Positions 1 through 64,000 of a stretch of DNA of 64,000 nucleotides are shown here, piece by piece. The stretch is taken from positions 164,287 to 228,286 of the IMG/VR virus record IMGVR_UViG_3300032242_002041, one strand, 5' to 3'. The notes under the pieces were generated by a model. That model worked only from the letters and a program-made list of their open reading frames with translations. It had not been told where the DNA came from and ran no database searches. The position numbers and the translations under genes are program-made. How positions within the stretch are numbered: the first letter of the stretch is position 1; each line of letters begins with the position of its first letter.

Positions 1-1
1 A

Positions 2-379
2 TTCGTGTTTGGAATCTAACAGGGGAATAAACTTCTTGCGAGTAGTTCCGGGCAATACTGTACTAATTAACACTACTTTTTTAGGAGTTGTAGCATACTG
101 ATTTACATTATTGATAGCATCAATAACGGCATCATGTCCAAAGTCTCGAGGAGTCATATGACTTGATGGAACTGACCCATCATATCCTTCGGTGTGCGGA
201 GTAGGAACAGCAATAAAAATCCACTCGCTTTCGTTAACAAGTTCTTCGATACTGCATACTTTTACACTATCGCTAGTGCGTGGATAGATATCAAAACCGC
301 GTACTTCGTGCTTTTCAGCAAATACTTCTGCACAATCTAATCCTAATTTTCCAATTCCTATGAAGCCAATCTTAGCCAT
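2..379 (-). CDS. ugd: UDP-glucose/GDP-mannose dehydrogenase family protein (5' part; runs off window start)
   Basis: Manual translation MAKIGFIGIGKLGLDCAEVFAEKHEVRGFDI...WIFIAVPTPH; Rossmann GxGxxG and AVPTP motif. Confidence 0.8.
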   Translation of the reverse strand, partial: MAKIGFIGIGKLGLDCAEVFAEKHEVRGFDIYPRTSDSVKVCSIEELVNESEWIFIAVPTPHTEGYDGSVPSSHMTPRDFGHDAVIDAINNVNQYATTPKKVVLISTVLPGTTRKKFIPLLDSKHE

Positions 380-435
380 GAGTTTCCTTTAATATTGAAT
401 GCTACAGACTAATTTATCTGGGTTTGGGCAGGGTG

Positions 436-1185
436 TCAAGATTTTTTAAACACTGGAATAGGATTCATTTTGTGTAGACTGCGAGCACGTATCTCTTGAT
501 ATTTTTGTAGGCGTTCAAGTTCCAAGCTATTTTTTACTAAAATAGTGCCTTCGTCTTGTTGCATGGCAAGTTCCAAATCAACATAAGTCATTCCGCCTAG
601 TTGATCTTCGTCTGTACGTCCATCATCCCATAAACCGTCTGTAGGAGGAGCATCAATGATGTCTTTGAGTACACCTAGTTCACGACCCATTTGCCATACT
701 TCTGTTTTGTAGCAATCAGCAATAGGACTGATATCCACACCGCCATCACCGTATTTGGTATAAAAACCTACACCAAAGTCTTCTACTTTGTTACCTGTAC
801 CTACCACAATACCCGAAACACTTTGAGCAATTTGATAAAGTGTAACCATACGCAAGCGACTGCGACTGTTGGCAAATCCTAACAAGTTGTTGTAGGTGGC
901 CAAGCGGCCTTCAAACTCATCAAAGACAGTGGTTAAGTCAATGATCTCGTGACGCACATTGTCAAAGCGTTCAGCAAGCCAGGCACCTTGGCGCATACTA
1001 AGATCGTGTAGTTCTGGACGCTGACGAATAGGCATGGTTACTGCCACAGTATTCAACCCAGTGCGAGCGCAGAGTGCGCTGACTACAGCACTGTCAATGC
1101 CGCCACTAATGCCAACTACCAATGATTTTATATTGGCTTGTTGAGCATAGTTCTTAATCCAGGCTGTAATTTGATCTTGTAACAT
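436..1185 (-). CDS. nadE: NH3-dependent NAD+ synthetase
   Basis: SGGIDS PP-loop, RLRM..LY, GTGNKVE, GFYTKYGDG, PTDGLW, DEDQLG, HKM motifs. Confidence 0.93.
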   Translation of the reverse strand: MLQDQITAWIKNYAQQANIKSLVVGISGGIDSAVVSALCARTGLNTVAVTMPIRQRPELHDLSMRQGAWLAERFDNVRHEIIDLTTVFDEFEGRLATYNNLLGFANSRSRLRMVTLYQIAQSVSGIVVGTGNKVEDFGVGFYTKYGDGGVDISPIADCYKTEVWQMGRELGVLKDIIDAPPTDGLWDDGRTDEDQLGGMTYVDLELAMQQDEGTILVKNSLELERLQKYQEIRARSLHKMNPIPVFKKS

Positions 1186-1189
1186 TATT

Positions 1190-1453
1190 TTAATATCCTT
1201 TTAATTTTAATACCAACATTTCTTTTGTACTGTACCAACGAGTCCATATCGCACGATCACCAGGACCAGAAATAATATACTGAGCACGATAGGCTAGAGT
1301 AAGCCATAACCACCGACCACTGGCATGGCAACGTCTTGGCCATAGCGACCATTTTAAATCAGTACAGGCCCGTTTTAAAAATCGTTCTTCGCTATAATGA
1401 TCTGGCATACTGAGATCCGGAATTGGCATACTATAACTAAATCCTGGCCACAT
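1190..1453 (-). CDS. hypothetical protein
   Basis: ORF packed between neighbours in the operon. Confidence 0.55.
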   Translation of the reverse strand: MWPGFSYSMPIPDLSMPDHYSEERFLKRACTDLKWSLWPRRCHASGRWLWLTLAYRAQYIISGPGDRAIWTRWYSTKEMLVLKLKGY

Positions 1454-1767
1454 TATGTAATATTATGTTCCCAAAATTGAACCTTCAACCGAGTTTCAGG
1501 ATCAAGTGTTGCCGGATCCTTTGCTTGCATTAATTCAACCCATTTCATGTAAGCCTTCCTGCCATCGCCTTGTGCTTTGGCACGCCGCCCACATTCTTCA
1601 CACACGTGAAATGCCTGAACTAAAATTTTTCCATCTTTTTTAGGATAGACTTCAAAATCTTCTTTAGTAAATTTATCCACACACCCATTAAATGTGCAAA
1701 CCACTTCCATGGTCACTGGGTCTAAAAAAGCTACATCAACTTTCTTTTTTGACATTTTTTTAATCAT
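1453..1767 (-). CDS. hypothetical protein with Cys motifs (CxxxC, CxxC), possible Zn ribbon
   Basis: ORF track 1453..1791; ATG at 1767 abuts the queE stop. Confidence 0.6.
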   Translation of the reverse strand: MIKKMSKKKVDVAFLDPVTMEVVCTFNGCVDKFTKEDFEVYPKKDGKILVQAFHVCEECGRRAKAQGDGRKAYMKWVELMQAKDPATLDPETRLKVQFWEHNIT

Positions 1768-2633
1768 TACTTGCCCCAACCATTGCCCCACAAGTCTACA
1801 TGTAAACGTGGACTATAATTAAATCCACGTTCACAGCAAATATTGGCAATGTTTAGTTTATTTGATTCATACGGATCTACAACACCGCCTTGTGGCATTA
1901 GATAGACAACACCTGTAAATCCACCTGCACGAAAAGCATCAACGGCCCGAACAGCTTCATTGACATGATCTTCAGTTTCAACAACAAACTTAAGATATAC
2001 GTGTCCGTATGTTTGATATTCGGCAACAATATCAGGACAAATGGCATCTTCCCAACGTTCGCCACTGGCACTTAGTTTAGCACTGACACTAAAGGTAACT
2101 TCTTTGTCTTCACAACCATAGGTCCAAAAATTGTCAACCAAAAACTTTTTAAAATCTTCAGATAATGCTTGGGTGCCATTGGTTTCAAATGTAAGATTTT
2201 TTAAATCTGCCATACGAGGATGACTCAACAATTCACCATAAGCACGTTGCCAACCTAGCAACGGCTCTCCACCTGTAATAACCAAGTGTACATCATTGCC
2301 GTTGTTCTGTGCCCACTGACGATTGGGAGTTAGATCTGTCATATGTGTTACAAGTTCTTCTGTAGTGTAACTAGGCGATAAATGCTTAAATGCAGGATGC
2401 CACGACGCATAGCTGTCACATCCTGTTTCTACCAAGGGCAAGTCCAAAAAGTTATTGTACATATGGACAACTTCGGCTACATCGTCGGCACCTGTGCTCT
2501 TCTCACCTGGCTTACAACCAAACCCACTACAGGTAAAGTTACAGCCATAAGTGCGTAAGAACACACTAGGCACACCAACAAAGCGTCCTTCGCCTTGTAA
2601 ACTATAAAATATTTCGCTTACTTTTATTTTCAT
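1767..2633 (-). CDS. queE: 7-carboxy-7-deazaguanine synthase (radical SAM)
   Basis: EIFYSLQGEG, VFLRTYGCNFTC, ITGGEP, ETNGT, SPRLH..LWG; start 2633 overlaps the upstream stop (ATGA). Confidence 0.92.
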   Translation of the reverse strand: MKIKVSEIFYSLQGEGRFVGVPSVFLRTYGCNFTCSGFGCKPGEKSTGADDVAEVVHMYNNFLDLPLVETGCDSYASWHPAFKHLSPSYTTEELVTHMTDLTPNRQWAQNNGNDVHLVITGGEPLLGWQRAYGELLSHPRMADLKNLTFETNGTQALSEDFKKFLVDNFWTYGCEDKEVTFSVSAKLSASGERWEDAICPDIVAEYQTYGHVYLKFVVETEDHVNEAVRAVDAFRAGGFTGVVYLMPQGGVVDPYESNKLNIANICCERGFNYSPRLHVDLWGNGWGK

Positions 2634-3127
2634 TTCCACCAATCTTCCCAAGGAAAAACAATCCACACGTCTTCTTCAGCCTTATTTAGGTCAACGGCTG
2701 AGTAGCTAACATTTAATTCACTAGTACTCGCTTCATTATCTACTAACACAGCAACACGAACAGTATCGCCCCAGATCTCTTGCCACTTTGGATTGTCCGG
2801 TAAACTACTACTCATCCAATCTTCTCGGATCCAATTTAGTGTAGCACCCGAGTCGTTAATATCGTCCACAATAAGAATACGCCGTTGTTCAAAGGCATCT
2901 TCACTCATCCATAGGTTCGATTCGGGTTGGCTAGTATCATCACGCAAACTAACCTTAAGACATTCCATTGGACATTCTAAGTACTGACTAATTAGATTAG
3001 CTGGCACTAGTCCGCCACGAGTAAGTCCAACTACATAATCAGGCCGCCATGGATCCAGTGCCATTTGACGTAGGATTTCTTGTGTTTGTGCTTCGACATC
3101 TTGCCAGGTATAATATACTTTTTTCAT
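2630..3127 (-). CDS. type I purine phosphoribosyltransferase (Gpt-like)
   Basis: GLTRGGLVPA, ILIVDDINDSGATL PRPP loop, WIVFPWE terminus. Confidence 0.88.
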   Translation of the reverse strand: MKKVYYTWQDVEAQTQEILRQMALDPWRPDYVVGLTRGGLVPANLISQYLECPMECLKVSLRDDTSQPESNLWMSEDAFEQRRILIVDDINDSGATLNWIREDWMSSSLPDNPKWQEIWGDTVRVAVLVDNEASTSELNVSYSAVDLNKAEEDVWIVFPWEDWWK

Positions 3128-3133
3128 GTTACA

Positions 3134-3162
3134 ATTATACAATACTTGCCAACACTTGTCAA
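3134..3162 (-). promoter_or_regulatory. consensus sigma70 promoter
   Basis: TTGACA-17 nt-TATAAT on the minus strand immediately upstream of the PRT gene. Confidence 0.85.
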
Positions 3163-3165
3163 GAA

Positions 3166-3879
3166 TTATTCTATATGTAATTGATCGTTTATGTTTTTAA
3201 TGATTTGTAATTTGGCATCGGCATTTCGACTACCATGCCAATGAACGATTCTGGATTCCTCAAGACGGCAACCATTCCAATTATCGGTATAGTCCTTGGC
3301 ATCTTGTGGCCCAGGCAACCAAGGTCCTTGATAGGCCATGTGTGGCATGCGAGCCTGTTCTATAGTTAGTCCTTGCTCCCACATCATTTTGTTCAGAATA
3401 ACCTGTTCGGTATTCCATTCTTCCATGTCCCAATTTTCTGCCATGTTCAAACCAAAATTCCAAATGTCTTGACTCATTTCGGCTGGATAGTATCTAACAT
3501 CGGCGTTGAAGAAATGTGGTATGTCTTGGAACTGTCTTGGATCAGTGTAGTTGAACATACGGAATTCTTTGAAATGGCCAAAGAAATCGACCGGTGCAAT
3601 GGCCTGCACGTCTATGCCACAGTATAAAATATTACAAGGCTCACTGCGCCACAGATCGTAAATTTCAAAAAAGTTTTTACGGAATGTATCTCTAATGTTA
3701 TCGGTTTCTTCGTTGTAAAAAACCAATTCCCAATCACCTTGAACAAAGCGTTTTAAACTTTTCAAAGTAATTTCGTGCATCTCCATATATTTGGAGTATA
3801 TGTCACCTTCGTCACTGCGATCCTTAAACCATTCTGGACTTTTAATTTTATGTAAACTGCGAACTAGATAATTTTTCAT
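3166..3879 (-). CDS. putative glycosyltransferase (GT-A/nucleotide-diphospho-sugar transferase-like)
   Basis: ILYCGIDV DxD-like motif, FNADV, EQVILN, IVHWHGS; located in sugar cluster. Confidence 0.6.
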   Translation of the reverse strand: MKNYLVRSLHKIKSPEWFKDRSDEGDIYSKYMEMHEITLKSLKRFVQGDWELVFYNEETDNIRDTFRKNFFEIYDLWRSEPCNILYCGIDVQAIAPVDFFGHFKEFRMFNYTDPRQFQDIPHFFNADVRYYPAEMSQDIWNFGLNMAENWDMEEWNTEQVILNKMMWEQGLTIEQARMPHMAYQGPWLPGPQDAKDYTDNWNGCRLEESRIVHWHGSRNADAKLQIIKNINDQLHIE

Positions 3880-4823
3880 TGTTGTAACCATTCTGTATGT
3901 TGAGAAGACCATTGAACAAATTGTTCAATGCCTGATGTGCCGGTATATTTAGGTTCAAATCCTGCGGCAAGTATTTTTTTGTTGCTGACGCTATACCTGG
4001 CACCGTGCCCTGGGCGATCTGCCGACTTTACTTCATACCGTAAATCTTGACCAAACAACTGACTGATATATTGAGCGGTGGTCAACAAAGGTTGCTCAGA
4101 GTCACCACCCAGGTTATAAGTATCTACAAATCCGTTCAATGGGCTATACAACAAGAACTGTATGGCTTGGGCACAATCTTCCACATGTAACCAAGCACGT
4201 TGATCGGTGTTGCCGTTGTGGTCTCCGTGTAAAGTTATGGTTTCTTGCTGTAATATAGAACGAACCACCAAACTAAAAAACTTGCCAGGCAATTGTCTGG
4301 CACCGTAGATATTTTGTGCTCGCAATATAGTACAAGGAATTTTATAACTTTGTGCCCAGGCCGATACCAACATTTCGCCTGCGGCTTTGGTGCCACTATA
4401 AGGACTACGACAATTTAGTGGGTCTTGTTCGGTCCAAGAATCGTTGTTGACGTTTGGGCCATACACTTCTCCGCTGGAAACGTAAATGAATCTTTTTAAA
4501 TTTTTACTGGTATGTGCGTATTCCAACATGTTGGCAGTCAAAACTACATTGTCCTCAACTGCCTTGAGTGGATCTTGTAACGTATCTCCTACCTGTGCAT
4601 TGGCTGCACAATGCACAATGTAATCAATTGCTATTGTTGTGGGAAGTTTTTGAACTAGGTCAACTCGGTCAGCAAAATCAGGATGGCTGTCAATGACCCA
4701 CTGTAATCGTTTGCTGATGTTTCTAATGACGCATACAATGTGGTAGTCTGTTTCTTTTAAAAAATAATCCAGTGCATGATGCCCCAGGAATCCTGTAGCG
4801 CCGGTTAGCAATAGAGTTGTCAC
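3876..4823 (-). CDS. NAD-dependent epimerase/dehydratase (RmlB-like SDR)
   Basis: GATGFLG, HCAA, SSGEVYG, YSGTK; GTG start overlapping the rmlC stop. Confidence 0.85.
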   Translation of the reverse strand: MTTLLLTGATGFLGHHALDYFLKETDYHIVCVIRNISKRLQWVIDSHPDFADRVDLVQKLPTTIAIDYIVHCAANAQVGDTLQDPLKAVEDNVVLTANMLEYAHTSKNLKRFIYVSSGEVYGPNVNNDSWTEQDPLNCRSPYSGTKAAGEMLVSAWAQSYKIPCTILRAQNIYGARQLPGKFFSLVVRSILQQETITLHGDHNGNTDQRAWLHVEDCAQAIQFLLYSPLNGFVDTYNLGGDSEQPLLTTAQYISQLFGQDLRYEVKSADRPGHGARYSVSNKKILAAGFEPKYTGTSGIEQFVQWSSQHTEWLQQ

Positions 4824-5341
4824 AGTGATTCCTGATCTACAAATTTGGGCCAAGCACGGTCTTTGTCACTGACTACCGCAGGTTCATGAAGCCAAGGCAG
4901 GCCAAGATCTGAATCGTTCCAGACAATGCCTGTTTCTGCGGTTGGTGCATAGTAGCCATCCAAGTGATACTGTATAACAGTGTCTGGCTCCAAGGTCAAT
5001 ACACCATGATAGCAACCGGGTGGAACTATTAACATACTAGGGTCTTGGTCAGTTAAAGTAAAACTAAAAATCTTACCGTAATTTGGACTATTTCGACGAC
5101 CATCGACAAATATGTCCTGTATGGTACCTTTGATCACTGAGATAGCTTTACAAGTGCGATTGGGCTGGCGCTGTGCGTGTAGGCCTCTAAGCGTATATGC
5201 TTTTTTGGTATAAGAAGTGTTGGTCTGCAAAAAGTCGTTAGCAAATCCTGCATCGGCAAGACGTTGCTTGTTATAAGTTTCACTAAACCATCCGCGATTG
5301 TCATGAAACTTTGTTAGGTTTACTAGTAGGTGATCTTGCAT
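4820..5341 (-). CDS. rmlC: dTDP-4-dehydrorhamnose 3,5-epimerase
   Basis: DNRGWFSE, TLRGLH, DGRRNSPNYG, VPPGCYHG, VSDKD. Confidence 0.9.
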   Translation of the reverse strand: MQDHLLVNLTKFHDNRGWFSETYNKQRLADAGFANDFLQTNTSYTKKAYTLRGLHAQRQPNRTCKAISVIKGTIQDIFVDGRRNSPNYGKIFSFTLTDQDPSMLIVPPGCYHGVLTLEPDTVIQYHLDGYYAPTAETGIVWNDSDLGLPWLHEPAVVSDKDRAWPKFVDQESL

Positions 5342-6381
5342 TAGATTTTAAGCCAGCGATCGTTTTTGAGTGTCCAAGTAACCATTTGTTTGATACGGGT
5401 GTCAAAATCATACTTGGGTTCCCAACCTAACCCTTTCATGTATTCGCCACTGAGACTGTAACGAAAATCGTTACCAGGACGCTCTGGATCGTGTCCTACC
5501 ATGACATATTTTAATTCTCGTCCTAGTAAGGTAGCAATTTTCTGGGCCACAACTAAATTACTAATTTCCAATTGACCAACAATGTTAAACTTGGGGCAAG
5601 TGGCACCGCCAAAGTCACTGGCCAGTGGAAAGCCCTTGTGTGGCAAGTCCATAATGAACATGGTGGCATCGGCTACATCTGCGGCATGCACCCAGTGGCG
5701 CAGTCCACTTTGAGTTCCTGTGGCTTCGTCACAGTAGATGACAACAGTTTCATCTGCCAATACCTTACGCACAACCAATGGAATAAACTTTTCTGGACTT
5801 TGACGCTCGCCAAACACGTTCATGGTGTGCGTACAGTAGATAGGCATGCCAAAGGTGTTTTCGTAGGCAATGCACAATTCTTCACCGCCGGCCTTGGTGG
5901 CACTATAAGGACTGCGACTGTTGTAGCGATCCCACTCTTGGTACTCCACACCTTCGGGGGCATCTCCAAACACTTCGTCTGTACCAAAATATATAAACTT
6001 TTCTAATTTGGGCAAATAATGTCTAGCGTAGTCCAACAGGTTACAGGTTCCTACCACGTTGTCTTGCACAAACATCATAGGGTTTTCGATCGAACGAGTA
6101 ACGTGGCTACCTGCGGCCATGTGAATGATAAAATCAACAGGACCAATTTGATGTGCCAACTGTGGGTTAATTTCGGCACGTAAATCATGATAAATGAACT
6201 TTAGGCGGCTCATGGCATCTGTGCCAAACTCTTGACTCAATTCATACAGTCGATTTAGATTGCCTGAAAAGTCCAAACGATCTAGACAGGTAATTTCATA
6301 TTCTTCGTGTTTGAGCAAGCGACGAATCATATGGTGCCCAATGAATCCTGCACCACCGGTTACTAATACAGTTTTTTTCAT
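5341..6381 (-). CDS. rmlB: dTDP-glucose 4,6-dehydratase
   Basis: GGAGFIG, AAGSHVTRSI, TDEVFG, SPYSATK, QSPEKFIP, RPGNDFRY. Confidence 0.9.
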   Translation of the reverse strand: MKKTVLVTGGAGFIGHHMIRRLLKHEEYEITCLDRLDFSGNLNRLYELSQEFGTDAMSRLKFIYHDLRAEINPQLAHQIGPVDFIIHMAAGSHVTRSIENPMMFVQDNVVGTCNLLDYARHYLPKLEKFIYFGTDEVFGDAPEGVEYQEWDRYNSRSPYSATKAGGEELCIAYENTFGMPIYCTHTMNVFGERQSPEKFIPLVVRKVLADETVVIYCDEATGTQSGLRHWVHAADVADATMFIMDLPHKGFPLASDFGGATCPKFNIVGQLEISNLVVAQKIATLLGRELKYVMVGHDPERPGNDFRYSLSGEYMKGLGWEPKYDFDTRIKQMVTWTLKNDRWLKI

Positions 6382-7202
6382 CGTTGAGTTCTTATTTCAA
6401 ATTGTTGCATTTGGCCATTTACATCGTTTTCTCGTAGCACTTGCCAAGGATCTTGTTTACCAGATTTGACATTGTCCCAGAATGTAGGATTTAATCCTTG
6501 ACTTTTTAAATACTCATTGAGTTTGTCGCATTCCTTGAATCGTATCTGTGATGTTGGAGGGTAGTGAAAATCTCTAGGATTGCTAGGATTACCTTCTAAT
6601 AACTCACGTTCTTTATAAGTAGCATCTAAGTTATTACCAGTGAGGTCGGCACGATCGTGCAGGACATCGACTTCAATACGCTGATAAATGTCTACACAAT
6701 ATGCATTTTGACTTAACCAAGCATCGTTCATACTATGTAAACTCAAATGACCGATTACATCTAGCCAGGCCCTGGGCACAATGGGAAATATACTGTAGGG
6801 ATGATCGTTGTGAGTATGAACTGCCAGGAGTTTAAACTGGCCGGTGTACTTGCAAATTTCAGTATCCCAGCCTTGTGTTTCCATTACAGCATCATCGTTC
6901 CAGAAAAACATCCAATCTGCTGAACTAGCGTGTGCCAAGGTGTTTACATAATCGTGTAATCGACTATACCCCATTGGGTCAAAACTCATGGCAGTATAAT
7001 GCACTCCCATGTCATCCAATTTGGGCTGTAGTTTTTCTTGAAAATGTTCAATACCGACAGTATCATCGGTATCTAGTCCTAACAAAACCTGTATACTATC
7101 TAGGTCTGTGGTTAATTCTAGCAACCCAACAAGGCTACGATCCAATGCCGCTGTGCGGCCTCGTGTGGGTAATAATATGGCTATTTTGTATTCGTTTGTC
7201 AT
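6378..7202 (-). CDS. glycosyltransferase family 2-like
   Basis: ILLPTRGR, D-T-D-D, WNDD DxD-like motif. Confidence 0.75.
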   Translation of the reverse strand: MTNEYKIAILLPTRGRTAALDRSLVGLLELTTDLDSIQVLLGLDTDDTVGIEHFQEKLQPKLDDMGVHYTAMSFDPMGYSRLHDYVNTLAHASSADWMFFWNDDAVMETQGWDTEICKYTGQFKLLAVHTHNDHPYSIFPIVPRAWLDVIGHLSLHSMNDAWLSQNAYCVDIYQRIEVDVLHDRADLTGNNLDATYKERELLEGNPSNPRDFHYPPTSQIRFKECDKLNEYLKSQGLNPTFWDNVKSGKQDPWQVLRENDVNGQMQQFEIRTQR

Positions 7203-7210
7203 CGTGCGAA

Positions 7211-7218
7211 TATTTATA
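7211..7218 (-). promoter_or_regulatory. T4-late-like promoter TATAAATA
   Basis: Exact TATAAATA about 9 nt upstream of the GT2 start; motif recurs before many genes. Confidence 0.7.
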
Positions 7219-7248
7219 TGCGTATATTATTAGGCAAATAAATCTTCA

Positions 7249-7764
7249 TTAGTCTTCGTAAGTAGCTGAATTAGCACCATGTTCAAACACTTCTACAGAT
7301 TTAATCCTAACTGTTGGATTGATCGGATAACGCATGTCGCCACTAGCCAACAGTTCAGCCATTTTGTTATAGGCCAGTTTGGCAAACATTTCACAGCCTA
7401 CTCCGGGCACAATGCGCAGATCACACAAGGCACCGCGTTCATACGGCAACTTGCTTAGATGATTTTTGCTGTCAACATTTACAATTTCGTTCATGTGTTT
7501 GAAAAAATCTAACATTGGATCGTCTTCGGCCACGACCAAAGTATGATCAAACATATAGTCTGCCCATGCTTTGAATTCTTTCAAACCACCAAAGTCCATA
7601 CACCAGTTTTTGTCATCTAGTGTATCACATTCAAAGATTAATTTGATACCAATTGAGTATCCGTGAAGTGTTGAGCAGTGACTATGAGTCGCTCTCCACT
7701 GTCTAAAACAGCATGAAAGTCCGCGATCGTTGCCGTAAGTTTTTGTTGAATAGTACTTTGCCAT
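7249..7764 (-). CDS. queD: 6-carboxy-5,6,7,8-tetrahydropterin synthase
   Basis: CSTLHGY, MDFGGLK, FDHT, GCE, VEVFEHGAN. Confidence 0.9.
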   Translation of the reverse strand: MAKYYSTKTYGNDRGLSCCFRQWRATHSHCSTLHGYSIGIKLIFECDTLDDKNWCMDFGGLKEFKAWADYMFDHTLVVAEDDPMLDFFKHMNEIVNVDSKNHLSKLPYERGALCDLRIVPGVGCEMFAKLAYNKMAELLASGDMRYPINPTVRIKSVEVFEHGANSATYED

Positions 7765-7840
7765 TTGTTTCTCCTATGTTAGATTATAGCATAGGCGGCA
7801 GAGTTTGTAAAGCGGGAGTGACGCCAAGACCGCTGTGAAT
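7765..7840 (-). promoter_or_regulatory. candidate riboswitch-like structured leader of queD
   Basis: AGCGG/CCGCU stem, loop GGCG complementary to downstream CGCC, competing CCUAUG/CAUAGG hairpin over the SD. Confidence 0.55.
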
Positions 7841-8002
7841 CTATTTATTATCGCTGTTTGGTGCTTCTGGTTTTGTTGATGGCATTACCTTATCTATAGC
7901 AGGATTGATATAGGGTTCTACCACAGTTTTTTGGGCAGTGCCCCAACCAATGGCAGAGAAGAAGCCAATTACTATCCAGGTTCCAATCAATTCAATGATC
8001 AT
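7841..8002 (-). CDS. small membrane protein (53 aa, not in ORF track)
   Basis: Manual translation MIIELIGTWIVIGFFSAIGWGTAQKTVVEPYINPAIDKVMPSTKPEAPNSDNK; start overlaps the HIT stop. Confidence 0.65.
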   Translation of the reverse strand: MIIELIGTWIVIGFFSAIGWGTAQKTVVEPYINPAIDKVMPSTKPEAPNSDNK

Positions 8003-8367
8003 TTTTTATAATTACCTTTACCCGGTATTGTATTTCGTACACCGCCCACCGGATCCTCGACATCACCCGTTCTGCGTGGAATAAGATGAATATGGGGATA
8101 CATAACAGTCTGTCCAGCAGCCGTGCCACTGTTATACCCAATGTTGAAACCATCGCATTCTCCTTGTTCAACCATGTGATTACCATCGGCTAGTGCTTGT
8201 TCCATGGCCTGCACAATCCAATTTGGATTGTCATGTTTGGGAACATATAATCTATGACCCGGAGTACACGGATACCGGTCTAGGAATACTGCAACCAATG
8301 GACGTTCTTTGATCTTTTCAGTCCATGGTGCTATTCCGGCTTGTTGTGCTTCTAGTAGTGTTGTCAT
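7999..8367 (-). CDS. HIT family nucleotide hydrolase
   Basis: PCTPGH.L..PK.H, GQTVMYPHIHLIPR. Confidence 0.9.
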   Translation of the reverse strand: MTTLLEAQQAGIAPWTEKIKERPLVAVFLDRYPCTPGHRLYVPKHDNPNWIVQAMEQALADGNHMVEQGECDGFNIGYNSGTAAGQTVMYPHIHLIPRRTGDVEDPVGGVRNTIPGKGNYKK

Positions 8368-8368
8368 T

Positions 8369-11020
8369 TTAATCTATCCAAAATCTAAGTTCGTGCATTA
8401 GTCGATATTGATTCTGCTGGGTTCCCATAACACTGAAACGATACATGGTCTTTTTATCAATCATGTTAGTGTATAATGCTCTAACATACGCTGTAGTTTG
8501 ATTCTGTATTGCTAGTTTTTTGTTAGTGTACACTATATTGCCGCTGTTGTCAACACCAGTCGGCATCTTTGCCTCCACATTGCCTGATAATACCACAGGC
8601 TTGACACCAGCATATACTCCAAGATCACCAAACTGATCTTCGGTATAACGATATCCGGTTTCAGCCCAAGCACCGACTATGTTATTAACCTTGGTTATTA
8701 ATCCTGGAGTAATGTTGGTTGTAACGTGCATCAAGCTGGCCTGTGTGCTAAAGCCACCATCTCGGTAAGTGGCCACATTGTCTAGGATGCCTGAATTGGT
8801 AACAGTGCCCCAAGCACCACCAAACGCCATCCAGGGATTGGTGTTTAGGTTGGTAAACTGAGCACCATAGGTAAACTTACCGTTTTTATAAATTTCTGGA
8901 ATACCTACAGAGTATTGTGTGGGCTTTTGTAGCATTCCAGGTCCTTGATCGTTACCAAAAAATGCATTACGATTTTCTGTAGCAACACGCATATTGCCAT
9001 AGGTTACTGGTGTGCCATTAACCAGATATTCTGCGTGGCTAGTTAAATTGTATTGATCAGTGTGTTCAGTGTTATAACCAAAACTATTCATGCCTGACAC
9101 ATTCATAAATTTAAGGTTGGTTGTAAACCCACGACCTACACTGTCAGTGACCAATGTATCGCTATCATCAAGCCCTAGACCCATTACGTATCCACGTATT
9201 GGTGCAAATCCTTTGCCACCACTTAGTGGTATTGACATATCGCCCACGGGCTGAAATACTTTAGTCGTGTCTAGTAAATTAAAACCAAAATAGTTAGTTG
9301 AGCTGGCTGCCAGCACGGTGTTGACTTGTGCATTACTCATCCACGGCCATACCTGTTTAATCGCCGTAACAGTTGCCTGAGTAGTGGTACTGGCCGTGTC
9401 TCCTAATTTGCTGAGATAGATAGCTTTTTGTTGTGTACCATTGCCGCTATAACTGATTGCTGTAGCAAGATACATGCTATTATCTGGCCCTTTAACAAAC
9501 ACAATACCATTGGCACCGCCGGCTGCACTGGCATTAATTGCCTTTTCAAGAGCCACCGATTGTCCTACAAAAGCATCAATGATGGCGGCATAGCTGGCCA
9601 CATATTTGTTTTCTTTAGTGTGTATTAATACTTGTGCGCCGGTAGTACTTCCCCAACCAGTTGCGGCTAATACGATGTCAGTTAACCCGTCGCCGTTAAC
9701 GTCTACAAGTTTAGGATTATAGTTTGCAGAAGTTTTAGTATCATACCCAACCAGGGTAGTATCAGTAACATCTATAAATGTGCCACCACCTTTGTTTTTT
9801 AAGAATTGTATCTCACTGAAGTCAGGCCATGCTCCATTAGTAAACCAAGGTCTACTAAAAATAACAGCACTAGTTAATCCAGAGTTGTCAAAGTCAAACG
9901 CTAACGCTCTATAATCGGTCGCTCCGCTAAAACCGTAACTATCCCATTTAGGTAAAAAGAATCTTGAGCCTGGCAAAGTACTGATCTTGGTTATTTCAAA
10001 GTCTAGTGTGCCGCGATTGGTGTCGGTCATAGCCCAGCTATATAAATTTGTGCTACAAGTTTTGCAACTAGTTACTCCAGAGTCTGTTAGAATAACCGTA
10101 CTAGTGCCGTTGCCCATAAAATCAGCAATAGCTACTGAAGCAGCAGATCCACCATAATCCAGCCCCGACACAGTATGAGCAACAAAATTATTAGTACGCG
10201 AACCAAATACAACCTTACTACCTGTTGTAAAGATATCGTCAATGCCATCACCGTTGATGTCGTAGACTGCACTGTCATGACCATTAATACCGAGTCCTAA
10301 ATCAACTCTAGTAAAACTTGAACCGTTATTAAGAAATAACCAACCAGATCCAATATTAGCACCATTATCTGTATTTGGTGAAACGTACATACTTTTTCTT
10401 CCACTACCATTAAAGTCACCAAACTTTACACTAGGTTCTGTACCTAAAATTACATTATCCGTTCCTGTGAACCATTTACTAGTTTTGTTTACTAACTGAC
10501 CGTTTTCCCAATCAAAAATGTTCAAATTATATGTAGGATAACTACCGCCATTGGTTGTACCAGAGCGACCTGCTGTAACAAGTTGTTGACCCGTTCCGGC
10601 AAGATTTTCAGCGTATAATGCACTTGAATCGTATTCGTACACTGCACTATTAATCGGAGTAACTGATCCAACACGAACCGGCGTGGCATATGGAACATAG
10701 GTATTTGTGGGTGTAGTGGTTGTGGGTGTAGTAGTGGGTGTAGTGGTTGTGGGTGTAGTGGTTGTAGTGGGTGCGGTAGTGGGTGTAGTGGTTGTAGTGG
10801 TTGTGGGTGTAGTAGTGGGTGTAGTGGTTGTGGGTGTAGTAGTGGGTGTAGTAGTAGGTGTGGTGGTTGTGGGTGTAGTAGTGGGTGTAGTAGTAGGTGT
10901 GGTAGGACCTGTACCTTGGGTAGGGGGCGCAGATGTACCTGGATTGTTTGCGCCTCCACCGCCGCCAGCACAAGCTACTAATTGTAGTACTACTGTTGCT
11001 AAAAGCAAAATCCGTTTCAT
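8369..11020 (-). CDS. large lipoprotein: Thr/Pro linker, FG-GAP/VCBS-like repeats, probable C-terminal beta-barrel
   Basis: Lipobox LVAC; DFNGSG, DINGDGIDD, DFMGNG, DFDNSG, DVNGDGLTD repeats; amphipathic beta-rich C-terminus ending LRFWID. Confidence 0.75.
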   Translation of the reverse strand: MKRILLLATVVLQLVACAGGGGGANNPGTSAPPTQGTGPTTPTTTPTTTPTTTTPTTTPTTTPTTTTPTTTPTTTTTTTPTTAPTTTTTPTTTTPTTTPTTTTPTNTYVPYATPVRVGSVTPINSAVYEYDSSALYAENLAGTGQQLVTAGRSGTTNGGSYPTYNLNIFDWENGQLVNKTSKWFTGTDNVILGTEPSVKFGDFNGSGRKSMYVSPNTDNGANIGSGWLFLNNGSSFTRVDLGLGINGHDSAVYDINGDGIDDIFTTGSKVVFGSRTNNFVAHTVSGLDYGGSAASVAIADFMGNGTSTVILTDSGVTSCKTCSTNLYSWAMTDTNRGTLDFEITKISTLPGSRFFLPKWDSYGFSGATDYRALAFDFDNSGLTSAVIFSRPWFTNGAWPDFSEIQFLKNKGGGTFIDVTDTTLVGYDTKTSANYNPKLVDVNGDGLTDIVLAATGWGSTTGAQVLIHTKENKYVASYAAIIDAFVGQSVALEKAINASAAGGANGIVFVKGPDNSMYLATAISYSGNGTQQKAIYLSKLGDTASTTTQATVTAIKQVWPWMSNAQVNTVLAASSTNYFGFNLLDTTKVFQPVGDMSIPLSGGKGFAPIRGYVMGLGLDDSDTLVTDSVGRGFTTNLKFMNVSGMNSFGYNTEHTDQYNLTSHAEYLVNGTPVTYGNMRVATENRNAFFGNDQGPGMLQKPTQYSVGIPEIYKNGKFTYGAQFTNLNTNPWMAFGGAWGTVTNSGILDNVATYRDGGFSTQASLMHVTTNITPGLITKVNNIVGAWAETGYRYTEDQFGDLGVYAGVKPVVLSGNVEAKMPTGVDNSGNIVYTNKKLAIQNQTTAYVRALYTNMIDKKTMYRFSVMGTQQNQYRLMHELRFWID
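10707..10905. repeat. low-complexity tandem repeat encoding a (PTTT/PTTTT)n linker
   Basis: Repeated gggtgtagtagt / gggtgtagtggttgt units inside the CDS. Confidence 0.95.
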
Positions 11021-11051
11021 TGTATAACCTAGATTAATTAACAATACTAGT

Positions 11052-11080
11052 ATTATACAAGAAACGGATTTTCAGGTCAA
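11052..11080 (-). promoter_or_regulatory. sigma70-like promoter
   Basis: TTGACC-17-TATAAT upstream of the lipoprotein gene. Confidence 0.75.
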
Positions 11081-11110
11081 ACGGTAAATCTGTAGCTTTT
11101 TTACAACGGT

Positions 11111-11917
11111 TTATCTAGGCGCAAAGTCCTGTTGTAGTTTAATATTATCCATAAATTCTTTTTTAGTTCCAGGATCTGTATTAAACGCACCTTTAAGTAC
11201 TGTAGTCTGTGTTAGACTACTGTGCGCCATAATGCCTCGGTTTTCGCAACAACCGTGTGTAGCTTGAATATAAACTCCAACATTCTCACTGTCGGTTGCC
11301 CGCATTATTTCTCTCGCGATGTCATTGCATAGCTCTTCTTGCAAAGTACCACGCCTAGCGCACCACTGAGCTATCCTAGTATATTTGCTAAGACCAATGA
11401 GTTTATTTGCGGCAATAATACCAATATAAGCAACACCACTGACAGGTTGATGGTGATGACTACACATGCTACGGAGCTCACTACGAACCACAAGCATACC
11501 TTCGTAACGATCCGCTGAGTCATTTGGAAAAGCTGTTGCATCTGGTGCTGGATCATATCGACCTCCCATAATTTCGTTATAATACATTTTAGCTAGACGT
11601 CTAGCGGTACCTTTACTGTTAGGATCATTTTCACGATCAATTAATAGTGTGTCCAGTACCTGTTCAAATGCCACCGTGGCTTCATTGATTAGTTGTTCTT
11701 TATCACCTTCATGTAAATAATCACTGATATTATCGCCTGCCCAGAAACGCTTCTTATCACGTTTCATCTTAAAGCGGATAGCATCGGCTAAATTTGCTTC
11801 TTTATAGCCCTTATCGTCCATGCCAACATCTTCATAGCCTGGGTGATACGGTGCTTCTTCTACTAATTTAGAATTAGCCAATGCGTTTTTTAAGTCTTCT
11901 GATGTAAATGTTGTCAA
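11111..11917 (-). CDS. folE: GTP cyclohydrolase I
   Basis: SMCSHHHQP, IGLSKYTRI, LQEEL, HGCCENRG; TTG start. Confidence 0.95.
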   Translation of the reverse strand: MTTFTSEDLKNALANSKLVEEAPYHPGYEDVGMDDKGYKEANLADAIRFKMKRDKKRFWAGDNISDYLHEGDKEQLINEATVAFEQVLDTLLIDRENDPNSKGTARRLAKMYYNEIMGGRYDPAPDATAFPNDSADRYEGMLVVRSELRSMCSHHHQPVSGVAYIGIIAANKLIGLSKYTRIAQWCARRGTLQEELCNDIAREIMRATDSENVGVYIQATHGCCENRGIMAHSSLTQTTVLKGAFNTDPGTKKEFMDNIKLQQDFAPR

Positions 11918-11981
11918 TTCTTTTTCTCCGAGTTATAGGGTCGTGGATGACCAGTCTTGTTACTATTGTAACAGTTATTTA
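11918..11981 (-). promoter_or_regulatory. folE leader: TAAATA plus small SD-involving pseudoknot
   Basis: GGUC-AUCCAC-GACC hairpin whose loop UCC can pair with GGA of the SD (CUCGGAGA); an overlapping TAGACA-17-TACAAT promoter extends to 11993. Confidence 0.5.
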
Positions 11982-11997
11982 GACCGTTGTCTACAAG

Positions 11998-12591
11998 TTA
12001 ATCAATTATTTTAATTTTTCGGCAATCTGGATATGCTATGAATTTAGGCGCTTCGTTAACCAGTGGCAGTAATTGACTTCCTAATTCTGCTTCTTCCGTT
12101 GTGGGTTTATAGTGATAACCTACGTGGAACACTTCTTGTGCTTGCCAGGGCACAATCCTCAGGTCACGACCATCATAGCGTTGAGCCAACATTACCTTGT
12201 AGGCCACAGGATCATCTAGCAAGATAGCACCACAGCGACCAATCTCTAATGGCTTGGTGCGCCCAAAACTTACACAAGTTAATGTGCCAGGACGATACAT
12301 GTTGCGCTCTAATCTGCGAGCACTATCCCAAATCCTAGTAAATTCAAATTTATATTCACCAATCCATTCTTGTCTGTTTGGGTGTTCGTGATAACTGTAC
12401 TTGATACCCAGCTTGTGCATGGTCATAGGCACACTCAAATATGTAAAAGGAGTAAAACAAGTTTCTTTTACACGGTCGTATCTCATACATAATTCAATAG
12501 CATGAGTACAACAGTCAGTCATTACAGTATAAGGAGCACCTGTGTACTCGGCTAACTCTTGTTCAAATTTTAGTATACTGTCAAAGCTCAT
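11998..12591 (-). CDS. short DegT/DnrJ-like PLP aminotransferase
   Basis: FEQELAEYTGAPY.V..DCCTHAIELC, DSA, SFGRTKPL..GRCGAIL. Confidence 0.75.
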   Translation of the reverse strand: MSFDSILKFEQELAEYTGAPYTVMTDCCTHAIELCMRYDRVKETCFTPFTYLSVPMTMHKLGIKYSYHEHPNRQEWIGEYKFEFTRIWDSARRLERNMYRPGTLTCVSFGRTKPLEIGRCGAILLDDPVAYKVMLAQRYDGRDLRIVPWQAQEVFHVGYHYKPTTEEAELGSQLLPLVNEAPKFIAYPDCRKIKIID

Positions 12592-13538
12592 TGATTATAC
12601 CACTTCCATACATGGTTAATTATATCTGTCATAACAAATTTTGGTTGCCAGCCACTGACCTTTGTAAACTTGCCAGCATCAGCTGTTAGAATAGCTGGGT
12701 CACCTTCGCGCTTTGGTCCATGTAACATGGGAATATTAACGCCGGTAATCTGTGCAGACGCACGAACAATTTCAAGATTACTATATCCAGTGTTAGTACC
12801 GAGATTATAGATGTCGCTAGGAATAGTTCGATCCATTGCCAAGATATGTGCCTCGGCCAAGTCTTCCACGTGAATATAATCACGAATACAAGTGCCATCT
12901 GGTGTAGGATAATTAGTTCCATACAAAGTAAAATCTTGTTTGTTTTTAACTGATTCTAATACTCGAGCAATAATATGTGTTGCACCTGCGGCTTGTCCAT
13001 GCCGGGCTAGGCTATCTGCACCACACGCATTAAAATAACGAAAACTCACATAGTCTAAACCATAAGCACGATGATAACTGGCCAACATCCAATCAATCAT
13101 CAACTTGCTTTCGCCATACGGGCTGATCGGTTCTTTGGGATCAATTTCCTGCACAGGAGTTATGACGGGATTGCCGTAGGTTGCAGCACTGCTACTAAAA
13201 ATAAATCTAACTTGTTTATCGTGATTCCTAATCAAATAGTCTAGTAGGATTTTAGTTTTGATAAAATTGTTGTTGTAGTACTCTTGAGGATCTTGCATAC
13301 TAGGACCAACTAAGCTGGTACCAGCACAATGAATAACAGCGTCTGGACAAAATCGCTTGATAGCATCCAGCCCTAGCTCAGCTGCAAAGTCTCCAGTATG
13401 CCACTGGCACGGAACAGGAATCAAGTTACCAGGAGGCATTACCCGATCAATCGCTAATACATCGTGCCCGTCATCCACTAATTTTAATAATGTTTCCCCG
13501 CCAATGAATCCAGCAGCACCAGTGACTACTACTTTCAT
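12588..13538 (-). CDS. galE: UDP-glucose 4-epimerase
   Basis: GAAGFIG, FSSSAATYG, YGESK, RYFNACGA, DGTCIRDYIHV. Confidence 0.9.
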   Translation of the reverse strand: MKVVVTGAAGFIGGETLLKLVDDGHDVLAIDRVMPPGNLIPVPCQWHTGDFAAELGLDAIKRFCPDAVIHCAGTSLVGPSMQDPQEYYNNNFIKTKILLDYLIRNHDKQVRFIFSSSAATYGNPVITPVQEIDPKEPISPYGESKLMIDWMLASYHRAYGLDYVSFRYFNACGADSLARHGQAAGATHIIARVLESVKNKQDFTLYGTNYPTPDGTCIRDYIHVEDLAEAHILAMDRTIPSDIYNLGTNTGYSNLEIVRASAQITGVNIPMLHGPKREGDPAILTADAGKFTKVSGWQPKFVMTDIINHVWKWYNQ

Positions 13539-14740
13539 CCTTCAATTTTCCTTACGTGATACTTGGCTTGGCTTACATGATCGCGATAACGATTGCCTGC
13601 ACGATTCCACTGTTCACCGTTACCTTCTAAGATGTCCACAATACGATCCACAGTGCCATCAGTCCAGTCACTGATCAGGCCTGTATTGTGATGTAATTCA
13701 CCTAACAAGTTTTCTAACTTGTGATAAGCGTCATCAATGCTCCAAGGAACATATAACCTGTTAGGATCGTCAGCAAAAGTTTCAGGGAAACTGCGATAAG
13801 CAGGATAAAGCACATTAGAGCCAAGTGTGTCTGCTTCCGAGACGGTGTTGCTGACCCAGTCTTGTAAAGCACAATTAAACAATACCCGAGTATCATTGAG
13901 CAAATTATAGTAATCATTTTTCTTTAAGTTTTCATAGATTGTAAGTTTACCTTCGCTTTGCAAAACTCTTGCTCTAGTTACATATTCTGAATTATTACTA
14001 CGCAATGGACCACCTTGGAATATGGCAAATTCAATATCTTTATGACGACCTTGGCTATAGTACATGTCAATCAAATCCATAAAGAAACCTGGTTGTTTCT
14101 CTTGGTCAAATCTAGCTGCAAACCCCACTCGGATCTTACGTTCATTAAATGGTTTAATATTTTGAGCGCCACCAATGCGTTCTAGCACCTCTTCTTTGCC
14201 AAAAGCAAGTCCAGAGATATTGTAGATTGGAGCCGACCAACCTGCAATACGCATATGAGCCACCATCTCTTCGTTAGTGGCCAACACACCTGTTACGAAC
14301 TCATTGACCATCTTCTCATATAAGTCCATCCACTTGGCCATACCCCAGACATGAACAAAGTCGTCTGGATCAATTGCTTGTGCCAGACAACGCACAAAGA
14401 CCTTAGGACGTTGCTCCGCTGGAATTTGATCCATAATGTATGGCAACGATTCGATGCCTGGCTGGAACATGTCTTCAAAGTAGATAACGTCTTCACTAGT
14501 TACATCACCGTTACGCATCATTTGAACCAAGTTCATCATTTGACTCATGCCAAAGTAACTGCGACCGTGTGCGTCTAGCACCTGTCCAACACTAATACTT
14601 TGCGTGTTGTCAATAGTATTGCCAGGAACATAGACTACATCTAGTCCACGACGATCAAATACACGCCGATTCCATTCTGTAAGTTGTAGAGTGTAGCGAG
14701 CCTCATATGACTCCAAGCCCATATAGAATAATTTACGCAC
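13535..14740 (-). CDS. GT-B fold glycosyltransferase-like protein
   Basis: FAARFDQEKQP and LYPAYRSFPE resemble the GT-B C-terminal donor-binding region; likely GTG start 14740 (track start 14881 overlaps the upstream gene). Confidence 0.65.
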   Translation of the reverse strand: MRKLFYMGLESYEARYTLQLTEWNRRVFDRRGLDVVYVPGNTIDNTQSISVGQVLDAHGRSYFGMSQMMNLVQMMRNGDVTSEDVIYFEDMFQPGIESLPYIMDQIPAEQRPKVFVRCLAQAIDPDDFVHVWGMAKWMDLYEKMVNEFVTGVLATNEEMVAHMRIAGWSAPIYNISGLAFGKEEVLERIGGAQNIKPFNERKIRVGFAARFDQEKQPGFFMDLIDMYYSQGRHKDIEFAIFQGGPLRSNNSEYVTRARVLQSEGKLTIYENLKKNDYYNLLNDTRVLFNCALQDWVSNTVSEADTLGSNVLYPAYRSFPETFADDPNRLYVPWSIDDAYHKLENLLGELHHNTGLISDWTDGTVDRIVDILEGNGEQWNRAGNRYRDHVSQAKYHVRKIEG

Positions 14741-14960
14741 GGCGATATCCTGAGAATCTACGAGTATCTTCTTCCCACATGTTTTTGGCATTCTTGCCTT
14801 GAGTAAATTTGTTATACTGTTGCCAGGCATAAGAACGGAAGTTGTAGAGATCTTCTTCTCTATAACGGTATCCGTAGTCACGACAGAATTCCAAGTAGTT
14901 TGACAAATCTTCTAATGCTTGAAGAGCTCTTGGGTTTACACGATGTTGGGGTTTGCCCAT
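14733..14960 (-). CDS. hypothetical protein
   Basis: ORF with SD (AGGAAC) between dpdL and the GT gene. Confidence 0.65.
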   Translation of the reverse strand: MGKPQHRVNPRALQALEDLSNYLEFCRDYGYRYREEDLYNFRSYAWQQYNKFTQGKNAKNMWEEDTRRFSGYRRA

Positions 14961-14970
14961 GATAGTTCCT

Positions 14971-15432
14971 TTAAATTACAGTTGATTGTGTTGGACGAGT
15001 AAGATTATAACTAATGGAGCATCCGTTCTCGCCGTCTTCGGATACTTCAATTACTACAGCACGACCGGGATAGCGTTCGGCTATCTTTAAATATAAATCA
15101 TCGGCAATCATTTCACATGATTTCCAGTCTAGTTCTAAAACGGGATTCGAAACAATTCCGTTATTGGAATAGAGATTTTCAAGCCACCGTTTGAATTGGA
15201 TGAATTCGATATCTCTGTCGTTATGGAAGACATCGATTGACACCCGGAAATGAAAGATATGGCGATGAGGACTGGCCAAAAACGATACATCATATTCTCC
15301 TGCTGTGCATAATGCTGGGTCTGTTGCAGCCGCTGGATAGCGATGAATGCCTTCCTTACGGAATGTAACCCAAATTTGTCTCTGGGCTGCCGCTTTAATG
15401 CGTTCAATAGTTTCGCGTTCTTGTTGTATCAT
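14971..15432 (-). CDS. dpdL: QueD-like T-fold protein, probable CDG decarboxylase DpdL
   Basis: LASPHRHIF matches LxxxHRHxF; DRDIEFI, SCEMIA, VSEDGENG; second QueD paralogue in the cluster. Confidence 0.75.
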   Translation of the reverse strand: MIQQERETIERIKAAAQRQIWVTFRKEGIHRYPAAATDPALCTAGEYDVSFLASPHRHIFHFRVSIDVFHNDRDIEFIQFKRWLENLYSNNGIVSNPVLELDWKSCEMIADDLYLKIAERYPGRAVVIEVSEDGENGCSISYNLTRPTQSTVI

Positions 15433-16604
15433 TTCTGGTGGCTTTCTATATTAGTATTATTAAACGAGTCAATGGCATCATACATATCTGGAAAAATTGC
15501 ACGACTATTTAATTTTCTATCTTGGTCTAATTTGTTAAATTCTTCTACTGTATATTCAAGTCCGTCCCAATTGGATTTATAGGGAGTTCGATCGTCGTTT
15601 AACGAGGCAATTACGTTGTCAATGCCAAGAATATTTGAATAATCATTTTTAGAAATTCGCTGTCTAACCAACTCTCTCTGGTGATCAGTTAGTCGTTGAA
15701 TTGCCCACGGACCACCATTATCTCTCAGATTGTAGATATTAATAGTTATTGCTCGATGAGATATATTCAAAGTTTGATGCACCAAATCAATAAAATCCCA
15801 AATTGACAACGAGTTAATATTCATAAACACCATGTTAAAACTAAGGTGATGCTTTGCAATCAAGTTAATTGTGTGTAAATTTTCTAAGAAAACATTCCAT
15901 TTTCCGGGCCAACGAATATATTCATATTGTTCTGCAATTGATTCTCCGCTAACTAACCATTGTACATTACTAAACTGTTTCAACAATTCAAAAATTTTAT
16001 TTTCGTGTATTAGGCTAAGATTAGTATTAACACAAATACGACAAGATTTATTAACTTCTAATAATTTTCTTAAGACTATTTCGTTTTCTTTTATCATCAA
16101 CGGCTCGCCACCAGCAAGATATATTTCTTTAAGGTCGGCAGCAGATTCTAAAACATAATCTAACAAATCTCCTTTGGCTTCTTTCATCTTAACTACTTGA
16201 TATTTCTGTTCGGCCCATAGTGAGCTGAGCTCAGGGTCACAATATATGCAGGCAAAATTGCAGGTATTGTTCCAACGCAAATCAAGATATTTTAAATTAA
16301 AGTTATCAATATTGTTGTAAAACTCATCACCAAGATGGTTATATTTCTTTTTAAAATGATGTTGTAAAGTATGAGTACCAATCTGAGAGTGGCAATTTTT
16401 ACACCCTTCAACCGGAATATCATTTAACATCATTGTTTTGATATCGAGATTATTAGAGCCGCTTATTGTGTCTTTGATTGCAGGAGTTTTATTAATATTA
16501 CCTAATTTATTTTTACTCACACAACAATTTTCTATATTGCCTTGGGGGTCAATATACAGTGAAACCCACGGCGCTGGACAGAAATGTTTATTATCTATGG
16601 TCAT
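15429..16604 (-). CDS. radical SAM protein with N-terminal SPASM/twitch-like Cys domain
   Basis: FCPAPW..CC..GCKNC, then CNFACIYC, AGGEP. Confidence 0.85.
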   Translation of the reverse strand: MTIDNKHFCPAPWVSLYIDPQGNIENCCVSKNKLGNINKTPAIKDTISGSNNLDIKTMMLNDIPVEGCKNCHSQIGTHTLQHHFKKKYNHLGDEFYNNIDNFNLKYLDLRWNNTCNFACIYCDPELSSLWAEQKYQVVKMKEAKGDLLDYVLESAADLKEIYLAGGEPLMIKENEIVLRKLLEVNKSCRICVNTNLSLIHENKIFELLKQFSNVQWLVSGESIAEQYEYIRWPGKWNVFLENLHTINLIAKHHLSFNMVFMNINSLSIWDFIDLVHQTLNISHRAITINIYNLRDNGGPWAIQRLTDHQRELVRQRISKNDYSNILGIDNVIASLNDDRTPYKSNWDGLEYTVEEFNKLDQDRKLNSRAIFPDMYDAIDSFNNTNIESHQK

Positions 16605-16930
16605 TTTTGTAGCAATTCCATAGTTACAATTTTACCAATTGATTCAGATAAGTTTTCATCAGGGGTAACAATGTGTAGTTTAATCCGTTCTTCGTCTTTT
16701 TTGTGGTCATAATATTTGGTTTCAATTACTGTACCACCCGATACCTGTTGTACACGGAAGCGTATTGGATCCGGAAGTTCGAGACAATCTTTCGTCTCAA
16801 CGTCACAGTCATCAAAACTGACGCTAATACTTCCACGTCCAATCCTAGCAGGTTTACTTTTTTCTTCACTTAATTCGTAACTAAAATCCCAACCCCATGC
16901 AACTATCTTTGCCCATAACCATCTAATCAT
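16601..16930 (-). CDS. hypothetical protein
   Basis: Overlapping operon ORF. Confidence 0.65.
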   Translation of the reverse strand: MIRWLWAKIVAWGWDFSYELSEEKSKPARIGRGSISVSFDDCDVETKDCLELPDPIRFRVQQVSGGTVIETKYYDHKKDEERIKLHIVTPDENLSESIGKIVTMELLQK

Positions 16931-17442
16931 TTGATAACCTCGTCCTTTGTGTATTTAGACCAGTCAGTAAACACCTCACGTTTTTGTAAATCGTGTAACG
17001 AGTGGCACCAGACGCCTGGGTTTGTTGCTGCAAAATCTCGGTCATCAATTTTAAGAGTAGCATTGTATCCAAACTGTTTAATATAAGGAAGTTTAACGCT
17101 AATCATTGGAATGAAGTTATGGAATTCTACCAGTGCGGATTCAAGTAATCCTTCTGCCTGTTGAATATCTAAATCCAAAGTACATAACCAGCCAGCTTCC
17201 AAGCAGTCTTGTACCATGACTTCCCAATCACGCCATGCATCACCGTCATTTTTATCCAATGCTGGAAAACTCTGATTGGCACCAAAGTAGATATGTTCAA
17301 TGTTGTTATTCTTTGCTTCCTGTTGGACGATTTGTGAATCCTGTACACCTACTACAAATAGTGTACGGCGTCCAAACGCAGGGGTATGTTCTACTTCGGT
17401 TCCTGTAAAGAAACTTACTTCTTCGTGTCCTGCTCTAATCAT
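16927..17442 (-). CDS. conserved hypothetical protein of the deazaguanine cluster (paralogue within 26930..27655)
   Basis: GTEVEHTPAFGRRTLFV..HIYF..GVW..FTDWSKYTKD; likely start 17442. Confidence 0.7.
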   Translation of the reverse strand: MIRAGHEEVSFFTGTEVEHTPAFGRRTLFVVGVQDSQIVQQEAKNNNIEHIYFGANQSFPALDKNDGDAWRDWEVMVQDCLEAGWLCTLDLDIQQAEGLLESALVEFHNFIPMISVKLPYIKQFGYNATLKIDDRDFAATNPGVWCHSLHDLQKREVFTDWSKYTKDEVIK

Positions 17443-17641
17443 TTTGTTCTGTATTATAATGGGTGGATGGATTATTTTCTTGTTTAAGTATAACAATTTG
17501 TTTTTTTAATTGCAACCTTTGTTTCTTCAAATCAGTTAGTTCAACATCATCAAACACACCGGTGCTTTCCAAACCGTCAATTCTTTTGTTGAGTGCGTGG
17601 TGTGCTTCTTCTAAATGTTTAATTCTTCTTTCCCAAGACAT
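17435..17641 (-). CDS. small coiled-coil protein (YdcH/DUF465-like)
   Basis: HHALNKRI...LKKQRLQLKKQI pattern. Confidence 0.6.
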   Translation of the reverse strand: MSWERRIKHLEEAHHALNKRIDGLESTGVFDDVELTDLKKQRLQLKKQIVILKQENNPSTHYNTEQND

Positions 17642-19341
17642 TAGGCCTCCAGATTATCTAGTTTTGATTCATCTAAATCGGCATCATCTCCATCAATGCC
17701 ATCGTTTGATTCCTCTACTTCAAATAATGCATTAAATTGACTGTGTGCGTTTTTGGCTTTTTTACCTTTGAATCCGCGTGTGCCTACAATGTCCATCCAG
17801 TAACGATCATAAGACTCAATAATGGCTTCGGCTTCGGCACGATCAGGCGTAGCAAAGATGGCTTCTACAATGTCTTTAAATCGTGTATGATCTCCGTTTT
17901 GATCCCACATCATGGCGGGCCAAGATCCGTTGTCATATTCACGATTAGCTCTTTGTACAGCTTCTAGGTGCATCCAAACATTATGGCCCATTAGTAATGC
18001 ATAACTAAAACTATCCCACGATGTCTTGCCTTCTTTGCCAATCTTGTTCAACATACCAGGTTGATAGTAACAAACATCCTTCATTTGTAACTGTAGACTG
18101 ATTGGACTCTCGTCAAAGTGATCAACAAGACCATCGGCTACTACCGCTTGTCCATACGGACGAGTATCTGTTGAATACTTTTTATCGTCCGCAATTGGAC
18201 TCATTCGATAGCACCACTTTTCGTTGTGTGGAAGGTCGATGTGGTGGTAGACTTGCCCATTTGCTGTAGCCAAAAACGGCGAAGCACAATCAAAACTAAT
18301 AGTAAAAGAAGGATTAACATACTTACGAACTGCACGTTGAATGTCTGTAAGTAATACTGCCCACTCTAATTTACTTGTGCCCAAGAAGTGCATCCAATCA
18401 TGCACACCTTCTTTTAACAAGCCATCGTGGCGTAATGCTACAAGTCTACGCAGGACCAAATGCACATCGCACATGTTCTGACCACCCATTGACCAACCAT
18501 CAAAGTGTGTGTCTGGGTATATGGCAGGGTCACAATAGTGTTTCATTGTTTCATACCAACGATCTGCGTCAGCGTGATTGGCACCTTGTAAAACATTAAG
18601 AACTTTCATGCCACCATTCTTGGCGCCCTTGCGGTGCTTCATGTAATAGTCATTATTATATTTGGTAGCAGCCACAGCTTCTTCTAGTGTAGTAATGCCA
18701 CACTTGGCGCTGGCGTGTTTGTCATGTATGACCCAGGTTGGTATATCAAGTGTCATACCATAGTCGGCAACACCATCTAACCATTTGAGTACAGCTTCAC
18801 GTTTCTTCTGTGCAGCATCTAATAGATTTTGATAATTTTTAACATGATCAATCTTAATGTATTTGGTATTACCATTCTTATCGTGCTTGGGGGTACCATC
18901 GGGTTTAAGATCCGGCACATGCTCAACACCCTTGGCCCGGAGCTCGGCCATCTTGGCCAACACCACTGGACTTGTTGGGTCGCGCCACTCACCTTCCCAT
19001 AGACCTTTGGCAATTTGGAATCCACCTGAGTCGCCTAGCATTACAGTGCCAGGTTCACGATTACGAACCATATCCTCTGACCAGTCTTGTTTGGTTAGAT
19101 CCAAGTTGGCATGTCCACCCGAATACAAAGACCACTTATATGGAAATAAGCTCTTGGCGCTGTTAAGCCAGTTCATCATTTCCATATCTTTCATGCCAGC
19201 TGGCATACGAGTTTTTGGGTCTACATACGGTCCGTTTACTGGATCTCGTTGTTTACCTATGTAAGTGGCATAGAAACCACTAATAGCTGGCAAGAACACA
19301 GCATAATCGTTTTGTTTGGCTGTAAGATTATCTTGAGTCAT
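17641..19341 (-). CDS. dpdA: divergent tRNA-guanine transglycosylase-like protein (DpdA family, probably DpdA3-type)
   Basis: DSGGFQ, MTLDIP, VLQG, HFLGTS, SFDCASP TGT core motifs; in folE/queD/queE cluster. Confidence 0.8.
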   Translation of the reverse strand: MTQDNLTAKQNDYAVFLPAISGFYATYIGKQRDPVNGPYVDPKTRMPAGMKDMEMMNWLNSAKSLFPYKWSLYSGGHANLDLTKQDWSEDMVRNREPGTVMLGDSGGFQIAKGLWEGEWRDPTSPVVLAKMAELRAKGVEHVPDLKPDGTPKHDKNGNTKYIKIDHVKNYQNLLDAAQKKREAVLKWLDGVADYGMTLDIPTWVIHDKHASAKCGITTLEEAVAATKYNNDYYMKHRKGAKNGGMKVLNVLQGANHADADRWYETMKHYCDPAIYPDTHFDGWSMGGQNMCDVHLVLRRLVALRHDGLLKEGVHDWMHFLGTSKLEWAVLLTDIQRAVRKYVNPSFTISFDCASPFLATANGQVYHHIDLPHNEKWCYRMSPIADDKKYSTDTRPYGQAVVADGLVDHFDESPISLQLQMKDVCYYQPGMLNKIGKEGKTSWDSFSYALLMGHNVWMHLEAVQRANREYDNGSWPAMMWDQNGDHTRFKDIVEAIFATPDRAEAEAIIESYDRYWMDIVGTRGFKGKKAKNAHSQFNALFEVEESNDGIDGDDADLDESKLDNLEA

Positions 19342-19344
19342 CTA

Positions 19345-20067
19345 TTATTTAGACTGTGCTGGAATGATATAAGTGTAAGTAGCCAATCCAGAATCAACAG
19401 TAATCTGTGCTGCGCCATCGTCGCTGATCTTCATAACTTTATCGCCGGTTAAATCTAAAATACTAATAACTGTTTTAATTGGCCAACTCCAAGCACGTTT
19501 AAGAGTACCTGTTACACCTGGGTGGAACACAAAGTTACCTGCGTGTGTTGAATGGTCGCCGAAGAAGAATTTTAAATCGCCGTCTTCTGTTTTTGCTTGA
19601 AAGTTAACTTCTTCGGCATTGGCACTGGCCTGCATCTTCAATCGTTGAATAGCTGCTACAGTTGGTTCAAACTCAACGTGCCAAGGAACGCCTTTAAATT
19701 TAACTGTTTTGGCCTTTTGATCAACATGTTCGGCAGCCATAAAGCGATAATTATTTTTAAAGTCGCCGGTGGCATTTTTAAAATTAATACCATCTAGTGC
19801 CCCGGTATCTTTCTTTGTTACACCAAGTTCTGCACCTTCTTTATACTCTGGCAAGTTTAATAAAATATTAAGTTTAGCCAAATTTGGCATGCCAAACAAA
19901 CCAATAAACTCTGGCACCGGGTTGGTATATTTGCCTTCTACAATTACGCTACGATCTTCAGCAATACCAAATATTTCGGTTGCCTTGTCATCGCCTGTAA
20001 TTTTAACTAGGTCAATACAGCCTAATTTGTGTGTGTGTTCTACTAAGTCTAGTAAATGATCTTTCAT
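19345..20067 (-). CDS. DNA polymerase sliding clamp (gp45/PCNA-like)
   Basis: About 240 aa two-domain beta-rich protein ending YTYIIPA, near polB; SD AGGAGA before ATG 20067. Confidence 0.65.
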   Translation of the reverse strand: MKDHLLDLVEHTHKLGCIDLVKITGDDKATEIFGIAEDRSVIVEGKYTNPVPEFIGLFGMPNLAKLNILLNLPEYKEGAELGVTKKDTGALDGINFKNATGDFKNNYRFMAAEHVDQKAKTVKFKGVPWHVEFEPTVAAIQRLKMQASANAEEVNFQAKTEDGDLKFFFGDHSTHAGNFVFHPGVTGTLKRAWSWPIKTVISILDLTGDKVMKISDDGAAQITVDSGLATYTYIIPAQSK

Positions 20068-20098
20068 ATAATTCTCCTTGTTGTTGATTGTACGTGGT

Positions 20099-21058
20099 TT
20101 ATTTAGATTCTGCAACGGGTTTAGGTAATATTTGTGCCAAGGCCTGGCCACCACGGTATGATTGCCATTTTCCTGGTTTACGAAATTCTATCCAGGTCCA
20201 CGGCCCGTTGTCGTGATAGGTAAAGTGTTGTTCAAATCCTAAACTTTCAGCAAACGATAGAATCAGTGACCCCGGTGTGTACAGCCCTGTTGTTGCTTCA
20301 ACTGCTTTGACCCCTTCCCATCGATCACAGTCATTAAAGGTCATTAAGAGCATGCCCCCTGGGCGCATCTTTCTATAAAGTTCTATTAGGTATTGACGAA
20401 TTATTTCAAAAGGTCTATGGTTAAAATAATTCCAAGCAAGTACTAATCCAAATTGATTATTGGGCAATTGCCACAATATATCCTGATCTTGATCTTCTCG
20501 TATTGTGTAAGTTCGTAATCTACGTTGATATGCTTCATTGAACTGTGATAAAACTGGTTTTAACAGTTCATAATCTTCGTCAACAAGATATATAGGATCA
20601 TTGTTAACCATGTTGTGTATCCAAGATTCTACTCCAGGACGCAAAATCATAGTTGTATTTTGCCAACCAGAAACTCGCGTAATGCGATTTATGAGAAGTT
20701 CTCGAGTCTGGTCTGATACAGGCAAACGACTACTAAGAACATTATTAACATACTCGTTTGGGTCTCTCCATTTGTACCAACTATATCGATAAGAACGAAA
20801 TTCTTCATATGTTTTATAACTATTTTGTAGGTATGGCTGTTCTTCTTTTCTAATTTGATCGTATACTTGACGTTTAATAGTGTTGAATGCACTTTCAAAT
20901 TGATCAAATGAATTTAGTACATCGGAACGCAGATTTTCTAATTCTGAATGCTGAGATATTTGAATAATTTTTTGTAATTCTGCGTCAGCAAACCGTTTGG
21001 CATCTATTGCGGTTATAGAACACAGTTGATTGTAGTAGTTAACTAGATCGCTTAACAT
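20099..21058 (-). CDS. class I SAM methyltransferase-like protein
   Basis: FGLVLAWNYFNH...LYRKMRPGGMLL motif. Confidence 0.55.
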   Translation of the reverse strand: MLSDLVNYYNQLCSITAIDAKRFADAELQKIIQISQHSELENLRSDVLNSFDQFESAFNTIKRQVYDQIRKEEQPYLQNSYKTYEEFRSYRYSWYKWRDPNEYVNNVLSSRLPVSDQTRELLINRITRVSGWQNTTMILRPGVESWIHNMVNNDPIYLVDEDYELLKPVLSQFNEAYQRRLRTYTIREDQDQDILWQLPNNQFGLVLAWNYFNHRPFEIIRQYLIELYRKMRPGGMLLMTFNDCDRWEGVKAVEATTGLYTPGSLILSFAESLGFEQHFTYHDNGPWTWIEFRKPGKWQSYRGGQALAQILPKPVAESK

Positions 21059-21059
21059 A

Positions 21060-23717
21060 TTACCACTCAAATAAAGTTTGGAAGGTATTTTCGGTGTTAG
21101 TAGCTGCCGCTAGATCCCATTCCAACACACCTAACAAATTGTCTAATTTTTGATCTACCACTGTGGCTTCCATTTCGCTGTCATCAAATGGTAGTTCTTT
21201 AAACCACGTAGGAAGATGTGTTTCATCAGTAGGATAACCTATTGACGTCCAGCCCAGTGGGTTTGCTTTAAGTTTGCAAACAATAGTTTTCATGCCATCT
21301 ACAATTTGCATACTATACTTGTCACTGTTCATACGACGCAAATTGTTCCAGTTAAGTGCGGCACGGACATGTCCTGGCATGTTGGCTTTGCCTAGGCGTT
21401 CTTCTTCCTTGCCATATTTGGTCAAGTTGTTTACACGCTTAGGACTACCCTTTTCCCAACCTGGACGTTCTTTGAACTTGTACTTGAACTCGCGAATCTT
21501 TTCAATGATTTCTTCACGACTTGTGCCAATTAGTACCTCATCAAGAATTTGACTTAGGAATTCTTGAATAACCTTAGGAGTATCACTACGCTTGAGATCT
21601 AATCCCATGGCTTTTACTTTACCCGGTGATCCGTGTGTGTCTACACGCTTGTTTTCTTTGTCGTAGTACATGACAGCATACCGCTTTTTAGTAATAAACA
21701 AGCCTTTACTGGCAACAATCTCACGTCCACCTTTAATAACATCGCCCATCTCCCTAGGCACGTGAAATGCTTGTTCCATAAAACCTGGAAAGCTATCGTT
21801 AACTTGATCAGCAATACTGTTATACAGTCGAACGGCAATTTCACGACTCCAGGTCATGTTGCCTGCTTCTATTTCTTTTTGTAGTACAGGATACGCTGTA
21901 AAATAACACGAGTCTGTATCACCATATATAATTGCCTCGCCTACGTGATCATACACACCTGTGATACATTCGTTCACATACGCATCCATATGCCGGGCAA
22001 TTGCACGACCAGTAAGAGTTGTGGATTGACCAATACGCTTATCAAAGAAACGGCAACCAGGATTAAGAATAGCACCATAGAGACTGTTGAGGTTAATCTT
22101 TTTAACAAGTTGACGCTTGTCCCAGTATTCTTCATCTTCTGCATTTTTACACTCCTTTAATCGGGCCTGCATCTCTTTACGTTCAGCATACCAACGTTTT
22201 AACAATCCTGGAATAACAGCTTCCTTCTCATAGGTAAAGATAGTACCGTTAGCGGTAATCATCCAAGGATGATTGCTATCAAAAATTATCTTCCATATGT
22301 CAGCGGCACTGTGTACACTCTCCTCACCGTCTTTCCAGTCAATGGTAATTTCTGTACCTACTTCGGTATTCATGACTGCTTCGTATTCTAAACTTCCAAA
22401 CAGGCCTTCCCATGCCCCGGCAAATGAGCTACCTGCTCGCATCTTATCACCAATATAGCGTTCAGTCATTATAGGTCGGAGTTGTCCTACAATAGTTTCA
22501 GGTCCCATATTAAGTGCTCTAATAGCACTTGGATACAGTGAGTTAATATCTATACTACCTACATACTCGTGTATGCCTTTTTTTGGAAACGCAACATAGG
22601 CACCTGCGGCTTGTGTGTCTTCATCCGAATAGCGTTCCTTGCGATTAGGCACAACCATACCACGCTCGTGTGCTTCGTTAATAATTGCTTGTTCTGTTAC
22701 AGCTACAGCACCCATTGTAGTTTGTAGTAACACTGTGTTTTCGTGTGCTAGGGTATTGGCCAAATCCAAGAACTTTAATTTCTTATCCAGCTTGGCAAGA
22801 ATCATTGTGTCCTGACGGTTATATTCGATAAACTTTTTAAAGTTTTGATTGTACAATTGATCAAGTGTGCCTTCAAACACCGTCTTGGTTTCTTGTAACT
22901 CATATTCAGCAATAGCATCCAAACTATAACTATGGCGTTCTTCGTATGTGTACTTGCGATACAGTTGCATATAGTCCATATGCACACGACCAATTAAATC
23001 GTAGGTTTCGTTTTCTGCACCAAAGCGTTCGAACATACGTTTCTTAGGGTACTGGTTCCACAGGCAAAATCTGCGTGTATCATCCTTGCTGAGAATACGT
23101 GTAACACGATTTACTGTGTAGGGTATATCATAACCCTCTGAGTTCCAACCGGATAGTGCATCGGCGTCTTCGATAAGGTCCAAGAATGTTTTTAACATTT
23201 CATCTTCACGCTCAAAGACGACGCAGTTTTCAAACTCCTTGGCAATTTCGTTCGCAGTTGCACGACTCATATGCTTGGGCGGAACAACTAGCGTGACCAT
23301 TTGATCGAGCCATTGCAAGTAGACCGAGATTGCAGTGATAGCATTAAATGGATCTGTTGTTGGTGAGAAACCACGTTCGGGATCAAAGTCTACTTCAATG
23401 TCAAAGAATGCTACGTTTAACTTGGGACCATCTTGCCCTTTGTAGTTTTCTTCTAAGCACCGAAAGATTGGATTGATATCACTCTCATACAGTTGCTTGC
23501 CTGACTGTATGCGAATTTCTTTACGAAACTCTTTGTTGTTGCGTGTGCTGAATCTACTGACAGGTGTGCCGAATAGGCTTAGGAATTTACCACGAGGATC
23601 CTCGTAATAAAATACATAGTTGGCCGGATATTCTTGATAGGTTCTACGTCCATCCTTCCGTTCAACTACATGAATACGATCGTGTTCACGATCAAATAGT
23701 GCATCTACATAACTCAA
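21060..23717 (-). CDS. polB: family B DNA polymerase
   Basis: FFDIEV ExoI, WNSEGYD, DINSLYPS, KINLNSLYG, YGDTDS, KKRY; TTG start. Confidence 0.97.
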   Translation of the reverse strand: MSYVDALFDREHDRIHVVERKDGRRTYQEYPANYVFYYEDPRGKFLSLFGTPVSRFSTRNNKEFRKEIRIQSGKQLYESDINPIFRCLEENYKGQDGPKLNVAFFDIEVDFDPERGFSPTTDPFNAITAISVYLQWLDQMVTLVVPPKHMSRATANEIAKEFENCVVFEREDEMLKTFLDLIEDADALSGWNSEGYDIPYTVNRVTRILSKDDTRRFCLWNQYPKKRMFERFGAENETYDLIGRVHMDYMQLYRKYTYEERHSYSLDAIAEYELQETKTVFEGTLDQLYNQNFKKFIEYNRQDTMILAKLDKKLKFLDLANTLAHENTVLLQTTMGAVAVTEQAIINEAHERGMVVPNRKERYSDEDTQAAGAYVAFPKKGIHEYVGSIDINSLYPSAIRALNMGPETIVGQLRPIMTERYIGDKMRAGSSFAGAWEGLFGSLEYEAVMNTEVGTEITIDWKDGEESVHSAADIWKIIFDSNHPWMITANGTIFTYEKEAVIPGLLKRWYAERKEMQARLKECKNAEDEEYWDKRQLVKKINLNSLYGAILNPGCRFFDKRIGQSTTLTGRAIARHMDAYVNECITGVYDHVGEAIIYGDTDSCYFTAYPVLQKEIEAGNMTWSREIAVRLYNSIADQVNDSFPGFMEQAFHVPREMGDVIKGGREIVASKGLFITKKRYAVMYYDKENKRVDTHGSPGKVKAMGLDLKRSDTPKVIQEFLSQILDEVLIGTSREEIIEKIREFKYKFKERPGWEKGSPKRVNNLTKYGKEEERLGKANMPGHVRAALNWNNLRRMNSDKYSMQIVDGMKTIVCKLKANPLGWTSIGYPTDETHLPTWFKELPFDDSEMEATVVDQKLDNLLGVLEWDLAAATNTENTFQTLFEW

Positions 23718-23788
23718 ATTTTTCTCCGTTTATGGCCGGTTAGCCATGATTCATGCTCCTTATGGGAGCGACTCAGTAAATATTTATA
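23718..23788 (-). promoter_or_regulatory. polB TATAAATA promoter and two-hairpin leader (putative translational operator)
   Basis: TATAAATA 23781-23788; GCUCC/GGAGC and AUGGC/GCCAU stems; loop CCG complementary to CGG at the SD. Confidence 0.55.
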
Positions 23789-23801
23789 TACACAACTCGA
23801 C

Positions 23802-24875
23802 TCAGTTAAAATTTCCTTCAAACCATGTGTCCGGAAGTAACTTTGCCTGGTTAATTAAATCTAATGCTATAATTTTTTCTGGATGTAAATTATTAAAAAC
23901 ATCGTGAGTTTTAAATTCATGTTTATCCCAGGTATTCCAATTGGTCAGTCGAGAGTATTCAACTCGATCAACATTGTATAGCTTGCACAGACTGTAAAAT
24001 TCAAGAATTTCTCGAAAGTTAGATTGTTGCACAATCATTCGAGTATTAAACTTGAATCCTACTGCCTCTTTTTTATTTTTTAAAAATTCCAAAGACCTTA
24101 AAATGTCTGGCCACTGGCCACCGCGTCTAATTTTTTCATATGTATCGGGTCTAGCTGCATCAACTGATATAGTTACATTACTAATTGCTGATTCTATGTG
24201 TTTGACTCTATGCCAATTTTTTTCAGCCAATAAGCCATTACTGTGTAAACTTATTGCTATGTTTGGAAAGTCTTTTAAATTTAATAGTCCCAAAAAACTT
24301 TGTATCATAGGACTAGAAAAAACTTCTCCAGCGCCACTGGTTACTAAGTGTATACGTTGACTAGATGGTTTTGAAAAAATATTTTGAAAGATACGTTGAC
24401 TAATTTCTTCTTGTCTAGCTATATCTTCCTCACTGATTTTGGTTACCTTTGTTCTACAACTAGGACAACTAAGATTGCAGGTAGAATCAACATTTAACGC
24501 AATTTCGTAAGGCATGTCATGTAGACTGGCATCTTCGATTTGCCGAGCTACATTTAACGGAAGAGTGTCCGCGGTGTTTAAATTGCCATTGATTATTAAT
24601 GCACATTGATTCTCGTCGCAATAATCATAAGTGCCATCTATAATGCTTTGTCTGATGCGTTGTGCTTTTGGAGACGACAGCATCTGTTCCAGTGTTTCGG
24701 TTAAAATATTTCCAATTCTGGTATCGCCCCAACCGGGACAGGGGCAAAGATGAACTTCGCCTATGACACTGATGTGTATGTTTATAAACGGACTAAGACA
24801 AAAGTAACCTTTAAGATTCTTAGGAGGAAACTTTTTCTTATCTATAAACACCACCGGAACAGCTACAGAGTTCAA
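23802..24875 (-). CDS. radical SAM protein with N-terminal SPASM/twitch-like domain
   Basis: FCLSPF..CPC..YCDENQC, CNLSCPSC, GAGEVF. Confidence 0.85.
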   Translation of the reverse strand: MNSVAVPVVFIDKKKFPPKNLKGYFCLSPFINIHISVIGEVHLCPCPGWGDTRIGNILTETLEQMLSSPKAQRIRQSIIDGTYDYCDENQCALIINGNLNTADTLPLNVARQIEDASLHDMPYEIALNVDSTCNLSCPSCRTKVTKISEEDIARQEEISQRIFQNIFSKPSSQRIHLVTSGAGEVFSSPMIQSFLGLLNLKDFPNIAISLHSNGLLAEKNWHRVKHIESAISNVTISVDAARPDTYEKIRRGGQWPDILRSLEFLKNKKEAVGFKFNTRMIVQQSNFREILEFYSLCKLYNVDRVEYSRLTNWNTWDKHEFKTHDVFNNLHPEKIIALDLINQAKLLPDTWFEGNFN

Positions 24876-25135
24876 AGAGTCTTGCCTACTGTAACTAAAA
24901 TTTGTTCAAGTAATTCGTGATCCTGTTGCTCACGACCAAACTCACTCTTGTGTGCCAGCTTGATAGCCTTCTTGAGAATGTTGGGTTTGATGTCTAATTC
25001 TTCGGCAATGGCTTTGATAGTATCGTTAAGTCCACCTGTGAGTGTTTCGATCTCCAAGGTCACCTGCATACCTTCGTTAATAACCTGGGTCAATTTGGCC
25101 TGTTCGGCTGTGTTAAAAGTTCTGTTGTTAGACAT
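24872..25135 (-). CDS. small dsDNA-binding protein (T4 DsbA/GapR-like)
   Basis: Helical IETL..LNDTIKAIAEELDIKPNILKKAIKLAHK pattern; sigma70-like promoter at 25157-25184. Confidence 0.55.
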   Translation of the reverse strand: MSNNRTFNTAEQAKLTQVINEGMQVTLEIETLTGGLNDTIKAIAEELDIKPNILKKAIKLAHKSEFGREQQDHELLEQILVTVGKTL

Positions 25136-25210
25136 GTAAATCTCCTTTGTTCTGCTATTATATACGATTATTTTAAAAAGTCAAGCCTGGATTGGCTAAA
25201 CTTAAATGCG

Positions 25211-26110
25211 TCAACCTAATATTATTAGATTAACAGACACAAAGTCTTCTCGCCACCTACAAAATATTCTATCTAGTTGGTCCTGGTCTCGATTAACAAT
25301 ATTACCCAATGGATAATCTCCCCAAAGGTCTTGATAAGTAACCGCATTTTGATCCATCCATTTGCGAAACAATGGACCTTGATAGATCTCTTGTCTATAA
25401 GTTCCGTTTACTAATTTGCAACCGCCCCAACTCATGTGATGACCGGTTGTGTCCCAATGGTTAGGATCATCATTGTCGATAAAACTTTGCATGGTTGTTT
25501 TGCCATGCACAGCTTGATCCAAAATTAAATCAGCGTGTTCCCAGCTGTGGTATTGACGATGAGGAGCTAGATCAACATAACCAATTTTAAATCCGTGTCT
25601 ATCTAACTTAGGCTGAAAATTAAACTCCAATCCAGCTGTGCTTAATTCTTTTTTTGGATACTCATGAATAGTGGATTCTAAAACATGCACTACCTGATTT
25701 AATTCGTTCAACCAGTAATACTCAGCAGATAGTTCTAAATTATCAGTTGTTATTCCTTGAATATAATCATCAAACCAACTAGGATTGTTAGTTATTATCC
25801 GTTGAGAATGCTCAGTAAACCATCTATGCCATACATTAAGATGGTGTTGTGTAATCTCTTCCGGTGTACTAACCGGTAACGGTATAGGTAAAGAAGTCTT
25901 GGACAATTCTTGTTGCACTAATTGTTGATGAACCCACTGTGATTGATTTGCAACTAATAAGTTTGTTGCTATTCCTTGCTTTATTACACTTCTAGACTGG
26001 GGAAGTTTTTTGCAATATTCACCCCAGGCGCAAACTCCCGGATTATCTATTAAATCAATTAATAAACTTTCGGTGCTAGATCTAAATTTGATATCAATTT
26101 TTAGTTGCAT
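25211..26110 (-). CDS. hypothetical protein
   Basis: 299-aa AT-rich ORF. Confidence 0.7.
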   Translation of the reverse strand: MQLKIDIKFRSSTESLLIDLIDNPGVCAWGEYCKKLPQSRSVIKQGIATNLLVANQSQWVHQQLVQQELSKTSLPIPLPVSTPEEITQHHLNVWHRWFTEHSQRIITNNPSWFDDYIQGITTDNLELSAEYYWLNELNQVVHVLESTIHEYPKKELSTAGLEFNFQPKLDRHGFKIGYVDLAPHRQYHSWEHADLILDQAVHGKTTMQSFIDNDDPNHWDTTGHHMSWGGCKLVNGTYRQEIYQGPLFRKWMDQNAVTYQDLWGDYPLGNIVNRDQDQLDRIFCRWREDFVSVNLIILG

Positions 26111-26114
26111 ATTA

Positions 26115-26229
26115 ACCTGTAGCTCACTTTAAGTTACCATTCCGGGGCACGACTCCCATAATAACTAACCCAGCAGCCGGGCACACCCAAAGTAACGGTA
26201 ACGTCCTAAGGTAGGTGTTTTATACAGGT
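26115..26229 (-). ncRNA. candidate structured non-coding RNA
   Basis: GC-rich intergenic segment closed by ACCUGUA/UACAGGU with internal stems ACACC/GGUGU, GCCCGG/CUGGGU, AGUUAUU/GGUAACU, GGG/CCC. Confidence 0.45.
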
Positions 26230-26300
26230 GCATAGGGATTACGTTTGTAATCGCTATTATCACCTTCTTGTTGTTCTGGATAAATTGGATAATCGTTCAT
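26220..26300 (-). CDS. 26-aa micro-ORF
   Basis: MNDYPIYPEQQEGDNSDYKRNPYAPV; starts 5 nt after the upstream stop. Confidence 0.5.
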   Translation of the reverse strand: MNDYPIYPEQQEGDNSDYKRNPYAPV

Positions 26301-26304
26301 ATGT

Positions 26305-26943
26305 CTACTTACCGTCGACATGGAGCTGGCTACCATTATTGAAGCTGGGGCTAAATGGACTTTGTGCTACACGCCCGCCTTTGGATTGTGACCATGCATA
26401 GCCGGCACGATGTCCTGAACAGTCTTTGGTGCAAGGGCTACCAAGGAAGCTGAGTTCGTTTAATTCATCTTTGAGCCAGGTATCAGCAAAGGCTTTGCAC
26501 AATGCTTGAATTTTTTTATTTCGAGTAATTTCTAAATGATATGTTTTATTACCGGCTTTGGTTTGTTGACTAGGATCTCTATAGCCAGCATAGACTTTAT
26601 GTACCGGTGTACTACTGATCAAATCTCGACAGCTAGAACCCGCACGTTCAGGCATGGGTTCGGTGCAAGGACTACAGGTAGTCAGGATGATACTGCCATT
26701 GGGTATGTCGCCAAAACGGTCATGATACGCATCAATAGCCGCTCGTTCAGCGTGAACATCACCTGATTCGATCCAGTAGTTCAGTGCTGCCACACAGTTG
26801 TTGTTACGATCCAGCACCGCGGCTGCACACATCATGTAAGCATCGGGATCTCGACGCTGTCCGTCAATTACCAACTCACAAAGACGTACCAGGATTTCAT
26901 CTAGTTGCTTTCTATCATGTATTTGAAAATCACTTATGCGCAT
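26305..26943 (-). CDS. zinc-dependent deaminase-like protein plus C-terminal Cys peptide
   Basis: HAE...SPC..C deaminase motifs; MRISDF leader; LNE boundary before PCTKDCSGHRAGY. Confidence 0.75.
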   Translation of the reverse strand: MRISDFQIHDRKQLDEILVRLCELVIDGQRRDPDAYMMCAAAVLDRNNNCVAALNYWIESGDVHAERAAIDAYHDRFGDIPNGSIILTTCSPCTEPMPERAGSSCRDLISSTPVHKVYAGYRDPSQQTKAGNKTYHLEITRNKKIQALCKAFADTWLKDELNELSFLGSPCTKDCSGHRAGYAWSQSKGGRVAQSPFSPSFNNGSQLHVDGK

Positions 26944-27655
26944 CTTTAATCCAGTCGTCGGGAACTACACCGTGTTTTTCAACAAACAGCTCGTGCAGTT
27001 TTTTTGGAGTAATTTTGTATTTTTTGGCTATAGACTTCATCATGTGATCTATAGCATCGTAGCTGTAGGGATGGCGAAGATCTTTTTCAAGATCATCAAC
27101 ACTGCCTTCTTTTAATGGAATAACCTTGACATCTTTATCATACCGTTTCCAAGGTGTAAAGTTTTTGTTAGTTCTAATCGTATCAAAGTCAGCAACATAT
27201 ACACCGCCTGACTTGTTCCAGTCAGCACCGCCAACAAATTTCATGGACACACGGTCTCCTAACTTGTGCATGTCAGGGATTTGTATAGCCACATTCATAA
27301 CAAAGTTTTTATTGTTAGTTAAATCAGCATAACGGCTAGCTAGTTCGTTAGGAATATCAATAGTAACTGTATAGTTTTGTCGTAAGAAGTGCTGGGCCAA
27401 TTGCCTATATCTCTTTAATACCTGCGCCTGATTACTACTGTGATTTAACGCATAGGTAACTTCTAAATAAATGTGACGGCATTTGAATTGTTCGGCTATA
27501 GATTGAATGGTGTCAATGTCTTTGAACTGGTTGACAATCAAAGTTTTTTTGCCGTAGGCAGCAGTCCTCTCAACTTCAGGACCGATGATATAATCGGGTC
27601 TATTGCCGGTTGGATGCACATTTTTTGTGCTGGTAGTAAAGTCACTGGCTCTCAT
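26930..27655 (-). CDS. putative virion internal protein carrying a paralogue of 16927..17442
   Basis: MRASDF leader; GPEVERTAAYGKKTLIV..HIYL..GVY..FTPWKRYDKD; LKE boundary. Confidence 0.7.
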   Translation of the reverse strand: MRASDFTTSTKNVHPTGNRPDYIIGPEVERTAAYGKKTLIVNQFKDIDTIQSIAEQFKCRHIYLEVTYALNHSSNQAQVLKRYRQLAQHFLRQNYTVTIDIPNELASRYADLTNNKNFVMNVAIQIPDMHKLGDRVSMKFVGGADWNKSGGVYVADFDTIRTNKNFTPWKRYDKDVKVIPLKEGSVDDLEKDLRHPYSYDAIDHMMKSIAKKYKITPKKLHELFVEKHGVVPDDWIKDAHK

Positions 27656-30600
27656 TCAACACCAAGGATCTGTTGAACCTGATTGACATAAGCACTAACA
27701 TCACTGGTGCCAATTTCGTCTACGTCACCTACATTGTATGCCACTTCCTCAATGGCCTGTGTGACTTTATCTAGCCCAAATTCCATTATCAAATCAGTGT
27801 GCGCCACTAGGATACGCCTGATAATGGCGATCTCAACGGCTTCGCTACTGGTTGAATTTTCGTCCTCGACCAAGTCTTGTTCAAGTCGATTGATCAGTTT
27901 GGAAACTGTTGTTTCAAAGGACTGTATGCTGGGTTTACCCAATCGAGCCTGCTCAATGGCAGCTTCTTCGCTATCGCCACGTCGTGTGATGCTGACCATT
28001 CGAGTTTGAGGATTGTAATAGACCACATAGCCGCGGATCACACTTTTCTGTGGAATAGTAGTACCGGGCATTTCAAATTCTTCTGTGACTTTGTCCTCAA
28101 ATGGCAAATACCAGAACCAGTTTTGGAAACCACCTGGGTTGGTATCATAGTCCATATGCGCACGATTACGAGCACCAGCCATCATACGTTTGAACTCATT
28201 TTCTGCGCCATGTAGTTCAGCAATGTTTTCTAGCTCGTCGTACAGTTGACCAGCAAGAAAACTGTCCCTGTGACGTTCAATTTTAGGAGCCAGGCGGCGA
28301 TAAACTCTAGCCATTTCTGCTCGAACATCTGTAACAGTTTCGGCTACGCCTTGCTTGCGCTCGTAGTCACGAATGATGTCAGCCCGCATATTAGGATTAC
28401 GTTCAATAGCCCGTAGCACTGCCTCGGGATAACGTGCAGGTTGTTTTGCTTTAACTGCTATGTGAGCATCTGGCATGTCATTCCATTCACCATCATCATA
28501 ATCATCACTTTCGTTCTTGGGTTTGACATGATGTTTTTTCATGTTGATTGCAATAGCAGCCTGCTGTGCGGCATTGGCGGCTTCCTCAAAGTCATCTCGA
28601 GGATTCATGACAACCGAACGAGATTGAGGTTGATTAACTGATTTTGCTGTCGGAGATTGATTAATGGTTTGAGCTTGTGAGCCGGCCGCATTTCTATGAC
28701 CAATTGCACCAATAATACTATTAACATCATTACTGCCCTGCATACCGGCTGTATTTTGTAATATTTTCCATACCGCTTGTTTATTACTTGCGTTACCTAG
28801 TGCTGACATTAAATCATTTTGATTTTGAATTTTACCAGACTGAATTTGTTGTATAACAGCGGTAGGATTGACTACACTAGGACCACTGCTTTGTGCCTGA
28901 GCCGCACCGGCGCCGCCCAAGGCCATGGCACCTGCTAGGGCTGCACCACCTAATGCTGATTTCCAGCCTTCATCCAGATCAATATCAGCCGGAGCAACCC
29001 ATACTGTATCGTGAGTCCATTTTGTTGGATCTTTCTTGCGCATGGCGGCCACATAGGCTTCAGCTTCTCTAGTATTCATGGGTTTGCCAATCTTATTTGT
29101 GGATTTGATACGCTTGACTTGACCGTTTTGTTTGGTATACACCGCATAGTGGTCACGTAGTCCTGCGGCCCCACTTCCACCCCAATTGCCTTCCTTGACT
29201 GGTGTGTCTTGTTGAGGTGCTGGTTTTAGCAGTGTGCGATACTGTTGTTGAAATGCCGCTTTGCTCATACCATATGCAGTATAAAACTGGCGCTCATTCA
29301 TATGTTCTACGTCTTGACGCATGATATCTATATCACTCAAACTGTCGCTTTCATCTAACTCGTCGTACCAATCATCTTCTTCTTGTTTGTCAGCATACTG
29401 GTTGTATTCAACATCACTCAGGTGCATGCTGTGTTTACCGTGATTGTACAAGTCGACAATAACAAATGTTCCACTTGGACTGAGTTCATAGATCTCGCCA
29501 GTCTTGCCTTCAAATTCGTTGGGTGCTGTAACAATGATAGGATCACCCGGGTGTAATCGGTTAGCAGATTCGTCAATGTTTAATAAATCAAATTCATCTT
29601 CTGGATTAGGAACTGGTAGTGTCTGAGATTTAATCTGAGGAGCGGCAGGCTTGGCCTTAGGTTTAGATTTGGATTTGGAAGGTGCAACATCTAAATCACT
29701 AAACGGAGCCTGCACACGCGGAGTCTGTTGTTTTTTGGTCGTGGTCAAATTATCCTGATCTATGTTTAATGCCTGTGCGGCCTGTGCCGGCAGTGAGTTT
29801 ATTTGAGTTCGTAATTTTGCTATTTCGGCCTTGACATTATCTGATGGTGGCTGTTGTTGTAATTGATTAATTTGCATTTTAAGATCTTGTAGTTCTTTTT
29901 CAACTCCTGGATCTGCACCAGGCGCAATGATTGTTGTGGGCTCTGGGGTTATTGTCTGTGGTGTTGTCTTGGCTGCTTGTTTAGGACGTGTGGACTGTTT
30001 TGCTCCAGTCATTGATTGGATGGTGTTTTGTAAACGATCGTTAGTAGCTTGTATGCGAGCTAACTGAGCTTCAAGACTATTATTTTCAGAATCTAACCCG
30101 TCAATCTCACGCCCTTGCTCTTGGTCAAGTGATACTAATTTTTTTAAGAGTTCGTCTTGTTTAGTGTTAGCACCCTGAATAGCAGCCAACTGTTGATCAC
30201 TACGTTTTTGATGGTCCAATTCATCTTTGGCCAAAGCTGCCATAGCATTAGGAGCTGCAGGGTGCTTGGCTTGTATTTTTCTTACAGCGTTGGTGGTTTC
30301 GGCGTCGCCAAAGTTTGGATCTTCAGAATTTTTTTTTTGAGCTCGTTCTGAGACTGGGCTTATCTTAGGTTCAGCATACCCTGTCAATTTGGGCTGGAAA
30401 GGATCTGCGGGTTGTTTTAACTGTGGACGAGTGGTTACTTTTTTCTGCCCACCTAACCATAAGGCAAAATTATTACGATCAGCTAATGTTTGTAGTGCAA
30501 ATTGATTACGAGTTTGGCGGCTCATATTTTTTAATTTTAATAAAGTATGATATATTTGATTACGTGACATAGTAATTGGTTCAGGACTGTTCATCCAGCG

Positions 30601-31137
30601 GATAGTTGCAATATCAACATTGTCGTCATGTGCTTTACGCATTTGTTCGTAGGCATATTTGGCAGCAGCTACAGGAGAAATTGCGGCTGTTTGTTCTTTA
30701 ACTGTGGACTCGTATGTAGGACCAGTGTCGTCTCGACCTGCTAACCAATCAACAAAACTAGAAAAAGTCGATTTAGCTTTTCCTAACGCAGTATTGCTTG
30801 GAGGAGTAGCACCGGTTACACGTTGTTGCGGAGTAACTAAATCTGTACCAGCACGAACAGGTTGGGCGGGTGCTGGAACTTGGTCAGCTTCACCTAAGCT
30901 ACCATAGCCCATGCACTCATCTTTAATCTTGTAATAGCCGTCGCGCTCAGTTTTGCACTTTTGAAATTCTTTAACCAATGCCGCCTTAGATTCTGGAGTA
31001 GTAGCTGTTTTAGCACGAGCAACCAAGTCATCCATCTTCATAGCTAAATCGTCAATGCGACGTTGTTCTAATTGGTCAACAGCACCTTCTGCAAGGCGTC
31101 GTTCGTGATCTGTGTTAAATAGGTCTAATGCAAACAT
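27652..31137 (-). CDS. large modular putative internal virion polyprotein
   Basis: Many short modules between LxE/VxE/GVAE sites; coiled coil; KOW-like segment; internal hydrophobic helix. Confidence 0.75.
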   Translation of the reverse strand: MFALDLFNTDHERRLAEGAVDQLEQRRIDDLAMKMDDLVARAKTATTPESKAALVKEFQKCKTERDGYYKIKDECMGYGSLGEADQVPAPAQPVRAGTDLVTPQQRVTGATPPSNTALGKAKSTFSSFVDWLAGRDDTGPTYESTVKEQTAAISPVAAAKYAYEQMRKAHDDNVDIATIRWMNSPEPITMSRNQIYHTLLKLKNMSRQTRNQFALQTLADRNNFALWLGGQKKVTTRPQLKQPADPFQPKLTGYAEPKISPVSERAQKKNSEDPNFGDAETTNAVRKIQAKHPAAPNAMAALAKDELDHQKRSDQQLAAIQGANTKQDELLKKLVSLDQEQGREIDGLDSENNSLEAQLARIQATNDRLQNTIQSMTGAKQSTRPKQAAKTTPQTITPEPTTIIAPGADPGVEKELQDLKMQINQLQQQPPSDNVKAEIAKLRTQINSLPAQAAQALNIDQDNLTTTKKQQTPRVQAPFSDLDVAPSKSKSKPKAKPAAPQIKSQTLPVPNPEDEFDLLNIDESANRLHPGDPIIVTAPNEFEGKTGEIYELSPSGTFVIVDLYNHGKHSMHLSDVEYNQYADKQEEDDWYDELDESDSLSDIDIMRQDVEHMNERQFYTAYGMSKAAFQQQYRTLLKPAPQQDTPVKEGNWGGSGAAGLRDHYAVYTKQNGQVKRIKSTNKIGKPMNTREAEAYVAAMRKKDPTKWTHDTVWVAPADIDLDEGWKSALGGAALAGAMALGGAGAAQAQSSGPSVVNPTAVIQQIQSGKIQNQNDLMSALGNASNKQAVWKILQNTAGMQGSNDVNSIIGAIGHRNAAGSQAQTINQSPTAKSVNQPQSRSVVMNPRDDFEEAANAAQQAAIAINMKKHHVKPKNESDDYDDGEWNDMPDAHIAVKAKQPARYPEAVLRAIERNPNMRADIIRDYERKQGVAETVTDVRAEMARVYRRLAPKIERHRDSFLAGQLYDELENIAELHGAENEFKRMMAGARNRAHMDYDTNPGGFQNWFWYLPFEDKVTEEFEMPGTTIPQKSVIRGYVVYYNPQTRMVSITRRGDSEEAAIEQARLGKPSIQSFETTVSKLINRLEQDLVEDENSTSSEAVEIAIIRRILVAHTDLIMEFGLDKVTQAIEEVAYNVGDVDEIGTSDVSAYVNQVQQILGVE

Positions 31138-31147
31138 TTATTTTTCC

Positions 31148-31960
31148 TTAAGCTTCGTCTATGTAATCTTGTGCTTCGTTGTGCTTACGTTGACGATGTG
31201 CAAACATTTCAATGGCCATTTCGGCCTCATCTAACGTTTTAAAACGTGTAGGCAAGCTACGGCCGGATCGACGAATTTCAAAACCATTATGCTCATTGCC
31301 GTGCATTTCCCAAAGTCCACATTCGTTAGTGATAGTTTTAACTGGACTATCTTCCTTGATGCTAACTCCGGGTTCTCCAGCAGGTTGTTCTGCGGGAATA
31401 ACACCGCTTAAGTCCGTACCAAGTTCTGACTCGTTGGCTATTAAATCTCGATCTTGTTTATCTTTTGATTTTAAATCGCCATCTTCGTGTTTTTTATCTT
31501 TAAGATCTGAATCTTTAATTTCTTGTTCAGCTTGTTTAATAAAATCTGTAAACGAACGTTTAACCTTGTCCAGGACATCCTCGCTAGTAATAGCTTCTGC
31601 TAAGTCCTGATTATGATAATTATCCCAGAACTCTTCCGGATCATCAAAGTAACGACTATATTCGTCATAGAACTCATCATAGTCCATTACTTGTGCATCG
31701 GCAATTAAGTCTTGTAATAGCGCAGGGTCTTTAATACCATGCCATGGTTCTTCATCATGTTCAACACTTTCTTCGCAGCCGCCAACCAACTTGCCTGCCA
31801 TTGGATTCTTGGGATCTTGTTTGGCAGTGAGTACTGCCACTGTCTTGGGTTTAAAAGTTGCGCCAAGTTGATTGACGCTTTTTTGATTCGCGTTTAGACC
31901 TTCTTCCAACATACGAAGACGTTCTACAATAGTATAGATATCGTTATGGTCTTGTGCCAC
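31148..31960 (-). CDS. acidic putative head-associated protein
   Basis: Glu-rich, with LEE/LAE/IKE sites. Confidence 0.65.
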   Translation of the reverse strand: MAQDHNDIYTIVERLRMLEEGLNANQKSVNQLGATFKPKTVAVLTAKQDPKNPMAGKLVGGCEESVEHDEEPWHGIKDPALLQDLIADAQVMDYDEFYDEYSRYFDDPEEFWDNYHNQDLAEAITSEDVLDKVKRSFTDFIKQAEQEIKDSDLKDKKHEDGDLKSKDKQDRDLIANESELGTDLSGVIPAEQPAGEPGVSIKEDSPVKTITNECGLWEMHGNEHNGFEIRRSGRSLPTRFKTLDEAEMAIEMFAHRQRKHNEAQDYIDEA

Positions 31961-31963
31961 AGA

Positions 31964-32404
31964 TCATGCCCTTGCTTCTTTTAAACTAGAACGTAATTGC
32001 CAAGCAAACTTATTGGTTTGACTTAAACGTTCAGCAATAAAATTTGCTATGTCTTGTTTGTTTTCTTTGGTGGCAGCTGCAAAACATTGGTTTAATAACC
32101 CAACCATCTCTTCGCTATTGGCCAACAATTCTTCAATCATTAATCGGGCACGGGGCACTTTGAGTTGCCCGGGGATTACGCTTAGTTCTAGGAAACGTTC
32201 CATACTACCTGGGGAATATTCTTGTAGACTGCGAATGTATTCGGCTGTGGGATCTATGGCACTATAGGCATCTTCATAGATCTTTTGGAAAAACTTATGA
32301 TATTGATAAAAGTCTGGCGATTCAATATTCCAGTGGAAAGCATGTGCTTTTACATAATAGGCAAATTGAGTTCCTAACAAGGTTTTTAACAAATCAGCTA
32401 ACAT
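31964..32404 (-). CDS. dps: Dps/ferritin-like DNA starvation protection protein
   Basis: HAFHWNI..PDFYQYH..F..IYE, D..AEYIR, K.AWQL. Confidence 0.88.
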   Translation of the reverse strand: MLADLLKTLLGTQFAYYVKAHAFHWNIESPDFYQYHKFFQKIYEDAYSAIDPTAEYIRSLQEYSPGSMERFLELSVIPGQLKVPRARLMIEELLANSEEMVGLLNQCFAAATKENKQDIANFIAERLSQTNKFAWQLRSSLKEARA

Positions 32405-32613
32405 TACTTTTTCCGTTTATATTTCTTGTACTCTGCAGGCGTATTGGGCGTTGCATCGTCAGTAGTGTATTTAGTGCCAGAAAAGAAATGGCCACCATTT
32501 CTACTAATCATGCCACCTAAGGGCATGGCTACAGGGGCTATACTGCCTGCGCAAGTAGATCCACTACTTGCGCCACTGTCTTCTCGTAAGTCAACAAATT
32601 CGTGCAATCTCAT
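32404..32613 (-). CDS. small putative internal virion protein
   Basis: MRLHEFVDLRE leader, basic C-terminus. Confidence 0.65.
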   Translation of the reverse strand: MRLHEFVDLREDSGASSGSTCAGSIAPVAMPLGGMISRNGGHFFSGTKYTTDDATPNTPAEYKKYKRKK

Positions 32614-32894
32614 TCTGCAATCCTTAATACGTTATTTTCTACGGTTCCAGGGCCAAAATCTACACGGATATTTTGTACTTGCAACTGAGCTAAATGCGGT
32701 GGAACTAATTCCCAACGTAACCGATACTCTCCGGGCTCTGCTTCAATCTGTAGCATTTCTTCAAGATATTCTGTGGTCCAATACCAGGTACGCTCGGCAA
32801 ACAATTCGTCATTGACGTACACGCGATAGATAGGATTTAACCCTTCCCAGTCGCAGTCTACATCGGCTAACACACGTACAAAATGTTTATTCAT
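32610..32894 (-). CDS. hypothetical beta-rich protein
   Basis: TAAATA directly upstream (32899-32904). Confidence 0.65.
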   Translation of the reverse strand: MNKHFVRVLADVDCDWEGLNPIYRVYVNDELFAERTWYWTTEYLEEMLQIEAEPGEYRLRWELVPPHLAQLQVQNIRVDFGPGTVENNVLRIAE

Positions 32895-32919
32895 AGTGTA
32901 TTTAGCGTAATTTAAACTG

Positions 32920-33654
32920 TTATATTGATAGATATCTTATAATCAAAACGCCAGGCTGAGCCGATAATCGATTACAATAGTTAGACTCGGCTAGATCGTA
33001 GCCGCCGCCAGCGCCATAGCTGGTATATCCTGTGCCATTAAGGCCAATACCGCCTGGGCCCTTGCCACTGCCGCCGCCGGCATAATAAACCATGTTACCA
33101 GTGATATCACTAGGTATACCTACACCACCACGTCCGCCAACTCCATCTAGAGTGCCCTGTCCGCCAGAGCCAGCAGCGCCACCCCCGCCACCTGGACCAA
33201 ACGGTGGATATCCACCACCAGCTGGAGCACCGCCGGCATAGCCTTGTCCGGGTATGCCAGCACCGCCTACAAAGTTTTGAAAATTGATATGTGTGACACC
33301 CAAGGTTCCGCCACCGCCGCCGGATCCACCACTAAAGCCATTGCCATAAAATCCACCCTGCCCGCCACCGTTGGCTGTCATGTTTAAGAAACTGCTGTTG
33401 TTGCCCGGATCACCAACAATTACTGGATATGATCCTGTGTTAATTGTAACGTTGCCTGTGAGTACTCCACCTGCACCACCACCGGCTACATAGGTACTCT
33501 GTGGCAGAGCTGCATTGCCGCCGCCGGCTACAAGCAAGTATTGGACGTCTGCAAGTGTACCACCCGACACAGTTAAACTACCATTGGCCTCAAAGGTTAC
33601 GACAGTATAATCACCGTCGGTGGTGACTGTACCAGTGGATGTTACCACGGTCAT
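32920..33654 (-). CDS. glycine-rich structural protein (tail/fibre-associated type)
   Basis: YLLVAGGG, GGGAGG repeats, GVLIIRY terminus. Confidence 0.75.
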   Translation of the reverse strand: MTVVTSTGTVTTDGDYTVVTFEANGSLTVSGGTLADVQYLLVAGGGNAALPQSTYVAGGGAGGVLTGNVTINTGSYPVIVGDPGNNSSFLNMTANGGGQGGFYGNGFSGGSGGGGGTLGVTHINFQNFVGGAGIPGQGYAGGAPAGGGYPPFGPGGGGGAAGSGGQGTLDGVGGRGGVGIPSDITGNMVYYAGGGSGKGPGGIGLNGTGYTSYGAGGGYDLAESNYCNRLSAQPGVLIIRYLSI

Positions 33655-33863
33655 CGAACTTCCTTTACACTGCCAATATGCCAGAGTGGCACACCATACT
33701 GTGCTTGCATTAGTTGACGGGCCAGTTGTGCGTTGGGCGCAGTCACAGTTACATCAATATAGCCTACATAATTAGGTTGAGTAATCTTAACCGGCGCTGT
33801 CCATAGCTTGGCAGCCACGGCTGTGTTTTGTTTTACGGCTTCCGATATTTCGTAGAATCTCAT
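33651..33863 (-). CDS. small putative internal virion protein
   Basis: MRFYEISE leader; ATGA overlap with the upstream stop. Confidence 0.6.
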   Translation of the reverse strand: MRFYEISEAVKQNTAVAAKLWTAPVKITQPNYVGYIDVTVTAPNAQLARQLMQAQYGVPLWHIGSVKEVR

Positions 33864-34693
33864 TGTCCTGTCCACTTGGCTATCATAGTTGCTTGACTGG
33901 TATAAATGCCAGTGCCTCTTCGTCCGCTACGCATACTACTGCTACCAGGTTTTACTGGAAATGTATATCTAGTCCAATCCGCCGTTTGATCAACGACCTG
34001 GTCACCGCGTTGTGGCCGGTATTCATCAGTGGGCGTCATGTTGTAACCTAGGACTTCAACTCCTGGAATACTATTTAACATTAGCCACATCTGTTGTCCG
34101 TGACGGGTTTGTGTTTCGCCAGCTTCTACTGTGAGCTTTAATATGCTTAAGGCAATGCCATACAAGGCTTTGCCAAGCCCCTGTCCACGAAAATCAGGAT
34201 CAACCACTACAGTATCAACTTTCCAAGTTTTCATGTAGTCCTGAGTATAATACAAATCCATTTCGGCAGCTAATATTTGGCCATCAAAGATCATAATTTC
34301 TATATTTTCAGCATCGGGTTGATTAACAGCATAGTCAAACTTACTACCGCCTGGCAGGGGTTTTGTTTTGGGCGGAGTTTTAGGATCGGCCAAGGTGCCT
34401 TTTTTGCCCCAGTCACCTAGTTCACTTTTTGGCAAGCGGGCTATCTCAAATAATTCTGGATCAAAGTCATCAGCACTGATAAAATGTGTAGTGCCATCAC
34501 GATGTTGTAGTTGCACAGCATCATCCTCTGATTCAACTTGATGTATGCTCCAACCAAGACTGTTTAGTACATGTTCAATCTGTGGTTGTCGGTCCGTGGC
34601 GTTCCACCAACGATTGGCCAGAACAAAAATAGGATCTGGAACATCATCATTGTTGTCACGCTCAGGACTGGGAGCAAATTCTCTTAATCTCAT
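33860..34693 (-). CDS. GNAT acetyltransferase-domain protein
   Basis: VVVDPDFRGQGLGKALY acetyl-CoA motif; MRLREF leader; LFE boundary. Confidence 0.8.
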   Translation of the reverse strand: MRLREFAPSPERDNNDDVPDPIFVLANRWWNATDRQPQIEHVLNSLGWSIHQVESEDDAVQLQHRDGTTHFISADDFDPELFEIARLPKSELGDWGKKGTLADPKTPPKTKPLPGGSKFDYAVNQPDAENIEIMIFDGQILAAEMDLYYTQDYMKTWKVDTVVVDPDFRGQGLGKALYGIALSILKLTVEAGETQTRHGQQMWLMLNSIPGVEVLGYNMTPTDEYRPQRGDQVVDQTADWTRYTFPVKPGSSSMRSGRRGTGIYTSQATMIAKWTGQ

Positions 34694-35169
34694 AGGTATC
34701 CTACCCAGGCTGGTCCTGCGTATCCTTGTGGAAATGCCTTTAATGCTTGTGTGGTTCTATGTCCACCTTCAACCAACGCATAGCCGTCGGGCATTTTTAT
34801 AACAATGATGGGTTCTCCACTGACCCCTTGTTGTTGTATCTTGGCGGCTTGTGCGGCATGCCGTTCGGCATCTCTGGGCACCTGATTGGGATTTTTAGAG
34901 CCGCCTTCTCTTTTACGAATTTGTTCCTGTGTAGCAGGTGTAAAGATGTCCATGGTAATAGGCAATTTTTCTAAACGCCATTGCCGGATTGGATATTCCT
35001 GTAACAAATGCTGTATGTGGGCTTTTTTATCTTCAAGTTCCATGTTATCAGGAATACGACCATACAACCAATCTTTGACCACATAGTCAGGCCAGTGTTT
35101 AGGCACCATGCTGCGTATTAAACGCCATGCTCCGCCTTGATATTCAAACAAAAATTCTTCAGCTCTCAT
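34690..35169 (-). CDS. ParB/Srx-like domain protein
   Basis: EPIIV...YALVEGGHRT; MRAEEFLFE leader. Confidence 0.7.
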   Translation of the reverse strand: MRAEEFLFEYQGGAWRLIRSMVPKHWPDYVVKDWLYGRIPDNMELEDKKAHIQHLLQEYPIRQWRLEKLPITMDIFTPATQEQIRKREGGSKNPNQVPRDAERHAAQAAKIQQQGVSGEPIIVIKMPDGYALVEGGHRTTQALKAFPQGYAGPAWVGYL

Positions 35170-36249
35170 TTAGCAGTTCCAACGACGGCGTGCCTTGCAG
35201 ATAGCTTTGTCAGGAGTTTTTGCACAGCTAATATTGTGCATCTTCATTTGACCACGACTGCGTGAGCAGTAGCTCTTGCGACGCTTGCTGGCTTTGCTAC
35301 CTTTTTTGAGCTTGGAAGGTTTAGTAGTCACAGCAGTTTGTAGTTTGCTACCAGGATGCTCACGGCGATATGTTTTGACGGCTTTCTTACTCATGCCATC
35401 TGTGCGGTCTCGATTGTTGACCTTCTGCCAGGCTTCGGTTTCCATAATAGTTGTTGTGGTTGCAAACACATACAGTTCATCATCGTCCAAGCTCTCTAGG
35501 TCTTCCCAGATCACTTCGCTATCTACGCCATTACGCTCAGCAAGAGTTTCAATAATGTTTTCGATTAAGTCAAATTCTTCAGCCAGTTCTGTGTCTTCCG
35601 CCACACCTTGCTGTCTTTGGACAGGGCTGTCTCTAAGTGCATCTCGATAAAACTCTTTGAAATCTTGTGCCAATTCTCTTGCTGACCACGCCCAAGTTTG
35701 ACGGTCCCAATCGTCTGTCATCTCAGCTTCAAGTTTAGCACCTGGTGCTCGACCACGACTAAACCCTATACGAACAGTATGTTCAATTTGTTTATTAACC
35801 AACTTTGCAAATAGTTTGCCATTGGGATTTGGATTAATTGTTACTTTATATCCGTGTCGTTCGGCAAACTGTATCGTTGGCTGTAAGAACTGGATTTTAG
35901 GATCAACAACACCAGCTTGAGGCGGAACAGCTTCCGCCACACTCTCGTTAGGCACACAGTTACGCACCTGGCCGCCATTCCGGCCTTTCTTTGTACCTTC
36001 GGCATGTTTGCCAGGCCAGCAACGAGTATAGCCATTGGCATCTTTAGCACCCTTCTTGATTTCATTGAGATTGCCATGTGTTTGACACATGCCACAGTCT
36101 TCACAGACCATTTCCATTTCTGTGCTTTCATTGTGCTTTTTCTTACCAGCACAATGAGCTCGTTGCGAGAAGCCCTTGGGGTGGCTACAGTTGATACTGC
36201 TCTTGTATTTTTGACTCCACTTTTCAGTGATAAATTCATAGGCTTTCAT
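35170..36249 (-). CDS. putative internal virion polyprotein of basic Cys-containing peptides
   Basis: MKAYEFITE leader; Lys/Cys-rich modules between xxE sites. Confidence 0.75.
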   Translation of the reverse strand: MKAYEFITEKWSQKYKSSINCSHPKGFSQRAHCAGKKKHNESTEMEMVCEDCGMCQTHGNLNEIKKGAKDANGYTRCWPGKHAEGTKKGRNGGQVRNCVPNESVAEAVPPQAGVVDPKIQFLQPTIQFAERHGYKVTINPNPNGKLFAKLVNKQIEHTVRIGFSRGRAPGAKLEAEMTDDWDRQTWAWSARELAQDFKEFYRDALRDSPVQRQQGVAEDTELAEEFDLIENIIETLAERNGVDSEVIWEDLESLDDDELYVFATTTTIMETEAWQKVNNRDRTDGMSKKAVKTYRREHPGSKLQTAVTTKPSKLKKGSKASKRRKSYCSRSRGQMKMHNISCAKTPDKAICKARRRWNC

Positions 36250-39200
36250 TCTTTGTGTTTCCTTTTCTGTCCTCTACGCATATTTAACTGCCAACGTGCC
36301 AGTTGTCCTTTACGACCTTTGGCATGACTCGCTTTTTCTAATTCAGCCATTGTAGCACCTTTGGGGATGCCGTGACGAACGCTATCGCCTGGACGACCAG
36401 GTCCTTTGCCGTCGGCAAAATTTTCTTGTAATCCTCTGACTGACATATTGTGTCCAGTGCTACGTTCTAGTTCGTTGGCACGAGCATCAGCCTGCGACCA
36501 AGGCACGTTATCCATTCTGCTGATCTCGCGTCCTAAGGTAACATCGTATATTGCCCAAGTGCCTACTCTATTGGTAGCATCCGCGGGTTGGTCAAAGTTC
36601 TGTGCCACATCTGGCTCAACATCCTTGACTGCTGTTTCTTGCTTGCGTGGTCTATAACCATAGTCGTGAGTGTCGTTTGGCAAACCCTTCATTGTCAGCC
36701 ATTTATCAAACGTTGCATCTGCTTCTTGTTTGTCAGCGGCATAGAACCGGTCCACTACACGTAGATTTACATCGCCAAGATTTACAATTTCGTAGTTGTA
36801 GTCTGTGGGCTTTTTGGTTTGAGTAATGCGCTTGGCTAACTTGGCACGTGGTGTCATAGTTGCTGGATCTTCCCAAGGGCGAACCTGGAAGCCAATGCCT
36901 TGATCCACATACTTGTCGTAGACCTGATCAGCCACTTCGCCTTTGCTCTTGCCCTTGACTATTTCCAGCGTCTTGCCAGTGTTGACATCATACACTTCCC
37001 AGTCTTGCTCACCCATGTTGACCAGCTGATATTCACCAGAGTCCAAGGCTTCACGACCATACTTGGCCCATACTCGGTTTTTAACTTCACTTTCGGGGTA
37101 ACCATTCCACTCGGCACCAGGAACTGGTTCCCACCGACCGTTGACGTTTTGATACAGTCTAAAACGCTGATTCATTTTCTTTTCTTTACCGATGGTCTTT
37201 TCGGCCCATTGTTTCTTGAGTTGTTCTGCGGTGAGTTCACCCGCGGCATATTGACTGAACAGAGCTAGTTCACTGTCGCCTTCGGGCGCTACTAACTTGT
37301 ACAACTTCTTGGCATACTCTCTGCGTTCTTCAGCAGGGTTAGCCGCCAAACTCATAGCACGGGCAAAACGCAACATGGTTGTTTGTAATTTTTCCGGATC
37401 AGCTGACTCTTCTGCTAACCAATCACCACCTGGCGATCTAAATTCAATATAGCCTTTTTGTATGTGGGCACTGGTGTACTTGCCATCGCCTACCCCTTTT
37501 TGTATTTCTTTGTGTGCTAGTTCAATCAAGCCACTCTGCATGAGTTTGATCGCACCCATAGGATCAGCACGACCGCCTTTGATGTTTTCACGGAACTTGC
37601 TCATGGCACTCTTGGTGTAGGTATTGGCTTCGCGACCAAATGACCGTAACACATACTCGTCACCCAAGAACAGGATTAATTTCAAGTAGTCAACATCGCC
37701 ACCTTTGAATGGCACACTAACGCCCATGTGCAGGCCAGTTGAGCTGTTGGTATAGGCATTACCTTCTTGAGGATTATTGGCCCAGTCACATACTTGTTGT
37801 AGTTTTTCTAATGCTGTCAACAGGGGCATAGGAGGACTTACAATTTCCAACCCAAAATCTTCACGATCATCGGGTTCTAAACTGGTATCAGGTTCTACAA
37901 TAAACTGTCCTTCTCGGCGAGTAGCTTGGTGATAACCGCTACTTACTTTAACCGGCATGTCAACGGCACTGTTCAAACTGTCACCAATTTCATCCCAATC
38001 ACGACTTCCGTCATTGCCACCGCCACCGGTCATGTAAGGCCAGTCTAAGTCATATGAATTGGCCACATCACTCATCCAGCGTAGACCCACATCATCAAAG
38101 AATCCTGAATCGTCATCAATTTGATAATTGTCGCGGAAATCATCCAGTGCGGCATCCCAGTTGGCACCTTCCTTACGTACTTCATCTGCTATTAAATCAT
38201 CCAACAAGCCTTCGGCTTCGTTTTGTGCATCCAGGTATTTGTCGTAAAGTGGGTTGGCTTCAGCATACAAGATCTGTTCTTTACTGCTTGTGAACTTAGG
38301 TGCCCGTTCGCCCGCTTGTATAATGTCATTCATTTCATCGTCGGTTAAATCCAACAACTCCAACTGTTTTTGTATTTCGTTGTCAAGATCCCAATCGCCT
38401 TCATCTACTAGAACTTTACGAATCAAGTCCTCGGCTTCTTCTCTAAAGTCTTTGTGCATTTGCTCGTCATACCACTCATAATACTGTTCGTCAAGTCCTT
38501 CTTGTAAGGCACGCTCTTGTCTAGGACTTAAATTTCCGTAGTCGCCACCACTAAAAAAGTCTATGATATCTTGGATGCTACGACAACGTTCGTCCTGATC
38601 ATAGTCAGGTTCCATTTCGTAGTCACTGTCGCCGTTGTTGCTGGTGTCACGGAAGATTAACTCTGCTTCAAACCCAGCACGTATACCCTGGGCTTCTGGA
38701 CTCCGTGCCCACTGCATTAGATTGCTTGGACTCATACGTACTTCGTCTAGTTGCTCAACTGATTCGGCTACCTTTGTTTTTTTGAACTGTGATAATTCTA
38801 AGGCTAATTTTTCAAACAGGCCATTAGGATTAGCAATCTGCGGTTGTCCTTGACTGTTGGTTTTTAATTTTAATTTGTTAGCTTCTTTGCCAACTTGACC
38901 TGGCTTGATATCTTGTGTAAGCGCCATTGAATAGCGTGGATCTCGGGCCTGTTTCCGTGTAGGGATGTATCCCGATGCTGACTCCTCTACACCTTGCTTG
39001 GCACGTTGCTTGGCACGTTTGGCACGTTGTAAGTAGTATTTTTTTAATTCTAAATCTTTTGGTGTAGCAGTTCTGATCAGATCTAAATGTTGATCCACTG
39101 GAACTTTTTCAACTTCTATTGGTTTAAGTTCGGTTACGCTGGGCACGGAAGTAAACTCTCTGTCATTGCCGCCGGGCTCAAACAAAGGACGACCATTGGC

Positions 39201-40652
39201 ATCATACCTTGGTAACTTGTGTAGGTAAACCATTTGACCGTGTCTAATTTTGCCGCTGAATAAAACCAATTGCGGATCATTGGGAAATCCAGCAGTATCA
39301 GACCCTCGTTCTGTAAGGCCCATTGCTATAGCAAAATTTTTGTCGGCTGTGGCATAAATGGCTTTTTTATTACTCTTAGGATTGCCGCCGGTGTCTTCTG
39401 CCTGTTGTGGCGTCAGTACTGGAATCTCGTTTCTAGATCCGTGCCATAGATATTCTTGTGACGCACTTTCTTTAACTTCATCAGCGTGTAAGCCTTGGGC
39501 TTGCCCTACAGCAAAGTAGTCCGGGTGTAGTCTAGCATAGTCGCGCATTAAGATACCAGCACGGGCATTGGCTTCATTTTCCCATGGTGATCCTGTTTCT
39601 CCAGCTGTTGGTCCCATACGTTGACCATCGCGTTCGTGTTGATGCTTGTGTGTAAGTTCGTGTGCCACAGTGCGCAACACATCCATGATGTGACGATGGC
39701 CCCAGGCTACTTCAAGCAAGTGTTGATTGTTGATGTAACGGCCAAAAGTTTTGTTACGCACAGACCATTCAGGATCTTTGCGTAATTTAATTGTGGGCAT
39801 CTGCTTGAGTTTTAATTCTTTAAAACAAAAGTCAATAAAATCTTTTAGTATCTCTTCGTCTGAGGGAACAGGGTCTGGTTCCGTTACGGCTTCAACTATC
39901 TCTGGAGTTCGAAATCCATACTTTACAGGAGTCTTAACTACAGTTTTTTCTTTTAAACTGAGTTCCTGATCTTTGGCTGCGTTACGAGCATCATATAATT
40001 CTTTAATCTTGCCTTGACTACGTAACATTTTAAATGCCAAATTTTCTGGTCCAAATTCGCCGTGTTGTTCAAGTCCAGTTTGGCGCATCTTTTTAATCTT
40101 TTCAGCCATACAGGTCATCTGTTTTAAGTTGCCTGATTTGATAGCACGTTCAATTTGGTGCCCTACTGACTCAAATTTGTTTCGAGTGCTGGTATCGTCT
40201 ACCACTGACTTGACACGACGCGGAACTTGAATCCAGTCATTGTTTAAGATACTGTAAATGCCTTGACTAATATGCGGAGCATCGGCATCTTGAACATATA
40301 GTTCAACATCGTATCCACCAATTGTAATATTGTGTTGTTCGTTATACTGAAACTTTTTAGCATCAAACAGTTCACGATAAACTTCGTTATCGGGCATTTT
40401 AACTACTAGGTGTAGATCGATGTCTGAATTGGGTGTGTATGTGTAAGCGGCATTGCTACCACTAATAGTTATGTCTTTGAGGTCAAGGTCTGTAACGCCC
40501 AGAAACTCGCGAAAATCTTCAGCTATTAACAATAGCTGTGCTTTAACTTCTGGCTTTAAATGCTCAGTAGAATCCCATAATCTAGGATTTAATCGATTAT
40601 TAAATTTGACGGCATCGTCAAGGTTATAGGCGTCTAATTCAAGAATATTCAT
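36246..40652 (-). CDS. multi-enzyme polyprotein: Pol-beta nucleotidyltransferase + HExxH metallopeptidase + ADP-ribosyltransferase-like + amidoligase
   Basis: GSNAAY..SDIDLH; AHELTH..WENEA; WHGS..IYAT..E; GFEAE..DTSL..EIVSP..TGLHM..IEFR; start 40652 just after TAAATA. Confidence 0.8.
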   Translation of the reverse strand: MNILELDAYNLDDAVKFNNRLNPRLWDSTEHLKPEVKAQLLLIAEDFREFLGVTDLDLKDITISGSNAAYTYTPNSDIDLHLVVKMPDNEVYRELFDAKKFQYNEQHNITIGGYDVELYVQDADAPHISQGIYSILNNDWIQVPRRVKSVVDDTSTRNKFESVGHQIERAIKSGNLKQMTCMAEKIKKMRQTGLEQHGEFGPENLAFKMLRSQGKIKELYDARNAAKDQELSLKEKTVVKTPVKYGFRTPEIVEAVTEPDPVPSDEEILKDFIDFCFKELKLKQMPTIKLRKDPEWSVRNKTFGRYINNQHLLEVAWGHRHIMDVLRTVAHELTHKHQHERDGQRMGPTAGETGSPWENEANARAGILMRDYARLHPDYFAVGQAQGLHADEVKESASQEYLWHGSRNEIPVLTPQQAEDTGGNPKSNKKAIYATADKNFAIAMGLTERGSDTAGFPNDPQLVLFSGKIRHGQMVYLHKLPRYDANGRPLFEPGGNDREFTSVPSVTELKPIEVEKVPVDQHLDLIRTATPKDLELKKYYLQRAKRAKQRAKQGVEESASGYIPTRKQARDPRYSMALTQDIKPGQVGKEANKLKLKTNSQGQPQIANPNGLFEKLALELSQFKKTKVAESVEQLDEVRMSPSNLMQWARSPEAQGIRAGFEAELIFRDTSNNGDSDYEMEPDYDQDERCRSIQDIIDFFSGGDYGNLSPRQERALQEGLDEQYYEWYDEQMHKDFREEAEDLIRKVLVDEGDWDLDNEIQKQLELLDLTDDEMNDIIQAGERAPKFTSSKEQILYAEANPLYDKYLDAQNEAEGLLDDLIADEVRKEGANWDAALDDFRDNYQIDDDSGFFDDVGLRWMSDVANSYDLDWPYMTGGGGNDGSRDWDEIGDSLNSAVDMPVKVSSGYHQATRREGQFIVEPDTSLEPDDREDFGLEIVSPPMPLLTALEKLQQVCDWANNPQEGNAYTNSSTGLHMGVSVPFKGGDVDYLKLILFLGDEYVLRSFGREANTYTKSAMSKFRENIKGGRADPMGAIKLMQSGLIELAHKEIQKGVGDGKYTSAHIQKGYIEFRSPGGDWLAEESADPEKLQTTMLRFARAMSLAANPAEERREYAKKLYKLVAPEGDSELALFSQYAAGELTAEQLKKQWAEKTIGKEKKMNQRFRLYQNVNGRWEPVPGAEWNGYPESEVKNRVWAKYGREALDSGEYQLVNMGEQDWEVYDVNTGKTLEIVKGKSKGEVADQVYDKYVDQGIGFQVRPWEDPATMTPRAKLAKRITQTKKPTDYNYEIVNLGDVNLRVVDRFYAADKQEADATFDKWLTMKGLPNDTHDYGYRPRKQETAVKDVEPDVAQNFDQPADATNRVGTWAIYDVTLGREISRMDNVPWSQADARANELERSTGHNMSVRGLQENFADGKGPGRPGDSVRHGIPKGATMAELEKASHAKGRKGQLARWQLNMRRGQKRKHKE

Positions 40653-40669
40653 GATAGTATTTACCGGGC

Positions 40670-40696
40670 AAACAAAAGCCGCTTTGATAGCGGCTT
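40670..40696 (-). terminator. rho-independent terminator
   Basis: AAGCCGCT/AGCGGCTT stem followed by a U-rich tract on the minus strand. Confidence 0.7.
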
Positions 40697-40718
40697 GTGT
40701 CATTTAAACAAAAACAGT

Positions 40719-41621
40719 TTATTTTTTCTTTTTCTTGCTGGATGATGCCAGTACTTTAGCTTCAACCGGCTTGGGTGCTACATCAACAGGTGCAGCAACA
40801 CCTGTAGGACCACCTAGTGCTACATTATTGTTTAATGCCAGAGTATGCAGATCTTTGTAGAGTTGATCTTGTGTTTGAAAGTCAAATACATAGGTTCCTG
40901 TGTGCTTGAGTAGGACACGCTTGTCAACCCACACTTTACCTCCTAGATCACGCCAGTTTTCACAGAAAGTCCAGTCTTCGCTATAGTAGCGGTTCTCACG
41001 AACTGCTGTATCAAAGTAGGTTTTCATAAACGGATTTAATTCAGGCGGCAGGCCAATGTCATTTAAAAACGGCTTGGTAGCAGGATGAGCATTGAGTTTT
41101 TCAAATACATCACGTTTGATCAACATAAATCCTGTGCCAGTTTTGCTAACTTCTTGCAGACCATCTGGGCCTTCTTCGGCTCCTTCAAAACCATTGACAC
41201 ACCACTTGACTGGCAGGCTTTTCATTGGGTATAAACCACCAATAACGTCCACGTCACGATTTAACATGACCAGCAGGTGCCATGGCTCCCAACCAATGTC
41301 AGCATCAATAAACATCAGGTGTGTGGATTCTTTGTTGTACAGGAACTTGGCTGTGAGTGTGTTACGAGCACGGCTAATCAATGACTCATTGGTCATGGTT
41401 TCCATGGTCCAATCAATGCCCAATTGACGGCAAGTATTGGCCCATTTGATATAGCTCATAAAACAACTTTCTGTTAGCATACCACCATAGCAGGGCATAC
41501 AAATATGAACTCGAGTAGTTTTTAAATAATCAACGTTAACTTGAATTTGTTGTTGTCCTGGCTGTAGGGCCGGCGCTTGTGGTGTTTCTGTTGTTGGTAC
41601 TGCGTCTTTGGTTTCAGCCAT
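40719..41621 (-). CDS. GT-A fold glycosyltransferase-like protein
   Basis: PCYGG, ESLISRARN, THLMFIDADI, GTGFMLIKR, SEDWTFC. Confidence 0.75.
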   Translation of the reverse strand: MAETKDAVPTTETPQAPALQPGQQQIQVNVDYLKTTRVHICMPCYGGMLTESCFMSYIKWANTCRQLGIDWTMETMTNESLISRARNTLTAKFLYNKESTHLMFIDADIGWEPWHLLVMLNRDVDVIGGLYPMKSLPVKWCVNGFEGAEEGPDGLQEVSKTGTGFMLIKRDVFEKLNAHPATKPFLNDIGLPPELNPFMKTYFDTAVRENRYYSEDWTFCENWRDLGGKVWVDKRVLLKHTGTYVFDFQTQDQLYKDLHTLALNNNVALGGPTGVAAPVDVAPKPVEAKVLASSSKKKKK

Positions 41622-41671
41622 GATTTCCTCTAGTAAAGTGTCTGATATTTACTAGAGTTTAACACACCTGG

Positions 41672-42484
41672 TTATTTTTTCCTAGGCCTACATTCGTCAA
41701 TATAGTCTTGACTGTCACGTAAAATTTGAATTTGTTCTCGCAGATATTGGATATTTTTTTGTAATTTTGCCATACGATTTTCGCGCATAACTGTCACAGG
41801 TTGATCACCGGCAAATACCTTTTCCTGCCCATAAATTACAGCATCTTGAGGCTCATTAACACCCAAACGTTGATCAAAAATATCTTTTAATTCTGGATCT
41901 GGAGCACCATACAAATCAGTAATGATTTGATTACGATCGTTTTCATTGCCATCAACATACATTTTTCTCACAGTGCTGGCAGAATCTGCATCTTGACCCA
42001 GGACTTTAAATGGAATAGTATCCACAACATCTACATAGGCTGTGCCATCGGAAATAGGCTTGCAATCTTTTAAATTTTTAGGCAGGGGTTGTGGGTTAGC
42101 TGGACTTCCGTCCCGCTTGGGAGCAAAGCTAAATCTAGGACGTTGAATAACTTTGCCATCAGCATCTTTAATTAACTGTTGATCTTTTGCTCCCACAGCA
42201 AAAATTAATACAGTATTTTCTGGATCTGGAATATTGGTATATTCTGTAATATGATAAGGATTAACTACTTTGACAATGTCGCTGGCCGGAACGCCCATTT
42301 TGGTTAACATGGTAACTTTGTCACTGTAGCTAAATGGACTGCTTGCTCCGTCTTGTTTTTCAGTTGTAGCAATTTTGACACGCCCGCCCAGTGGAGTGTA
42401 TTTCTTGACAAGATAGTCATAAACACCTTTATGACCTCGGTGGAATAGATGGAATCTGCCTGGATATATTACAAGATAGTTCAT
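41672..42484 (-). CDS. cytidylyltransferase/HxGH nucleotidyltransferase-like protein
   Basis: PGRFHLFHRGH, SPF, SASTVR. Confidence 0.7.
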   Translation of the reverse strand: MNYLVIYPGRFHLFHRGHKGVYDYLVKKYTPLGGRVKIATTEKQDGASSPFSYSDKVTMLTKMGVPASDIVKVVNPYHITEYTNIPDPENTVLIFAVGAKDQQLIKDADGKVIQRPRFSFAPKRDGSPANPQPLPKNLKDCKPISDGTAYVDVVDTIPFKVLGQDADSASTVRKMYVDGNENDRNQIITDLYGAPDPELKDIFDQRLGVNEPQDAVIYGQEKVFAGDQPVTVMRENRMAKLQKNIQYLREQIQILRDSQDYIDECRPRKK

Positions 42485-42500
42485 TGTAACATATTTATGG

Positions 42501-42938
42501 TTACATGTGCTCTAAGAGCCAGAGATAAACAGGGGTAGAAAATTTAAGACTAACTGTGCCATTACATCCCATTTCTCCATAGAATTTACTTTGGGTTTCT
42601 GGGCCAGTGCTATTGAACCGGTGCGTATAAACAGCCTGTTCTACAAGTGTATGACCCAGGGCTATTTCGTCAAATGTCAAGTTTGAAATGGTTAATGTAG
42701 CATCTGCAATAATATCGCCGGCTGCGTTGATTTTAGTATGATCCGTGGTTTTATTTTTCATTACAAATCGTAATTCGTGGTCAGCTTCGTCCTCGACAAG
42801 TTCTATAAAAATTTTCTCTGCAGACGCCACATGGTTGGTGTCAAAATGTTTTTGATCATCAACCCAGACTTCTAAACCCAGTGCCGCAGAGGCATCGGTA
42901 GTATCAACATGACACGAAATTACTATATTGTTTGTCAT
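42501..42938 (-). CDS. hypothetical beta-rich protein
   Basis: Operon ORF ending FSTPVYLWLLEHM. Confidence 0.7.
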   Translation of the reverse strand: MTNNIVISCHVDTTDASAALGLEVWVDDQKHFDTNHVASAEKIFIELVEDEADHELRFVMKNKTTDHTKINAAGDIIADATLTISNLTFDEIALGHTLVEQAVYTHRFNSTGPETQSKFYGEMGCNGTVSLKFSTPVYLWLLEHM

Positions 42939-43298
42939 TTAATACGAAGCGTTGACGATGTTTACGTTGCCGGCAACAAAATCAGTTACAGTTGCTCGTA
43001 ACCAAGTAAAATTACCAACAACTGTGTTGCTACGAACTTCTGACTGGTTGTTGGCTTCTAGTCGTGCTATTTCAAACCAAGGTGCTGATTCTTGAAGATC
43101 ATTTAGCGTAGCCTCAATGGTAATATTTCCTTGCAGAGCATCTACATCATACAAGATAGTTTGAATAGCACCTTGCCCACCGTAGTAGTTGGCTGCCGGG
43201 ACTGCATTACCTATATAGGTGTTACCACCATCGTAATAGGCTGACGGGTCGCCCCATTGTAAAAAGGGCACTAGCGTTTGTGTGGTGTATGAGTTCAT
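42939..43298 (-). CDS. hypothetical structural protein
   Basis: Beta-rich, GNFTWLRA motif. Confidence 0.65.
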   Translation of the reverse strand: MNSYTTQTLVPFLQWGDPSAYYDGGNTYIGNAVPAANYYGGQGAIQTILYDVDALQGNITIEATLNDLQESAPWFEIARLEANNQSEVRSNTVVGNFTWLRATVTDFVAGNVNIVNASY

Positions 43299-43462
43299 GC
43301 TAATGTAAGTTCAACTAGCGTATTATCACCGGCTAGTGCTTCTACTACACTGACAACTTCAGCTATGTTTTCTGAGCTTAACGGAAGACGGTCAATTTCT
43401 GTAGAATTTGGAACCATTTTGCTAACGGTAATTACAAAGGTTTGTTCGATTAATTTTGCCAT
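43295..43462 (-). CDS. hypothetical protein (55 aa, not in ORF track)
   Basis: MAKLIEQTFVITVSKMVPN...LVELTLA; TAAATA at 43470-43475; ATGA overlap downstream. Confidence 0.65.
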   Translation of the reverse strand: MAKLIEQTFVITVSKMVPNSTEIDRLPLSSENIAEVVSVVEALAGDNTLVELTLA

Positions 43463-43468
43463 AGTGTA

Positions 43469-44179
43469 TTATTTAGTCGGGATTATCTGCATAGTTTTTC
43501 TTATAAGGCCAGGGCGAACTAAACCGAGCATGGTTAACCACAGCATTTCGTTGTGATCAACAAAAAAGTAATCTTGGGTCCTATTAAACGGCCCTACTAT
43601 CCATGCGTTGAGCGCAGGGCTTACCCTAACAGTCTGTTGATTTAATAAAAATCCCGTTAGATGAGTCTTTTGTTCCGCGGTCAATTTGACTATTTTAAAA
43701 TAACTACGAAATTGGTGTTGAGGGTTTTTTAGTTGTATAGTATTTGGAGGACGATTAATATCTGCTCGACTGTAACTGTTACTTTCTACTCCATTGAGTT
43801 GATCTACCCGATCAATTAAAGTTAAATCGTTGGTGTAAAGGTATCCTTGGTTGGCACTTACTACTAGTTTAAAATCTACAGGTGCAGTTAACAACAGCGT
43901 TGCCAAGGTGTGTAAGTTATCAACCGTTTGGTCGGTAATTTCTTTTCTTCGCTGTCCTAGTATATGTTGACGGCCTAATACTTGTCCGGTCTTGTGCCAT
44001 CGTTGCATGGCTATGCTACGCCACTCTCGGCGACGTTCAATCGTTCGATCAATTTCGTCATGACCAAGGTCGCGCAAAGCACTGGCTTCATCCATTGTGA
44101 AACTTAGCACGTATTCAAATCGATTATGAAACAATCGATCTTTGACAACCGATTTAAATTGTTGGATCGCTTTGGTCAA
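43469..44179 (-). CDS. hypothetical protein
   Basis: 236-aa ORF downstream of clpA. Confidence 0.7.
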   Translation of the reverse strand: MTKAIQQFKSVVKDRLFHNRFEYVLSFTMDEASALRDLGHDEIDRTIERRREWRSIAMQRWHKTGQVLGRQHILGQRRKEITDQTVDNLHTLATLLLTAPVDFKLVVSANQGYLYTNDLTLIDRVDQLNGVESNSYSRADINRPPNTIQLKNPQHQFRSYFKIVKLTAEQKTHLTGFLLNQQTVRVSPALNAWIVGPFNRTQDYFFVDHNEMLWLTMLGLVRPGLIRKTMQIIPTK

Positions 44180-46430
44180 GAACTATATATCCATTTTCAT
44201 CGACTACAGGAGCCAGCATAGGAGGCTCGATTATAAAATCAATTCGATCATCAACCATGATAGCTGAAATATTGCAGTTTTCTAATCGATCAAACAAGAT
44301 CTTCTTACTCAACGGCACACGAATTAACTCGTCAATCTTACGACCTAAGGGACGAGCACCCATCTTATTGTCATAGCCCTTATCGGCTAACATATCAATA
44401 ACAGATTCCGTTAAGTTTAGCTTAATGTTCTTGTTCATTAGGCTATCTTTAAGTTCATCTACAAATTTAACAACAACTTTCTTGATAGCCAAGGTATCTA
44501 ACTTGTTAAACTTGCACACACAGTCGATACGATTGCGTAGCTCAGGCTTGAAGAACTCTTTCATGGCTTTGTCTTCACTACCGGTCTTTTCTAATGCCTG
44601 ACCGAAGCCAATGTTGTTTGACTCGTTATCACGAGCACCCAAGTTTGATGTCATGATAATGATGCAGTTCTTAAGATCTACTGTTTTACCATTGCTCGAT
44701 GTAATACGAGCTTCGTCTAACATTTGTAACATAATGTTAACAACGTCGGGGTGAGCCTTTTCAATTTCGTCAAACAACAAGATACTAAATGGATTCTTAC
44801 TAACATCACTAATTAACTTGCCGCCGCCTAGGTTACCATCTTCAAAGCCTACGTAGCCTGGAGGCGCACCAATCAAGCCCGAAACTGTATGACGTTCTTG
44901 ATACTCACTCATATCGTATTTTAACAACTTCATATCTAAGTGTTCGCCTAGCAACTTGGCTAGTTCTGTTTTGCCTGTGCCTGTTGGTCCAAGGAATAAA
45001 AAGCTGGCAATAGGACGTTTGTTGTTGCCAATGCCGGAGAAATTAATGTAGACACGTTCTAAGACACGATCTACAGCCGCATCTTGTCCGTAGAGCTTTT
45101 GTTTGATGTTACTTTCCAGTTCAACAATCTTGGTTGAACGTTCGTTTTCAAGTCGATCTAAGGGAACATCAGTTACCCGACTTAGTTGTTCCATAATCAT
45201 TTCTTTGGTAATGGTTACATTGCCCAAGTCCTTGACACGTTCCTTAGCACAAGCACCGTCCAACAGATCAATTGACTTGTCTGGATTCTTACGATCATGA
45301 ATGTAACGGCCACTTAATTCAACTGCGGCTGTAATAGCATCAGTATCAATCATGACATTATGAAACTGTTCCAAACGTGGGCTAAGTCCAATAAGAATCT
45401 GTTCTGTTGTTTCTGCATTGGGCTCATCGATGCTCACACGATGGAAGCGACGCATTAAGGCGCGGTCTTTTTCAAACGACTCGTAGTATTCTTCCCAAGT
45501 AGTACTAGCAATTACTTTTAAACTGCCCTTGGTAATACTTGGCTTTAACATGTTGGCCATGTCCAAGCTACTTTGACTGCTGGCACCAGCACCTTTCATG
45601 GTATGCGCTTCATCAACAAACAAGATACAATTCTTTTTAGTTTCTAGAGCAGTAATAACTGCTTTGAACTTTTCTTCAAACTCACCGCGATACTTTGATC
45701 CAGCTAGTAATGAGCCCACTTCCAATGACCATAGTTCGTGTCCTTTAAGGAATTCTGGTACATGACCAGCGGTCATTTCCTGTGCTAGTCCTTCTACAAT
45801 AGCAGTCTTGCCTACACCGGGGTCGCCAACCATTAACACGTTGGCCTTGAACTTGCGAGCCAACACAGTAATCATTTCATCGAGCTCTGCACTACGGCCA
45901 ATCATGGGTTCAAGACGATCTTCACGGGCTAGCTTGGTAAGCTCAACACAGTGTTCTGTTAATATTTCTGTGGCCTGTTGATCCGTGAGCTTGACATCAC
46001 TTTGTTTGTAATGAGCGTTGTAAAATTCTACAAATTCAGTTTTCTTCATACCATACTTGAGTAGGAAGTAATGAGCGTGACTGTTGTTCTCAGCCATCAT
46101 GGCCAAGTATAAATCTACAGTACTAATAGTTCTGCGACCAGTAAACAAGACCTGAGTCAGTGCGCGATTAAACACACGTTCTAGAGCATTGGTTTTTTTA
46201 GGTTGCACATCTTTGTCAGTGACTAGTGCTGCCAAATTATTTAGATAGGTGTTTAATTCCATATCTAGCAAATTTACGTCAACACCAAATTTTTCCATGA
46301 CACGATGAAAAGGTTCGTGTCTAATTAGGCTCAATAGTACATGTTCAGTTAATACGTATTCGTGATGGCGATCACGTGCTAATTTAACTGCACCGTCAAC
46401 TATTTGTTCAATTTCTGGATTATTTTGCAT
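44154..46430 (-). CDS. clpA: ATP-dependent Clp protease ATP-binding subunit
   Basis: Clp N-domain, GDPGVGKT and GPTGTGKT Walker A motifs, no M-domain, IGF loop. Confidence 0.92.
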   Translation of the reverse strand: MQNNPEIEQIVDGAVKLARDRHHEYVLTEHVLLSLIRHEPFHRVMEKFGVDVNLLDMELNTYLNNLAALVTDKDVQPKKTNALERVFNRALTQVLFTGRRTISTVDLYLAMMAENNSHAHYFLLKYGMKKTEFVEFYNAHYKQSDVKLTDQQATEILTEHCVELTKLAREDRLEPMIGRSAELDEMITVLARKFKANVLMVGDPGVGKTAIVEGLAQEMTAGHVPEFLKGHELWSLEVGSLLAGSKYRGEFEEKFKAVITALETKKNCILFVDEAHTMKGAGASSQSSLDMANMLKPSITKGSLKVIASTTWEEYYESFEKDRALMRRFHRVSIDEPNAETTEQILIGLSPRLEQFHNVMIDTDAITAAVELSGRYIHDRKNPDKSIDLLDGACAKERVKDLGNVTITKEMIMEQLSRVTDVPLDRLENERSTKIVELESNIKQKLYGQDAAVDRVLERVYINFSGIGNNKRPIASFLFLGPTGTGKTELAKLLGEHLDMKLLKYDMSEYQERHTVSGLIGAPPGYVGFEDGNLGGGKLISDVSKNPFSILLFDEIEKAHPDVVNIMLQMLDEARITSSNGKTVDLKNCIIIMTSNLGARDNESNNIGFGQALEKTGSEDKAMKEFFKPELRNRIDCVCKFNKLDTLAIKKVVVKFVDELKDSLMNKNIKLNLTESVIDMLADKGYDNKMGARPLGRKIDELIRVPLSKKILFDRLENCNISAIMVDDRIDFIIEPPMLAPVVDENGYIVLDQSDPTI

Positions 46431-46464
46431 GAATACCTTTTTATGTAAATGTGGCCTATGCTAC

Positions 46465-46493
46465 ATTATACTATATAGTGAATTAAAAATCAA
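46465..46493 (-). promoter_or_regulatory. sigma70-like promoter of clpA
   Basis: TTGATT-17-TATAAT. Confidence 0.6.
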
Positions 46494-46506
46494 TCTATAT
46501 GGATAG

Positions 46507-47298
46507 TTATTGATTACGGGTTTGAGCAATAGCATCCACTACGGATTCTGGAATATTTTCGGGTATTTGTGCCTGAATCCGTACAAACAAATCGCCAGCT
46601 GGCCCGGATCTTTGTCTAAGTCCCCGTTCGCGTAGTCTAAACATAGTTCCTGGTTGAGTTCGGGGTGGTACAGTTACACTCAGGGTGTTGCCCAAGATAT
46701 CACGAACTGGGATTTCCGCTCCCAAAATCAAATCCCAGACGCTAACGGCTTCTTCTGCAATTAAGTTAGCACCTTGTCGCTCCCAACGAGGATTAGGATG
46801 TATTCTAAAAGTAATCAACAAGTCCATGCCCATGGGTCCTGTTTTGGGATACTGTACTGTGTCGCCGTCGTTGATGTTTAGGGGTATTTCTATTTCTACA
46901 GTAACATTGCCTTGATGCGAACCCACGCTGATGGTTTTTCTTCCACCCTCGGCTACATCTTGTAAGGTTATCCATAGGCTCATGCGGGCCTGTTGTGTAC
47001 GTTGTTGATGTGGATGATGAAATTGTGCTCCAAACGCATTGAATATGTTTTCAAAATCAAACGATCCGCCATTGGTTCTAAAACTAAACCCGTGTTGCCC
47101 AAATGGATTAGGATTATCGTGTTGGGCACGTTGTTGTGGATCGCTTAAGGTGCGATATGCCTGTTCTATTTCTTGGAATTTGTTTTTGTCGCCGCCTTTA
47201 TCAGGGTGATGCTGACTGGCCAATCGACGATAAGCTCGTTTGATTTCTTCAGAGGAAGCGGTTTGATTAACGCCTAGTGTTTGATATGGATTTTGCAT
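46507..47298 (-). CDS. dnaJ: DnaJ/CbpA-like co-chaperone
   Basis: J-domain with HPD, G/F region, C-terminal domain, no Zn finger. Confidence 0.88.
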   Translation of the reverse strand: MQNPYQTLGVNQTASSEEIKRAYRRLASQHHPDKGGDKNKFQEIEQAYRTLSDPQQRAQHDNPNPFGQHGFSFRTNGGSFDFENIFNAFGAQFHHPHQQRTQQARMSLWITLQDVAEGGRKTISVGSHQGNVTVEIEIPLNINDGDTVQYPKTGPMGMDLLITFRIHPNPRWERQGANLIAEEAVSVWDLILGAEIPVRDILGNTLSVTVPPRTQPGTMFRLRERGLRQRSGPAGDLFVRIQAQIPENIPESVVDAIAQTRNQ

Positions 47299-47303
47299 AA
47301 AAT

Positions 47304-47338
47304 AAAAAAGCAGACAGCATAGTAATTATACTGTCTGC
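47304..47338 (-). terminator. putative terminator hairpin
   Basis: GCAGACAG/CTGTCTGC inverted repeat followed by a U-tract on the minus strand. Confidence 0.55.
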
Positions 47339-47353
47339 CAAGGGCGATGCGAA

Positions 47354-47566
47354 TTACTTCTTGGCTGGTTTTTTAGCTGGTGTAGGTGCCTTTTCTGGAA
47401 CCGCTGTTCCTTCTACCTTTTTGTGCGTCTTGATTGTTTTGCAAACTTCTTGTTTGGTTTTACTATCTTCGTGGCACACTTTCTGCATGACTGCTTCTGC
47501 GTGTGCAACTTCATAGCCAACTAAACTCCAAATTACAATGTTTAATGCAATTAAAAACTTTTTCAT
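47354..47566 (-). CDS. small secreted protein
   Basis: Signal peptide ending AHA, two Cys, basic tail. Confidence 0.65.
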   Translation of the reverse strand: MKKFLIALNIVIWSLVGYEVAHAEAVMQKVCHEDSKTKQEVCKTIKTHKKVEGTAVPEKAPTPAKKPAKK

Positions 47567-47567
47567 T

Positions 47568-47684
47568 TTACTTTCCTTTTAATAACCCTAAAAGTTTTGC
47601 CTGAATGTTCTTGGCAAAATCAGGTTGTGGTAAATTCCAACCTACAAATGCTCCTACTGCAATCCAAAATAATGTTTCTAACAT
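47568..47684 (-). CDS. 38-aa membrane peptide (not in ORF track)
   Basis: MLETLFWIAVGAFVGWNLPQPDFAKNIQAKLLGLLKGK with strong SD AAGGAG. Confidence 0.7.
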   Translation of the reverse strand: MLETLFWIAVGAFVGWNLPQPDFAKNIQAKLLGLLKGK

Positions 47685-47700
47685 GGTGATTCTCCTTTAG

Positions 47701-48330
47701 TTATAGTGCTGGGAATGATTGTGCAGGTCCCAAGGGTTTACCTGTGTTTGGGCAAGCTGGCGCTGGTGTCCCAAATGCAGGTGCTGGTGTGGAGCCAAAT
47801 GCAGGTGCTGGTGTGGAGCCAAATGCAGGTGCTGGCGCGGATCCATATGCTGGTGTTGCACTGCCGTAACCTCCTGTTGCAGGTGCGCCATATGCTGGTG
47901 CTCCGCCCATTGTTTGCGATCCATATCCATTATTAAATCCTCCACCCATATTGTTATTCATACCACCCATTGCACCGCCTGGAGGAACATACTGTGTACC
48001 TGCTCCTGGTCCAAATCCTTGACTTAATCCGCCATTCTCTGCTCCAGCCATTTTTTCTTTAGTACGGCCATATGCGGCAATACCTAATACAGCACCCATG
48101 GCAATATGGAAAAGTCCAGCACCTTGTAAGGTCAAGGGTTGCCATTGGCTATTAACTTGTCCGTGGTTAATTGCTTGATGTAGACTCCATAGTACCGGAA
48201 ACAACATAAAGTCGCAGGCACAGACAGCCATGTACATCCAACCCATCATTGGACGCCATTTGGCATTCATCCAATCTTCTTTTTTCTTTTCACTATCCGT
48301 AGAGTGATTGTATTCACTTAACTGTGACAT
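47701..48330 (-). CDS. putative holin (GTA 3TM-holin-like) with repetitive Gly/Pro tail
   Basis: WRPMMGWMY, TM helices, LGIAAYGRTKEK; in lysis cassette. Confidence 0.7.
   Translation of the reverse strand: MSQLSEYNHSTDSEKKKEDWMNAKWRPMMGWMYMAVCACDFMLFPVLWSLHQAINHGQVNSQWQPLTLQGAGLFHIAMGAVLGIAAYGRTKEKMAGAENGGLSQGFGPGAGTQYVPPGGAMGGMNNNMGGGFNNGYGSQTMGGAPAYGAPATGGYGSATPAYGSAPAPAFGSTPAPAFGSTPAPAFGTPAPACPNTGKPLGPAQSFPAL
47760..47860. repeat. 24-bp tandem repeat encoding (GSTPAPAF)n
   Basis: gcaggtgctggtgtggagccaaat repeated, with degenerate flanking copies. Confidence 0.85.
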
Positions 48331-48379
48331 ACCTGCTCCTTTTTATTATTATTATTATATTTACTACAAAACTACTTTA

Positions 48380-48664
48380 TTACTTTGCTTCGTCTACGTT
48401 TCCTGCGTGATAATTGGCCAATGCTTCCGCTTCTTTAGCGGCTTCAATTAAGGCGGCTGTTTCGGCCTGTGCTTTGGTTGCAGCGGCCAATGCAGCTAAA
48501 TGTGCGGCCTTGCTAAACTTGGCGGCACGCTGTTTGGCATCTGCCAAGGCACGTTCCGCGGCCGCAACATCATCAATTGCTTCTGTGGACAACTTTTTAG
48601 CATTGGTAAATGCTTCTTTTAACTTGCCCGCTACTGTTTGTTCTAATCGAGTAAACCAACCCAT
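48380..48664 (-). CDS. Ala-rich coiled-coil protein
   Basis: SD AAGGAG before ATG 48664. Confidence 0.65.
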   Translation of the reverse strand: MGWFTRLEQTVAGKLKEAFTNAKKLSTEAIDDVAAAERALADAKQRAAKFSKAAHLAALAAATKAQAETAALIEAAKEAEALANYHAGNVDEAK

Positions 48665-48674
48665 TTTATTCTCC

Positions 48675-48932
48675 TTAAACGGCTCCAGCAATCATAATTA
48701 GCCCGGTAATACAAGTGTTTAAAGTTTCTTTAAACGACAAGGCACTCATGTCATTTAGAATGGCCAATTGATTTTGAGCGTCCTTAAGGATTTCTGCTGT
48801 GTCTTGTGGCGACATTTGTCCTGCCTTGGCTTGTTCTACGATTTGATTTATTTGCGAGGCAAAATTAGCAAATGTTGGATCACCAGAGTTGGCGATATTA
48901 TAAAGTTGTTGTTGAATTTCATCTAGTGTCAT
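48675..48932 (-). CDS. hypothetical protein
   Basis: Operon ORF in the lysis region. Confidence 0.65.
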   Translation of the reverse strand: MTLDEIQQQLYNIANSGDPTFANFASQINQIVEQAKAGQMSPQDTAEILKDAQNQLAILNDMSALSFKETLNTCITGLIMIAGAV

Positions 48933-49327
48933 CTTGGTCTATTTCCTATAACGTGTTGTATTACTCGGGCACTGTTCTCAATACTTGTGTATTTTAACTT
49001 ACAGAACAAGGGAGGAACAGGAGGTGTATCATAACGTTTGGCTAACCCTTGCGCTATATCATTTAAACTTTTAGCGGCCTTATAACTATCTGTGTTATTA
49101 GGAATCTGCTCGCTGTAAACTTCATATAACTCTGTCTTGCGGGCTAATGCAACAGCATTTGGTTGTGCTACCAATGGATTGCTACAGCCATCTCGATAGT
49201 ATGCAGCATCTACACGAATCTCAGTTATAATACGATATTCATTGGAATCAAAGCTGGTCATCATTATAGCGTCATAAACAGCACAGCTTGACAACACAGG
49301 CAACAGTAGCAAGACTAATCTTTTCAT
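48929..49327 (-). CDS. lipoprotein
   Basis: Lipobox LSSC. Confidence 0.7.
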   Translation of the reverse strand: MKRLVLLLLPVLSSCAVYDAIMMTSFDSNEYRIITEIRVDAAYYRDGCSNPLVAQPNAVALARKTELYEVYSEQIPNNTDSYKAAKSLNDIAQGLAKRYDTPPVPPLFCKLKYTSIENSARVIQHVIGNRPR

Positions 49328-49596
49328 TGTGCGCCTTGGTAAATTTGCTTGTGTGTGTTATACCAATTTTGCCAGGCTTCATACCGGTCTTTAAGAATAT
49401 AGTATTTAGAAAAATTAGTGTTGGCGTTGTCAATTAGGTCGCTTAATTTGGTTTGGTCGGCGGCCAACGGGGTTAGGTCTTCGGCAGGTTCCATTAGTTC
49501 GGCGGGTGCATCGGGCCATTTAATATTGATCGGTGCAACTTTGGTGGCACATCCAACTAGACCAACAAGCATTACAGCAATAAGTAATCGTTTCAT
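49324..49596 (-). CDS. o-spanin (Rz1-like lipoprotein)
   Basis: Lipobox LVGC, Pro-rich, follows i-spanin. Confidence 0.75.
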   Translation of the reverse strand: MKRLLIAVMLVGLVGCATKVAPINIKWPDAPAELMEPAEDLTPLAADQTKLSDLIDNANTNFSKYYILKDRYEAWQNWYNTHKQIYQGAQ

Positions 49597-50066
49597 TTTG
49601 TTGGTCCTAATATCTTACTACCGGAGTTTTTTACGGCACGGTTATAGTCTTCCCATGCGTCACTATTGATCTTATTGCAATCAGCATTGATCTTGTCTCG
49701 GTCTTTCTGAATAATAACACTTACTCCATAAGCACGACCTTTAACTAAGTGTGCATTGGCATCAAGTGCTTGACTTAATTGTTGATTAGCTGCCTTGGCC
49801 TGTTCGTCAGCAATGTCTGCCTTGTGTTGTGCTTCTATAACATCGGCTTTGTACACGGCAATCACACCGGCACCACCATACATAAACACACCGGTCAGCA
49901 TGGCAATAAACGCCACAGGTTTGATAAACTTGGCATACAGGCTAAACTGTGGCAAATGACTGATAACACCAGCAAAGAACCAGATCACAAAAGCACCACC
50001 GGCCAGAGCAGGCCATAGCCAGTCTGGAATGTTGCCTAAGGCGTAGTGGACAAATAATTCAAACAT
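49593..50066 (-). CDS. i-spanin (Rz-like)
   Basis: N-terminal TM helices plus coiled coil with C-terminal Cys, after endolysin. Confidence 0.7.
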   Translation of the reverse strand: MFELFVHYALGNIPDWLWPALAGGAFVIWFFAGVISHLPQFSLYAKFIKPVAFIAMLTGVFMYGGAGVIAVYKADVIEAQHKADIADEQAKAANQQLSQALDANAHLVKGRAYGVSVIIQKDRDKINADCNKINSDAWEDYNRAVKNSGSKILGPTK

Positions 50067-50677
50067 TATGAACTAAACACCTGCATGGCCTGCAGGTAAC
50101 GATGCTGACGATCATCTAATCCCAAGGTGCCGCCATTGATCTTCTTGGTCATGGTAACAAAGTCTCCCGAGTCAGCATAAGAATTTAAGTTGTTGTTTTC
50201 CCAGAACCAGCAGGCACTTTGAACAGCACCTTCAAATGTTTGTAGGAACGCAGGAACATCATTGATCGCCATACCAACTGAATCAGCAAACGCTTGATAG
50301 TTTACACGCCCTGTAACTTGTAACAAGCCTCGGCCGCAAAAGTTCCAACCGTCGCCTGACGCTTCATCGCCATTGCCCATACGGCCAGCATAGGCACGGT
50401 TGGCAATACGTTCTGGATTGTGAGCGTATTGCTCGGCGATATCTGGAGTAAAGTGGCTAGGCCAGACCCGACAAAGACTGGCCGCTTGATAGTTTAAGTT
50501 TTCATGTAAGGCAGAATAACCACCCGACTCGTGTGCTGTTTGTGCTAAGAATGCCGCCACACGCTGTGGTGTAGTGATATCATAATCTGGTAGTATTTTG
50601 TTCAAGGCTTCGCACCAATGGTCAACATAAGGGTTGCCCGGTAGGATTTGTGCTAATTGATCTTGTCTGATTTCCAT
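50066..50677 (-). CDS. glycoside hydrolase family 19 endolysin
   Basis: AAFLAQTAHESG, ENLNY, GRGLLQVTGR.NY, TKKINGG. Confidence 0.92.
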   Translation of the reverse strand: MEIRQDQLAQILPGNPYVDHWCEALNKILPDYDITTPQRVAAFLAQTAHESGGYSALHENLNYQAASLCRVWPSHFTPDIAEQYAHNPERIANRAYAGRMGNGDEASGDGWNFCGRGLLQVTGRVNYQAFADSVGMAINDVPAFLQTFEGAVQSACWFWENNNLNSYADSGDFVTMTKKINGGTLGLDDRQHRYLQAMQVFSS

Positions 50678-50719
50678 GGTATTGTGCTCCGTTGATACCA
50701 ATATTTAGCTGATCAAGTG

Positions 50720-51379
50720 TTACAAACTATAAGGGCTCCGACTTCTTAATATACGCAGAAAATCTCTAGTTTTGTCTGTAACTACACCGGTCATCTGTAG
50801 TGTAATCCTGGGGCCATGTCCTGCGTTGGCAGTTGAGTGTGGAATGTTTTGCCAGTCAAAAGTGTGAACATCACCGGCACGCCATCCTGTATGGAGATAG
50901 TTGCCGTAGCTAAAGAAATGTCCTGGTTCATAGTCGTTGAGCGCAATCATAACTCGCATGACTTTGGAAGGGTCTTCTGGATTCCACTTTTCTAGTTTGT
51001 CTAAATGTAAGTTCCAAACTTGTCCTGGTTGTTGAACGTGCAAGCGCATTTTACAGTTGTCCATGCCAAACCATACAGCAATTTTGTTAAATGTTTCCGG
51101 AACGTCCCAGGATAGGTCACCAACAATATGATCTTTGCCGTAGCCAAACTGCTCAAGATCGTAATCCTCTTGATCGTATTCTTCTGCAGGACGGTCAGCA
51201 CCCCGGCCACGAGTACGCCATGTTTTAGGCTTTGCCAGCTCTACAATAGTTGCTAGCTCATCTTGCCAAAATGGCGAAATATTACCTAGGCTAGTAACAC
51301 AGTCTTGATCTGGATCAAATCTAAAATTATCAAAATGATACGTACTACGCTGTTTAGTTAATTCCCAACTTCCGTTCAT
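50720..51379 (-). CDS. 2OG-Fe(II) oxygenase / Asp-Asn beta-hydroxylase-like cupin
   Basis: HLD...PHSTANAG..PRITLQ (HxD..H..R). Confidence 0.7.
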   Translation of the reverse strand: MNGSWELTKQRSTYHFDNFRFDPDQDCVTSLGNISPFWQDELATIVELAKPKTWRTRGRGADRPAEEYDQEDYDLEQFGYGKDHIVGDLSWDVPETFNKIAVWFGMDNCKMRLHVQQPGQVWNLHLDKLEKWNPEDPSKVMRVMIALNDYEPGHFFSYGNYLHTGWRAGDVHTFDWQNIPHSTANAGHGPRITLQMTGVVTDKTRDFLRILRSRSPYSL

Positions 51380-51993
51380 ATTACTTTGACTCCTAAGTCT
51401 GATTTGTTGTAATTCTGCTTATACTCGTCTGGTGCAGGTTGAATACCCAATATGTGTGCTAGAGCAAAATTATCAGTGGGCATCATACCTGTGTATTTGT
51501 CCCATGCCAGTTGAATATCTCTGTTTTGATCAGCTATAATTCCTGCCATGGTTCGTAAATCTTTATAATACTTAGTATAGCTAGGATAGGTAATGTTGAA
51601 ATGCCCGCACTTGACCCACCAACCCAAACATGCATCATCGCCGCGGTGTGCTAAGATAATAGGAGCATCTGGCCAGGTATGACGCAAGAAGTCAATGTTG
51701 TGAGCAAAAATATGGCTCTTGATAATACGCACACCTTCACCACTAAACGGTTCATCAAACCGCCGTTCTAATTCTGCTTTGCTCAAAGTGCTAAGATCTG
51801 CCGGTAAGTCAAATTCCATGCCTGGATCAAAGTACGCACCTAGATGCATGAGCTCAAGTTGTCCAGGAGCATCGTGCCAGTATGTGCGCTCTTCTGAGTA
51901 GTCACTACGATCAACACTGGAACTATAGTAAATATTTTTAATTAAACTTGACCACTTGCTACCAGGAGCGGCTGCACAAAATATATATTTCAT
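51376..51993 (-). CDS. sulfotransferase-fold/P-loop-like protein
   Basis: N-terminal APGSKWS loop, IIKSH, IILAHR. Confidence 0.5.
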   Translation of the reverse strand: MKYIFCAAAPGSKWSSLIKNIYYSSSVDRSDYSEERTYWHDAPGQLELMHLGAYFDPGMEFDLPADLSTLSKAELERRFDEPFSGEGVRIIKSHIFAHNIDFLRHTWPDAPIILAHRGDDACLGWWVKCGHFNITYPSYTKYYKDLRTMAGIIADQNRDIQLAWDKYTGMMPTDNFALAHILGIQPAPDEYKQNYNKSDLGVKVI

Positions 51994-52970
51994 TAATTGG
52001 TTCCTTCTGCGCTGATGTACTTTTGCATAGGCAAGAAGGTGGCACGTAGATCTTCTATCTGCTGATTTAATCCCTTGGGAGTAAGTTCACGCTCTTCAAC
52101 AAAGACCAAATTTTGGTCGCACCACTCTCGATATTCTTTAGTTTTCATTGCGGCGCTAAATGTTCGTTGATACCAAGCAACAATGTCTTTAGGAGTTTTA
52201 GGCGGAAGTGCTATTGCCCATCCGGCATAAACATTAATACCTGGAGCAATTGTGCTTAAGAATGGAACATTGGGATATTGTGCTAACTTACGATCGCCGG
52301 TGAATCCAATGATTTTTACTTTACCAGCATCAGCTAAAGGATGAGCTACAGCAATAGGCATTATTCCAAATTCTGTGCCACCGGCATCCAGACTGGCCAC
52401 ACTGGTAACTGCTTGCAATGGACCTTGGAACTTGATAAACTTGACCTGATCACGCTTGCCATTGCCTTTGACCATCAAGTATTCATAAGCCATGCGATGT
52501 GCGCCCCCGCCAATGGCCACGTTAATAGGTCGATCTGTGGTAGAAATTAATCGCACAAAATCTATAGGAGTGTTTACCCGGCTGTTGGGCCAGGCTACCA
52601 ATACCAACGGACTCTTGCCCATGGTCAATACGTATTCAAATGAATTGTAATCAAATTTTTTAACTTTCTTTTCCCAAATATCATTAGTAACAAACGTACT
52701 CATATGGCTAGGAATACCTGCGGTGTAACCGTCGGGAGCAGCATCGTACACATAATTCATGCCTACCACTGAGTCAGCACCGGGTTTATTTTCAATAACA
52801 AATTTAACCTTGCTCATTTTCTTTTCTGAAATGATGCTGGCTAACTTACGAAAAGCAATTTCATTTCCTGCTCCAGGAGCATTACCTATAACAACAATTA
52901 CAGGTTTTGTGGGTTCCCAGGCAAATGCCAGTGTGGGTATTAATAATAGTATTGCTAACAAACGTTTCAT
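51993..52970 (-). CDS. tripartite tricarboxylate transporter substrate-binding protein (Bug/TctC)
   Basis: Signal peptide, APGAG, IENKPGA, APDGYT, PPKTPKDIV. Confidence 0.85.
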   Translation of the reverse strand: MKRLLAILLLIPTLAFAWEPTKPVIVVIGNAPGAGNEIAFRKLASIISEKKMSKVKFVIENKPGADSVVGMNYVYDAAPDGYTAGIPSHMSTFVTNDIWEKKVKKFDYNSFEYVLTMGKSPLVLVAWPNSRVNTPIDFVRLISTTDRPINVAIGGGAHRMAYEYLMVKGNGKRDQVKFIKFQGPLQAVTSVASLDAGGTEFGIMPIAVAHPLADAGKVKIIGFTGDRKLAQYPNVPFLSTIAPGINVYAGWAIALPPKTPKDIVAWYQRTFSAAMKTKEYREWCDQNLVFVEERELTPKGLNQQIEDLRATFLPMQKYISAEGTN

Positions 52971-52971
52971 T

Positions 52972-53523
52972 TTAGTCCTTGAATAATAAATTTTTAATTT
53001 CGTCGGGTATCCAGGGTTCCTTCATGCGCTCTGGATGCCATACTACTCCTGCTATGTTGGCATCAATCCAGGCTTCGATGTTTCCTTCTGGGTCTGTTGC
53101 CAATGGTGTTGCTTGTTTGGGCAATCGTGTAATTGCTAGGCCATGGTAACTGTTTACCTGATGTTGATCTCCGAAATACATAATGGTATGTTCTGTATTA
53201 TGATGCCCAATAACATCTTCAACTTCGCCACCTAATACTTCTGCTAATAAAAATGCACCATGACAAACACCAACTACGGGTTTTCGTCTAAGTGTCATCT
53301 GTCCCGCTAATTTTAATTCTATTGTGCGGCGGAGAGCTGAATCGTCACCACCTGTGATAATCACGGCGTCTAAATCTACTGCTAACTGCTCAAAATCTTG
53401 ATCGGTTCTATTTGCAATAGGAACAAGCGTATGGCCCTTAAGGTATGAATACCAGGAGTGGGAGCTAGAGTCATACGCCTGTCCGTTATGATATAGGATT
53501 CGTTGTGTTAATCCTATCTTCAA
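52972..53523 (-). CDS. class I glutamine amidotransferase (peptidase C26-like)
   Basis: TGGDD, GVCHG, VNSYH, WHPE triad. Confidence 0.88.
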   Translation of the reverse strand: MKIGLTQRILYHNGQAYDSSSHSWYSYLKGHTLVPIANRTDQDFEQLAVDLDAVIITGGDDSALRRTIELKLAGQMTLRRKPVVGVCHGAFLLAEVLGGEVEDVIGHHNTEHTIMYFGDQHQVNSYHGLAITRLPKQATPLATDPEGNIEAWIDANIAGVVWHPERMKEPWIPDEIKNLLFKD

Positions 53524-53524
53524 A

Positions 53525-54220
53525 TTACCAACCGTATGCGTCTGCTACTAGCTCTCGTCCAGCTTCGGCCGCTACAGTGTTCTTGCATGAAATTTCATAC
53601 AAGTCTTTACGCATAGCGGCAACCAAAGTTTCAACTCGAGCAGCAACTTCTGCGTCTGTAACTAACTGCTCTAACTTACGAGCACCAATCTTGGCATGGA
53701 AACCTTCGTCCTTGGCAATCTTGGCATAACTCTTACGAATAAATTCGTCCTCAACACACTCAGCCATTGTGTTCCAAACAGCTTCAGCACGACCTTCAGC
53801 AACTAGTTGATAAGCAGCAAGAGCAACTGGATCATTTTCTGCTTCGTACTTAGCAAGTAGGCCAGCACCTTTGGCAGTTGGTTTAGCAGCTTCACGGGCA
53901 ATAGCGGCTTCAACATCAACTGGTGCTCCTGTGATATGTTCAATAACATCTTTAACCATACGGAAATGAACGGCTTCATCATGGGCTTGCTGAGTTAGTA
54001 GCTGGAGTTCTACTGGATCAGCATCTGCTGGCATTTGTGCAATAGCTTGGCTGATTTCAACCATGTTCATGCGCTCATTGACCATACGGCCAATGAAGTG
54101 CTCTACTAGCTCTTCTTGAGCTGGCTTGCTGTCAAAGTAAGCCCGAACATTGTGTTGGCTTGCTTGAAATAGGGCTTGGTTGTCTGCTACAATCTTGGCA
54201 ACAAATTGTTTACTGTTCAT
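53525..54220 (-). CDS. ferritin-like diiron protein
   Basis: E...DEAVH and E...DEGFH paired ExxH motifs. Confidence 0.75.
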   Translation of the reverse strand: MNSKQFVAKIVADNQALFQASQHNVRAYFDSKPAQEELVEHFIGRMVNERMNMVEISQAIAQMPADADPVELQLLTQQAHDEAVHFRMVKDVIEHITGAPVDVEAAIAREAAKPTAKGAGLLAKYEAENDPVALAAYQLVAEGRAEAVWNTMAECVEDEFIRKSYAKIAKDEGFHAKIGARKLEQLVTDAEVAARVETLVAAMRKDLYEISCKNTVAAEAGRELVADAYGW

Positions 54221-54312
54221 AAAATCTCCTTAAATAGTTATCATGAAATTACAAGAGGCATAAAATTTTTTATCTCTTTGTAAAATTATTTACCTGAAAC
54301 GGAAATTTTTTA

Positions 54313-55041
54313 ATGAATACCAAAATTTATAAGCTAATACAGAAAAATTTGTATGATACCTTTAATTTGCCCAAGTACAAAGATGTTATTGTCACACCCG
54401 ATACTCGAGTAGATGAGTTGCCTTGGACTCCTGCACGTTATCGCAAGTTTAAAGACGCAGTAGAAACAGAGTTAATGTTAGAGGATTGTGACTTTAATGG
54501 CCCGCTACTTAAAATTGTAGACACTATCAGCGAACGCTACATTCTACGTTTTTTTGGAGAAATTTGGAAACCCAGAACTGATGACTATAATCACACTGGC
54601 TGGAGCCTGGTTGAAGAAATTAACAAACTTGACCCTAAAAATGTATTAGATGTAGGTTGTGGATACCACCCATTTAAAGGGCGCATTCAAAACCTAATAG
54701 GTATTGATCCATACAATGCGGCCGCTGATTATCAAGTTGACATTTTAGAATATCGGGTTAAACACAAGCACGATGTTATTATTGCTCTTGGATCAATTAA
54801 CTTTAATAGTCAAGATGAAATTGAAGCTAGATTTGGGCATTGTGTAGATTTACTTGAAACCGGTGGCCGCTTCTATCTACGTGCCAACCCAGGAATTGCA
54901 CACAAGGCAGGACCATATGTAGAAATATTTCCTTGGACGTTTGAAATAGTAAACGAGTTTGCTGAACGATATAATCTTAAATTGTTAGAGTTTAAAAAGG
55001 ATGCTAACAATCGTTTATATTTTGTTTACGAAAAACTTTAA
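54313..55041 (+). CDS. class I SAM methyltransferase with ACP-like N-terminal domain
   Basis: VLDVGCG, IGIDP, LGSINF; divergent from the ferritin operon; TAAATA at 54231. Confidence 0.75.
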   Translation: MNTKIYKLIQKNLYDTFNLPKYKDVIVTPDTRVDELPWTPARYRKFKDAVETELMLEDCDFNGPLLKIVDTISERYILRFFGEIWKPRTDDYNHTGWSLVEEINKLDPKNVLDVGCGYHPFKGRIQNLIGIDPYNAAADYQVDILEYRVKHKHDVIIALGSINFNSQDEIEARFGHCVDLLETGGRFYLRANPGIAHKAGPYVEIFPWTFEIVNEFAERYNLKLLEFKKDANNRLYFVYEKL

Positions 55042-55690
55042 TCATTAATTCGCCAGCGGCTTGATGTGCTGCTTCTAATGGGTGCCAGCTAGCAGTTTCG
55101 GGGTGCCCATTTTTACGACTCCAGTCTAAAAAATTTAATCCATCGAACTTGGTCATACGAGTTTTTACATAGTCTTGTAGATCCATAATTGCTGGGGTGG
55201 TATGCCACTGTTGATCAAATAGTAACTCATCCATATAGGTCATAACAAACGGAATATTTCTTTGATCAAGAGTATCTATAGCTAATTTTATATAACTTAA
55301 ACAGGTAAATTTATCTCGATACTCAGAATGTAAATCGCGATAGTAGACTTTTGCTATTTCTGTATTGTCTACGGGCATGATAGTTGACCAGTCTTGCCAG
55401 ACTGTTCCAATTTGTTTAGTATTATAATAATCAAACCGATCAATCCAGGTCCAGCTAATAACAAATAAATCAGAGTTATTGCTAGTAGACGCCTGATTTA
55501 ATACTTTTTCTAAAATTTGTAAATTGCCACTACCGGGTCTGGCAAAACATTCATATTGATAATTAAGATTTTTAGCTAAAATTGCTGGCCAGGTTTGTTG
55601 GCTTGGTACAATTGGGCCGCCTGGAACTATAACAGCATCGTTTAGATCACTGCCAAAGATAAATGAACAACCGAAACTTTTTAGAATCAT
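55004..55690 (-). CDS. SGNH/GDSL hydrolase-like protein
   Basis: FGCSFIFG, PGSGN, HPLEAAH. Confidence 0.65.
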   Translation of the reverse strand: MILKSFGCSFIFGSDLNDAVIVPGGPIVPSQQTWPAILAKNLNYQYECFARPGSGNLQILEKVLNQASTSNNSDLFVISWTWIDRFDYYNTKQIGTVWQDWSTIMPVDNTEIAKVYYRDLHSEYRDKFTCLSYIKLAIDTLDQRNIPFVMTYMDELLFDQQWHTTPAIMDLQDYVKTRMTKFDGLNFLDWSRKNGHPETASWHPLEAAHQAAGELMIKVFRKQNINDC

Positions 55691-55721
55691 AGGTAATTAT
55701 ATACCTACTTTTAAAACAAGA

Positions 55722-56306
55722 TTAAATTAATCCAGCGGCGCTTTGGATTGCTTGTAGTGCTGGGTCTTTACGATCGTAAATAGCAACAACTGGCATGCCT
55801 GCTGCTATGCGCATTTCATTAAGATCTGCATCCGAACGTTCACGATATGCTTTAGGACTTAGTGGTACTGTGCTGTCGAATGCATCACGGCTAAATGGAA
55901 CGGACTGACCTTTATAATGCATGGTCCAATCTGTGGCCTTTTCAAATTCCGTAAGAGTATTCAAGTCATCTAAGAGCTCTTCTACCTGTGCTCCGGCTGT
56001 TGAACGGCGACGTATTTCAACGTAAACTAGGTAACGGTTGGGTTTAATTTCACCTGGACTACGGTCAGCATCAAGAACAAAGTCGTAGCCTTTTTCAAAC
56101 CATGACATCAGATCTTTGGCTGCCTGCGGATCACGTACAAAAAAACTCAATACAATGATATCATCATCATCGCCCATTTTGCTTGAAAATTCATCCACGT
56201 GAATAGTAGGCTTCATTAGGCCATCTAAATCTTTAAAATTAAGATTTTCAGAAAGCAGGTTGAGTGGGTTGTTGGAGTTGTTGTTGTGCATTTTCAGCTT
56301 TCTCAT
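55722..56306 (-). CDS. hypothetical phage protein
   Basis: ORF; IHVDEFSSKMG..FVLDAD.SPGE. Confidence 0.7.
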   Translation of the reverse strand: MRKLKMHNNNSNNPLNLLSENLNFKDLDGLMKPTIHVDEFSSKMGDDDDIIVLSFFVRDPQAAKDLMSWFEKGYDFVLDADRSPGEIKPNRYLVYVEIRRRSTAGAQVEELLDDLNTLTEFEKATDWTMHYKGQSVPFSRDAFDSTVPLSPKAYRERSDADLNEMRIAAGMPVVAIYDRKDPALQAIQSAAGLI

Positions 56307-56838
56307 CGCTTTGATAACTATCTTGATCTAGATCCTTCTCGTAGGCTTGATCTAAATCCTCTAAATCAATTTCTTCATCTTCTAATTCTACAGAGCCTGT
56401 GCGGATATCGCTCATCAAGGCCTTGGGCATGGAGATCTGTACTAACCATATTTTCTTTTCTATCAAGCGAGCTTTTTTGGTACCAGGACGATAATCACTG
56501 GGATCTTCAATCTTCATGGGTACTTGCATATTGGTTTTTTTGTATTTGACTTCACAGTCAAATGGCAACAATCTGCGTCCACCACGTGGATCTGGCATAA
56601 GATTTTCAGGCCACATAAAAATGCAGGTCACACGATATTTTCCAATATCAGGGCCACTAACTAGCTCACCAATAGCCCAGTTTTTAAAAGCATATAAATC
56701 CAGCTCGTCAAGCACACGCTCAAAGTCTAGTAGAGTCAGCAGACTGCCTTCGCTAAGATAGATATCCTGAATATTTTGGGCTACTTGCCAGTAGTCGCTC
56801 CCATCCTTGAATATGGCTTGGTCAATGGTTTTGCTCAT
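56248..56838 (-). CDS. hypothetical phage protein
   Basis: ORF with TAAATA at 56844-56849; acidic tail. Confidence 0.7.
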   Translation of the reverse strand: MSKTIDQAIFKDGSDYWQVAQNIQDIYLSEGSLLTLLDFERVLDELDLYAFKNWAIGELVSGPDIGKYRVTCIFMWPENLMPDPRGGRRLLPFDCEVKYKKTNMQVPMKIEDPSDYRPGTKKARLIEKKIWLVQISMPKALMSDIRTGSVELEDEEIDLEDLDQAYEKDLDQDSYQSDEKAENAQQQLQQPTQPAF

Positions 56839-57016
56839 ACAGTTATTTATGGTGTTTTGGAAGAGTCGAATACTTTGAAGATGCGTGTGGACAGCTTAAT
56901 ACTTAGTCCGTTTTTAACTTGTTTAGTACCCATATTAAATGATTTGGCATTCATCTGTAAATATTTCTAACAGCATGTCGCTGTTAGAAGTAATCTAACC
57001 CACTACACGGAGTATC

Positions 57017-57754
57017 ATGAGTAGACAAAAAGCAGTTAGTAAACAACAAAAACGTCAAATGACATACCAAGAAAACACCATAAGATTTGATCAAGCAAAA
57101 CCACAAAAGCAAAGGCCCATTGATATCGTGCCACGTTCACGCAATCAAGAACGCCTTGTATTAGCTTTACAAAGTGCTGATCAGCATATTGTGGTCACAG
57201 CAGGGCCAGCAGGAACAGGAAAGACATATTTGGCCATGCTAGCAGCAGTCAAGGCTTTTAGAGCTGGAGAAGTAGATCGCATAGTATTAACGCGACCAGC
57301 AGTAGGAGTGGAAGATGAAAAGCATGGGTTCCTACCCGGTGATTTAAATCAAAAAATGGATCCGTGGGTTCGCCCATTGACCGATATACTTAGAGAGTAC
57401 TATCGTCAGCCCGACATCCAGGCCATGATAGAGGAGCAAACTATAGAGATTGCCCCGCTCGCTTTCATGCGAGGTCGTACTTTCAAAAGTGCATATATTA
57501 TAGCTGATGAGATGCAGAACGCAACTCCTAGTCAGGTAAAAATGCTGATGACCCGTATCGGCGAAGGCTCAAAAATCGTAATCACGGGCGATGTAGAACA
57601 GGCGGATCGCAACCGCGGCAACAACGGGTTAATGGACCTATGCCAAAGATTGCAGGAAGGAGGTGTAAAGGGAATAGCTGTTTGTCATTTGGACAACCGA
57701 GACATACAGCGGCATGCTATCATTGATAGTGTGCTTACGCTTTACGCTGACTGA
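57017..57754 (+). CDS. phoH: PhoH-like ATPase
   Basis: GPAGTGKT, GFLPG, FMRGRT, DEMQN, TRIG, GD.EQ.D. Confidence 0.95.
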   Translation: MSRQKAVSKQQKRQMTYQENTIRFDQAKPQKQRPIDIVPRSRNQERLVLALQSADQHIVVTAGPAGTGKTYLAMLAAVKAFRAGEVDRIVLTRPAVGVEDEKHGFLPGDLNQKMDPWVRPLTDILREYYRQPDIQAMIEEQTIEIAPLAFMRGRTFKSAYIIADEMQNATPSQVKMLMTRIGEGSKIVITGDVEQADRNRGNNGLMDLCQRLQEGGVKGIAVCHLDNRDIQRHAIIDSVLTLYAD

Positions 57755-58356
57755 CCAGTAATGTGTTCATAAATGTGCCTCCAGTTTTTTACTATTGTAA
57801 TATCTGGATGGTGCTTGTGCATATTATGACCATGTTCCAGGACTAGAGGGCTGAGACCATATTTGTACCCGGTCTCAGCATTCTCCCATTTATCTTCAAT
57901 CCAAAATAATCCAGTGCCTTCATATTCTTCCAAGGCATCGTCTTTGTGTGCGCCAGTGTCTAGACATACAATTCTTTCAAATGCTGTTGGCCCAAACATT
58001 TTGTGAATATTCATTTCGCGCAATCTTTGAGCATTAGGATCAAGACTTAGTGAAGTAATACAGTGGAAGATGTATCCATGTTCTTCGTGCAAGCGTTTGA
58101 CATAGTACATGGCATCACGTTGGGCTGGTAAAAATCCAATTGCGGCACTTTCGTTGAATATACGAATTAATTTGACCACTTGCTCTCTGGGTATGCCGTA
58201 GCGTACACTCATATCATAATTGAGCTTACTGCCCGGAACTTCTTCGAAACCGTGCTCCTGCATCCAAACATTAAAGGCCCACTCCCAGTCGAGTAAACAC
58301 CCGTCTGCGTCAGTTAGGATTAATTTGTTTTTTTTGTTTCTATATTTCGATTTCAT
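57742..58356 (-). CDS. HAD-family 5'-nucleotidase-like phosphatase
   Basis: DADGCLLD, ITS, WIEDK; TTGACC-17-TATAAT promoter at 58363-58391. Confidence 0.8.
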   Translation of the reverse strand: MKSKYRNKKNKLILTDADGCLLDWEWAFNVWMQEHGFEEVPGSKLNYDMSVRYGIPREQVVKLIRIFNESAAIGFLPAQRDAMYYVKRLHEEHGYIFHCITSLSLDPNAQRLREMNIHKMFGPTAFERIVCLDTGAHKDDALEEYEGTGLFWIEDKWENAETGYKYGLSPLVLEHGHNMHKHHPDITIVKNWRHIYEHITGQSA

Positions 58357-58387
58357 AATAATATTATACTTGAAATCGATTTAATGG

Positions 58388-58672
58388 TCAACCAGCTGGA
58401 ATTTCAGCTTTTATATCAACAGGATGCCCGTTTTCTGCAAATAAACGTTCCATAATGCTGGTATAGAATGGATAGTAATATCCAACAATACGATCCCAAT
58501 CTTTAGGAATGGTTGTATCACGCAAGGCGGCCTTAAGAACTTTTAGTTCTTTAAAGTCTAGAATTACGCTGGCAGTTTGCCAATCTTTAGTTCTAACCCG
58601 GGTAGCCACAGTCATACCTTCATCAATTTTACCATTAGCCTGGTAAAAGTAGGTTAACATTAAGTATCTCAT
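58388..58672 (-). CDS. hypothetical protein
   Basis: Overlaps the clamp loader stop. Confidence 0.65.
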   Translation of the reverse strand: MRYLMLTYFYQANGKIDEGMTVATRVRTKDWQTASVILDFKELKVLKAALRDTTIPKDWDRIVGYYYPFYTSIMERLFAENGHPVDIKAEIPAG

Positions 58673-59589
58673 AATCTGCTCAATTCTACTAGAGTGGATG
58701 ATAAATTAATCTCTTGGTCTGCTACCAAGGGCATATTGGCCATGCCATTCTTAATAATAATAATAGCAGAATCCTGTTTTTCTACATCAGTAGACCACAG
58801 GTCCAAGTTGTCATACATCCATCGAAAAATATCTTCAGTTTCTTCTGGAGTACTTTGCTGACAAATCAGTGTGCGAGCTTCGCGAATCTTTCCAGCTTTA
58901 AACAATTGAACACAGTCTAACTTCCAATCGCCCACACTTTTATCTGTTGTGTTGGGAGCATTCAACACACCGGCTTGACTATTTTGTTGTAGCAACTGCA
59001 AACACTTACGCAGGTCTGGATAGGTAGCACGAACATAACTGTCTAGGGTATCGATGTCAAACTCTACGTTCTCTGTGACCAACACAGTGGCCGCACGGGC
59101 TGTAAATTCTGTATGATCCGTTTTTAGAATATGTAATTGTTGCAGTCTCGAATGTAGCGGTGGAATAATCTTGTTAGGATAGTTACAAGTTAAAATAAAA
59201 CGGACGCTGTGACTGTAGTCTTCCATTAAGTTACGCATAGCTGGCTGAACACTATTAGGATTCAAATAGTCCGCTTCGTCAATGAACACTACTTTAAAGT
59301 TACCATAAGGCATGGTTTGACAAAATGAAATTAGTTTGTCTACCCATTCAATCTTACGTCCTTCTTTACTACCATTGGCATATAGGACATCAAACTCGTC
59401 TACTCCAAGCTCATTGATCAGCATCTTGCCAAGAGTAGTTTTACCTGTGCCCGGGCTACCACTAAACAATAGATTTGGAATAGATTGATCCTTAATCCAT
59501 GCCTCTACTTGCTGGCGTTGATTATCATCTACAAATACATAACCGTCAATTGTTTTAGGTCTGTATTTTTCTATCCACAGTTCGTTCAT
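58669..59589 (-). CDS. clamp loader AAA+ subunit (gp44/RFC-like)
   Basis: WIEKYRP, GSPGTGKTT, IDEADYL, FILTCNY, SR motif. Confidence 0.93.
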   Translation of the reverse strand: MNELWIEKYRPKTIDGYVFVDDNQRQQVEAWIKDQSIPNLLFSGSPGTGKTTLGKMLINELGVDEFDVLYANGSKEGRKIEWVDKLISFCQTMPYGNFKVVFIDEADYLNPNSVQPAMRNLMEDYSHSVRFILTCNYPNKIIPPLHSRLQQLHILKTDHTEFTARAATVLVTENVEFDIDTLDSYVRATYPDLRKCLQLLQQNSQAGVLNAPNTTDKSVGDWKLDCVQLFKAGKIREARTLICQQSTPEETEDIFRWMYDNLDLWSTDVEKQDSAIIIIKNGMANMPLVADQEINLSSTLVELSRL

Positions 59590-59781
59590 TTACACTAGTT
59601 CCTCAGCGATTCCTAAAAGTTCTGCAATGGCCAACAAAATAGCCGCAGTTTGAATTTCGTAGAACGCTAAGGCAAAGCAAGCACCAAGGCGGAATCCGCT
59701 TTTGACCAGGCTAATGGCCTTGTGCTTACCTGCATCTGGATGTTGTTCTAGTTGAGTTGTTTTTGGTTTAGTTAATGCCAT
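59590..59781 (-). CDS. small membrane protein
   Basis: ISLVKSGFR..AELLGIAEELV hydrophobic helices. Confidence 0.65.
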   Translation of the reverse strand: MALTKPKTTQLEQHPDAGKHKAISLVKSGFRLGACFALAFYEIQTAAILLAIAELLGIAEELV

Positions 59782-59782
59782 T

Positions 59783-59935
59783 TTATTTTCCCTTAAAAAA
59801 ATTAATTAAATTCATAAATCTTAGTTTTACTGCCGACGAATTGATTGTTGCTGGGTGATACGGGCAACGACCTTGCCGATAATCGCACATGGGCGTGTAT
59901 TTTTTGCCGCAGGTTTTGCAATTTGTTTGTTTCAT
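59783..59935 (-). CDS. 50-aa Cys/His zinc-finger-like protein (not in ORF track)
   Basis: MKQTNCKTCGKKYTPMCDYRQGRCPYHP...; TTGCTA-17-TATACT upstream. Confidence 0.6.
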   Translation of the reverse strand: MKQTNCKTCGKKYTPMCDYRQGRCPYHPATINSSAVKLRFMNLINFFKGK

Positions 59936-59983
59936 TGTAATAGTATAAACGGTTTTACTAAATTTAGCAATACCGTTTGGTGA

Positions 59984-60385
59984 TTATTCTTTGATTTGTT
60001 TTGGTATGTGAACAGCATCACTTTGTGTGTCGTCCTGGGGACGATCCGCCCTATCGCTGATCAATAAAATATCTTTGGGATCAATTTTACGAATGGTGCG
60101 TTTGTGCGCTACCTGTCCATCTTCGATGTCGATGCCTCGTGTCCAACGTCCGTGTGCTACCATGATCCATTGTCCTACTCGAACTTCTGTTTGTTTTGGA
60201 CCTACAGCGTAGACACGACCCCAACGTGGACGAATACCTAGACTGGTTCCGTTATCATTGGGTAGGATAATACCTGACTGTGTAATGCGTGTATCAAACT
60301 CCATGTCTGCTACTAATATATTATCGTGCAGGGCTTTAATTTGTTCTTGTTGAATTTGGTGTGGTGCAAATGCCGCTTTAGTCAT
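59984..60385 (-). CDS. groES: co-chaperonin GroES-like
   Basis: LHDNILV, TQSGIILP, GRVYAVGP, VRVGQ. Confidence 0.85.
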   Translation of the reverse strand: MTKAAFAPHQIQQEQIKALHDNILVADMEFDTRITQSGIILPNDNGTSLGIRPRWGRVYAVGPKQTEVRVGQWIMVAHGRWTRGIDIEDGQVAHKRTIRKIDPKDILLISDRADRPQDDTQSDAVHIPKQIKE

Positions 60386-60393
60386 AGGTCCTC

Positions 60394-60867
60394 TTAAAAT
60401 TTTCTTACGCCTTTGTCTTGCGCTTGTTGGCGTCGTGTTTTGTCTAAATTCTGCTTGATTTCTCTACTGCGAGCAATGGCCTCGGCGAGTCCGCCAGCTA
60501 CTGGTTCCAGACTTGGTGCAGGCTCTGTAACCGGCTCCGTCACAGGTGCAGGTGCTACAACTGGTTCTGGTGTAGGATCTGCTACAAGTGTTACCACTGG
60601 TGCAGGTGGCTCTACATTTGTTTTGGTTTCTCGAACTTTTTTAGAGCTTGACTGAACTGGGGCAGCAGATACATTAGTTGTGGTACGATCGCTTTGTCGT
60701 TGAATTTGCTTTGCCTTAGTTTCAATAACTTGATTATTACTGTCTAATTTATCGCCTCGTGCATTGACTTTCATGTTGCCAACAGCACGTACATGTTCGT
60801 TTTGTAACATTATAGTGCCCAGATCAACGGACTTTCCTTGCGCACTTTTGTAAACTTTACTGGTCAT
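60394..60867 (-). CDS. hypothetical protein with Pro-rich linker
   Basis: AVGNMKVNARGD motif; TAAATA at 60892-60897. Confidence 0.7.
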   Translation of the reverse strand: MTSKVYKSAQGKSVDLGTIMLQNEHVRAVGNMKVNARGDKLDSNNQVIETKAKQIQRQSDRTTTNVSAAPVQSSSKKVRETKTNVEPPAPVVTLVADPTPEPVVAPAPVTEPVTEPAPSLEPVAGGLAEAIARSREIKQNLDKTRRQQAQDKGVRKF

Positions 60868-60894
60868 TATCGTTTCCTTGGAGTAATATTGTAT

Positions 60895-61416
60895 TTAACG
60901 TAAAAATTCACCTGGATCTAAATTATAGTGCAGGCTATTGATACGGTGTACACCCAATTTGTATAATACAAAACTTGCCACACTGGAACCACGTCCTACA
61001 CCCCAAATAATACGGTTAGCGACCATGGTATCTACCAGATATTTTAAATAGCGTAACAAATCAAATAGGTCACGTTCTTGATACAACAACAACTCTTGAC
61101 CGCAGCGTTGTAATTCGGCCTCGTCATTGCACAAATTTAATATGTGTTGAGCAATGTCAATTGTTTTATATTCATCGGGCATGTGCCAGGACTGTTGTTG
61201 TATTAGGTGAAACTCTGGAACCGATGATTCTTGGCTATAAGGAAACGACCAAGTAAGTAATGACTCTGGACGCTCAATGTATCTAGCCAGCTCTTCAAGA
61301 TTAACACTATCGTCAACTACTAGGTGTTTTAAAGAATCGATATTGCGTCCTTGCATAAGCAAATCGCATACATCGTTTTCTGAAAAAACTACCTCACTAA
61401 ATTTATTTTGTTTCAT
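60895..61416 (-). CDS. stand-alone fragment of DNA polymerase III alpha (DnaE-like)
   Basis: IIWGVGRGSSVASFVLYKLGVHRINSLHYNLDPGEFLR matches the DnaE GRGS region. Confidence 0.75.
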   Translation of the reverse strand: MKQNKFSEVVFSENDVCDLLMQGRNIDSLKHLVVDDSVNLEELARYIERPESLLTWSFPYSQESSVPEFHLIQQQSWHMPDEYKTIDIAQHILNLCNDEAELQRCGQELLLYQERDLFDLLRYLKYLVDTMVANRIIWGVGRGSSVASFVLYKLGVHRINSLHYNLDPGEFLR

Positions 61417-62011
61417 CGGGCTGTTTAAAATCTGCAAACACTACAATGTTTCCTGATGCGTCCGAAGTTGGTATATCGGACCATGCCAAGTCTATATCTC
61501 TCCAGGCTGTAGACTGGGGTATAGATACTACTTTGTCAGACTCTACGGGCACAAAATCACTGTGTGTTAAATCAGCGGTGGTCCACCAGTCTGGTTGCTC
61601 ATATCCCAAGGTATTTTCAAATTCACTGTGCAGGTAAGTCATATTTTCACCATAGGTGCTAGATAATTCGGTTTCTACTATGTTCATACGATCTTCGGTA
61701 ATGGCATTAAGTTTATAGTATAACATAATTCCTACCAACTGATCTACAGGGTCTCCAGGCATAGTGGTTATGTTAAGGTCTGCTTGAACAAATCGTTGGC
61801 ACTCGTTTTTTAATTCACTACTAATAAAAATAGTACTGTCTATTTGTGTATAGAGAAAATATTTGATTCGTTCAAATGAAATATTTTGATCAGCTGGATT
61901 TTCACTATTGGTTGTCATCCACAGTCTAAGGTTGTAGTTGTTCATACGCAACGTACCATCATAGTATACGCCGGCAGTAAAAGACATGTCATACTTGAGT
62001 CGTACATTCAT
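61403..62011 (-). CDS. hypothetical protein
   Basis: Operon ORF. Confidence 0.7.
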   Translation of the reverse strand: MNVRLKYDMSFTAGVYYDGTLRMNNYNLRLWMTTNSENPADQNISFERIKYFLYTQIDSTIFISSELKNECQRFVQADLNITTMPGDPVDQLVGIMLYYKLNAITEDRMNIVETELSSTYGENMTYLHSEFENTLGYEQPDWWTTADLTHSDFVPVESDKVVSIPQSTAWRDIDLAWSDIPTSDASGNIVVFADFKQPDETK

Positions 62012-62229
62012 GATATGTCAATCACGCTGTCAAAGTTAGTGTCTGGATTGTTACGAATTTTTTCTTGATATTTGGTTTGATAACTTTCGATAGCCATTCT
62101 GAGTTGATTGCAAAGGTCATTATTGCCCATACGATAGGCTATGCCCAATTTACGATTGAGCTCAGAAATTTTTTCTAGAAGTTGTTCGGCTGTAAACTCT
62201 TCTAAACTAGCAATTAAAGGATGTTCCAT
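62008..62229 (-). CDS. hypothetical protein
   Basis: ORF with TTGACT-17-TACAAT promoter at 62236-62264. Confidence 0.65.
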   Translation of the reverse strand: MEHPLIASLEEFTAEQLLEKISELNRKLGIAYRMGNNDLCNQLRMAIESYQTKYQEKIRNNPDTNFDSVIDIS

Positions 62230-62274
62230 ATACCTATTGTATATGATTACGTGACAAAAGTCAACTAGTTTTGG

Positions 62275-63165
62275 TTAGCCAAATACAGCACCGTTGTTGC
62301 CGACACAGTACCATTTACTATTTGCATATCGTAAACTGCATCCCTGACCAATGGTACTAAATGTGATAGTGCCTGATCCAGATGATTTCCATCCAGCATT
62401 GGCCACAGTAATAACCATATTGCCGGCAGAGGCAGTCATAATAAACTCTTTAACTTGACCGATTACACCGGCAGCCAAAGTAGCTGTCCATGCACCGGTT
62501 GTGGCAAATTTGGTACTGGTTACAGCTAAACTACAAGCCTGACCAGTAGCACTAAGAGTTTCACCTGTAGCGTTAAACGGAGCAAGTTCTTTATTATTTT
62601 CAAAAACAGTAATAGTAGTTCCGGCATTGCTGGTTACAAATTGAAAACTGTATACCCCAACTGCGGCAAAAGTTATTACATTGGTCAATACGTTTAATCC
62701 TTGAATTCCAGCAGCATTAACTGAAACAGCTGAAGGAAGTGTTAACGTATGTGCAACACTAGTTACTGTAGCTACTACGGTAACAGAGGCTGCAGCTCCT
62801 GCGGCAGGAAAATTGCTAAACGCTAAACTAACGGCACCATTGGTGCTCAAGGTCTGATAACTGCCCAAAGCATAGTTGATAGTAACAGAACTGGCCACTG
62901 GTCCTAAGGCCACGGTGGTCTGGTACATGTTTTTTAAATAACCATTACTTAAGGTACTGGTTTGTAGGTTATTGACCACTGGCTGACTGTTGGCCAAACT
63001 AGCGGTTAACACTGCGGTATTTTGTAAAGCAGTTATTTCGTCGGCTGCAAATTGGAAATTAGTAGACGTATTGGTAAAATTTGTACGAAATCCTTGCGAA
63101 TTATTGTCTTGTCCGGCAACTGGATAAGCGCCGTCGATGTTGTTTGGGTTAATGTTACTTGTCAT
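62275..63165 (-). CDS. putative tail/structural protein
   Basis: YPVAGQDNNSQGFRTNF N-terminus, Ser/Thr/Ala beta-rich body; TATAAATA at 63189-63196. Confidence 0.65.
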   Translation of the reverse strand: MTSNINPNNIDGAYPVAGQDNNSQGFRTNFTNTSTNFQFAADEITALQNTAVLTASLANSQPVVNNLQTSTLSNGYLKNMYQTTVALGPVASSVTINYALGSYQTLSTNGAVSLAFSNFPAAGAAASVTVVATVTSVAHTLTLPSAVSVNAAGIQGLNVLTNVITFAAVGVYSFQFVTSNAGTTITVFENNKELAPFNATGETLSATGQACSLAVTSTKFATTGAWTATLAAGVIGQVKEFIMTASAGNMVITVANAGWKSSGSGTITFSTIGQGCSLRYANSKWYCVGNNGAVFG

Positions 63166-63234
63166 AGGTATTCCTAGGTTATATGATGTATTTATACTGG
63201 ATTATTCTAACTGGGTAAATCTTATTATTGTGGA

Positions 63235-64000
63235 TTATAATATTACTGCAATAATGATTTTTTCGCCGTCTGCAAGATCAGTTTCAAGCGATTTGGCAAA
63301 TACAGACATGGCATAACTGCGATCTCTTCCTATACTTTGGGCAAATCCTGCTTGCGAACTAGCAACCAAATTGTCACCTTTGTTTACCGGACCTACGACT
63401 TTTACAGGCACACGACCACGCAAGGCCACTGGCAGCCCAGATTGGCTAGCATTCATTAGGTGTGCTGGCTGAGTACTAATAGCCCCTGCAACTCGTTCGT
63501 CGGCCATTTCTGTAGTCACGGTTATTTCTTGTTTGCCACCAAATATAACCACAGTACCGGGTGCATAATCTGCATCTGACAAATAATTCTCTGCCAAGTC
63601 CGCGTATACTGCTGATGTTGCTTTGGCAAATACCGTGTTAAAATATCCAGTTGAGTTACCGATATTGCCAACGGCATTGGCATTGTTATTGATAATATTA
63701 CCAACAGTTAAACTTGATATATTTGTGATATTGTATCCAGCACCAGCAATATTAGAAGTCAGTGTGCCGCTAAAGGTTCCTGTAGCGCCAGTGGCACCTG
63801 CACCAGTAGCACCAGTAGCACCTGTGGCACCCGAGGCGCCGCCGCCTGGGCCAGTAGCTCCAGTAATGCCAGTAGCGCCTGTAGCGCCTGCACCAGTGGC
63901 ACCAGTACTTCCCTGAATACCTGTAGAGCCAACAATACCAGTGGCACCTGTAGCGCCTGCACCAGTGGCACCAGTACTTCCCTGAATACCTGTAGAGCCA
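63235..64000 (-). CDS. tail fibre C-terminus with collagen-like repeats and intramolecular-chaperone/peptidase G2-like domain (5' end outside window)
   Basis: Frame continues past 63597 to the window end; (GAT)n collagen triplets; [27 protein letters not shown]. Confidence 0.75.
63778..64000. repeat. collagen-like Gly-X-Y repeat with a 69-bp-period direct repeat
   Basis: cctgtagcgcctgcaccagtggcaccagtacttccctgaatacctgtagagcca occurs twice. Confidence 0.85.

What the first reader, a model, noticed from the sequence alone, without database searches (positions are those of the whole stretch)
16927..27655. Unknown dpd-cluster protein has a second copy fused to a capsid-targeting leader
Seen: 16927..17442 (GTEVEHTPAFGRRTLFV..HIYF..TLDL..MISVKLP..GVW..FTDWSKYTKD) aligns by eye over its full length with residues ~25-180 of 26930..27655 (GPEVERTAAYGKKTLIV..HIYL..TIDIP..MNVAIQIP..GVY..FTPWKRYDKD). 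The second copy has an MRASDF leader and ends at an LKE site. Inference: an uncharacterised factor linked to modified DNA (reader, protector or pathway enzyme) exists as a cytoplasmic copy near dpdA and as a packaged, injected copy.
Basis: partly seen in the sequence, partly recalled or inferred. Interest (0 to 1): 0.8.

Follow-up and report, generated by a model that had tools for sequence, protein, structure and literature searches.

The report
Deazaguanine-cluster protein with capsid-targeted paralogue
A jumbo phage carries two diverged copies of an uncharacterised protein: one sits beside its DNA-modification (7-deazaguanine) enzymes, and the other has the same kind of N-terminal tag that phage T4 uses to load proteins into its head, so it is probably packaged and injected with the DNA, though no experiment shows this yet.

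Summary
ORF A (16927-17442, 171 aa) and ORF B (26930-27655, 241 aa) are paralogues: 23% identity over 158 aa, E=2e-14. They belong to a large family with no Pfam or PHROG match. The AlphaFold model is confident (pLDDT 93.7) but matches no solved fold.

A-type members lie next to a divergent TGT/DpdA-like protein, and near DpdL, FolE and QueD or QueC, in every independent context examined.

B-type is a rare monophyletic clade. Every member, and no A-type member, starts with M(R/K)xx(E/D)F. Six other genes in the 26.3-36.2 kb block share this leader. It resembles the T4 capsid-targeting sequences of IPI, IPII/III and gp24, read here from the T4 record.

B does not end at LKE. LKE is the junction to a 58-aa module that also occurs on many unrelated enzymes. 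Four unrelated module types are preceded by [LIV]xE, the T4-protease type of site, in 32 of 34 cases. A related 354,680-bp contig encodes both a B-type copy and an S77 prohead protease.

Packaging, cleavage, injection and any link to modified DNA remain inferred. B has lost several A-type conserved polar residues, and its own leader has no canonical cleavage site.

Verdict: partly supported; new variant of a known kind.

The parts
16927..17442 (-). A: the 171-aa A-type member of a new alpha/beta family, with no leader
   Evidence: ORF. More than 6800 homologues and 685 representatives. AF2 pLDDT 93.7. No significant fold match in PDB, and only the ACP17 homologue in BFVD.
26930..27655 (-). B: the 241-aa B-type paralogue, made of leader, core, LKE junction and C-terminal module
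   Evidence: B-type is monophyletic (support 0.96).
27593..27655 (-). B residues 1-21: leader starting MRASDF (MRAKEF in close relatives), resembling the T4 IPI leader
   Evidence: T4 leaders read from NC_000866. The leader is found only in the B clade and its sister.
27122..27592 (-). B residues 22-178: core domain homologous to A
   Evidence: The A-type motifs GANxS, KIDD and TNPGVW are replaced.
27107..27115 (-). LKE, residues 181-183: junction with a putative Glu-specific cleavage site
   Evidence: 16 of 18 proteins carrying this module have [LI]xE at this position.
26933..27106 (-). B residues 184-241: portable 58-aa helical module (DLEKDL...PDDWIK)
   Evidence: The module is found on ImmA-like peptidase, ParB, HD, cytidylyltransferase and other proteins. 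It matches phrog_10346 and T4-like cyanophage proteins.
17641..19341 (-). 566-aa DpdA-like protein (divergent TGT superfamily), just upstream of A
   Evidence: DSGGFQ motif. hhalign to the ACP17/KVP40-type DpdA profile gives probability 87.8%, E=3.3e-6. That profile against E. coli Tgt gives E=8.3e-5. The protein is upstream of A in all about 80 related loci. There is no Pfam hit and no TGT hit in Foldseek.
19345..20070 (-). gp45/PCNA-like sliding clamp, directly upstream of the DpdA-like gene
   Evidence: Atlas scores 0.94-0.99 to sliding-clamp clusters; TM 0.74-0.76 to PCNA/gp45 models. The gene order is conserved.
14971..15432 (-). DpdL (QueD-like protein, proposed CDG decarboxylase)
   Evidence: Carries the LxxxHRHxF signature defined in PMC10516641. 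tblastn hits ACP17 at 53% identity and phiST at E=1e-9.
15429..16604 (-). Radical SAM/SPASM protein between DpdL and A
   Evidence: Pfam and PHROG hits, including a weak QueE-like match.
11111..11917 (-). FolE (GTP cyclohydrolase I)
   Evidence: Pfam E=8e-39.
7249..7764 (-). QueD (PTPS family)
   Evidence: Pfam E=7e-15.
26305..26943 (-). Leader-bearing cytidine/dCMP deaminase (starts MRISDF) with a C-terminal LSFLGS...CTKDCSGH module after LNE
32404..36249 (-). Rest of the leader array: 69 aa (MRLHEF), 70 aa (MRFYEI), GNAT 277 aa (MRLREF), 159 aa (MRAEEF) and DUF6321 359 aa (MKAYEFITE), with some genes lacking the leader interspersed
36246..40703 (-). 1485-aa multidomain protein with an NTase-like N-terminal domain and a C-terminal NFADG basic module after LQE; it has no leader

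Best explanation
A and B are diverged paralogues of a previously undescribed alpha/beta protein family. The family accompanies a divergent TGT-like DNA transglycosylase (DpdA-like) in DpdL-type 7-deazaguanine clusters of T4-superfamily phages. A is the ordinary intracellular copy. It is encoded in the order polB, sliding clamp, DpdA-like, A, and it most likely works with the transglycosylase at or near the replisome, either as an accessory subunit or as an auxiliary enzyme. B belongs to a rare, old subclade that acquired a T4-type capsid-targeting leader, M(R/K)xx(E/D)F. B sits in an array of leader-bearing small enzymes: a deaminase, a GNAT and a DUF6321 protein in the window, and ParB, HD and ImmA-like peptidase proteins in relatives. 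Short portable modules on these proteins are separated by [LIV]xE junctions. The proposed mechanism is as follows. The leader recruits B to the prohead core. The S77 (gp21-type) prohead protease cuts after Glu at LKE(183), which frees the 58-aa C-terminal module. The core domain stays in the head and enters the cell with the DNA. Because B has lost part of the A-type conserved polar cluster, it more likely acts as a binding or shielding factor for the incoming modified genome, or as a decoy, than as the same enzyme. Shown here: the homology, the synteny, the distribution of the leader, the junction motif, and an S77 protease on a genome that carries a B-type gene. Inferred: targeting, cleavage, injection and all biochemical function.
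For: Paralogy: (E=2e-14). Association with the deazaguanine cluster: ACP17 has the order FolE, A homologue, DpdA, then DpdL and QueE nearby. L083, L087, L089 and L091 share only 38-46% identity with A, yet each has the 515-542-aa DpdA-like gene beside the family member, plus DpdL, FolE, PTPS or QueC. About 80 closer loci all have the DpdA-like gene just upstream. Among cultured phages the family occurs only in phages that also have DpdL, namely the PA5oct-like group and ACP17. The DpdA-like identity rests on the DSGGFQ motif and on hhalign results. Cui et al. [quoted passage not shown] Leader: 7 of 78 genes carry it, against 0.19 expected (P about 1e-9), and all lie in one 12-gene block. 5 of those 7 have [LI]xE within residues 4-20, against 12 of 71 other genes (Fisher 0.0046). 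T4 IPI starts MKTFKEFTST..ITE, IPII/III start MKTYQEFIAE and gp24 starts MAKINELLRE, all read from NC_000866. 17 of 283 family members have the leader, and all 17 are in the B clade or its sister pair P0178 (MKLSEFITE) and P0183 (MKLSEFVSE), even though overall identity drops to about 34%. Junctions are [LIV]xE in 16 of 18, 9 of 9, 4 of 4 and 3 of 3 cases for four unrelated modules. In the T4-superfamily loci fetched around S77 proteases, small ORFs between portal and protease start with the same leader; Atu_ph07 gp199, MKLTELFNPLTE, sits just after the portal gene, at the T4 gp67 position. Contig IMGVR_UViG_3300032236_000747 encodes both the B-type protein P0133 and a T4-like head module with an S77 protease. 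Atu_ph07 gp204 matches Peptidase_S77 at E=1.4e-21. Group 2 jumbo phages have the gp20 portal and an S77 protease (PMC7824862).
Against: There are no proteomic or expression data. The window has no head genes, and the protease could not be retrieved from the window's own contig. B's own leader has no [LI]xE site before the core domain, so the leader may not be removed. The leader pattern was defined after looking at the data, so the P value is optimistic. The R or K at position 2 is partly forced by ATGA start/stop overlaps. The T4 late-promoter motif TATAAATA is not enriched and is absent upstream of the array. In L088 the B-type gene stands alone between phoH and the clamp loader, not in an array. 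The family is absent near DpdA in BUCT-ZZ01, pf16 and KVP40, and tblastn did not find it in Phosso, so it is not a universal DpdA partner. The DpdA-like protein gets no Pfam TGT hit, and its Foldseek hits are only generic TIM barrels. In PA5oct the A homologue lies about 27 kb from the DpdA-like and DpdL genes.
Confidence: 0.55

Rival explanations
1. The shared N-terminus is not a targeting signal. It is a by-product of cassette shuffling and translational coupling: the ATGA overlap, together with a conserved first few codons, provides a recombination or re-initiation site. Under this view B and its neighbours are ordinary cytoplasmic early proteins, and the [LIV]xE junctions are simply linker sequence inherited along with the modules.
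For: Most array genes start inside the stop codon of the previous gene (ATGA), which forces an A-initial second codon, giving R or K. The modules are clearly mobile between proteins. No late promoter was found. The array lies next to replication genes, not head genes.
Against: The ATGA overlap does not explain the conserved acidic residue followed by Phe/Ile/Leu at positions 5-6. It also does not explain retention of the leader in a clade that has diverged to about 34% identity, or in L088, where the gene stands alone with no upstream overlap. The same leader occurs on positional equivalents of prohead core proteins next to S77 proteases and on experimentally established T4 CTS proteins. Four unrelated modules share the same three-residue motif just upstream of them.
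Confidence: 0.2
2. The family has no real connection to deazaguanine. It is a replisome accessory, for example a clamp-associated factor, and it lies near the DpdA-like gene only because both sit in a conserved replication module inherited by related jumbo phages.
For: The order polB, clamp, DpdA-like, A is conserved. Most loci come from one broad phage lineage. In PA5oct the A homologue is 27 kb away from the DpdA-like and DpdL genes. Some A-type members have long tails ending in a conserved basic peptide, which suggests contact with DNA or the clamp.
Against: In ACP17, a 156-kb phage with a different DpdA type, the homologue sits between FolE and DpdA and not next to a clamp. In L089 it overlaps the end of QueC. 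Among 50,697 cultured phage records it occurs only in phages that also carry DpdL, although T4-like replisomes are present in thousands of records.
Confidence: 0.15
3. B is packaged but has nothing to do with modified DNA. It is a degenerate duplicate that was co-opted as one more generic internal or ejected effector or DNA-condensing protein. Like the neighbouring deaminase, GNAT, ParB and peptidase cargos, it would target a host function unrelated to 7-deazaguanine.
For: B-type has replaced the A-type motifs GANxS, KIDD, N141 and W145. B-type is rare and sporadic: 26 proteins against more than 6800 A-type. It is fused to GNAT in some relatives. The cargo repertoire mirrors that of the injected polyvalent proteins.
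Against: B keeps about 20 other conserved positions, including E16, E18, H50, D90 and K131, so the fold and part of the pocket persist. All known B-type genes are in the phage lineage that also has A, the DpdA-like gene and DpdL. Neither point is decisive.
Confidence: 0.25

Closest known systems
T4 internal proteins IPI, IPII and IPIII, plus Alt and gp24, with their capsid-targeting sequence (Mullaney and Black 1996; reviewed in PMC3012670 and PMC5694885)
   Same: Both have a short N-terminal leader of the form M-(K/R)-x-x-(x)-E-F/L. Most have an (I/L)-x-E site, and cleavage by the prohead protease follows the Glu. The cargos are diverse and fast-evolving behind a conserved leader. The genes lie outside the head gene cluster. 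IPI* protects modified DNA from a modification-dependent nuclease.
   Different: The leader here is one residue shorter than in IPII/III. The cargos are recognisable enzymes rather than small basic proteins. The proteins also carry C-terminal portable modules set off by [LIV]xE. B's own leader has no cleavage site. Nothing has been tested experimentally.
Virion and non-virion RNA polymerase paralogue sets of phiKZ-like jumbo phages (PMC7824862)
   Same: One function is present as two diverged paralogous copies, one packaged in the virion and one made after infection.
   Different: The family, the phage group and the targeting mechanism are all different: those proteins use long propeptides and A/S/G-x-E sites. 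The packaged RNA polymerase keeps its catalytic residues, whereas B has lost part of the conserved cluster.
Polyvalent proteins injected with phage DNA (Iyer et al. 2017, cited in PMC7824862)
   Same: The effector domain repertoire overlaps: Zn-peptidase, ParB, GNAT, nucleotidyltransferase, HD and deaminase domains are all predicted to enter the host with the DNA.
   Different: Polyvalent proteins are single giant multidomain polypeptides. Here most cargos are separate small proteins, each with its own leader. Only the 1485-aa ORF resembles a polyvalent protein.
DpdB, the ATPase partner required by bacterial DpdA (PMC10164549)
   Same: It is a non-TGT protein encoded beside a DNA transglycosylase and is needed for base exchange, which is the role proposed here for A.
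   Different: There is no sequence or fold relationship. A has no ATPase motifs, and its role is only inferred from synteny.
The DpdL/DpdA3 7-deazaguanine pathway of phiST and ACP17 (Cui et al. 2023, PMC10516641)
   Same: The window has FolE, QueD, a DpdL with the LxxxHRHxF signature and a distant TGT homologue. ACP17 carries an A-family member next to its DpdA.
   Different: The 515-566-aa transglycosylase here is a separate, very divergent subgroup. The A family was not noted in that study, and phiST lacks it.

Membership tests
T4-type CTS-bearing packaged (internal) proteins | N-terminal leader of 10-20 residues resembling the known CTS | tested here: met
   B starts MRASDFTTST, and relatives start MRAKEFTTST. 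T4 IPI starts MKTFKEFTST, IPII/III start MKTYQEFIAE and gp24 starts MAKINELLRE. The leader is shared by 7 of 78 genes in the window.
T4-type CTS-bearing packaged (internal) proteins | (L/I)-x-E protease site at the end of the leader | tested here: not met
   B has no [LI]xE in its first 30 residues. The site is present in 5 of the 7 array members and in the sister proteins P0178 (ITE) and P0183 (VSE). B's only junction site is LKE at residues 181-183.
T4-type CTS-bearing packaged (internal) proteins | The phage encodes an S77 (gp21-type) prohead protease and a T4-like head module | tested here: inconclusive
   Neither is in the window, and neither could be retrieved from its contig. Both are present on the 354,680-bp contig that encodes the B-type protein P0133 and in the relative Atu_ph07 (Pfam S77, E=1.4e-21).
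T4-type CTS-bearing packaged (internal) proteins | The protein is physically present in the virion and is processed | not testable with these tools
   There is no cultured host, and no proteome for a phage carrying a B-type gene was available.
T4-type CTS-bearing packaged (internal) proteins | Late expression | tested here: inconclusive
   TATAAATA occurs 3 times against 4.9 expected, and never upstream of the array. The late promoters of this lineage are unknown.
TGT/DpdA superfamily (the 566-aa neighbour of A) | Catalytic DSGGFQ-type motif and the conserved QG, GG, LGxG and FDC motifs | tested here: met
   DSGGFQ is invariant in 26 homologues. The motifs align with E. coli Tgt and with phage DpdA in hhalign.
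TGT/DpdA superfamily (the 566-aa neighbour of A) | Significant match to the TGT profile or fold | tested here: inconclusive
   There is no Pfam hit at E<0.01 and no PDB sequence hit. Foldseek returns only generic TIM barrels at E>=0.009. hhalign gives probability 87.8%, E=3.3e-6 to the ACP17/KVP40 DpdA profile.
DpdL (proposed CDG decarboxylase) | QueD-like T-fold in which CxxxHGH is replaced by LxxxHRHxF | tested here: met
   The 153-aa ORF contains LASPHRHIF. The signature is defined in PMC10516641. Homology to ACP17 is 53% identity and to phiST DpdL E=1e-9.
Any described protein family, for the A/B core | Match to Pfam, PHROGs, PDB or BFVD | tested here: not met
   The core gets no Pfam or PHROG family. 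The best PDB Foldseek hit has E=0.06 and TM<=0.39. In BFVD only the ACP17 homologue matches. The Atlas lead to GH-type TIM barrels scored 0.77, below its usable threshold.
Polyvalent injected proteins | A single very large polypeptide joining many effector domains | tested here: not met
   B is 241 aa with one core domain and one small module. Only its 413-aa relatives add a GNAT domain.

The most novel reading that the evidence does not exclude
The A family is the missing partner that DpdA3-like/DpdL systems need in order to replace guanine by 7-deazaguanine across a whole genome. This would explain why DpdL plus DpdA alone failed in E. coli. Its leader-bearing paralogue B would be an injected, IPI*-like guardian: it recognises the 7-deazaguanine base or DNA and blocks a modification-dependent host nuclease the moment the genome enters the cell. 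More broadly, these freshwater jumbo phages would load a whole set of small enzymes into the capsid through a T4-type leader and trim them at [LIV]xE junctions.
Probability: 0.15. Interest if true: 0.85.

Novelty: new variant of a known kind. Interest (0 to 1): 0.6.

Why it matters
If the reading is right, three things follow.

1. It names a concrete, abundant and unannotated candidate (more than 6800 sequences) for the unexplained requirement of the DpdL/DpdA 7-deazaguanine pathway. That pathway has so far failed to work when reconstituted.

2. It shows that the T4 capsid-targeting principle extends to uncultured freshwater jumbo phages. There it would serve as a general way of delivering enzymes (deaminase, acetyltransferase, ParB, peptidase, HD hydrolase), with a recognisable leader and junction grammar that could be used to predict injected proteins from sequence alone.

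3. It gives a case where a DNA-modification accessory protein has a packaged paralogue. That is the arrangement expected for a factor protecting modified DNA at the moment of entry.

Tried and rejected
- Pfam and PHROG scans of A and of the B core gave nothing.
- Foldseek of the confident A model against PDB and BFVD gave no significant match except the ACP17 homologue. I therefore rejected readings as an STAS domain, an SbcD capping domain or a TIM half-barrel.
- The ESM Atlas pointed to glycoside-hydrolase TIM-barrel fragments at score 0.77. That is below its own usable level, so I did not adopt it.
- Megablast of the region against phage records found no match.
- Pfam scans of the longer family members found no informative fused domain. 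The extensions are low-complexity tails.
- Sequence and profile searches of the DpdA-like protein against PDB, and Foldseek of its model, did not return TGT. Its identity rests on motifs and hhalign only.
- The T4 late-promoter motif is not enriched.
- Supplements of the Cui 2023 and PA5oct papers were not available, so I could not check the DpdA subfamily assignment of ACP17 or the virion status of the PA5oct homologue.
- Three scans for the prohead protease did not return the window's own contig.
- The 1161-aa ORF has no homologue in cultured phages.
- I considered a signal-peptide or secretion reading of the leader and rejected it, because the leader has no hydrophobic stretch.

Full report
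**1. The observation**

All genes in this part of the window are on the minus strand.
- ORF A is 16927-17442 (171 aa from an ATG that overlaps the stop of the upstream 68-aa ORF).
- ORF B is 26930-27655 (241 aa).
- BLASTP aligns A with B residues 22-175 at 23% identity and 45% positives over 158 aa, E=2e-14.
- The similarity is therefore real and covers the whole of A.
- B starts MRASDF. LKE is at residues 181-183, but B continues for another 58 residues.

**2. The genome**

The window is part of IMG/VR contig IMGVR_UViG_3300032242_002041, 228 kb. It has no close DNA relative among cultured phages. Its family-B DNA polymerase is closest to those of the following:
- Sinorhizobium phage Phosso (50% identity)
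- Agrobacterium phage Atu_ph07 (46%)
- Vibrio phage 2.275.O
- the Rak2/GAP32/CBB group of T4-superfamily jumbo phages

**3. The family**

A has more than 6800 homologues in the 90%-clustered metagenomic protein database. It has 685 representatives at 50% clustering. Some are on contigs of 350-375 kb. No Pfam or PHROG family matches it.

An AlphaFold2 model built from 40 diverse members is confident: pLDDT 93.7, pTM 0.88. It shows an alpha/beta fold with eight strands. Structure searches gave the following:
- Foldseek finds nothing significant in the PDB (best E=0.06, TM<=0.39).
- In BFVD only the homologue from Acidovorax phage ACP17 matches.
- The ESM Atlas lead to glycosidase-type TIM-barrel fragments scored 0.77, below its usable range.

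Conserved polar residues sit at the C-terminal ends of the strands: E16, E18, H50, N56, S58, D90, K131, D133, D134 and N141. This pattern fits a ligand-binding or catalytic pocket, but no function can be read from the fold.

**4. Genomic context of A-type members**

The window itself holds these genes:

| Gene | Coordinates |
|---|---|
| QueD | 7249-7764 |
| FolE | 11111-11917 |
| DpdL | 14971-15432 |
| radical-SAM/SPASM protein | 15429-16604 |
| A | 16927-17442 |
| DpdA-like protein (566 aa) | 17641-19341 |
| gp45/PCNA-like sliding clamp | 19345-20070 |
| DNA polymerase | 21060-23717 |

DpdL is a QueD-like protein with the LxxxHRHxF signature that Cui et al. defined. It is 53% identical to the ACP17 protein, and it hits phiST DpdL at E=1e-9.

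The 566-aa protein has an invariant DSGGFQ motif. Its assignment to the TGT superfamily rests on these results:
- No Pfam hit at E<0.01.
- hhalign to a profile of the ACP17/BUCT-ZZ01/pf16/KVP40 DpdA proteins gives 87.8% probability, E=3.3e-6.
- That profile matches E. coli Tgt at E=8.3e-5 across the DSGGFQ, QG, GG and LGVG motifs.
- The AF2 model (pLDDT 84.7) gives only generic TIM-barrel hits.

I therefore call the protein DpdA-like, probable but not proven.

Four divergent family members (38-46% identity to A) were traced to their contigs. Each lies beside a 515-542-aa homologue of the DpdA-like protein. Each also has DpdL, FolE, PTPS or QueC within a few kb. About 80 closer loci all have the DpdA-like gene just upstream of A.

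In ACP17, which has a different DpdA type, the homologue lies between FolE and DpdA, with DpdL and QueE nearby.

Among 50,697 cultured phage records the family occurs only in the PA5oct-like phages and in ACP17. All of these also carry DpdL. The family is not universal, however:
- A family HMM finds nothing near DpdA in BUCT-ZZ01, pf16 or KVP40.
- tblastn did not find it in Phosso.
- In PA5oct it lies about 27 kb from the DpdA-like and DpdL genes.

Cui et al. could not obtain dDG from DpdL plus DpdA of ACP17 or phiST in E. coli. [quoted passage not shown] The A family is an obvious candidate, at least for ACP17.

**5. B-type is a distinct clade with a leader**

A search with B returned only 26 proteins, of which about 16 are B-type; the rest share only its C-terminal module. 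They come in three architectures:
- 181-188 aa: leader plus core, ending where LKE lies in B.
- 241 aa: as in the window.
- 413 aa: with an added GNAT domain and a Cys-rich LSFLGS...CTKDCSGH module.

In a tree of 119 members, B-type is monophyletic (support 0.96), and its sister is the pair P0178/P0183. All 17 members of this combined clade start with M(R/K)xx(E/D)F. Examples are MRAKEF, MKAIEF, MKLSEFITE and MKLSEFVSE. None of the roughly 266 A-type sequences in hand does. The leader is kept although the rest of the protein has diverged to about 34% identity. That argues for selection on the leader.

B-type keeps about 20 conserved positions but replaces the following:
- the GANxS loop (G54E, N56T, S58A)
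- the KIDD motif (D133V, D134G)
- N141
- W145

B is therefore not a simple second copy of the same activity.

**6. The leader in the window and its resemblance to the T4 CTS**

Seven of 78 predicted genes start M[RK]xx[DE][FIL]. All seven lie within genes 30-41 of the gene order, at 26305-36249:
- deaminase (MRISDF)
- B (MRASDF)
- 69 aa (MRLHEF)
- 70 aa (MRFYEI)
- GNAT (MRLREF)
- 159 aa (MRAEEF)
- DUF6321 protein (MKAYEFITE)

From amino-acid composition 0.19 such genes are expected, giving a binomial P of about 1e-9. The pattern was chosen after seeing the data, so this figure is optimistic.

Five of the seven have [LI]xE within residues 4-20, against 12 of 71 other genes (Fisher P=0.0046).

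Most of these genes start inside the previous stop codon (ATGA). This partly forces R or K at position 2, but it does not explain the acidic-Phe pair.

I read the T4 leaders from the T4 record rather than from memory:
- IPI: MKTFKEFTSTTTPVSTITE, followed by A
- IPII and IPIII: MKTYQEFIAE, followed by A
- gp24: MAKINELLRE, followed by S

The literature establishes four points:
- These 10-20-residue propeptides target proteins to the prohead core.
- gp21 removes them by cutting after Glu.
- Foreign proteins fused to them are encapsidated.
- The cargos behind the leader are highly diverse anti-restriction proteins.

The window's leaders are clearly of this type. The leader of B relatives, MRAKEFTTST, is closest to that of IPI.

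**7. Modules and junctions**

The last 58 residues of B (DLEKDL...PDDWIK) recur on unrelated proteins:
- ImmA-like Zn-peptidases
- a ParB-domain protein
- an HD-domain protein
- a cytidylyltransferase
- several proteins of unknown function

Almost all of these also begin with the leader. The module also occurs in T4-like cyanophage proteins such as S-CRM01 g34. The neighbouring gene there, g33, starts MRTFESFLAE.

Three further portable modules were seen:
- NFADG followed by a basic tail. This is also the C-terminus of the window's 1485-aa ORF.
- LSFLGS...CTKDCSGH. This is the C-terminus of the window's deaminase.
- WSxKYK.

The three residues just before each module are [LIV]xE in 16 of 18, 9 of 9, 4 of 4 and 3 of 3 cases respectively. 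Four unrelated modules share the same upstream tripeptide, whatever domain precedes them. This is what processing sites of a Glu-specific prohead protease would look like. Many of these sequences are related to one another, so the counts are not independent events.

**8. Head genes**

The window contains no head module.
- In Atu_ph07, gp204 is a Peptidase_S77 protein (E=1.4e-21).
- The small ORF right after the Atu_ph07 portal gene, in the position of T4 gp67, starts MKLTELFNPLTE.
- In 124 loci fetched around S77 proteases, leader-type starts are common on small gp67-like ORFs between portal and protease. In two loci (L104, L106) they also occur on the ORF just after the protease.
- Contig IMGVR_UViG_3300032236_000747 (354,680 bp) encodes the B-type protein P0133. 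It also encodes a T4-like head module: portal, gp67-like ORF, S77 protease, putative scaffold protein and putative MCP (assigned by position).
- In its relatives, an ORF a few kb upstream of the portal gene starts MRINELIxE, much like T4 gp24.

So a genome with a B-type gene does have the required protease. The window's own contig could not be retrieved in three scans. [quoted passage not shown]

**9. Interpretation**

A is most likely an intracellular companion of the DpdA-like transglycosylase. It is encoded in the replisome block right after the sliding clamp. Some relatives carry long acidic tails that end in a conserved basic peptide.

B is most likely a capsid-targeted paralogue. The proposed sequence of events is:
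- the leader recruits B to the prohead core;
- the protease cuts at LKE183 and releases the 58-aa module;
- the core domain is delivered with the DNA.

What B does there is unknown. Because it has lost part of the conserved pocket, a binding or shielding role seems more likely than catalysis. This would be analogous to T4 IPI*, which protects modified DNA from a modification-dependent nuclease. All steps after the sequence patterns are inference.

The weak points are these:
- B's leader has no canonical cleavage site.
- No proteomic or expression data exist.
- No late promoter was found.
- In L088 the B-type gene stands alone, not in an array.

**10. Comparison with known systems and novelty**

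- The targeting principle is that of the T4 internal proteins.
- Packaged and non-packaged paralogue pairs are known for jumbo-phage RNA polymerases.
- The cargo repertoire matches that of the injected polyvalent proteins.

To my knowledge and in the papers searched, three things are new:
- the A/B family itself, and its link to DpdL/DpdA-like clusters;
- a leader-bearing paralogue of such a modification-cluster protein;
- the grammar of leader, enzyme, [LIV]xE and portable module in uncultured T4-superfamily jumbo phages.

I rate it a new variant of a known kind, with interest 0.6.

Noticed in passing
window 19345-20070 (-): A gp45/PCNA-like sliding clamp lies directly upstream of the DpdA-like gene. 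The order polB, clamp, DpdA-like, A is conserved in four divergent loci (L083, L087, L089, L091). This suggests that DNA modification is coupled to the replisome.
   Followed up: partly
window 2630-3142 (-); L091 11591-12106; L099 2748-3209: A phosphoribosyltransferase (annotated XGPRT in BUCT-ZZ01) recurs inside 7-deazaguanine clusters. It may recycle the guanine released by base exchange back into GTP for FolE.
   Followed up: no
window 3876-6381 and 11998-13538 (-): dTDP-sugar pathway genes (two or three NAD epimerase/dehydratases, an RmlC-like epimerase and a short DegT-like fragment of 197 aa) are interleaved with FolE, QueD and DpdL. This hints at a further, sugar-based modification.
   Followed up: no
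window 15429-16604 and 23802-24875 (-): Two paralogous radical-SAM proteins have the SPASM domain N-terminal to the radical-SAM core, which is an unusual order. No canonical QueE was seen in the window.
   Followed up: no
proteins P0169, P0173, P0197, P0277, P0279 and others: Some A-type members carry tails of 80-180 residues, acidic or Pro-rich, with a conserved GLD..KS.LKPE motif. Most of the tails end in a conserved AAEAYAEG..DPLG..SKKPKAKK peptide. These may be DNA- or clamp-binding tails.
   Followed up: partly
window 31964-32404 (-): A Dps/ferritin-like protein (Pfam Ferritin, E=7e-19) sits inside the leader-gene array but has no leader itself.
   Followed up: no
window 36246-40703 (-): A 1485-aa ORF has an N-terminal nucleotidyltransferase-like domain (homologues in Maribacter phages and cyanophages). 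After LQE it has the same C-terminal NFADG basic module found on small leader-bearing proteins. It resembles a polyvalent protein.
   Followed up: partly
L093 (Synechococcus phage S-CRM01) 2683-3342 and 3365-4915: g33 starts MRTFESFLAE, almost the T4 CTS, and is Lys/Pro-rich. g34 lies between the small and large terminase genes and contains the DLEKDL...WIK-type module, a CW..NCV motif and a DUF6321-like basic C-terminus.
   Followed up: partly
window 26305-36249 (-): Most genes of the array begin inside the stop codon of the preceding gene (ATGA). This implies translational coupling and partly explains the R or K at position 2 of the leader.
   Followed up: yes
window 16601-16930 and 17435-17641 (-); L088 5236-5607: A is flanked by two small conserved ORFs, a 68-aa coiled-coil protein and a 109-aa protein. 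The 109-aa protein has a homologue about 1 kb from the B-type gene in L088.
   Followed up: partly
window 44154-47298 (-): A ClpA/ClpB-like AAA+ protein (758 aa) and a DnaJ homologue are encoded next to each other, as in Atu_ph07 and other Rak2-like phages.
   Followed up: no
L221 10995-11198 (contig IMGVR_UViG_3300032236_001613): A 67-aa ORF about 2.4 kb downstream of the S77 protease consists only of a leader (MRINELIFE) and the CTKDCSGH..GY.W module. The same module ends the window's deaminase.
   Followed up: partly

What the first reader, a model, noticed from the sequence alone, without database searches (positions are those of the whole stretch)
26115..26229. Candidate novel structured RNA at the end of the virion-cargo operon
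Seen: an about 115-nt GC-richer non-coding island in an otherwise packed AT-rich genome. It is closed by a 7-bp helix and has at least four internal stems plus alternative pairings (GUUACC/GGUAAC, ACUUUG/UAAAGU) that could form pseudoknots. It is not a tRNA or a simple terminator. Inference: sRNA, ribozyme or processing element.
Basis: partly seen in the sequence, partly recalled or inferred. Interest (0 to 1): 0.65.

Follow-up and report, generated by a model that had tools for sequence, protein, structure and literature searches.

The report
Phage RNA complementary to 23S rRNA
The non-coding island is a real, single-copy, pseudoknotted RNA element shared by at least 190 uncultivated giant-phage contigs and absent from Rfam, and its conserved single-stranded loops are the exact antisense of a universally conserved stretch of bacterial 23S ribosomal RNA, which suggests a phage RNA that grips the host's large ribosomal subunit RNA.

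Summary
On its own the window sequence folds no better than shuffles (z -0.58), and the 7-bp closing helix is not conserved. A covariance model built from relatives matches window 26114-26221 (minus strand) at 43.6 bits, E 2e-11. The family has at least 190 distinct members in IMG/VR phage contigs. It occurs about once per 300-350 kb genome, on the gene strand, usually directly after a stop codon. Rfam 15 has no match, nor do cultured phages. Covariation supports helices P1, P2 and P3 and a pseudoknot between the P2 loop and the 3' tail (score 0.56 versus 0.17 in shuffles).

The unpaired blocks are reverse complements of E. coli 23S rRNA domain IV:
- The J1 block CUACCUUAGGACCG matches nt 1920-1933.
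- The three P3 loop classes match 1929-1937, 1964-1969 and 1968-1976.
- The window (class B) is antisense to 1910-1933 at 21 of 24 positions.

My best reading is a structured antisense RNA aimed at helices H69/H70 of host 23S rRNA. The complementarity is shown. Binding, expression and effect are inferred. Interest is high.

The parts
26122..26218 (-). Whole conserved RNA element (97 nt), a class B member of the family
   Evidence: Covariance model R1 matches 26114-26221 (minus strand) at 43.6 bits, E 2.4e-11. It is the only significant match in the 228 kb phage record.
26214..26218 (-). P1, 5' strand (ACACC)
   Evidence: Pairs with GGUGU at 26183-26187. In the family, P1 covaries (ACUC/GAGU, CACAC/GUGUG, ACCUG/CGGGU, AUUCAC/GUGAAU). 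The mean helix is 4.55 against 3.82 +/- 0.075 for shuffled partners.
26192..26214 (-). J1 plus extension (CUACCUUAGGAC GUUACCGUUAC): a single-stranded block antisense to 23S rRNA H69 and its 3' junction
   Evidence: 21 of 24 aligned positions are identical to the reverse complement of E. coli 23S nt 1910-1933. There is an exact 12-nt match to 1922-1933. CCUUAGGAC is present in most members recovered when J1 was left free.
26183..26187 (-). P1, 3' strand (GGUGU)
26168..26182 (-). P2 hairpin: 4-bp stem GCCC/GGGU with the 7-nt loop GGCUGCU (26172-26178)
   Evidence: P2 is 99.3% paired across 100 sequences, and one pair is split GC:50 / CG:50. It is 100% paired in class B.
26132..26166 (-). P3 hairpin. 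Outer stem 26159-26166 with 26132-26139. Inner stem 26155-26158 with 26143-26146. 3' bulge GAA at 26140-26142. Loop AGUCGUGC at 26147-26154 (class B).
   Evidence: In class B, 7 of the 8 outer pairs show changes on both sides, and the block GGAGUCGUGCCC is invariant in 25 sequences. The loop's UCGUGC is the reverse complement of 23S 1964-1969.
26122..26128 (-). 3' tail AGUGAGC: the 3' strand of the pseudoknot with the P2 loop
   Evidence: The three core pairs are 100% paired in 100 sequences, with 9 compensatory C-G to G-C changes. The 6-bp version with one bulged G is 100% paired in class B. Loop variants GGCUACU go with tails GUAGC or GUGGC.
26220..26300 (-). 26-aa micro-ORF (MNDYPIYPE...NPYAPV), ending 1 nt before the element. 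Flanking, not part of the RNA.
   Evidence: Homologous micro-ORFs (YPVYPE...NPYSPV stop) end 8-14 nt before CCUUAGGAC in 10 of 169 members, and further upstream in 1 more.
26111..26121 (-). 11-nt spacer to the ATG of the 299-aa ORF.
   Evidence: Read from the sequence. The helix is not conserved.
25211..26110 (-). Downstream 299-aa ORF of unknown function. Flanking gene, used to fetch relatives.
   Evidence: No Pfam or PHROG match. 56 homologues found.

Best explanation
Window 26122-26218 (minus strand) encodes a member of a previously undescribed family of roughly 85-105-nt structured RNAs. The family is carried about once per genome by a clade of uncultivated T4-like jumbo phages.

The fold is a scaffold:
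- P1 closes a large loop.
- P2 is a hairpin whose 7-nt loop pairs with the 3' tail, giving an H-type pseudoknot.
- P3 is a long hairpin.

This scaffold displays two single-stranded blocks, J1 in the P1 loop and the P3 apical loop. Both are antisense to neighbouring, universally conserved segments of bacterial 23S rRNA domain IV: the 3' strand and loop of helix 69, the junction, and either strand of helix 70.

I propose that the RNA is co-transcribed with the upstream gene. I propose that it base-pairs with host 23S rRNA, either nascent rRNA or the exposed H69 of free 50S subunits, and so interferes with or redirects 50S maturation or subunit joining.

Shown: family membership, structure with covariation, genomic placement, and the complementarity.
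Inferred: that the RNA is made, that it binds 23S rRNA, and what follows from binding.
For: Family and membership
- Model R1 scores the window at 43.6 bits, E 2e-11.
- It occurs about once per genome in five large records, one of them complete at 352 kb.
- The scan pattern occurs in only one of 185,579 prokaryote species genomes (one MAG, two contigs).

Structure
- Across 100 sequences, 88.7% of cells are paired and the covariation score is 0.561. Shuffles give 0.173 +/- 0.009 (0 of 500 reach the observed value), and slid controls give at most 0.084.
- For the window's own class the score is 0.277 against 0.102.
- G-U pairs occur on this strand, so the fold belongs to the sense-strand RNA.

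Target
- On E. coli rrlH, CUACCUUAGGACCG is the reverse complement of 23S 1920-1933.
- P3 loop class A, UUCGCUACC, is the reverse complement of 1929-1937.
- Class C, ACGCCAUUC, is the reverse complement of 1968-1976, which I read as the opposite strand of H70.
- Class B, UCGUGC, is the reverse complement of 1964-1969.
- In 53 of 57 members sampled, the longest exact complement to E. coli rRNAs is 10-15 nt and starts at 23S 1916-1922. Overall, 40 of the 57 reach 12 nt or more. Only 1 of 171 shuffles reaches 12 nt.
- The 18-mer target is exact in 28 of 61 genomes of another phylum, with 0 control hits.
- Two of the three J1 variant types are A-to-G changes opposite U1923 or U1926, which are wobble-compatible. 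The third shifts the pairing to 1918-1927.
- Members with an extra CUA before CCUUAGG extend the match to 1931-1933.
- A truncated second copy keeps a 10-nt match to 1927-1936.
Against: - There is no expression data. No RNA run holds this sequence.
- No binding data exist.
- In mature ribosomes most of 1920-1937 is base-paired or buried (textbook knowledge), so access would need nascent rRNA, free 50S, or strand invasion.
- J1 and the class A loop compete for G1929/G1930, and a 9-nt hairpin loop cannot pair along its whole length.
- The class B loop, the window's class, matches only 6 nt. I estimate the chance of that within +/- 60 nt at about 0.03.
- The complementarity could be a relic of an rDNA fragment captured in antisense orientation, now conserved for another reason.
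- One J1 variant has a mismatch opposite A1928.
- The first scan fixed the J1 and class A loop motifs, so their apparent invariance is partly by construction. The later scans relax one block at a time only.
Confidence: 0.55

Rival explanations
1. It is a cis-acting 3'-end element of the upstream transcript. It could be a stabiliser against 3' exonucleases, a processing site or a protein-binding site. On this view the conserved loops bind a protein, and the rRNA complementarity is only an evolutionary relic of a captured antisense rDNA fragment.
For: - The element sits directly after a same-strand upstream ORF: 114 of 119 are on the same strand, and the stop codon is mostly within -1 to +5 nt of P1.
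- Downstream genes usually have their own promoters. 26 of 126 have a sigma-70 promoter scoring at least 11 of 12 that starts exactly 9 nt after the tail, against 1 of 120 controls.
- L120 has a terminator right after the element.
- Class B looks like a nearly continuous antisense copy of H69, which fits origin by capture.
Against: - It is single-copy per genome, which is odd for a generic stabiliser.
- A relic would not explain three different P3 loop classes each matching a different nearby 23S segment.
- A relic would not explain wobble-compatible J1 variants.
- A relic would not explain why exactly the unpaired blocks stay invariant while the stems covary.
Confidence: 0.2
2. It is an RNA guide for the host rrl genes (DNA) rather than the rRNA. 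It might direct a phage nuclease, recombinase or R-loop formation to the multi-copy 23S rDNA. This same LSU site is a known hotspot for homing endonucleases (I-CeuI), group I introns and R2 retrotransposons (my own knowledge).
For: - The same complementarity data apply.
- The two loops pair with adjacent target segments in the same 5'-to-3' order, as EBS2/EBS1 of group II introns do (inference).
Against: - No conserved neighbouring protein gene: there are 51 upstream and 47 downstream gene clusters.
- All loop classes are complementary to the rRNA-sense strand only.
- No intron or ribozyme core is detected by Rfam.
- At 97 nt it is far smaller than known DNA-targeting ribozymes or guide RNAs with two recognition loops.
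Confidence: 0.08
3. It is a new class of self-cleaving ribozyme that processes the polycistronic transcript between two transcription units. This is one of the first reader's suggestions.
For: - It is compact and pseudoknotted, with many invariant unpaired nucleotides.
- It is intergenic and on the gene strand in phages, as many small ribozymes are (my own knowledge).
Against: - No match to any ribozyme family in Rfam 15, even at E up to 1-10.
- The invariant nucleotides are explained by rRNA complementarity.
- P3 loop sequences come in several unrelated classes, which is unlike a catalytic core.
Confidence: 0.07
4. It is a riboswitch or 5' leader regulating the downstream gene. In the window that would be the 299-aa ORF, which starts 11 nt after the element.
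For: - In the window and some relatives the element abuts the start of the next gene.
Against: - Downstream genes fall into 47 unrelated clusters.
- A strong promoter lies between the element and the gene in at least 26 members.
- The closing helix is not conserved.
Confidence: 0.03
5. It is only an intrinsic terminator plus chance structure. The P2 hairpin followed by U/A-rich sequence was flagged by the terminator scan.
For: One search lists 26182-26168 (minus strand) as terminator-like. The MFE is no better than shuffles.
Against: - In the family, P2 is followed by the P3 stem and not by a conserved U tract.
- The P2 loop is invariant and pairs with the tail.
- About 100 nt are conserved in phages whose neighbouring proteins share only about 28% identity.
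Confidence: 0.02

Closest known systems
Loop-presented antisense RNAs of phages and plasmids (for example lambda OOP, CopA, RNA I) and trans-acting base-pairing sRNAs
   Same: A structured scaffold exposes short single-stranded seeds in loops that are complementary to another RNA. The class A loop AUUCGCUAC contains a UUCG stretch that fits the YUNR U-turn pattern seen in antisense recognition loops (my own knowledge).
   Different: - The apparent target is ribosomal RNA, not an mRNA or a replication primer.
- Recognition is bipartite, from two separate loops.
- The scaffold is a pseudoknot.
- There is no cis-encoded sense partner in the phage.
Archaeal and eukaryotic rRNA guide RNAs (C/D and H/ACA sno/sRNAs)
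   Same: Small RNAs with 10-14-nt complementarity to universally conserved rRNA segments, including domain IV of LSU rRNA.
   Different: - No box C (RUGAUGA) in 0 of 169 members, and no consistent box D or ACA.
- Bacteria and their phages are not known to use such RNPs.
- The architecture differs.
Group II intron EBS1/EBS2-IBS recognition, and mobile elements that target this LSU site (I-CeuI site, L1917-L1951 group I introns, R2 elements)
   Same: Two separate loops pair with adjacent target segments in the same 5'-to-3' order. The target GGUCCUAAGGUAGCGAA is the classic I-CeuI/R2 region of LSU rDNA (my own knowledge; the E. coli sequence was verified).
   Different: - No intron catalytic core or ORF.
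- It is 97 nt long.
- It is not inserted in rDNA.
- No Rfam intron match.
Viral RNA elements with rRNA complementarity next to stop codons or in 3' regions (calicivirus TURBS, plant-virus 3' translation enhancers)
   Same: A structured element just downstream of a stop codon, carrying a loop complementary to rRNA.
   Different: - Those are eukaryotic.
- They pair with 18S rRNA over 5-7 nt and act in cis on reinitiation or initiation.
- Here the match is 10-15 nt (9-15 nt per block) to 23S rRNA, and downstream genes often have their own promoters.
Unnamed candidate structured RNAs from the IMG/VR screen (PMC10690425; 8,495 csRNAs)
   Same: Same data source (IMG/VR intergenic regions) and the same kind of evidence (covariation). 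The family may be among those candidates.
   Different: I could not check, because the supplementary alignments are not held. The paper's text does not mention 23S (0 occurrences).

Membership tests
Any Rfam 15 family (4227 models, including riboswitches, ribozymes, introns, sRNAs) | Covariance-model match at or near the gathering score | tested here: not met
   No match in the window at gathering score. The best E-values are 7.7 and 9.5, to unrelated families, in 26000-26350. No relevant match in five loci that carry canonical copies.
tRNA / tmRNA | Cloverleaf or tRNA-like domain detectable by ARAGORN | tested here: not met
   0 genes in the whole window.
Intrinsic (Rho-independent) terminator | GC-rich hairpin immediately followed by a conserved U tract | tested here: not met
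   P2 was flagged in the window. In the family it is followed by P3 and its loop pairs with the tail. U runs follow the tail only in a minority.
Riboswitch / cis-regulatory 5' leader | Sits in the 5' UTR of functionally related genes, with no promoter between element and gene | tested here: not met
   47 downstream gene clusters. A near-consensus sigma-70 promoter lies 9 nt after the element in 26 of 126 members.
H-type pseudoknotted RNA | Hairpin-loop nucleotides pair with a downstream single strand, supported by compensatory changes | tested here: met
   P2 loop G-C-U pairs with tail A-G-C: 100% paired, with 9 double changes. The 6-bp version is 100% paired in class B.
Base-pairing (antisense) regulatory RNA | Conserved single-stranded seed complementary to a defined target, beyond chance | tested here: met
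   Exact complements of 9-15 nt to 23S 1916-1937 and 1968-1976. Shuffles reach 12 nt in 1 of 171.
Base-pairing (antisense) regulatory RNA | The RNA is expressed and binds or regulates its target | not testable with these tools
   No RNA sequencing run holds the sequence.
C/D-box or H/ACA rRNA guide RNA | Box C RUGAUGA and box D CUGA, or an ACA box 3 nt from the 3' end with a pseudouridylation pocket | tested here: not met
   RUGAUGA in 0 of 169. CUGA near the 3' end in 18 of 169. ACA after the tail in 24 of 169.
Self-cleaving ribozyme | Site-specific self-scission | not testable with these tools
   Only the absence of matches to known classes could be shown.
The new family itself (model R1) | Match to the covariance model, with P1, J1, P2, the pseudoknot tail and P3 in order | tested here: met
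   Window 26114-26221 (minus strand): 43.6 bits, full-length model alignment. It is the lowest score among full members (61-94 bits) because its P3 loop is class B, while the model was built from class A.

The most novel reading that the evidence does not exclude
A clade of giant phages encodes a dedicated, structured antisense RNA that binds helix 69 / helix 70 of the host's 23S rRNA. By doing so it would control 50S maturation or subunit joining. To my knowledge this would be the first natural virus-encoded RNA that targets bacterial ribosomal RNA by base pairing. Because the target is universally conserved, it would amount to a broad-spectrum, programmable-looking ribosome ligand.
Probability: 0.4. 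Interest if true: 0.95.

Novelty: categorically new. Interest (0 to 1): 0.86.

Why it matters
If the RNA pairs with 23S rRNA, it adds a new way for phages to take over or tune host translation. Known routes include phage-encoded tRNAs, ribosomal proteins and protein-modifying enzymes.

It would also identify H69/H70, the B2a bridge region, as a naturally exploited weak point that nucleic acids can reach.

It offers a compact natural scaffold that presents two guide loops, and the natural loop classes already show that the second loop can be swapped to reach a different rRNA strand.

The idea is directly testable in E. coli, because the target sequence there is identical for classes A and C.

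Even if the rRNA idea fails, this is a large, well-supported, single-copy RNA family of giant phages with no known function and no Rfam entry.

Tried and rejected
- Single-sequence folding gave no signal on either strand (z -0.58 and +0.10).
- Rfam found nothing at gathering or permissive thresholds, on the window or on canonical copies.
- ARAGORN found nothing.
- blastn and tblastn of the region and both flanking proteins against 50,697 cultured phage records gave no match.
- Model R1 found no copy in the nearest cultured relatives by DNA polymerase: Phosso, Atu_ph07 and Vibrio phage 2.275.O.
- The search for related loci with the single 299-aa protein found nothing. The profile version worked.
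- RNA sequencing runs: none hold the sequence, so I did not use read laying.
- RNAduplex against the whole 23S first timed out, then gave an unrealistic long-range duplex. I replaced it with exact-complement counting against shuffles.
- Target inside the phage genome: no site has both complements.
- The Haliscomenobacter MAG that carries two copies has no assembled 23S target, so it gives no host inference.
- Supplementary alignments of PMC10690425 are not held. Sequence-motif and phrase searches of the literature gave nothing relevant.
- I considered the complementarity of the P2 loop CGGCUGCUG to 16S 519-527, and of the P2 loop and tail 7-mers to 23S 1070-1076 and 1099-1105. I do not adopt these, because the compensatory variants GGGUGCU/GUGACC show that these blocks pair with each other.

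Full report
**Setting.** The window is part of a 228 kb IMG/VR phage record, estimated to be 66% complete. Nearly all long ORFs lie on the minus strand. The family B DNA polymerase at 21060-23717 is about 50% identical to those of Sinorhizobium phage Phosso and 46% to Agrobacterium phage Atu_ph07, with a long tail of T4-like phages below that. So this is a T4-like jumbo phage.

The finding lies on the gene strand. Upstream is a deaminase-domain ORF (26305-26943), followed by a 26-aa micro-ORF (26300-26220). Downstream is a 299-aa ORF of unknown function (26110-25211). Further downstream come a DsbA-like ORF, a radical SAM/SPASM ORF and the polymerase.

**The observation itself.** The non-coding stretch is real, about 109 nt. 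Its GC content is only moderately raised: 48.7% against a window mean of 41.7%, in the top 12% of 115-nt windows.
- As a single sequence it folds no better than dinucleotide shuffles: z -0.58 on the transcribed strand and +0.10 on the other.
- ARAGORN finds no tRNA.
- Rfam 15 finds nothing, even at E up to 10.

**Homologues.** The 299-aa protein has 56 relatives in the large protein collection. Fetching their contigs and scanning with nhmmer showed that the non-coding sequence is conserved in loci where the protein is only 28-66% identical. It also sits next to different genes.

In 185,579 prokaryote species genomes it hit only two contigs of a single MAG. I counted 169 distinct sequences with a strict definition, plus about 20 J1 variants.
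- Canonical copies have no Rfam match either.
- Cultured phages have no copy by blastn.
- The three nearest cultured relatives have no copy by covariance model.

**Membership of the window copy.** Covariance model R1 was built from 123 class A sequences. It matches window 26114-26221 (minus strand) over its full length at 43.6 bits, E 2.4e-11. Nothing else in the 228 kb record matches significantly.

Five large phage records have one strong copy each. One complete 352 kb genome also has a truncated second copy. The element is therefore a single-copy locus, not a dispersed repeat.

**Structure.** The family architecture has these parts:
- P1, which closes a loop holding the invariant J1 block, often with an extra hairpin P1a.
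- P2, a 4-bp stem with the invariant loop GGCUGCU.
- P3, a long hairpin with an inner and an outer stem and a 3' bulge.
- A 3' tail, AAAGUGAGC.

On a model-fitted alignment of 100 sequences:
- 88.7% of cells are paired.
- The covariation score is 0.561, against 0.173 +/- 0.009 in shuffles (0 of 500 as high) and at most 0.084 when partners are slid.
- P2 is 99.3% paired, and one pair is split GC:50 / CG:50.
- The P2 loop-tail pseudoknot is 100% paired, with nine compensatory changes.
- This alignment leans towards the model, but RNAalifold found the P2 and P3 pairs on an independent MAFFT alignment.

Further points on the structure:
- The strands of P1 sit at variable distances, so I tested P1 separately. 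The mean helix is 4.55 against 3.82 +/- 0.075 for shuffled partners, with many helix types.
- Loop variants GGCUACU go with tails GUAGC or GUGGC. Together with the majority pairing, this indicates a 6-bp pseudoknot with one bulged G.
- G-U pairs are common on this strand, so the fold belongs to the sense RNA.

**The window is class B.** When the P3 loop was left free, about a third of the listed hits (29 of the 80 rows shown) were new loci. Of the 44 new distinct sequences, 24 carried the invariant block GGAGUCGUGCCC instead of the class A loop AUUCGCUAC. The window has that block too, which makes 25 class B sequences, and L194 has a P3 identical to the window's.

For these 25 sequences, the structure read from the window is 96% paired. 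Covariation is 0.277 against 0.102 +/- 0.011. Seven of the eight outer P3 pairs change on both sides. The window copy is therefore a normal member of a second subtype and not a decayed copy. The window coordinates of every helix are given in the parts list.

**Genomic placement.**
- The nearest upstream ORF is on the same strand in 114 of 119 cases, and its stop codon mostly lies within -1 to +5 nt of P1.
- Neighbouring genes are very diverse: 51 upstream and 47 downstream clusters. The commonest downstream gene is a DsbA-like ORF (32 of 123).
- In 26 of 126 members a sigma-70 promoter scoring at least 11 of 12 starts exactly 9 nt after the tail, against 1 of 120 control windows. Others show a T4-late-like GATAAATAC motif.

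So the element ends a transcription unit rather than leading one. This argues against a riboswitch.

**The key finding.** The invariant unpaired blocks are antisense to 23S rRNA. I first recalled the sequence from memory, then verified it on E. coli K-12 rrlH.
- CUACCUUAGGACCG is the reverse complement of nt 1920-1933, covering the H69 3' strand and the junction.
- The class A loop UUCGCUACC is the reverse complement of 1929-1937.
- The class C loop ACGCCAUUC is the reverse complement of 1968-1976.
- The class B UCGUGC is the reverse complement of 1964-1969.
- Reading the E. coli sequence, 1933-1941 and 1968-1976 can pair with each other, and I take this to be H70. That is inference from the sequence and from memory of the 23S structure. 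On this reading classes A and C address opposite strands of one helix.
- The window's J1 and its extension (26214-26192) match the reverse complement of 1910-1933 at 21 of 24 aligned positions. Another class B member matches at 22 of 24. Class B is therefore antisense to almost all of H69.

Statistics and natural variation:
- In 53 of 57 sampled members, the longest exact complement to E. coli 23S, 16S or 5S is 10-15 nt and starts at 23S 1916-1922. Overall, 40 of the 57 reach 12 nt or more. Only 1 of 171 shuffles reaches 12 nt.
- The 18-nt target is exact in 28 of 61 genomes of another phylum, with no hits for the reversed control. Two of those 23S genes are identical to E. coli from about 1880 to 1973.
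- Two J1 variants are A-to-G changes opposite U1923 or U1926. Members with an extra CUA extend the match to 1931-1933. The CCCUAGGACCGUU type loses one pair but gains 1918-1919. The truncated paralogue keeps 10 nt, 1927-1936.
- The phage genome itself has no site with both complements.

**Mechanism proposed.**
- Shown: a conserved scaffold, with covariation, that leaves J1 and the P3 loop unpaired, and their complementarity to neighbouring 23S segments in the same 5'-to-3' order.
- Inferred: the RNA is co-transcribed with the upstream gene. It first contacts an accessible part of domain IV. From textbook knowledge, the H69 loop is exposed on free 50S, and all of domain IV is exposed on nascent rRNA. 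Pairing then extends into H69 and H70.
- Expected result: a block or change in formation of the B2a bridge region, hence in subunit joining or 50S maturation.
- Unknown: whether this serves host shut-off, ribosome specialisation or something else.

**Weak points.**
- There is no expression or binding evidence.
- The target is largely structured in mature ribosomes.
- J1 and the class A loop overlap by two target nucleotides.
- The class B loop match is short.
- Part of the apparent invariance comes from how I searched.

**Rivals.** They are given separately with their odds:
- a cis-acting 3'-end element whose complementarity is a relic (0.2);
- a guide for rDNA (0.08);
- a new self-cleaving ribozyme (0.07);
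- a riboswitch (0.03);
- a terminator plus chance (0.02).

**Novelty.** There is no Rfam family and no hit in the cultured-phage collection. Literature searches by motif and by phrase found nothing relevant. A large IMG/VR screen (PMC10690425) may list the family as an unnamed candidate. I could not check its alignments, and its text does not mention 23S. To my knowledge, a phage-encoded structured RNA antisense to 23S rRNA has not been described.

**Verdict.** The feature is real and belongs to a large, undescribed RNA family. The most likely function is pairing with host 23S rRNA H69/H70 (confidence 0.55). Interest is 0.86.

Noticed in passing
window 26220-26300 (-); also L034, L049, L073, L114, L118, L150, L170, L188, L202, L058: There is a conserved micro-ORF of about 24-27 aa (M..YPVYPE, then an acidic stretch, then NPYSPV and stop). 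It ends 8-14 nt before CCUUAGGAC in 10 of 169 members, and further upstream in 1 more. In L003 a homologue lies away from the RNA element. Its function is unknown.
   Followed up: partly
window 25211-26110 (-): The 299-aa protein family has 56 relatives and no Pfam or PHROG match. It has 36 invariant residues, including the block HGKTTMQSFIDNDDPxHWDTTGHH, which looks like a metal-binding enzyme motif. It is often next to radical SAM/SPASM and Asp/Arg-hydroxylase-like genes.
   Followed up: partly
L040, L060, L065, L110, L121, L126, L149 and 19 others: 9 nt after the element's tail: A near-consensus sigma-70 promoter (TTGACA, 16-17 nt spacer, TATAAT or TATACT) sits at a fixed 9-nt spacing after the RNA. 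It is followed by a UUUAGGAG ribosome-binding site and usually a DsbA-like 85-102-aa gene. Other members have a GATAAATAC motif resembling T4 late promoters.
   Followed up: partly
family P2 loop and tail; window 26171-26179 and 26122-26128: CGGCUGCUG is the exact reverse complement of E. coli 16S 519-527 (the 530 loop). GGCUGCU and AGUGAGC are reverse complements of 23S 1070-1076 and 1099-1105 (the GTPase-associated centre). I treat these as probably chance, because the two blocks covary with each other, but they remain unexplained.
   Followed up: partly
L163:1501-1578 (record G002, complete 352,754-bp genome with terminal repeats): A second, truncated copy lacks P1 and J1 but keeps P2, the tail and a P3 loop. 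That loop has a 10-nt complement to 23S 1927-1936. It scores 32 bits.
   Followed up: partly
L154:7850-7934 and L155:4105-4203: The only prokaryote-genome hits are two contigs of one Haliscomenobacter MAG. They could be mis-binned phage contigs or a hint at the host. The MAG has no assembled 23S target region.
   Followed up: partly
window 62900-62909 (CCUUAGGACC on the minus strand) and 52552-52634 (+): There are weak model matches (7.3 and 10.8 bits), one of which holds a second CCUUAGGACC. A 10-mer is expected about 0.4 times in this genome, so this is probably chance.
   Followed up: no
window 26305-26943 (-): A cytidine/deoxycytidylate deaminase domain ORF (PF00383, E 4e-8) carries a C-terminal extension of about 90 aa. 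It has no relative among cultured phages by tblastn.
   Followed up: no
L040:3813-3850 (-): A sub-threshold match to a CRISPR direct-repeat model (RF01369: 30.4 bits against a gathering score of 35, E 0.033) lies in a related phage contig.
   Followed up: no

Follow-up and report, generated by a model that had tools for sequence, protein, structure and literature searches.

A Block of Leader-Bearing, Modular Genes in a Freshwater Jumbo Phage as Candidate Cargo of the Phage Head

The Locus and Its Setting

The DNA considered here (the window, one stretch of 64 kb) comes from a T4-superfamily jumbo phage of fresh water, from a lineage with genomes of about 330–355 kb, and its DNA polymerase assigns the window to jumbo group 2.2. 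Between replication and metabolic genes on one side and chaperone and lysis genes on the other lies a 14-kb gene block, all of it on the minus strand. As transcribed, it opens with a candidate polyprotein of 1468 aa (36246..40652), for which orthologs set the true start, within an ORF of 1485 aa (36246-40703), at ATG 40652 (MNILELD..., a class-2 leader as described below); this agrees with the end coordinate given by an earlier, sequence-only reading of the same DNA. Its modules are a nucleotidyltransferase, an HExxH metallopeptidase-like domain, a 160-aa insert (tentatively DUF6886-like), a small module of basic character, a block that contains an amidoligase, four short repeats and the basic NFADG tail, and its Pfam matches are NTP_transf_2 and Amidoligase_2. 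Next comes a 359-aa leader protein, MKAYEFITE (35170..36249; Pfam DUF6321), which is built of small Cys/Lys-rich modules, a cargo module (aa 107–213), an EEFDLIE module and the DUF6321 C terminus; its more than 600 IMG/VR matches break at aa 106 and 218, and variants in the family span 74–645 aa.

Smaller genes follow: a 159-aa ParB/sulfiredoxin-like protein with the leader MRAEEFLFE (34690..35169), a 277-aa GNAT acetyltransferase-like protein that begins MRLREF (33860..34693), whose relatives, at 364–699 aa, keep both termini and vary in the middle, and a 70-aa leader protein, MRFYEISE (33651..33863). A 244-aa Gly-rich protein (32920..33654; phrog_2295) is without a leader, and whether it belongs to the system is uncertain. 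Beyond it are a 94-aa protein (32610..32894) that ends in ...RIAE just before the stop, a 69-aa leader protein, MRLHEFVDLRE (32404..32613), a 146-aa Dps/ferritin-like protein without a leader (31964..32404), a 270-aa acidic protein with the C terminus QDYIDEA (31148..31960), and a second large candidate polyprotein of 1161 aa (27652..31137), which has the class-2 leader MFALDLFNT, a coiled-coil/low-complexity region, an internal signal-like segment and ...ILGVE directly before its stop. The block closes with two leader proteins, one of 241 aa beginning MRASDF (26930..27655) and one of 212 aa beginning MRISDF (26305..26943), the latter cytidine/dCMP deaminase-like (Pfam PF00383, E 3.9e-8). Multiple modules are found in the 1468-, 1161- and 359-aa proteins, and three genes end right after ...GVE, ...IAE and ...HKE. 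The cargo would come to about 20–25 modules plus seven single proteins, which makes plausible the “dozens of enzymes and peptides” of the sequence-only reading.

That reading had also placed TAAATA promoters at 40658 and 32899. Both hexamers are there, and TAAATA is a genuine motif of gene starts in this DNA. The first (40658..40663) stands 5 nt before ATG 40652 and the second (32899..32904) 4 nt before ATG 32894, where the gene for the 94-aa protein begins; in relatives, these motifs, which resemble the T4 late promoter, are invariant, 4–7 nt before the ATG and set in variable flanks. Across the window, 11 of 26 coding-strand TAAATA lie 4–27 nt upstream of an ORF start (12 once the start is corrected, which adds the motif at 40663), against an expectation of 0.96 and a maximum of 5 in 1000 trials. 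The holin and GH19 (endolysin) genes carry the same motif as the locus. Judged by the motif, the locus would be expressed late, when heads assemble. A hairpin resembling an intrinsic terminator (AGCCGCT-ATCAA-AGCGGCT plus a T run, 40670..40695, minus strand), conserved in relatives, separates the locus from the gene upstream.

Head genes are absent from the 64-kb window, as are portal, terminase and MuF packaging genes. The T4-type head genes of the lineage (gp20, the gp21 protease and gp23) are found on a related 352-kb contig, 3300023184_000024, which carries a gp21 homolog, 88% identical, and a syntenic leader protein; the search for a gp21-like protease that was proposed earlier has found a prohead protease encoded by relatives, outside the window. 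Both gp20 and gp21 are present in all Group 2 jumbo phages (PMC7824862). Elsewhere in relatives, no more than 3 of 29 head modules have a GVAE-bearing ORF beside the capsid gene, terminase or sheath genes adjoin in about 19 loci, and linkage to packaging genes is occasional. In this lineage, the propeptide of the major capsid protein (MCP) has four conserved phi-x-E sites (phi, a hydrophobic residue), and the gp21-type protease itself begins MALYLRE/N (here and below, the slash marks the boundary after Glu).

A Portable N-Terminal Leader

The seven N termini quoted in the sequence-only reading are all there on the minus strand: MRISDF (start at 26943), MRASDF (27655), MRLHEFVDLRE (32613), MRFYEISE (33863), MRLREF (34693), MRAEEFLFE (35169) and MKAYEFITE (36249). 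When all six frames were scanned for M[RK]xx[DE][FIL] in ORFs of 40 aa or more, nine matches came up, two at internal methionines and seven at gene starts, every one of the seven within 26.3–36.3 kb; none of the roughly 60 remaining ORFs of the window begins with the pattern, whose chance rate, estimated from residue frequencies, is about 0.4% per ORF. The second residue (M[RK]) is partly forced by ATGA stop-start overlaps, which are common in the locus.

In related IMG/VR loci, the leader stands on 208 of 2003 ORFs, with the consensus M-[KR]-[AI]-N-E-F-[IV]-T-E. The logo of 196 distinct N termini, drawn from the 84 relatives' loci first sampled, reads M-[RK]-[AIL]-x-[ED]-[FI]-[ILV]-[TIV]-E, and two of its positions lay outside the search pattern: position 9 is E in 126 of the 196 and position 7 is I/L/V in 151. 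Five of the seven leaders in the window have E at positions 8–11, and two (MRASDFTTST and MRLREFAPSPE) are without E at position 9. Synonymous sites in the leader vary; selection therefore acts on the peptide. What emerges from sequence comparison is a portable tag of nine residues ending in hydrophobic-x-E, like the T4 capsid-targeting sequence (CTS), as had been proposed, and like the gp24 propeptide. Leader ends and linker ends also swap before the same module (for example, MRINELFE/NFADG). In T4-like cyanophages, a kinase and a cytidylyltransferase bear leaders of a similar kind, in a region that looks early.

Boundaries Between Modules

Where do the modules begin and end? The boundary motifs are all present: the 1468-aa protein has LKE, VKE, QGVEE, KVAE and LQE, the 359-aa protein has LNE, ESVAE and QGVAE, and the 1161-aa protein has LDE and QGVAE. 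They coincide with breakpoints of homology to relatives. In the 1468-aa protein, SLKE/K (39945..39959) follows the nucleotidyltransferase domain, EVKE/S (39465..39479) is the upstream edge of the inserted module, QGVEE (38982..38996, then SASGYIPT) is its downstream edge, KVAE/S (38760..38774) is an insertion hot spot in orthologs and GLQE/N (36420..36434) precedes the NFADG tail; the 359-aa protein has an ESVAE linker (35932..35946) with the shared core GTGGCGGAA. Alignment of the 1468-aa protein with its orthologs shows modules gained and lost at fixed hot spots, and the comparison of module order among relatives finds such changes only at hydrophobic-x-E sites, which supports the idea that the linkers serve as shuffling joints.

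BLAST segments end exactly on [ILVM]xE in 10.5% of cases vs. 2.0% at random positions, a fivefold enrichment. Four recurrent modules are directly preceded by E in 130 of 136 distinct contexts (NFADG tail, 42/43; KWSQKYK, 51/51; ASGYIPT, 10/10; DUF6321, 27/32). Most boundaries are not QGVAE; they keep only a final E and a hydrophobic residue at the third position from the end, with varied codons and a varied middle residue, and such variation implies a constraint at the level of the peptide, typical of a protease site. The phi-x-E motif is short and frequent in Glu-rich proteins.

In structure prediction, AF2 places domains in the 1468-aa protein at 22–231 and 262–380, with low-confidence gaps that start at LKE and near VKE, and puts low-confidence segments at the linkers of the 359-aa protein; the coincidence speaks for the linkers as boundaries, in two models whose quality is low (pLDDT 52 and 59).

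Signals of an export type also sit inside the proteins. In the 1161-aa protein, a signal-peptide- or TM-like segment directly follows an L-D-E site (IDLDE/GWKSALGGAALAGAMALGGAGAAQA, 28891..28983, minus strand), and internal Tat signals (RRGFLKG...) directly follow phi-x-E in six distinct contexts and GWK...AQA signal- or TM-like segments in about twenty. Because such signals would be useless without a new N terminus, cleavage is implied. A precedent is SPN3US gp47, whose mature, protease-cut form has an N-terminal TM segment (PMC5694885).

A Joint Conserved as DNA

The QGVAE linker is the most context-diverse pentapeptide outside low complexity, and it is fixed in its DNA letters (GGTGTGGCGGAA) between unrelated flanks. 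Its Ala codon is the rare GCG in 83% of cases vs. 7% in the background, and GTG is used in 75% vs. 25%; a stereotyped 15-mer, CAAGGTGTGGCGGAA, accounts for 35 of 55 contexts. More than 120 viral stretches in IMG/VR contain the 16-mer, in frame in 168 of 171 cases, in phages whose terminases are only 60–76% identical. G-VAE stands in 91 contexts vs. 1–2 each for G-VAD, G-VAK and G-VAG. The flanks show no conservation, leaving a joint of 12–16 nt, in frame; where n modules fill a site there are n+1 linkers, and where none does there is one. In the window, the 359-aa protein has an exact copy of the 15-mer (35596..35610, minus strand), and the 1161-aa protein has a copy with three differences (28339..28353, minus strand), all of them synonymous, so that the peptide is kept. 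Fixation at the DNA level between unrelated flanks, in phages with terminases this divergent, points to an in-frame recombination joint. Neither a recombinase, for which the look was nonsystematic, nor an attC-like structure was found.

Likeness to Known Systems

The closest comparison is with the internal proteins (IPs) of T4. The T4 CTS is MKTYQEFIAE (PMC8442874); gp21 cleaves after L/I-x-E, and within the CTS, residues 4 and 7 target while residues 8 and 10 direct processing (PMC9026906). IPI, IPII, IPIII and Alt share with the proteins described here a leader of ~10 residues with an aromatic/hydrophobic core and a hydrophobic-x-Glu end, unrelated cargoes behind one common leader, a T4-superfamily phage, a gp21-type protease in the lineage and a late-type promoter motif, and the starts of T4 gp24 (MAKINELLRE) and gp22 (MLKEQLIAE) resemble our leader as well. 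Repoila et al. are said to have reported in 1994 that T-even IP loci are hypervariable. There are differences. The mature T4 proteins have no sequence homology to those here, and the leader here is one residue shorter than the CTS; candidate cargo genes are far more numerous (at least seven in this locus, beside the 196 leaders of the relatives first sampled); T4 IPs undergo a single cut, whereas enzymes and polyproteins of several modules, with internal sites, are among the candidate cargo here; and the linker here is conserved as DNA.

Polyvalent proteins, in which two to fifteen unrelated domains share one phage polypeptide (Iyer et al. 2017, PMC5512222), are likewise large, carry many unrelated enzymatic domains (metallopeptidase, GNAT, ParB and nucleotidyltransferase types), are predicted to enter the host with the DNA and show extensive domain mosaicism. 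Characteristic families of that class are, for example, MPTase-PolyVal, ART-PolyVal and DarB-like ParB; the locus has HExxH, GNAT, ParB-like and NTase modules, but gave no match to PolyVal-specific Pfam models at E up to 1. In contrast to what we describe, that paper has no shared N-terminal leader, Glu-ending boundary motif or stereotyped linker, and it has processing proceed by autoproteolysis, through peptidases embedded in the proteins. The phiKZ-like giants (SPN3US, phiKZ and 201phi2-1) also process many head-internal proteins after Glu, often at several sites, with propeptides that target; their prohead protease cuts ejection and inner-body proteins at (S/A/G)-x-E. They are a different phage group, their propeptides exceed 100 residues (vs. 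9–10 here), and modular linker grammar or shuffling is unreported there. More distant analogies are viral polyproteins, where a site-specific protease makes several products from a single ORF, and integron cassettes or shufflons, where short repeated joints flank exchangeable units; unlike those, the joints here are part of the coding frame, and it is they that encode the putative protease site.

Discussion

What might such a locus do? The explanation we favor, at somewhat better than even odds as we see it, is that the block encodes leader-tagged polyproteins that dock in the prohead, are cut after Glu and leave with the DNA, with the linkers as crossover points; the same measure of belief goes, as part of this whole, to the block being late-expressed cargo genes of a T4-superfamily jumbo phage. 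A leader of class 1 (M-[KR]-x-x-[ED]-[FI]-[ILV]-x-E) or class 2 (M-x-phi-x-[DENQ]-phi-phi-[ED]) would act like the T4 CTS, docking the protein onto the core of the prohead. There the prohead protease of gp21 type would take the leader off after its terminal Glu and would also cut the linkers (QGVAE/G, SVAE/A, LKE/K, VKE/S, LDE/G and LQE/N), freeing nucleotidyltransferase, metallopeptidase-like, amidoligase, GNAT, deaminase and ParB-like enzymes as well as small basic peptides rich in Cys and modules that carry a signal or TM segment. These products would remain in the head and exit with the DNA. As in-frame crossover points, linkers could let co-infecting relatives insert, delete or exchange modules across the 12–16 nt of QGVAE. 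The leader, the grammar of the boundaries, the shuffling, the conservation of the linker as DNA, the TAAATA motif and the protease of relatives are observed; the course of targeting, cleavage, packaging, ejection and recombination we infer from the sequence, the cleavage and packaging steps by analogy. Dps, deaminase and Tat-exported modules could equally work in the producing cell.

Could the proteins be cut elsewhere? True polyproteins might be cleaved at phi-x-E in the cytoplasm of the cell that makes them, not by the prohead enzyme but by another protease (the embedded HExxH module, or a Glu-specific enzyme of host or phage), with products used in the current infection, some exported to the periplasm by Tat or Sec, and the leader as a tag for processing or stability rather than an address for the capsid. 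The locus does stand apart from head genes in the window, with linkage to head modules in just those 3 of 29; Tat/Sec signals fit best in a cell with ongoing export; a peptidase-like module is embedded in the 1468-aa protein; and cyanophage leaders sit on metabolic enzymes. We nonetheless hold this to be unlikely: the leader matches the N termini of T4 CTS, gp24 and gp22 in length, hydrophobic positions and terminal E, the site grammar is that of gp21, with the same motifs in the lineage's capsid protein and protease, the promoter motif is of late type and a dedicated cytoplasmic Glu-specific protease was not found. Perhaps, on the other hand, nothing is cut, and these are “polyvalent” proteins that work intact, their QGVAE and phi-x-E spacers persisting as recombination microhomologies. 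A recombination joint predicts the codon fixation of QGVAE, which a protease site does not need, and injected multi-domain proteins include unprocessed ones such as the N4 vRNAP (PMC5512222). Yet most boundaries keep only E and a hydrophobic residue in varied codons, internal export signals would be useless in an uncut protein, leader and linker ends are interchangeable before the same module and three genes have their stop directly behind ...GVE, ...IAE and ...HKE, all of which makes an uncut product, in our judgment, rather improbable.

There is also the deflating thought that the pattern reflects chance and composition, given that xxE abounds in Glu-rich proteins, phi-x-E is short and the locus is rich in ATGA overlaps, which yield M-R and M-K starts. 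We give this almost no credence. It is refuted by the leader's absence from about 60 other ORFs and the conservation of its unselected positions 7 and 9, by the E that precedes modules in 130 of 136 contexts together with the fivefold enrichment at segment ends, and by the 91 contexts of G-VAE against 1–2 for its neighbors.

Was the sequence-only reading right to call the system undescribed? Only by half. The concept is known, from T4 CTS internal proteins and polyvalent proteins; the grammar of leader plus linker, its freshwater spread and the DNA conservation of QGVAE we did not find described. A bolder and distinctly tentative idea is that (Q)GVAE is a dual code, a prohead-protease site when read as peptide and a universal in-frame recombination adaptor (GGTGTGGCGGAA) when read as DNA. 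Together with the portable leader, it might form an integron-like cassette system within coding sequence, by which a family of freshwater T4-like jumbo phages assembles, exchanges and delivers injected effector modules, some of them readdressed to the host periplasm by Tat/Sec signals that cleavage unmasks.

If our favored explanation is true, the principle of T4 capsid targeting, which serves three small internal proteins there, extends to a large, fast-shuffled enzyme repertoire, and its carriers are abundant uncultured freshwater phages. The nucleotidyltransferase, amidoligase, deaminase, GNAT and ParB-like modules are candidate factors of counter-defense or host takeover. Leader, phi-x-E and QGVAE would then be simple rules by which the cargo of virions and the ends of mature proteins could be predicted directly from metagenomes, and phage engineers could put leader and linker to use as tags for packaging and release, a role that the T4 CTS already fills. 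An in-frame joint conserved as DNA would be a new case of one sequence that encodes both a protease site and a recombination site, and would account for the way in which phages build polyvalent proteins.

Results

What do the proteins of this locus (window 26305-40652) have in common? All seven N-termini quoted by the sequence-only reading are present in it, and a six-frame scan of the window's ORFs, from 40 aa upwards, for M[RK]xx[DE][FIL] returns nine matches: seven gene starts, all in 26.3-36.3 kb, and two internal methionines. Among the 2003 distinct ORFs of 84 related loci, obtained via protein homology, 208 begin with this leader, and the logo of 196 distinct N-termini, M-[RK]-[AIL]-x-[ED]-[FI]-[ILV]-[TIV]-E, extends beyond the search pattern, with I/L/V at position 7 in 151 and E at position 9 in 126. 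Third-codon positions in the leader vary, which places the constraint on the peptide, and the sequence behind it bears no relation from one protein to the next. Part of the R/K preference is explained by ATGA gene overlaps, which are common and force the second codon to be AGA or AAA. A second, looser class, M-x-phi-x-[DENQ]-phi-phi-[ED] (MNFKELFEG, MFVDDLFDQ and others), sits on many linker-bearing proteins and on the two giants of the window, polyproteins of 1468 aa (36246..40652, MNILELD) and 1161 aa (27652..31137, MFALDLFNT). The T4 N-termini compared were those of gp24 (MAKINELLRE) and gp22 (MLKEQLIAE). The T4 capsid-targeting leader (CTS) itself reads MKTYQEFIAE (PMC8442874); its residues 4 and 7 serve targeting and 8 and 10 processing, gp21 cutting after L/I-x-E (PMC9026906).

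That hydrophobic-x-Glu (phi-x-E) stretches bound the modules, as had been proposed, is borne out by breakpoints, by the residue before modules and by the ends of BLAST segments. Partial matches to the 359-aa leader protein (35170..36249, MKAYEFITE) have their breaks at residues 106 and 218, where ESVAE and QGVAE end. Its family keeps the leader, several small Cys/Lys-rich modules and a DUF6321 C-terminus, and places zero to four unrelated cargo modules between these constant parts; members run from 74 to 645 aa, and one relative has four QGVAEG linkers. Orthologs of the 1468-aa protein gain and lose modules at fixed hot spots only. Ahead of the ASGYIPT module stands VEE, IAE, LEE, LGE, VSE, QYE or TNE, in seven contexts that otherwise have no relation to one another, and over the distinct contexts of all loci E directly precedes ASGYIPT in 10 of 10, KWSQKYK in 51 of 51, the NFADG tail in 42 of 43 and DUF6321 in 27 of 32, with mostly V/I/L/M two residues before it. 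The same module may follow either a leader or an internal linker (MRINELFE|NFADG), and BLAST segments end exactly on [ILVM]xE in 10.5% of cases, against 2.0% at random positions. In AF2 models that are weak (pLDDT 52 for the 1468-aa protein, with 8 sequences, and 59 for the 359-aa protein), low-confidence stretches start at LKE and near VKE in the 1468-aa protein and cover LNE, ESVAE, QGVAE and IMETE in the 359-aa protein.

At the QGVAE joint, conservation extends to the DNA, which is a new observation. QGVAE is the non-low-complexity pentapeptide with the greatest diversity of contexts (2269 ORFs), and G-VAE occurs in 91 contexts, against one or two for G-VAD, G-VAK and G-VAG. Its DNA is exactly CAAGGTGTGGCGGAA in 35 of 55 distinct contexts, over which GCG makes up 83% of the Ala codons (background 7%) and GTG 75% of the Val codons (background 25%); codon use at other tripeptides is ordinary. 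What is conserved is a core, GGTGTGGCGGAA, between flanks that are unrelated even inside one ORF. The exact 16-mer recurs in more than 120 IMG/VR stretches, often in 2-4 copies 150-600 nt apart, and is read in the QGVAE frame in 168 of 171 copies among the matches listed, in phages whose terminases are only 60-76% identical. A minority of linkers, including the window copy at 28339-28353, spell the same peptide with other codons, and there must thus be constraints on both peptide and DNA. A site has one linker more than it has modules (n+1 for n), and a single linker when empty. We infer that linkers are crossover points of module exchange, homogenised by that exchange. Whether the 16-mer acts at RNA level, as an internal Shine-Dalgarno or GTG start, a hairpin or a Chi-like site, was considered by inspection and found no support: its spacing does not suit initiation, it is not self-complementary, and it shows no genome-wide strand bias, the window having only two core copies.

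Are these boundaries cut? Signal segments require a free N-terminus to function as signals. Tat signals (RRGFLKGLGA...) lie directly behind leaders and also deep inside proteins, directly behind linkers (NESEELDE|ID-RRGFL, NESVAE|ADMS-RRGFL), and the segment GWKxxLGGAALAGAMALGG..A(Q/H)A, signal-like or TM-like, recurs in about 20 distinct internal contexts (in the window, at aa 724-749 of the 1161-aa protein), in every case right behind phi-x-E. Because such internal segments need a free N-terminus, they argue for cleavage at the boundaries. There is a precedent for a TM segment at a protease-made N-terminus in SPN3US gp47, an ejection protein whose matured form starts with one (PMC5694885). 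Three locus genes carry ...GVE, ...IAE or ...HKE immediately ahead of the stop, and these ends may be further evidence that boundaries are cleavage sites.

Two otherwise unrelated proteins end in QDYIDE, at window 31151-31171 (QDYIDEA-stop) and at the C-terminus of 41672-42484 (QDYIDECRPRKK-stop); relatives have DY[IVM][DE]E there. Since T4 Alt and gp21 also undergo C-terminal cleavage, this ending may serve in processing or targeting at the C-terminus.

The window is the final 64 kb of the 228-kb contig IMGVR_UViG_3300032242_002041 (contig coordinate = window coordinate + 164,286), and all genes of interest lie on its minus strand. The family-B DNA polymerase (21060-23717) shares 50% identity with its counterpart in Sinorhizobium phage Phosso and 46% with the one in Agrobacterium phage Atu_ph07. 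On this basis the window falls within the "group 2.2" of T4-superfamily jumbo phages described by Iyer et al. 2021 (PMC7824862). Megablast against 50,697 GenBank phage records gave no DNA-level match to the locus, tblastn gave none to the 1161-aa protein, and no tRNAs were found. Pfam and PHROGs, searched with whole proteins and ten cut pieces, returned NTase, amidoligase, deaminase, GNAT, ferritin and DUF6321 only, with no match to PolyVal-specific families; a protein-atlas search with the 160-aa insert yielded no more than a weak lead to DUF6886.

A gp21-like protease, which the sequence-only reading had proposed to look for, is found in related phages. T4-type gp21, gp20 and gp23 homologs are present in linker-carrying loci, and a scan with gp21 from those loci located a copy at 88% identity on the 352-kb contig 3300023184_000024, which also carries a syntenic leader protein; the window's phage group thus probably has a T4-type head. 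In this group the capsid-protein propeptide has four conserved phi-x-E motifs, and the protease N-terminus, MALYLRE|N, echoes LIE-9 of T4.

When would these genes be expressed? The full T4 late promoter consensus, TATAAATA, shows no enrichment (3 copies, with an expectation of 4.9), and the locus has none. The TAAATA hexamers that had been read as promoters are nevertheless invariant in relatives, 4-7 nt before ATG and with variable flanks, and 11 of 26 coding-strand copies in the window (12 with 40663, after start correction) lie 4-27 nt upstream of ORF starts, where 0.96 would be expected; the ORFs behind them include a holin and a GH19 lysis gene. Being kept in relatives and tied to gene starts, TAAATA supports the promoter claim and fits a relaxed T4 late promoter. 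Examples lie at 56849, 42497, 40663, 32904, 19351 and 7216, and spacing to ATG falls into two classes, 4-8 nt without a Shine-Dalgarno and 21-27 nt with one. If TAAATA is a -10 element, late mRNAs made from the short class would have no leader or almost none. The holin-like gene (three TM) and the putative GH19 (chitinase class I-like) endolysin, at 47701-48330 and 50066-50701 (minus strand), each have TAAATA 24-27 nt upstream and a Shine-Dalgarno-like sequence.

Other neighbors deserve mention. Just upstream of the locus (44154-47298, minus strand) are a ClpA/ClpB-like double-AAA+ chaperone (Clp_N, two AAA domains, D2-small), in the same position in close relatives, and a full DnaJ; they might unfold or refold large cargo proteins. 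Ahead of the 1468-aa polyprotein, also on the minus strand, lie a cytidylyltransferase/NMNAT-like gene (41672-42484) and a 300-aa protein with a poly-Lys C-terminus (40719-41621). Synechococcus phage S-CRM01 likewise pairs a cytidylyltransferase with a nucleotidyltransferase (g127, g125), the latter a stand-alone protein of 242 aa. In window 1-25000 (minus strand), two radical-SAM proteins (15429-16604, 23802-24875) are encoded along with an 891-aa FG-GAP repeat protein (8369-11044), and there are two nucleotide-sugar epimerase-like genes (5341-6381, 12588-13538); this region may be a sugar or nucleotide-modification block.

Discussion

On our analysis, these proteins would be packaged into the head and cleaved there, a reading that we consider somewhat probable. 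Two others stand beside it: cleavage might take place in the producing cell rather than in the head, which shares with packaging the internal signal segments as evidence and which we think unlikely, or the multi-module proteins might work intact, which those segments oppose and which we think distinctly unlikely. Several observations weigh against packaging and so leave room for both. The locus is flanked by replication and metabolic genes on one side and a ClpB-like/DnaJ/holin/GH19 block on the other, with no head genes as neighbors, and a GVAE ORF sits beside the capsid gene in only 3 of 29 head modules of relatives. In T4-like cyanophages, moreover, N-termini resembling the CTS (MKKLDQFLTE, MISFDQFLSE, MKLFNQFFKE, MKTLKQFLKE) are borne by a Ser/Thr kinase, a cytidylyltransferase and small proteins, the kinase and cytidylyltransferase in an early-looking region. 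The cyanophage loci are S-CRM01 g127, g129 and g130 (related stretch L229), S-SM2 SSM2_108/109 (L107) and S-SCSM2R_175/176 (L108).

The S-SM2 gene lies between gp16 and gp17, and T4-like cyanophages also share the small Cys/Lys-rich modules and DUF6321. That head modules regularly include a polyprotein gene, which is true of only 3 of the 29 in relatives, was rejected as a general rule. In all three, a GIY-YIG-type homing-endonuclease-like ORF separates the capsid gene from the polyprotein gene with its linkers (L150 7843-8589, L127 3214-3984, L178 1419-2165), an arrangement that points to entry of the insertion as a mobile unit.

How much of this is new? A literature search for QGVAE/GVAEG and DUF6321 found nothing on phages, and we found no description of the leader-plus-linker grammar, its spread or the DNA-level joint. 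The overall concept is known, being that of the CTS-led internal proteins of T4 and of the polyvalent proteins of Iyer et al. 2017.
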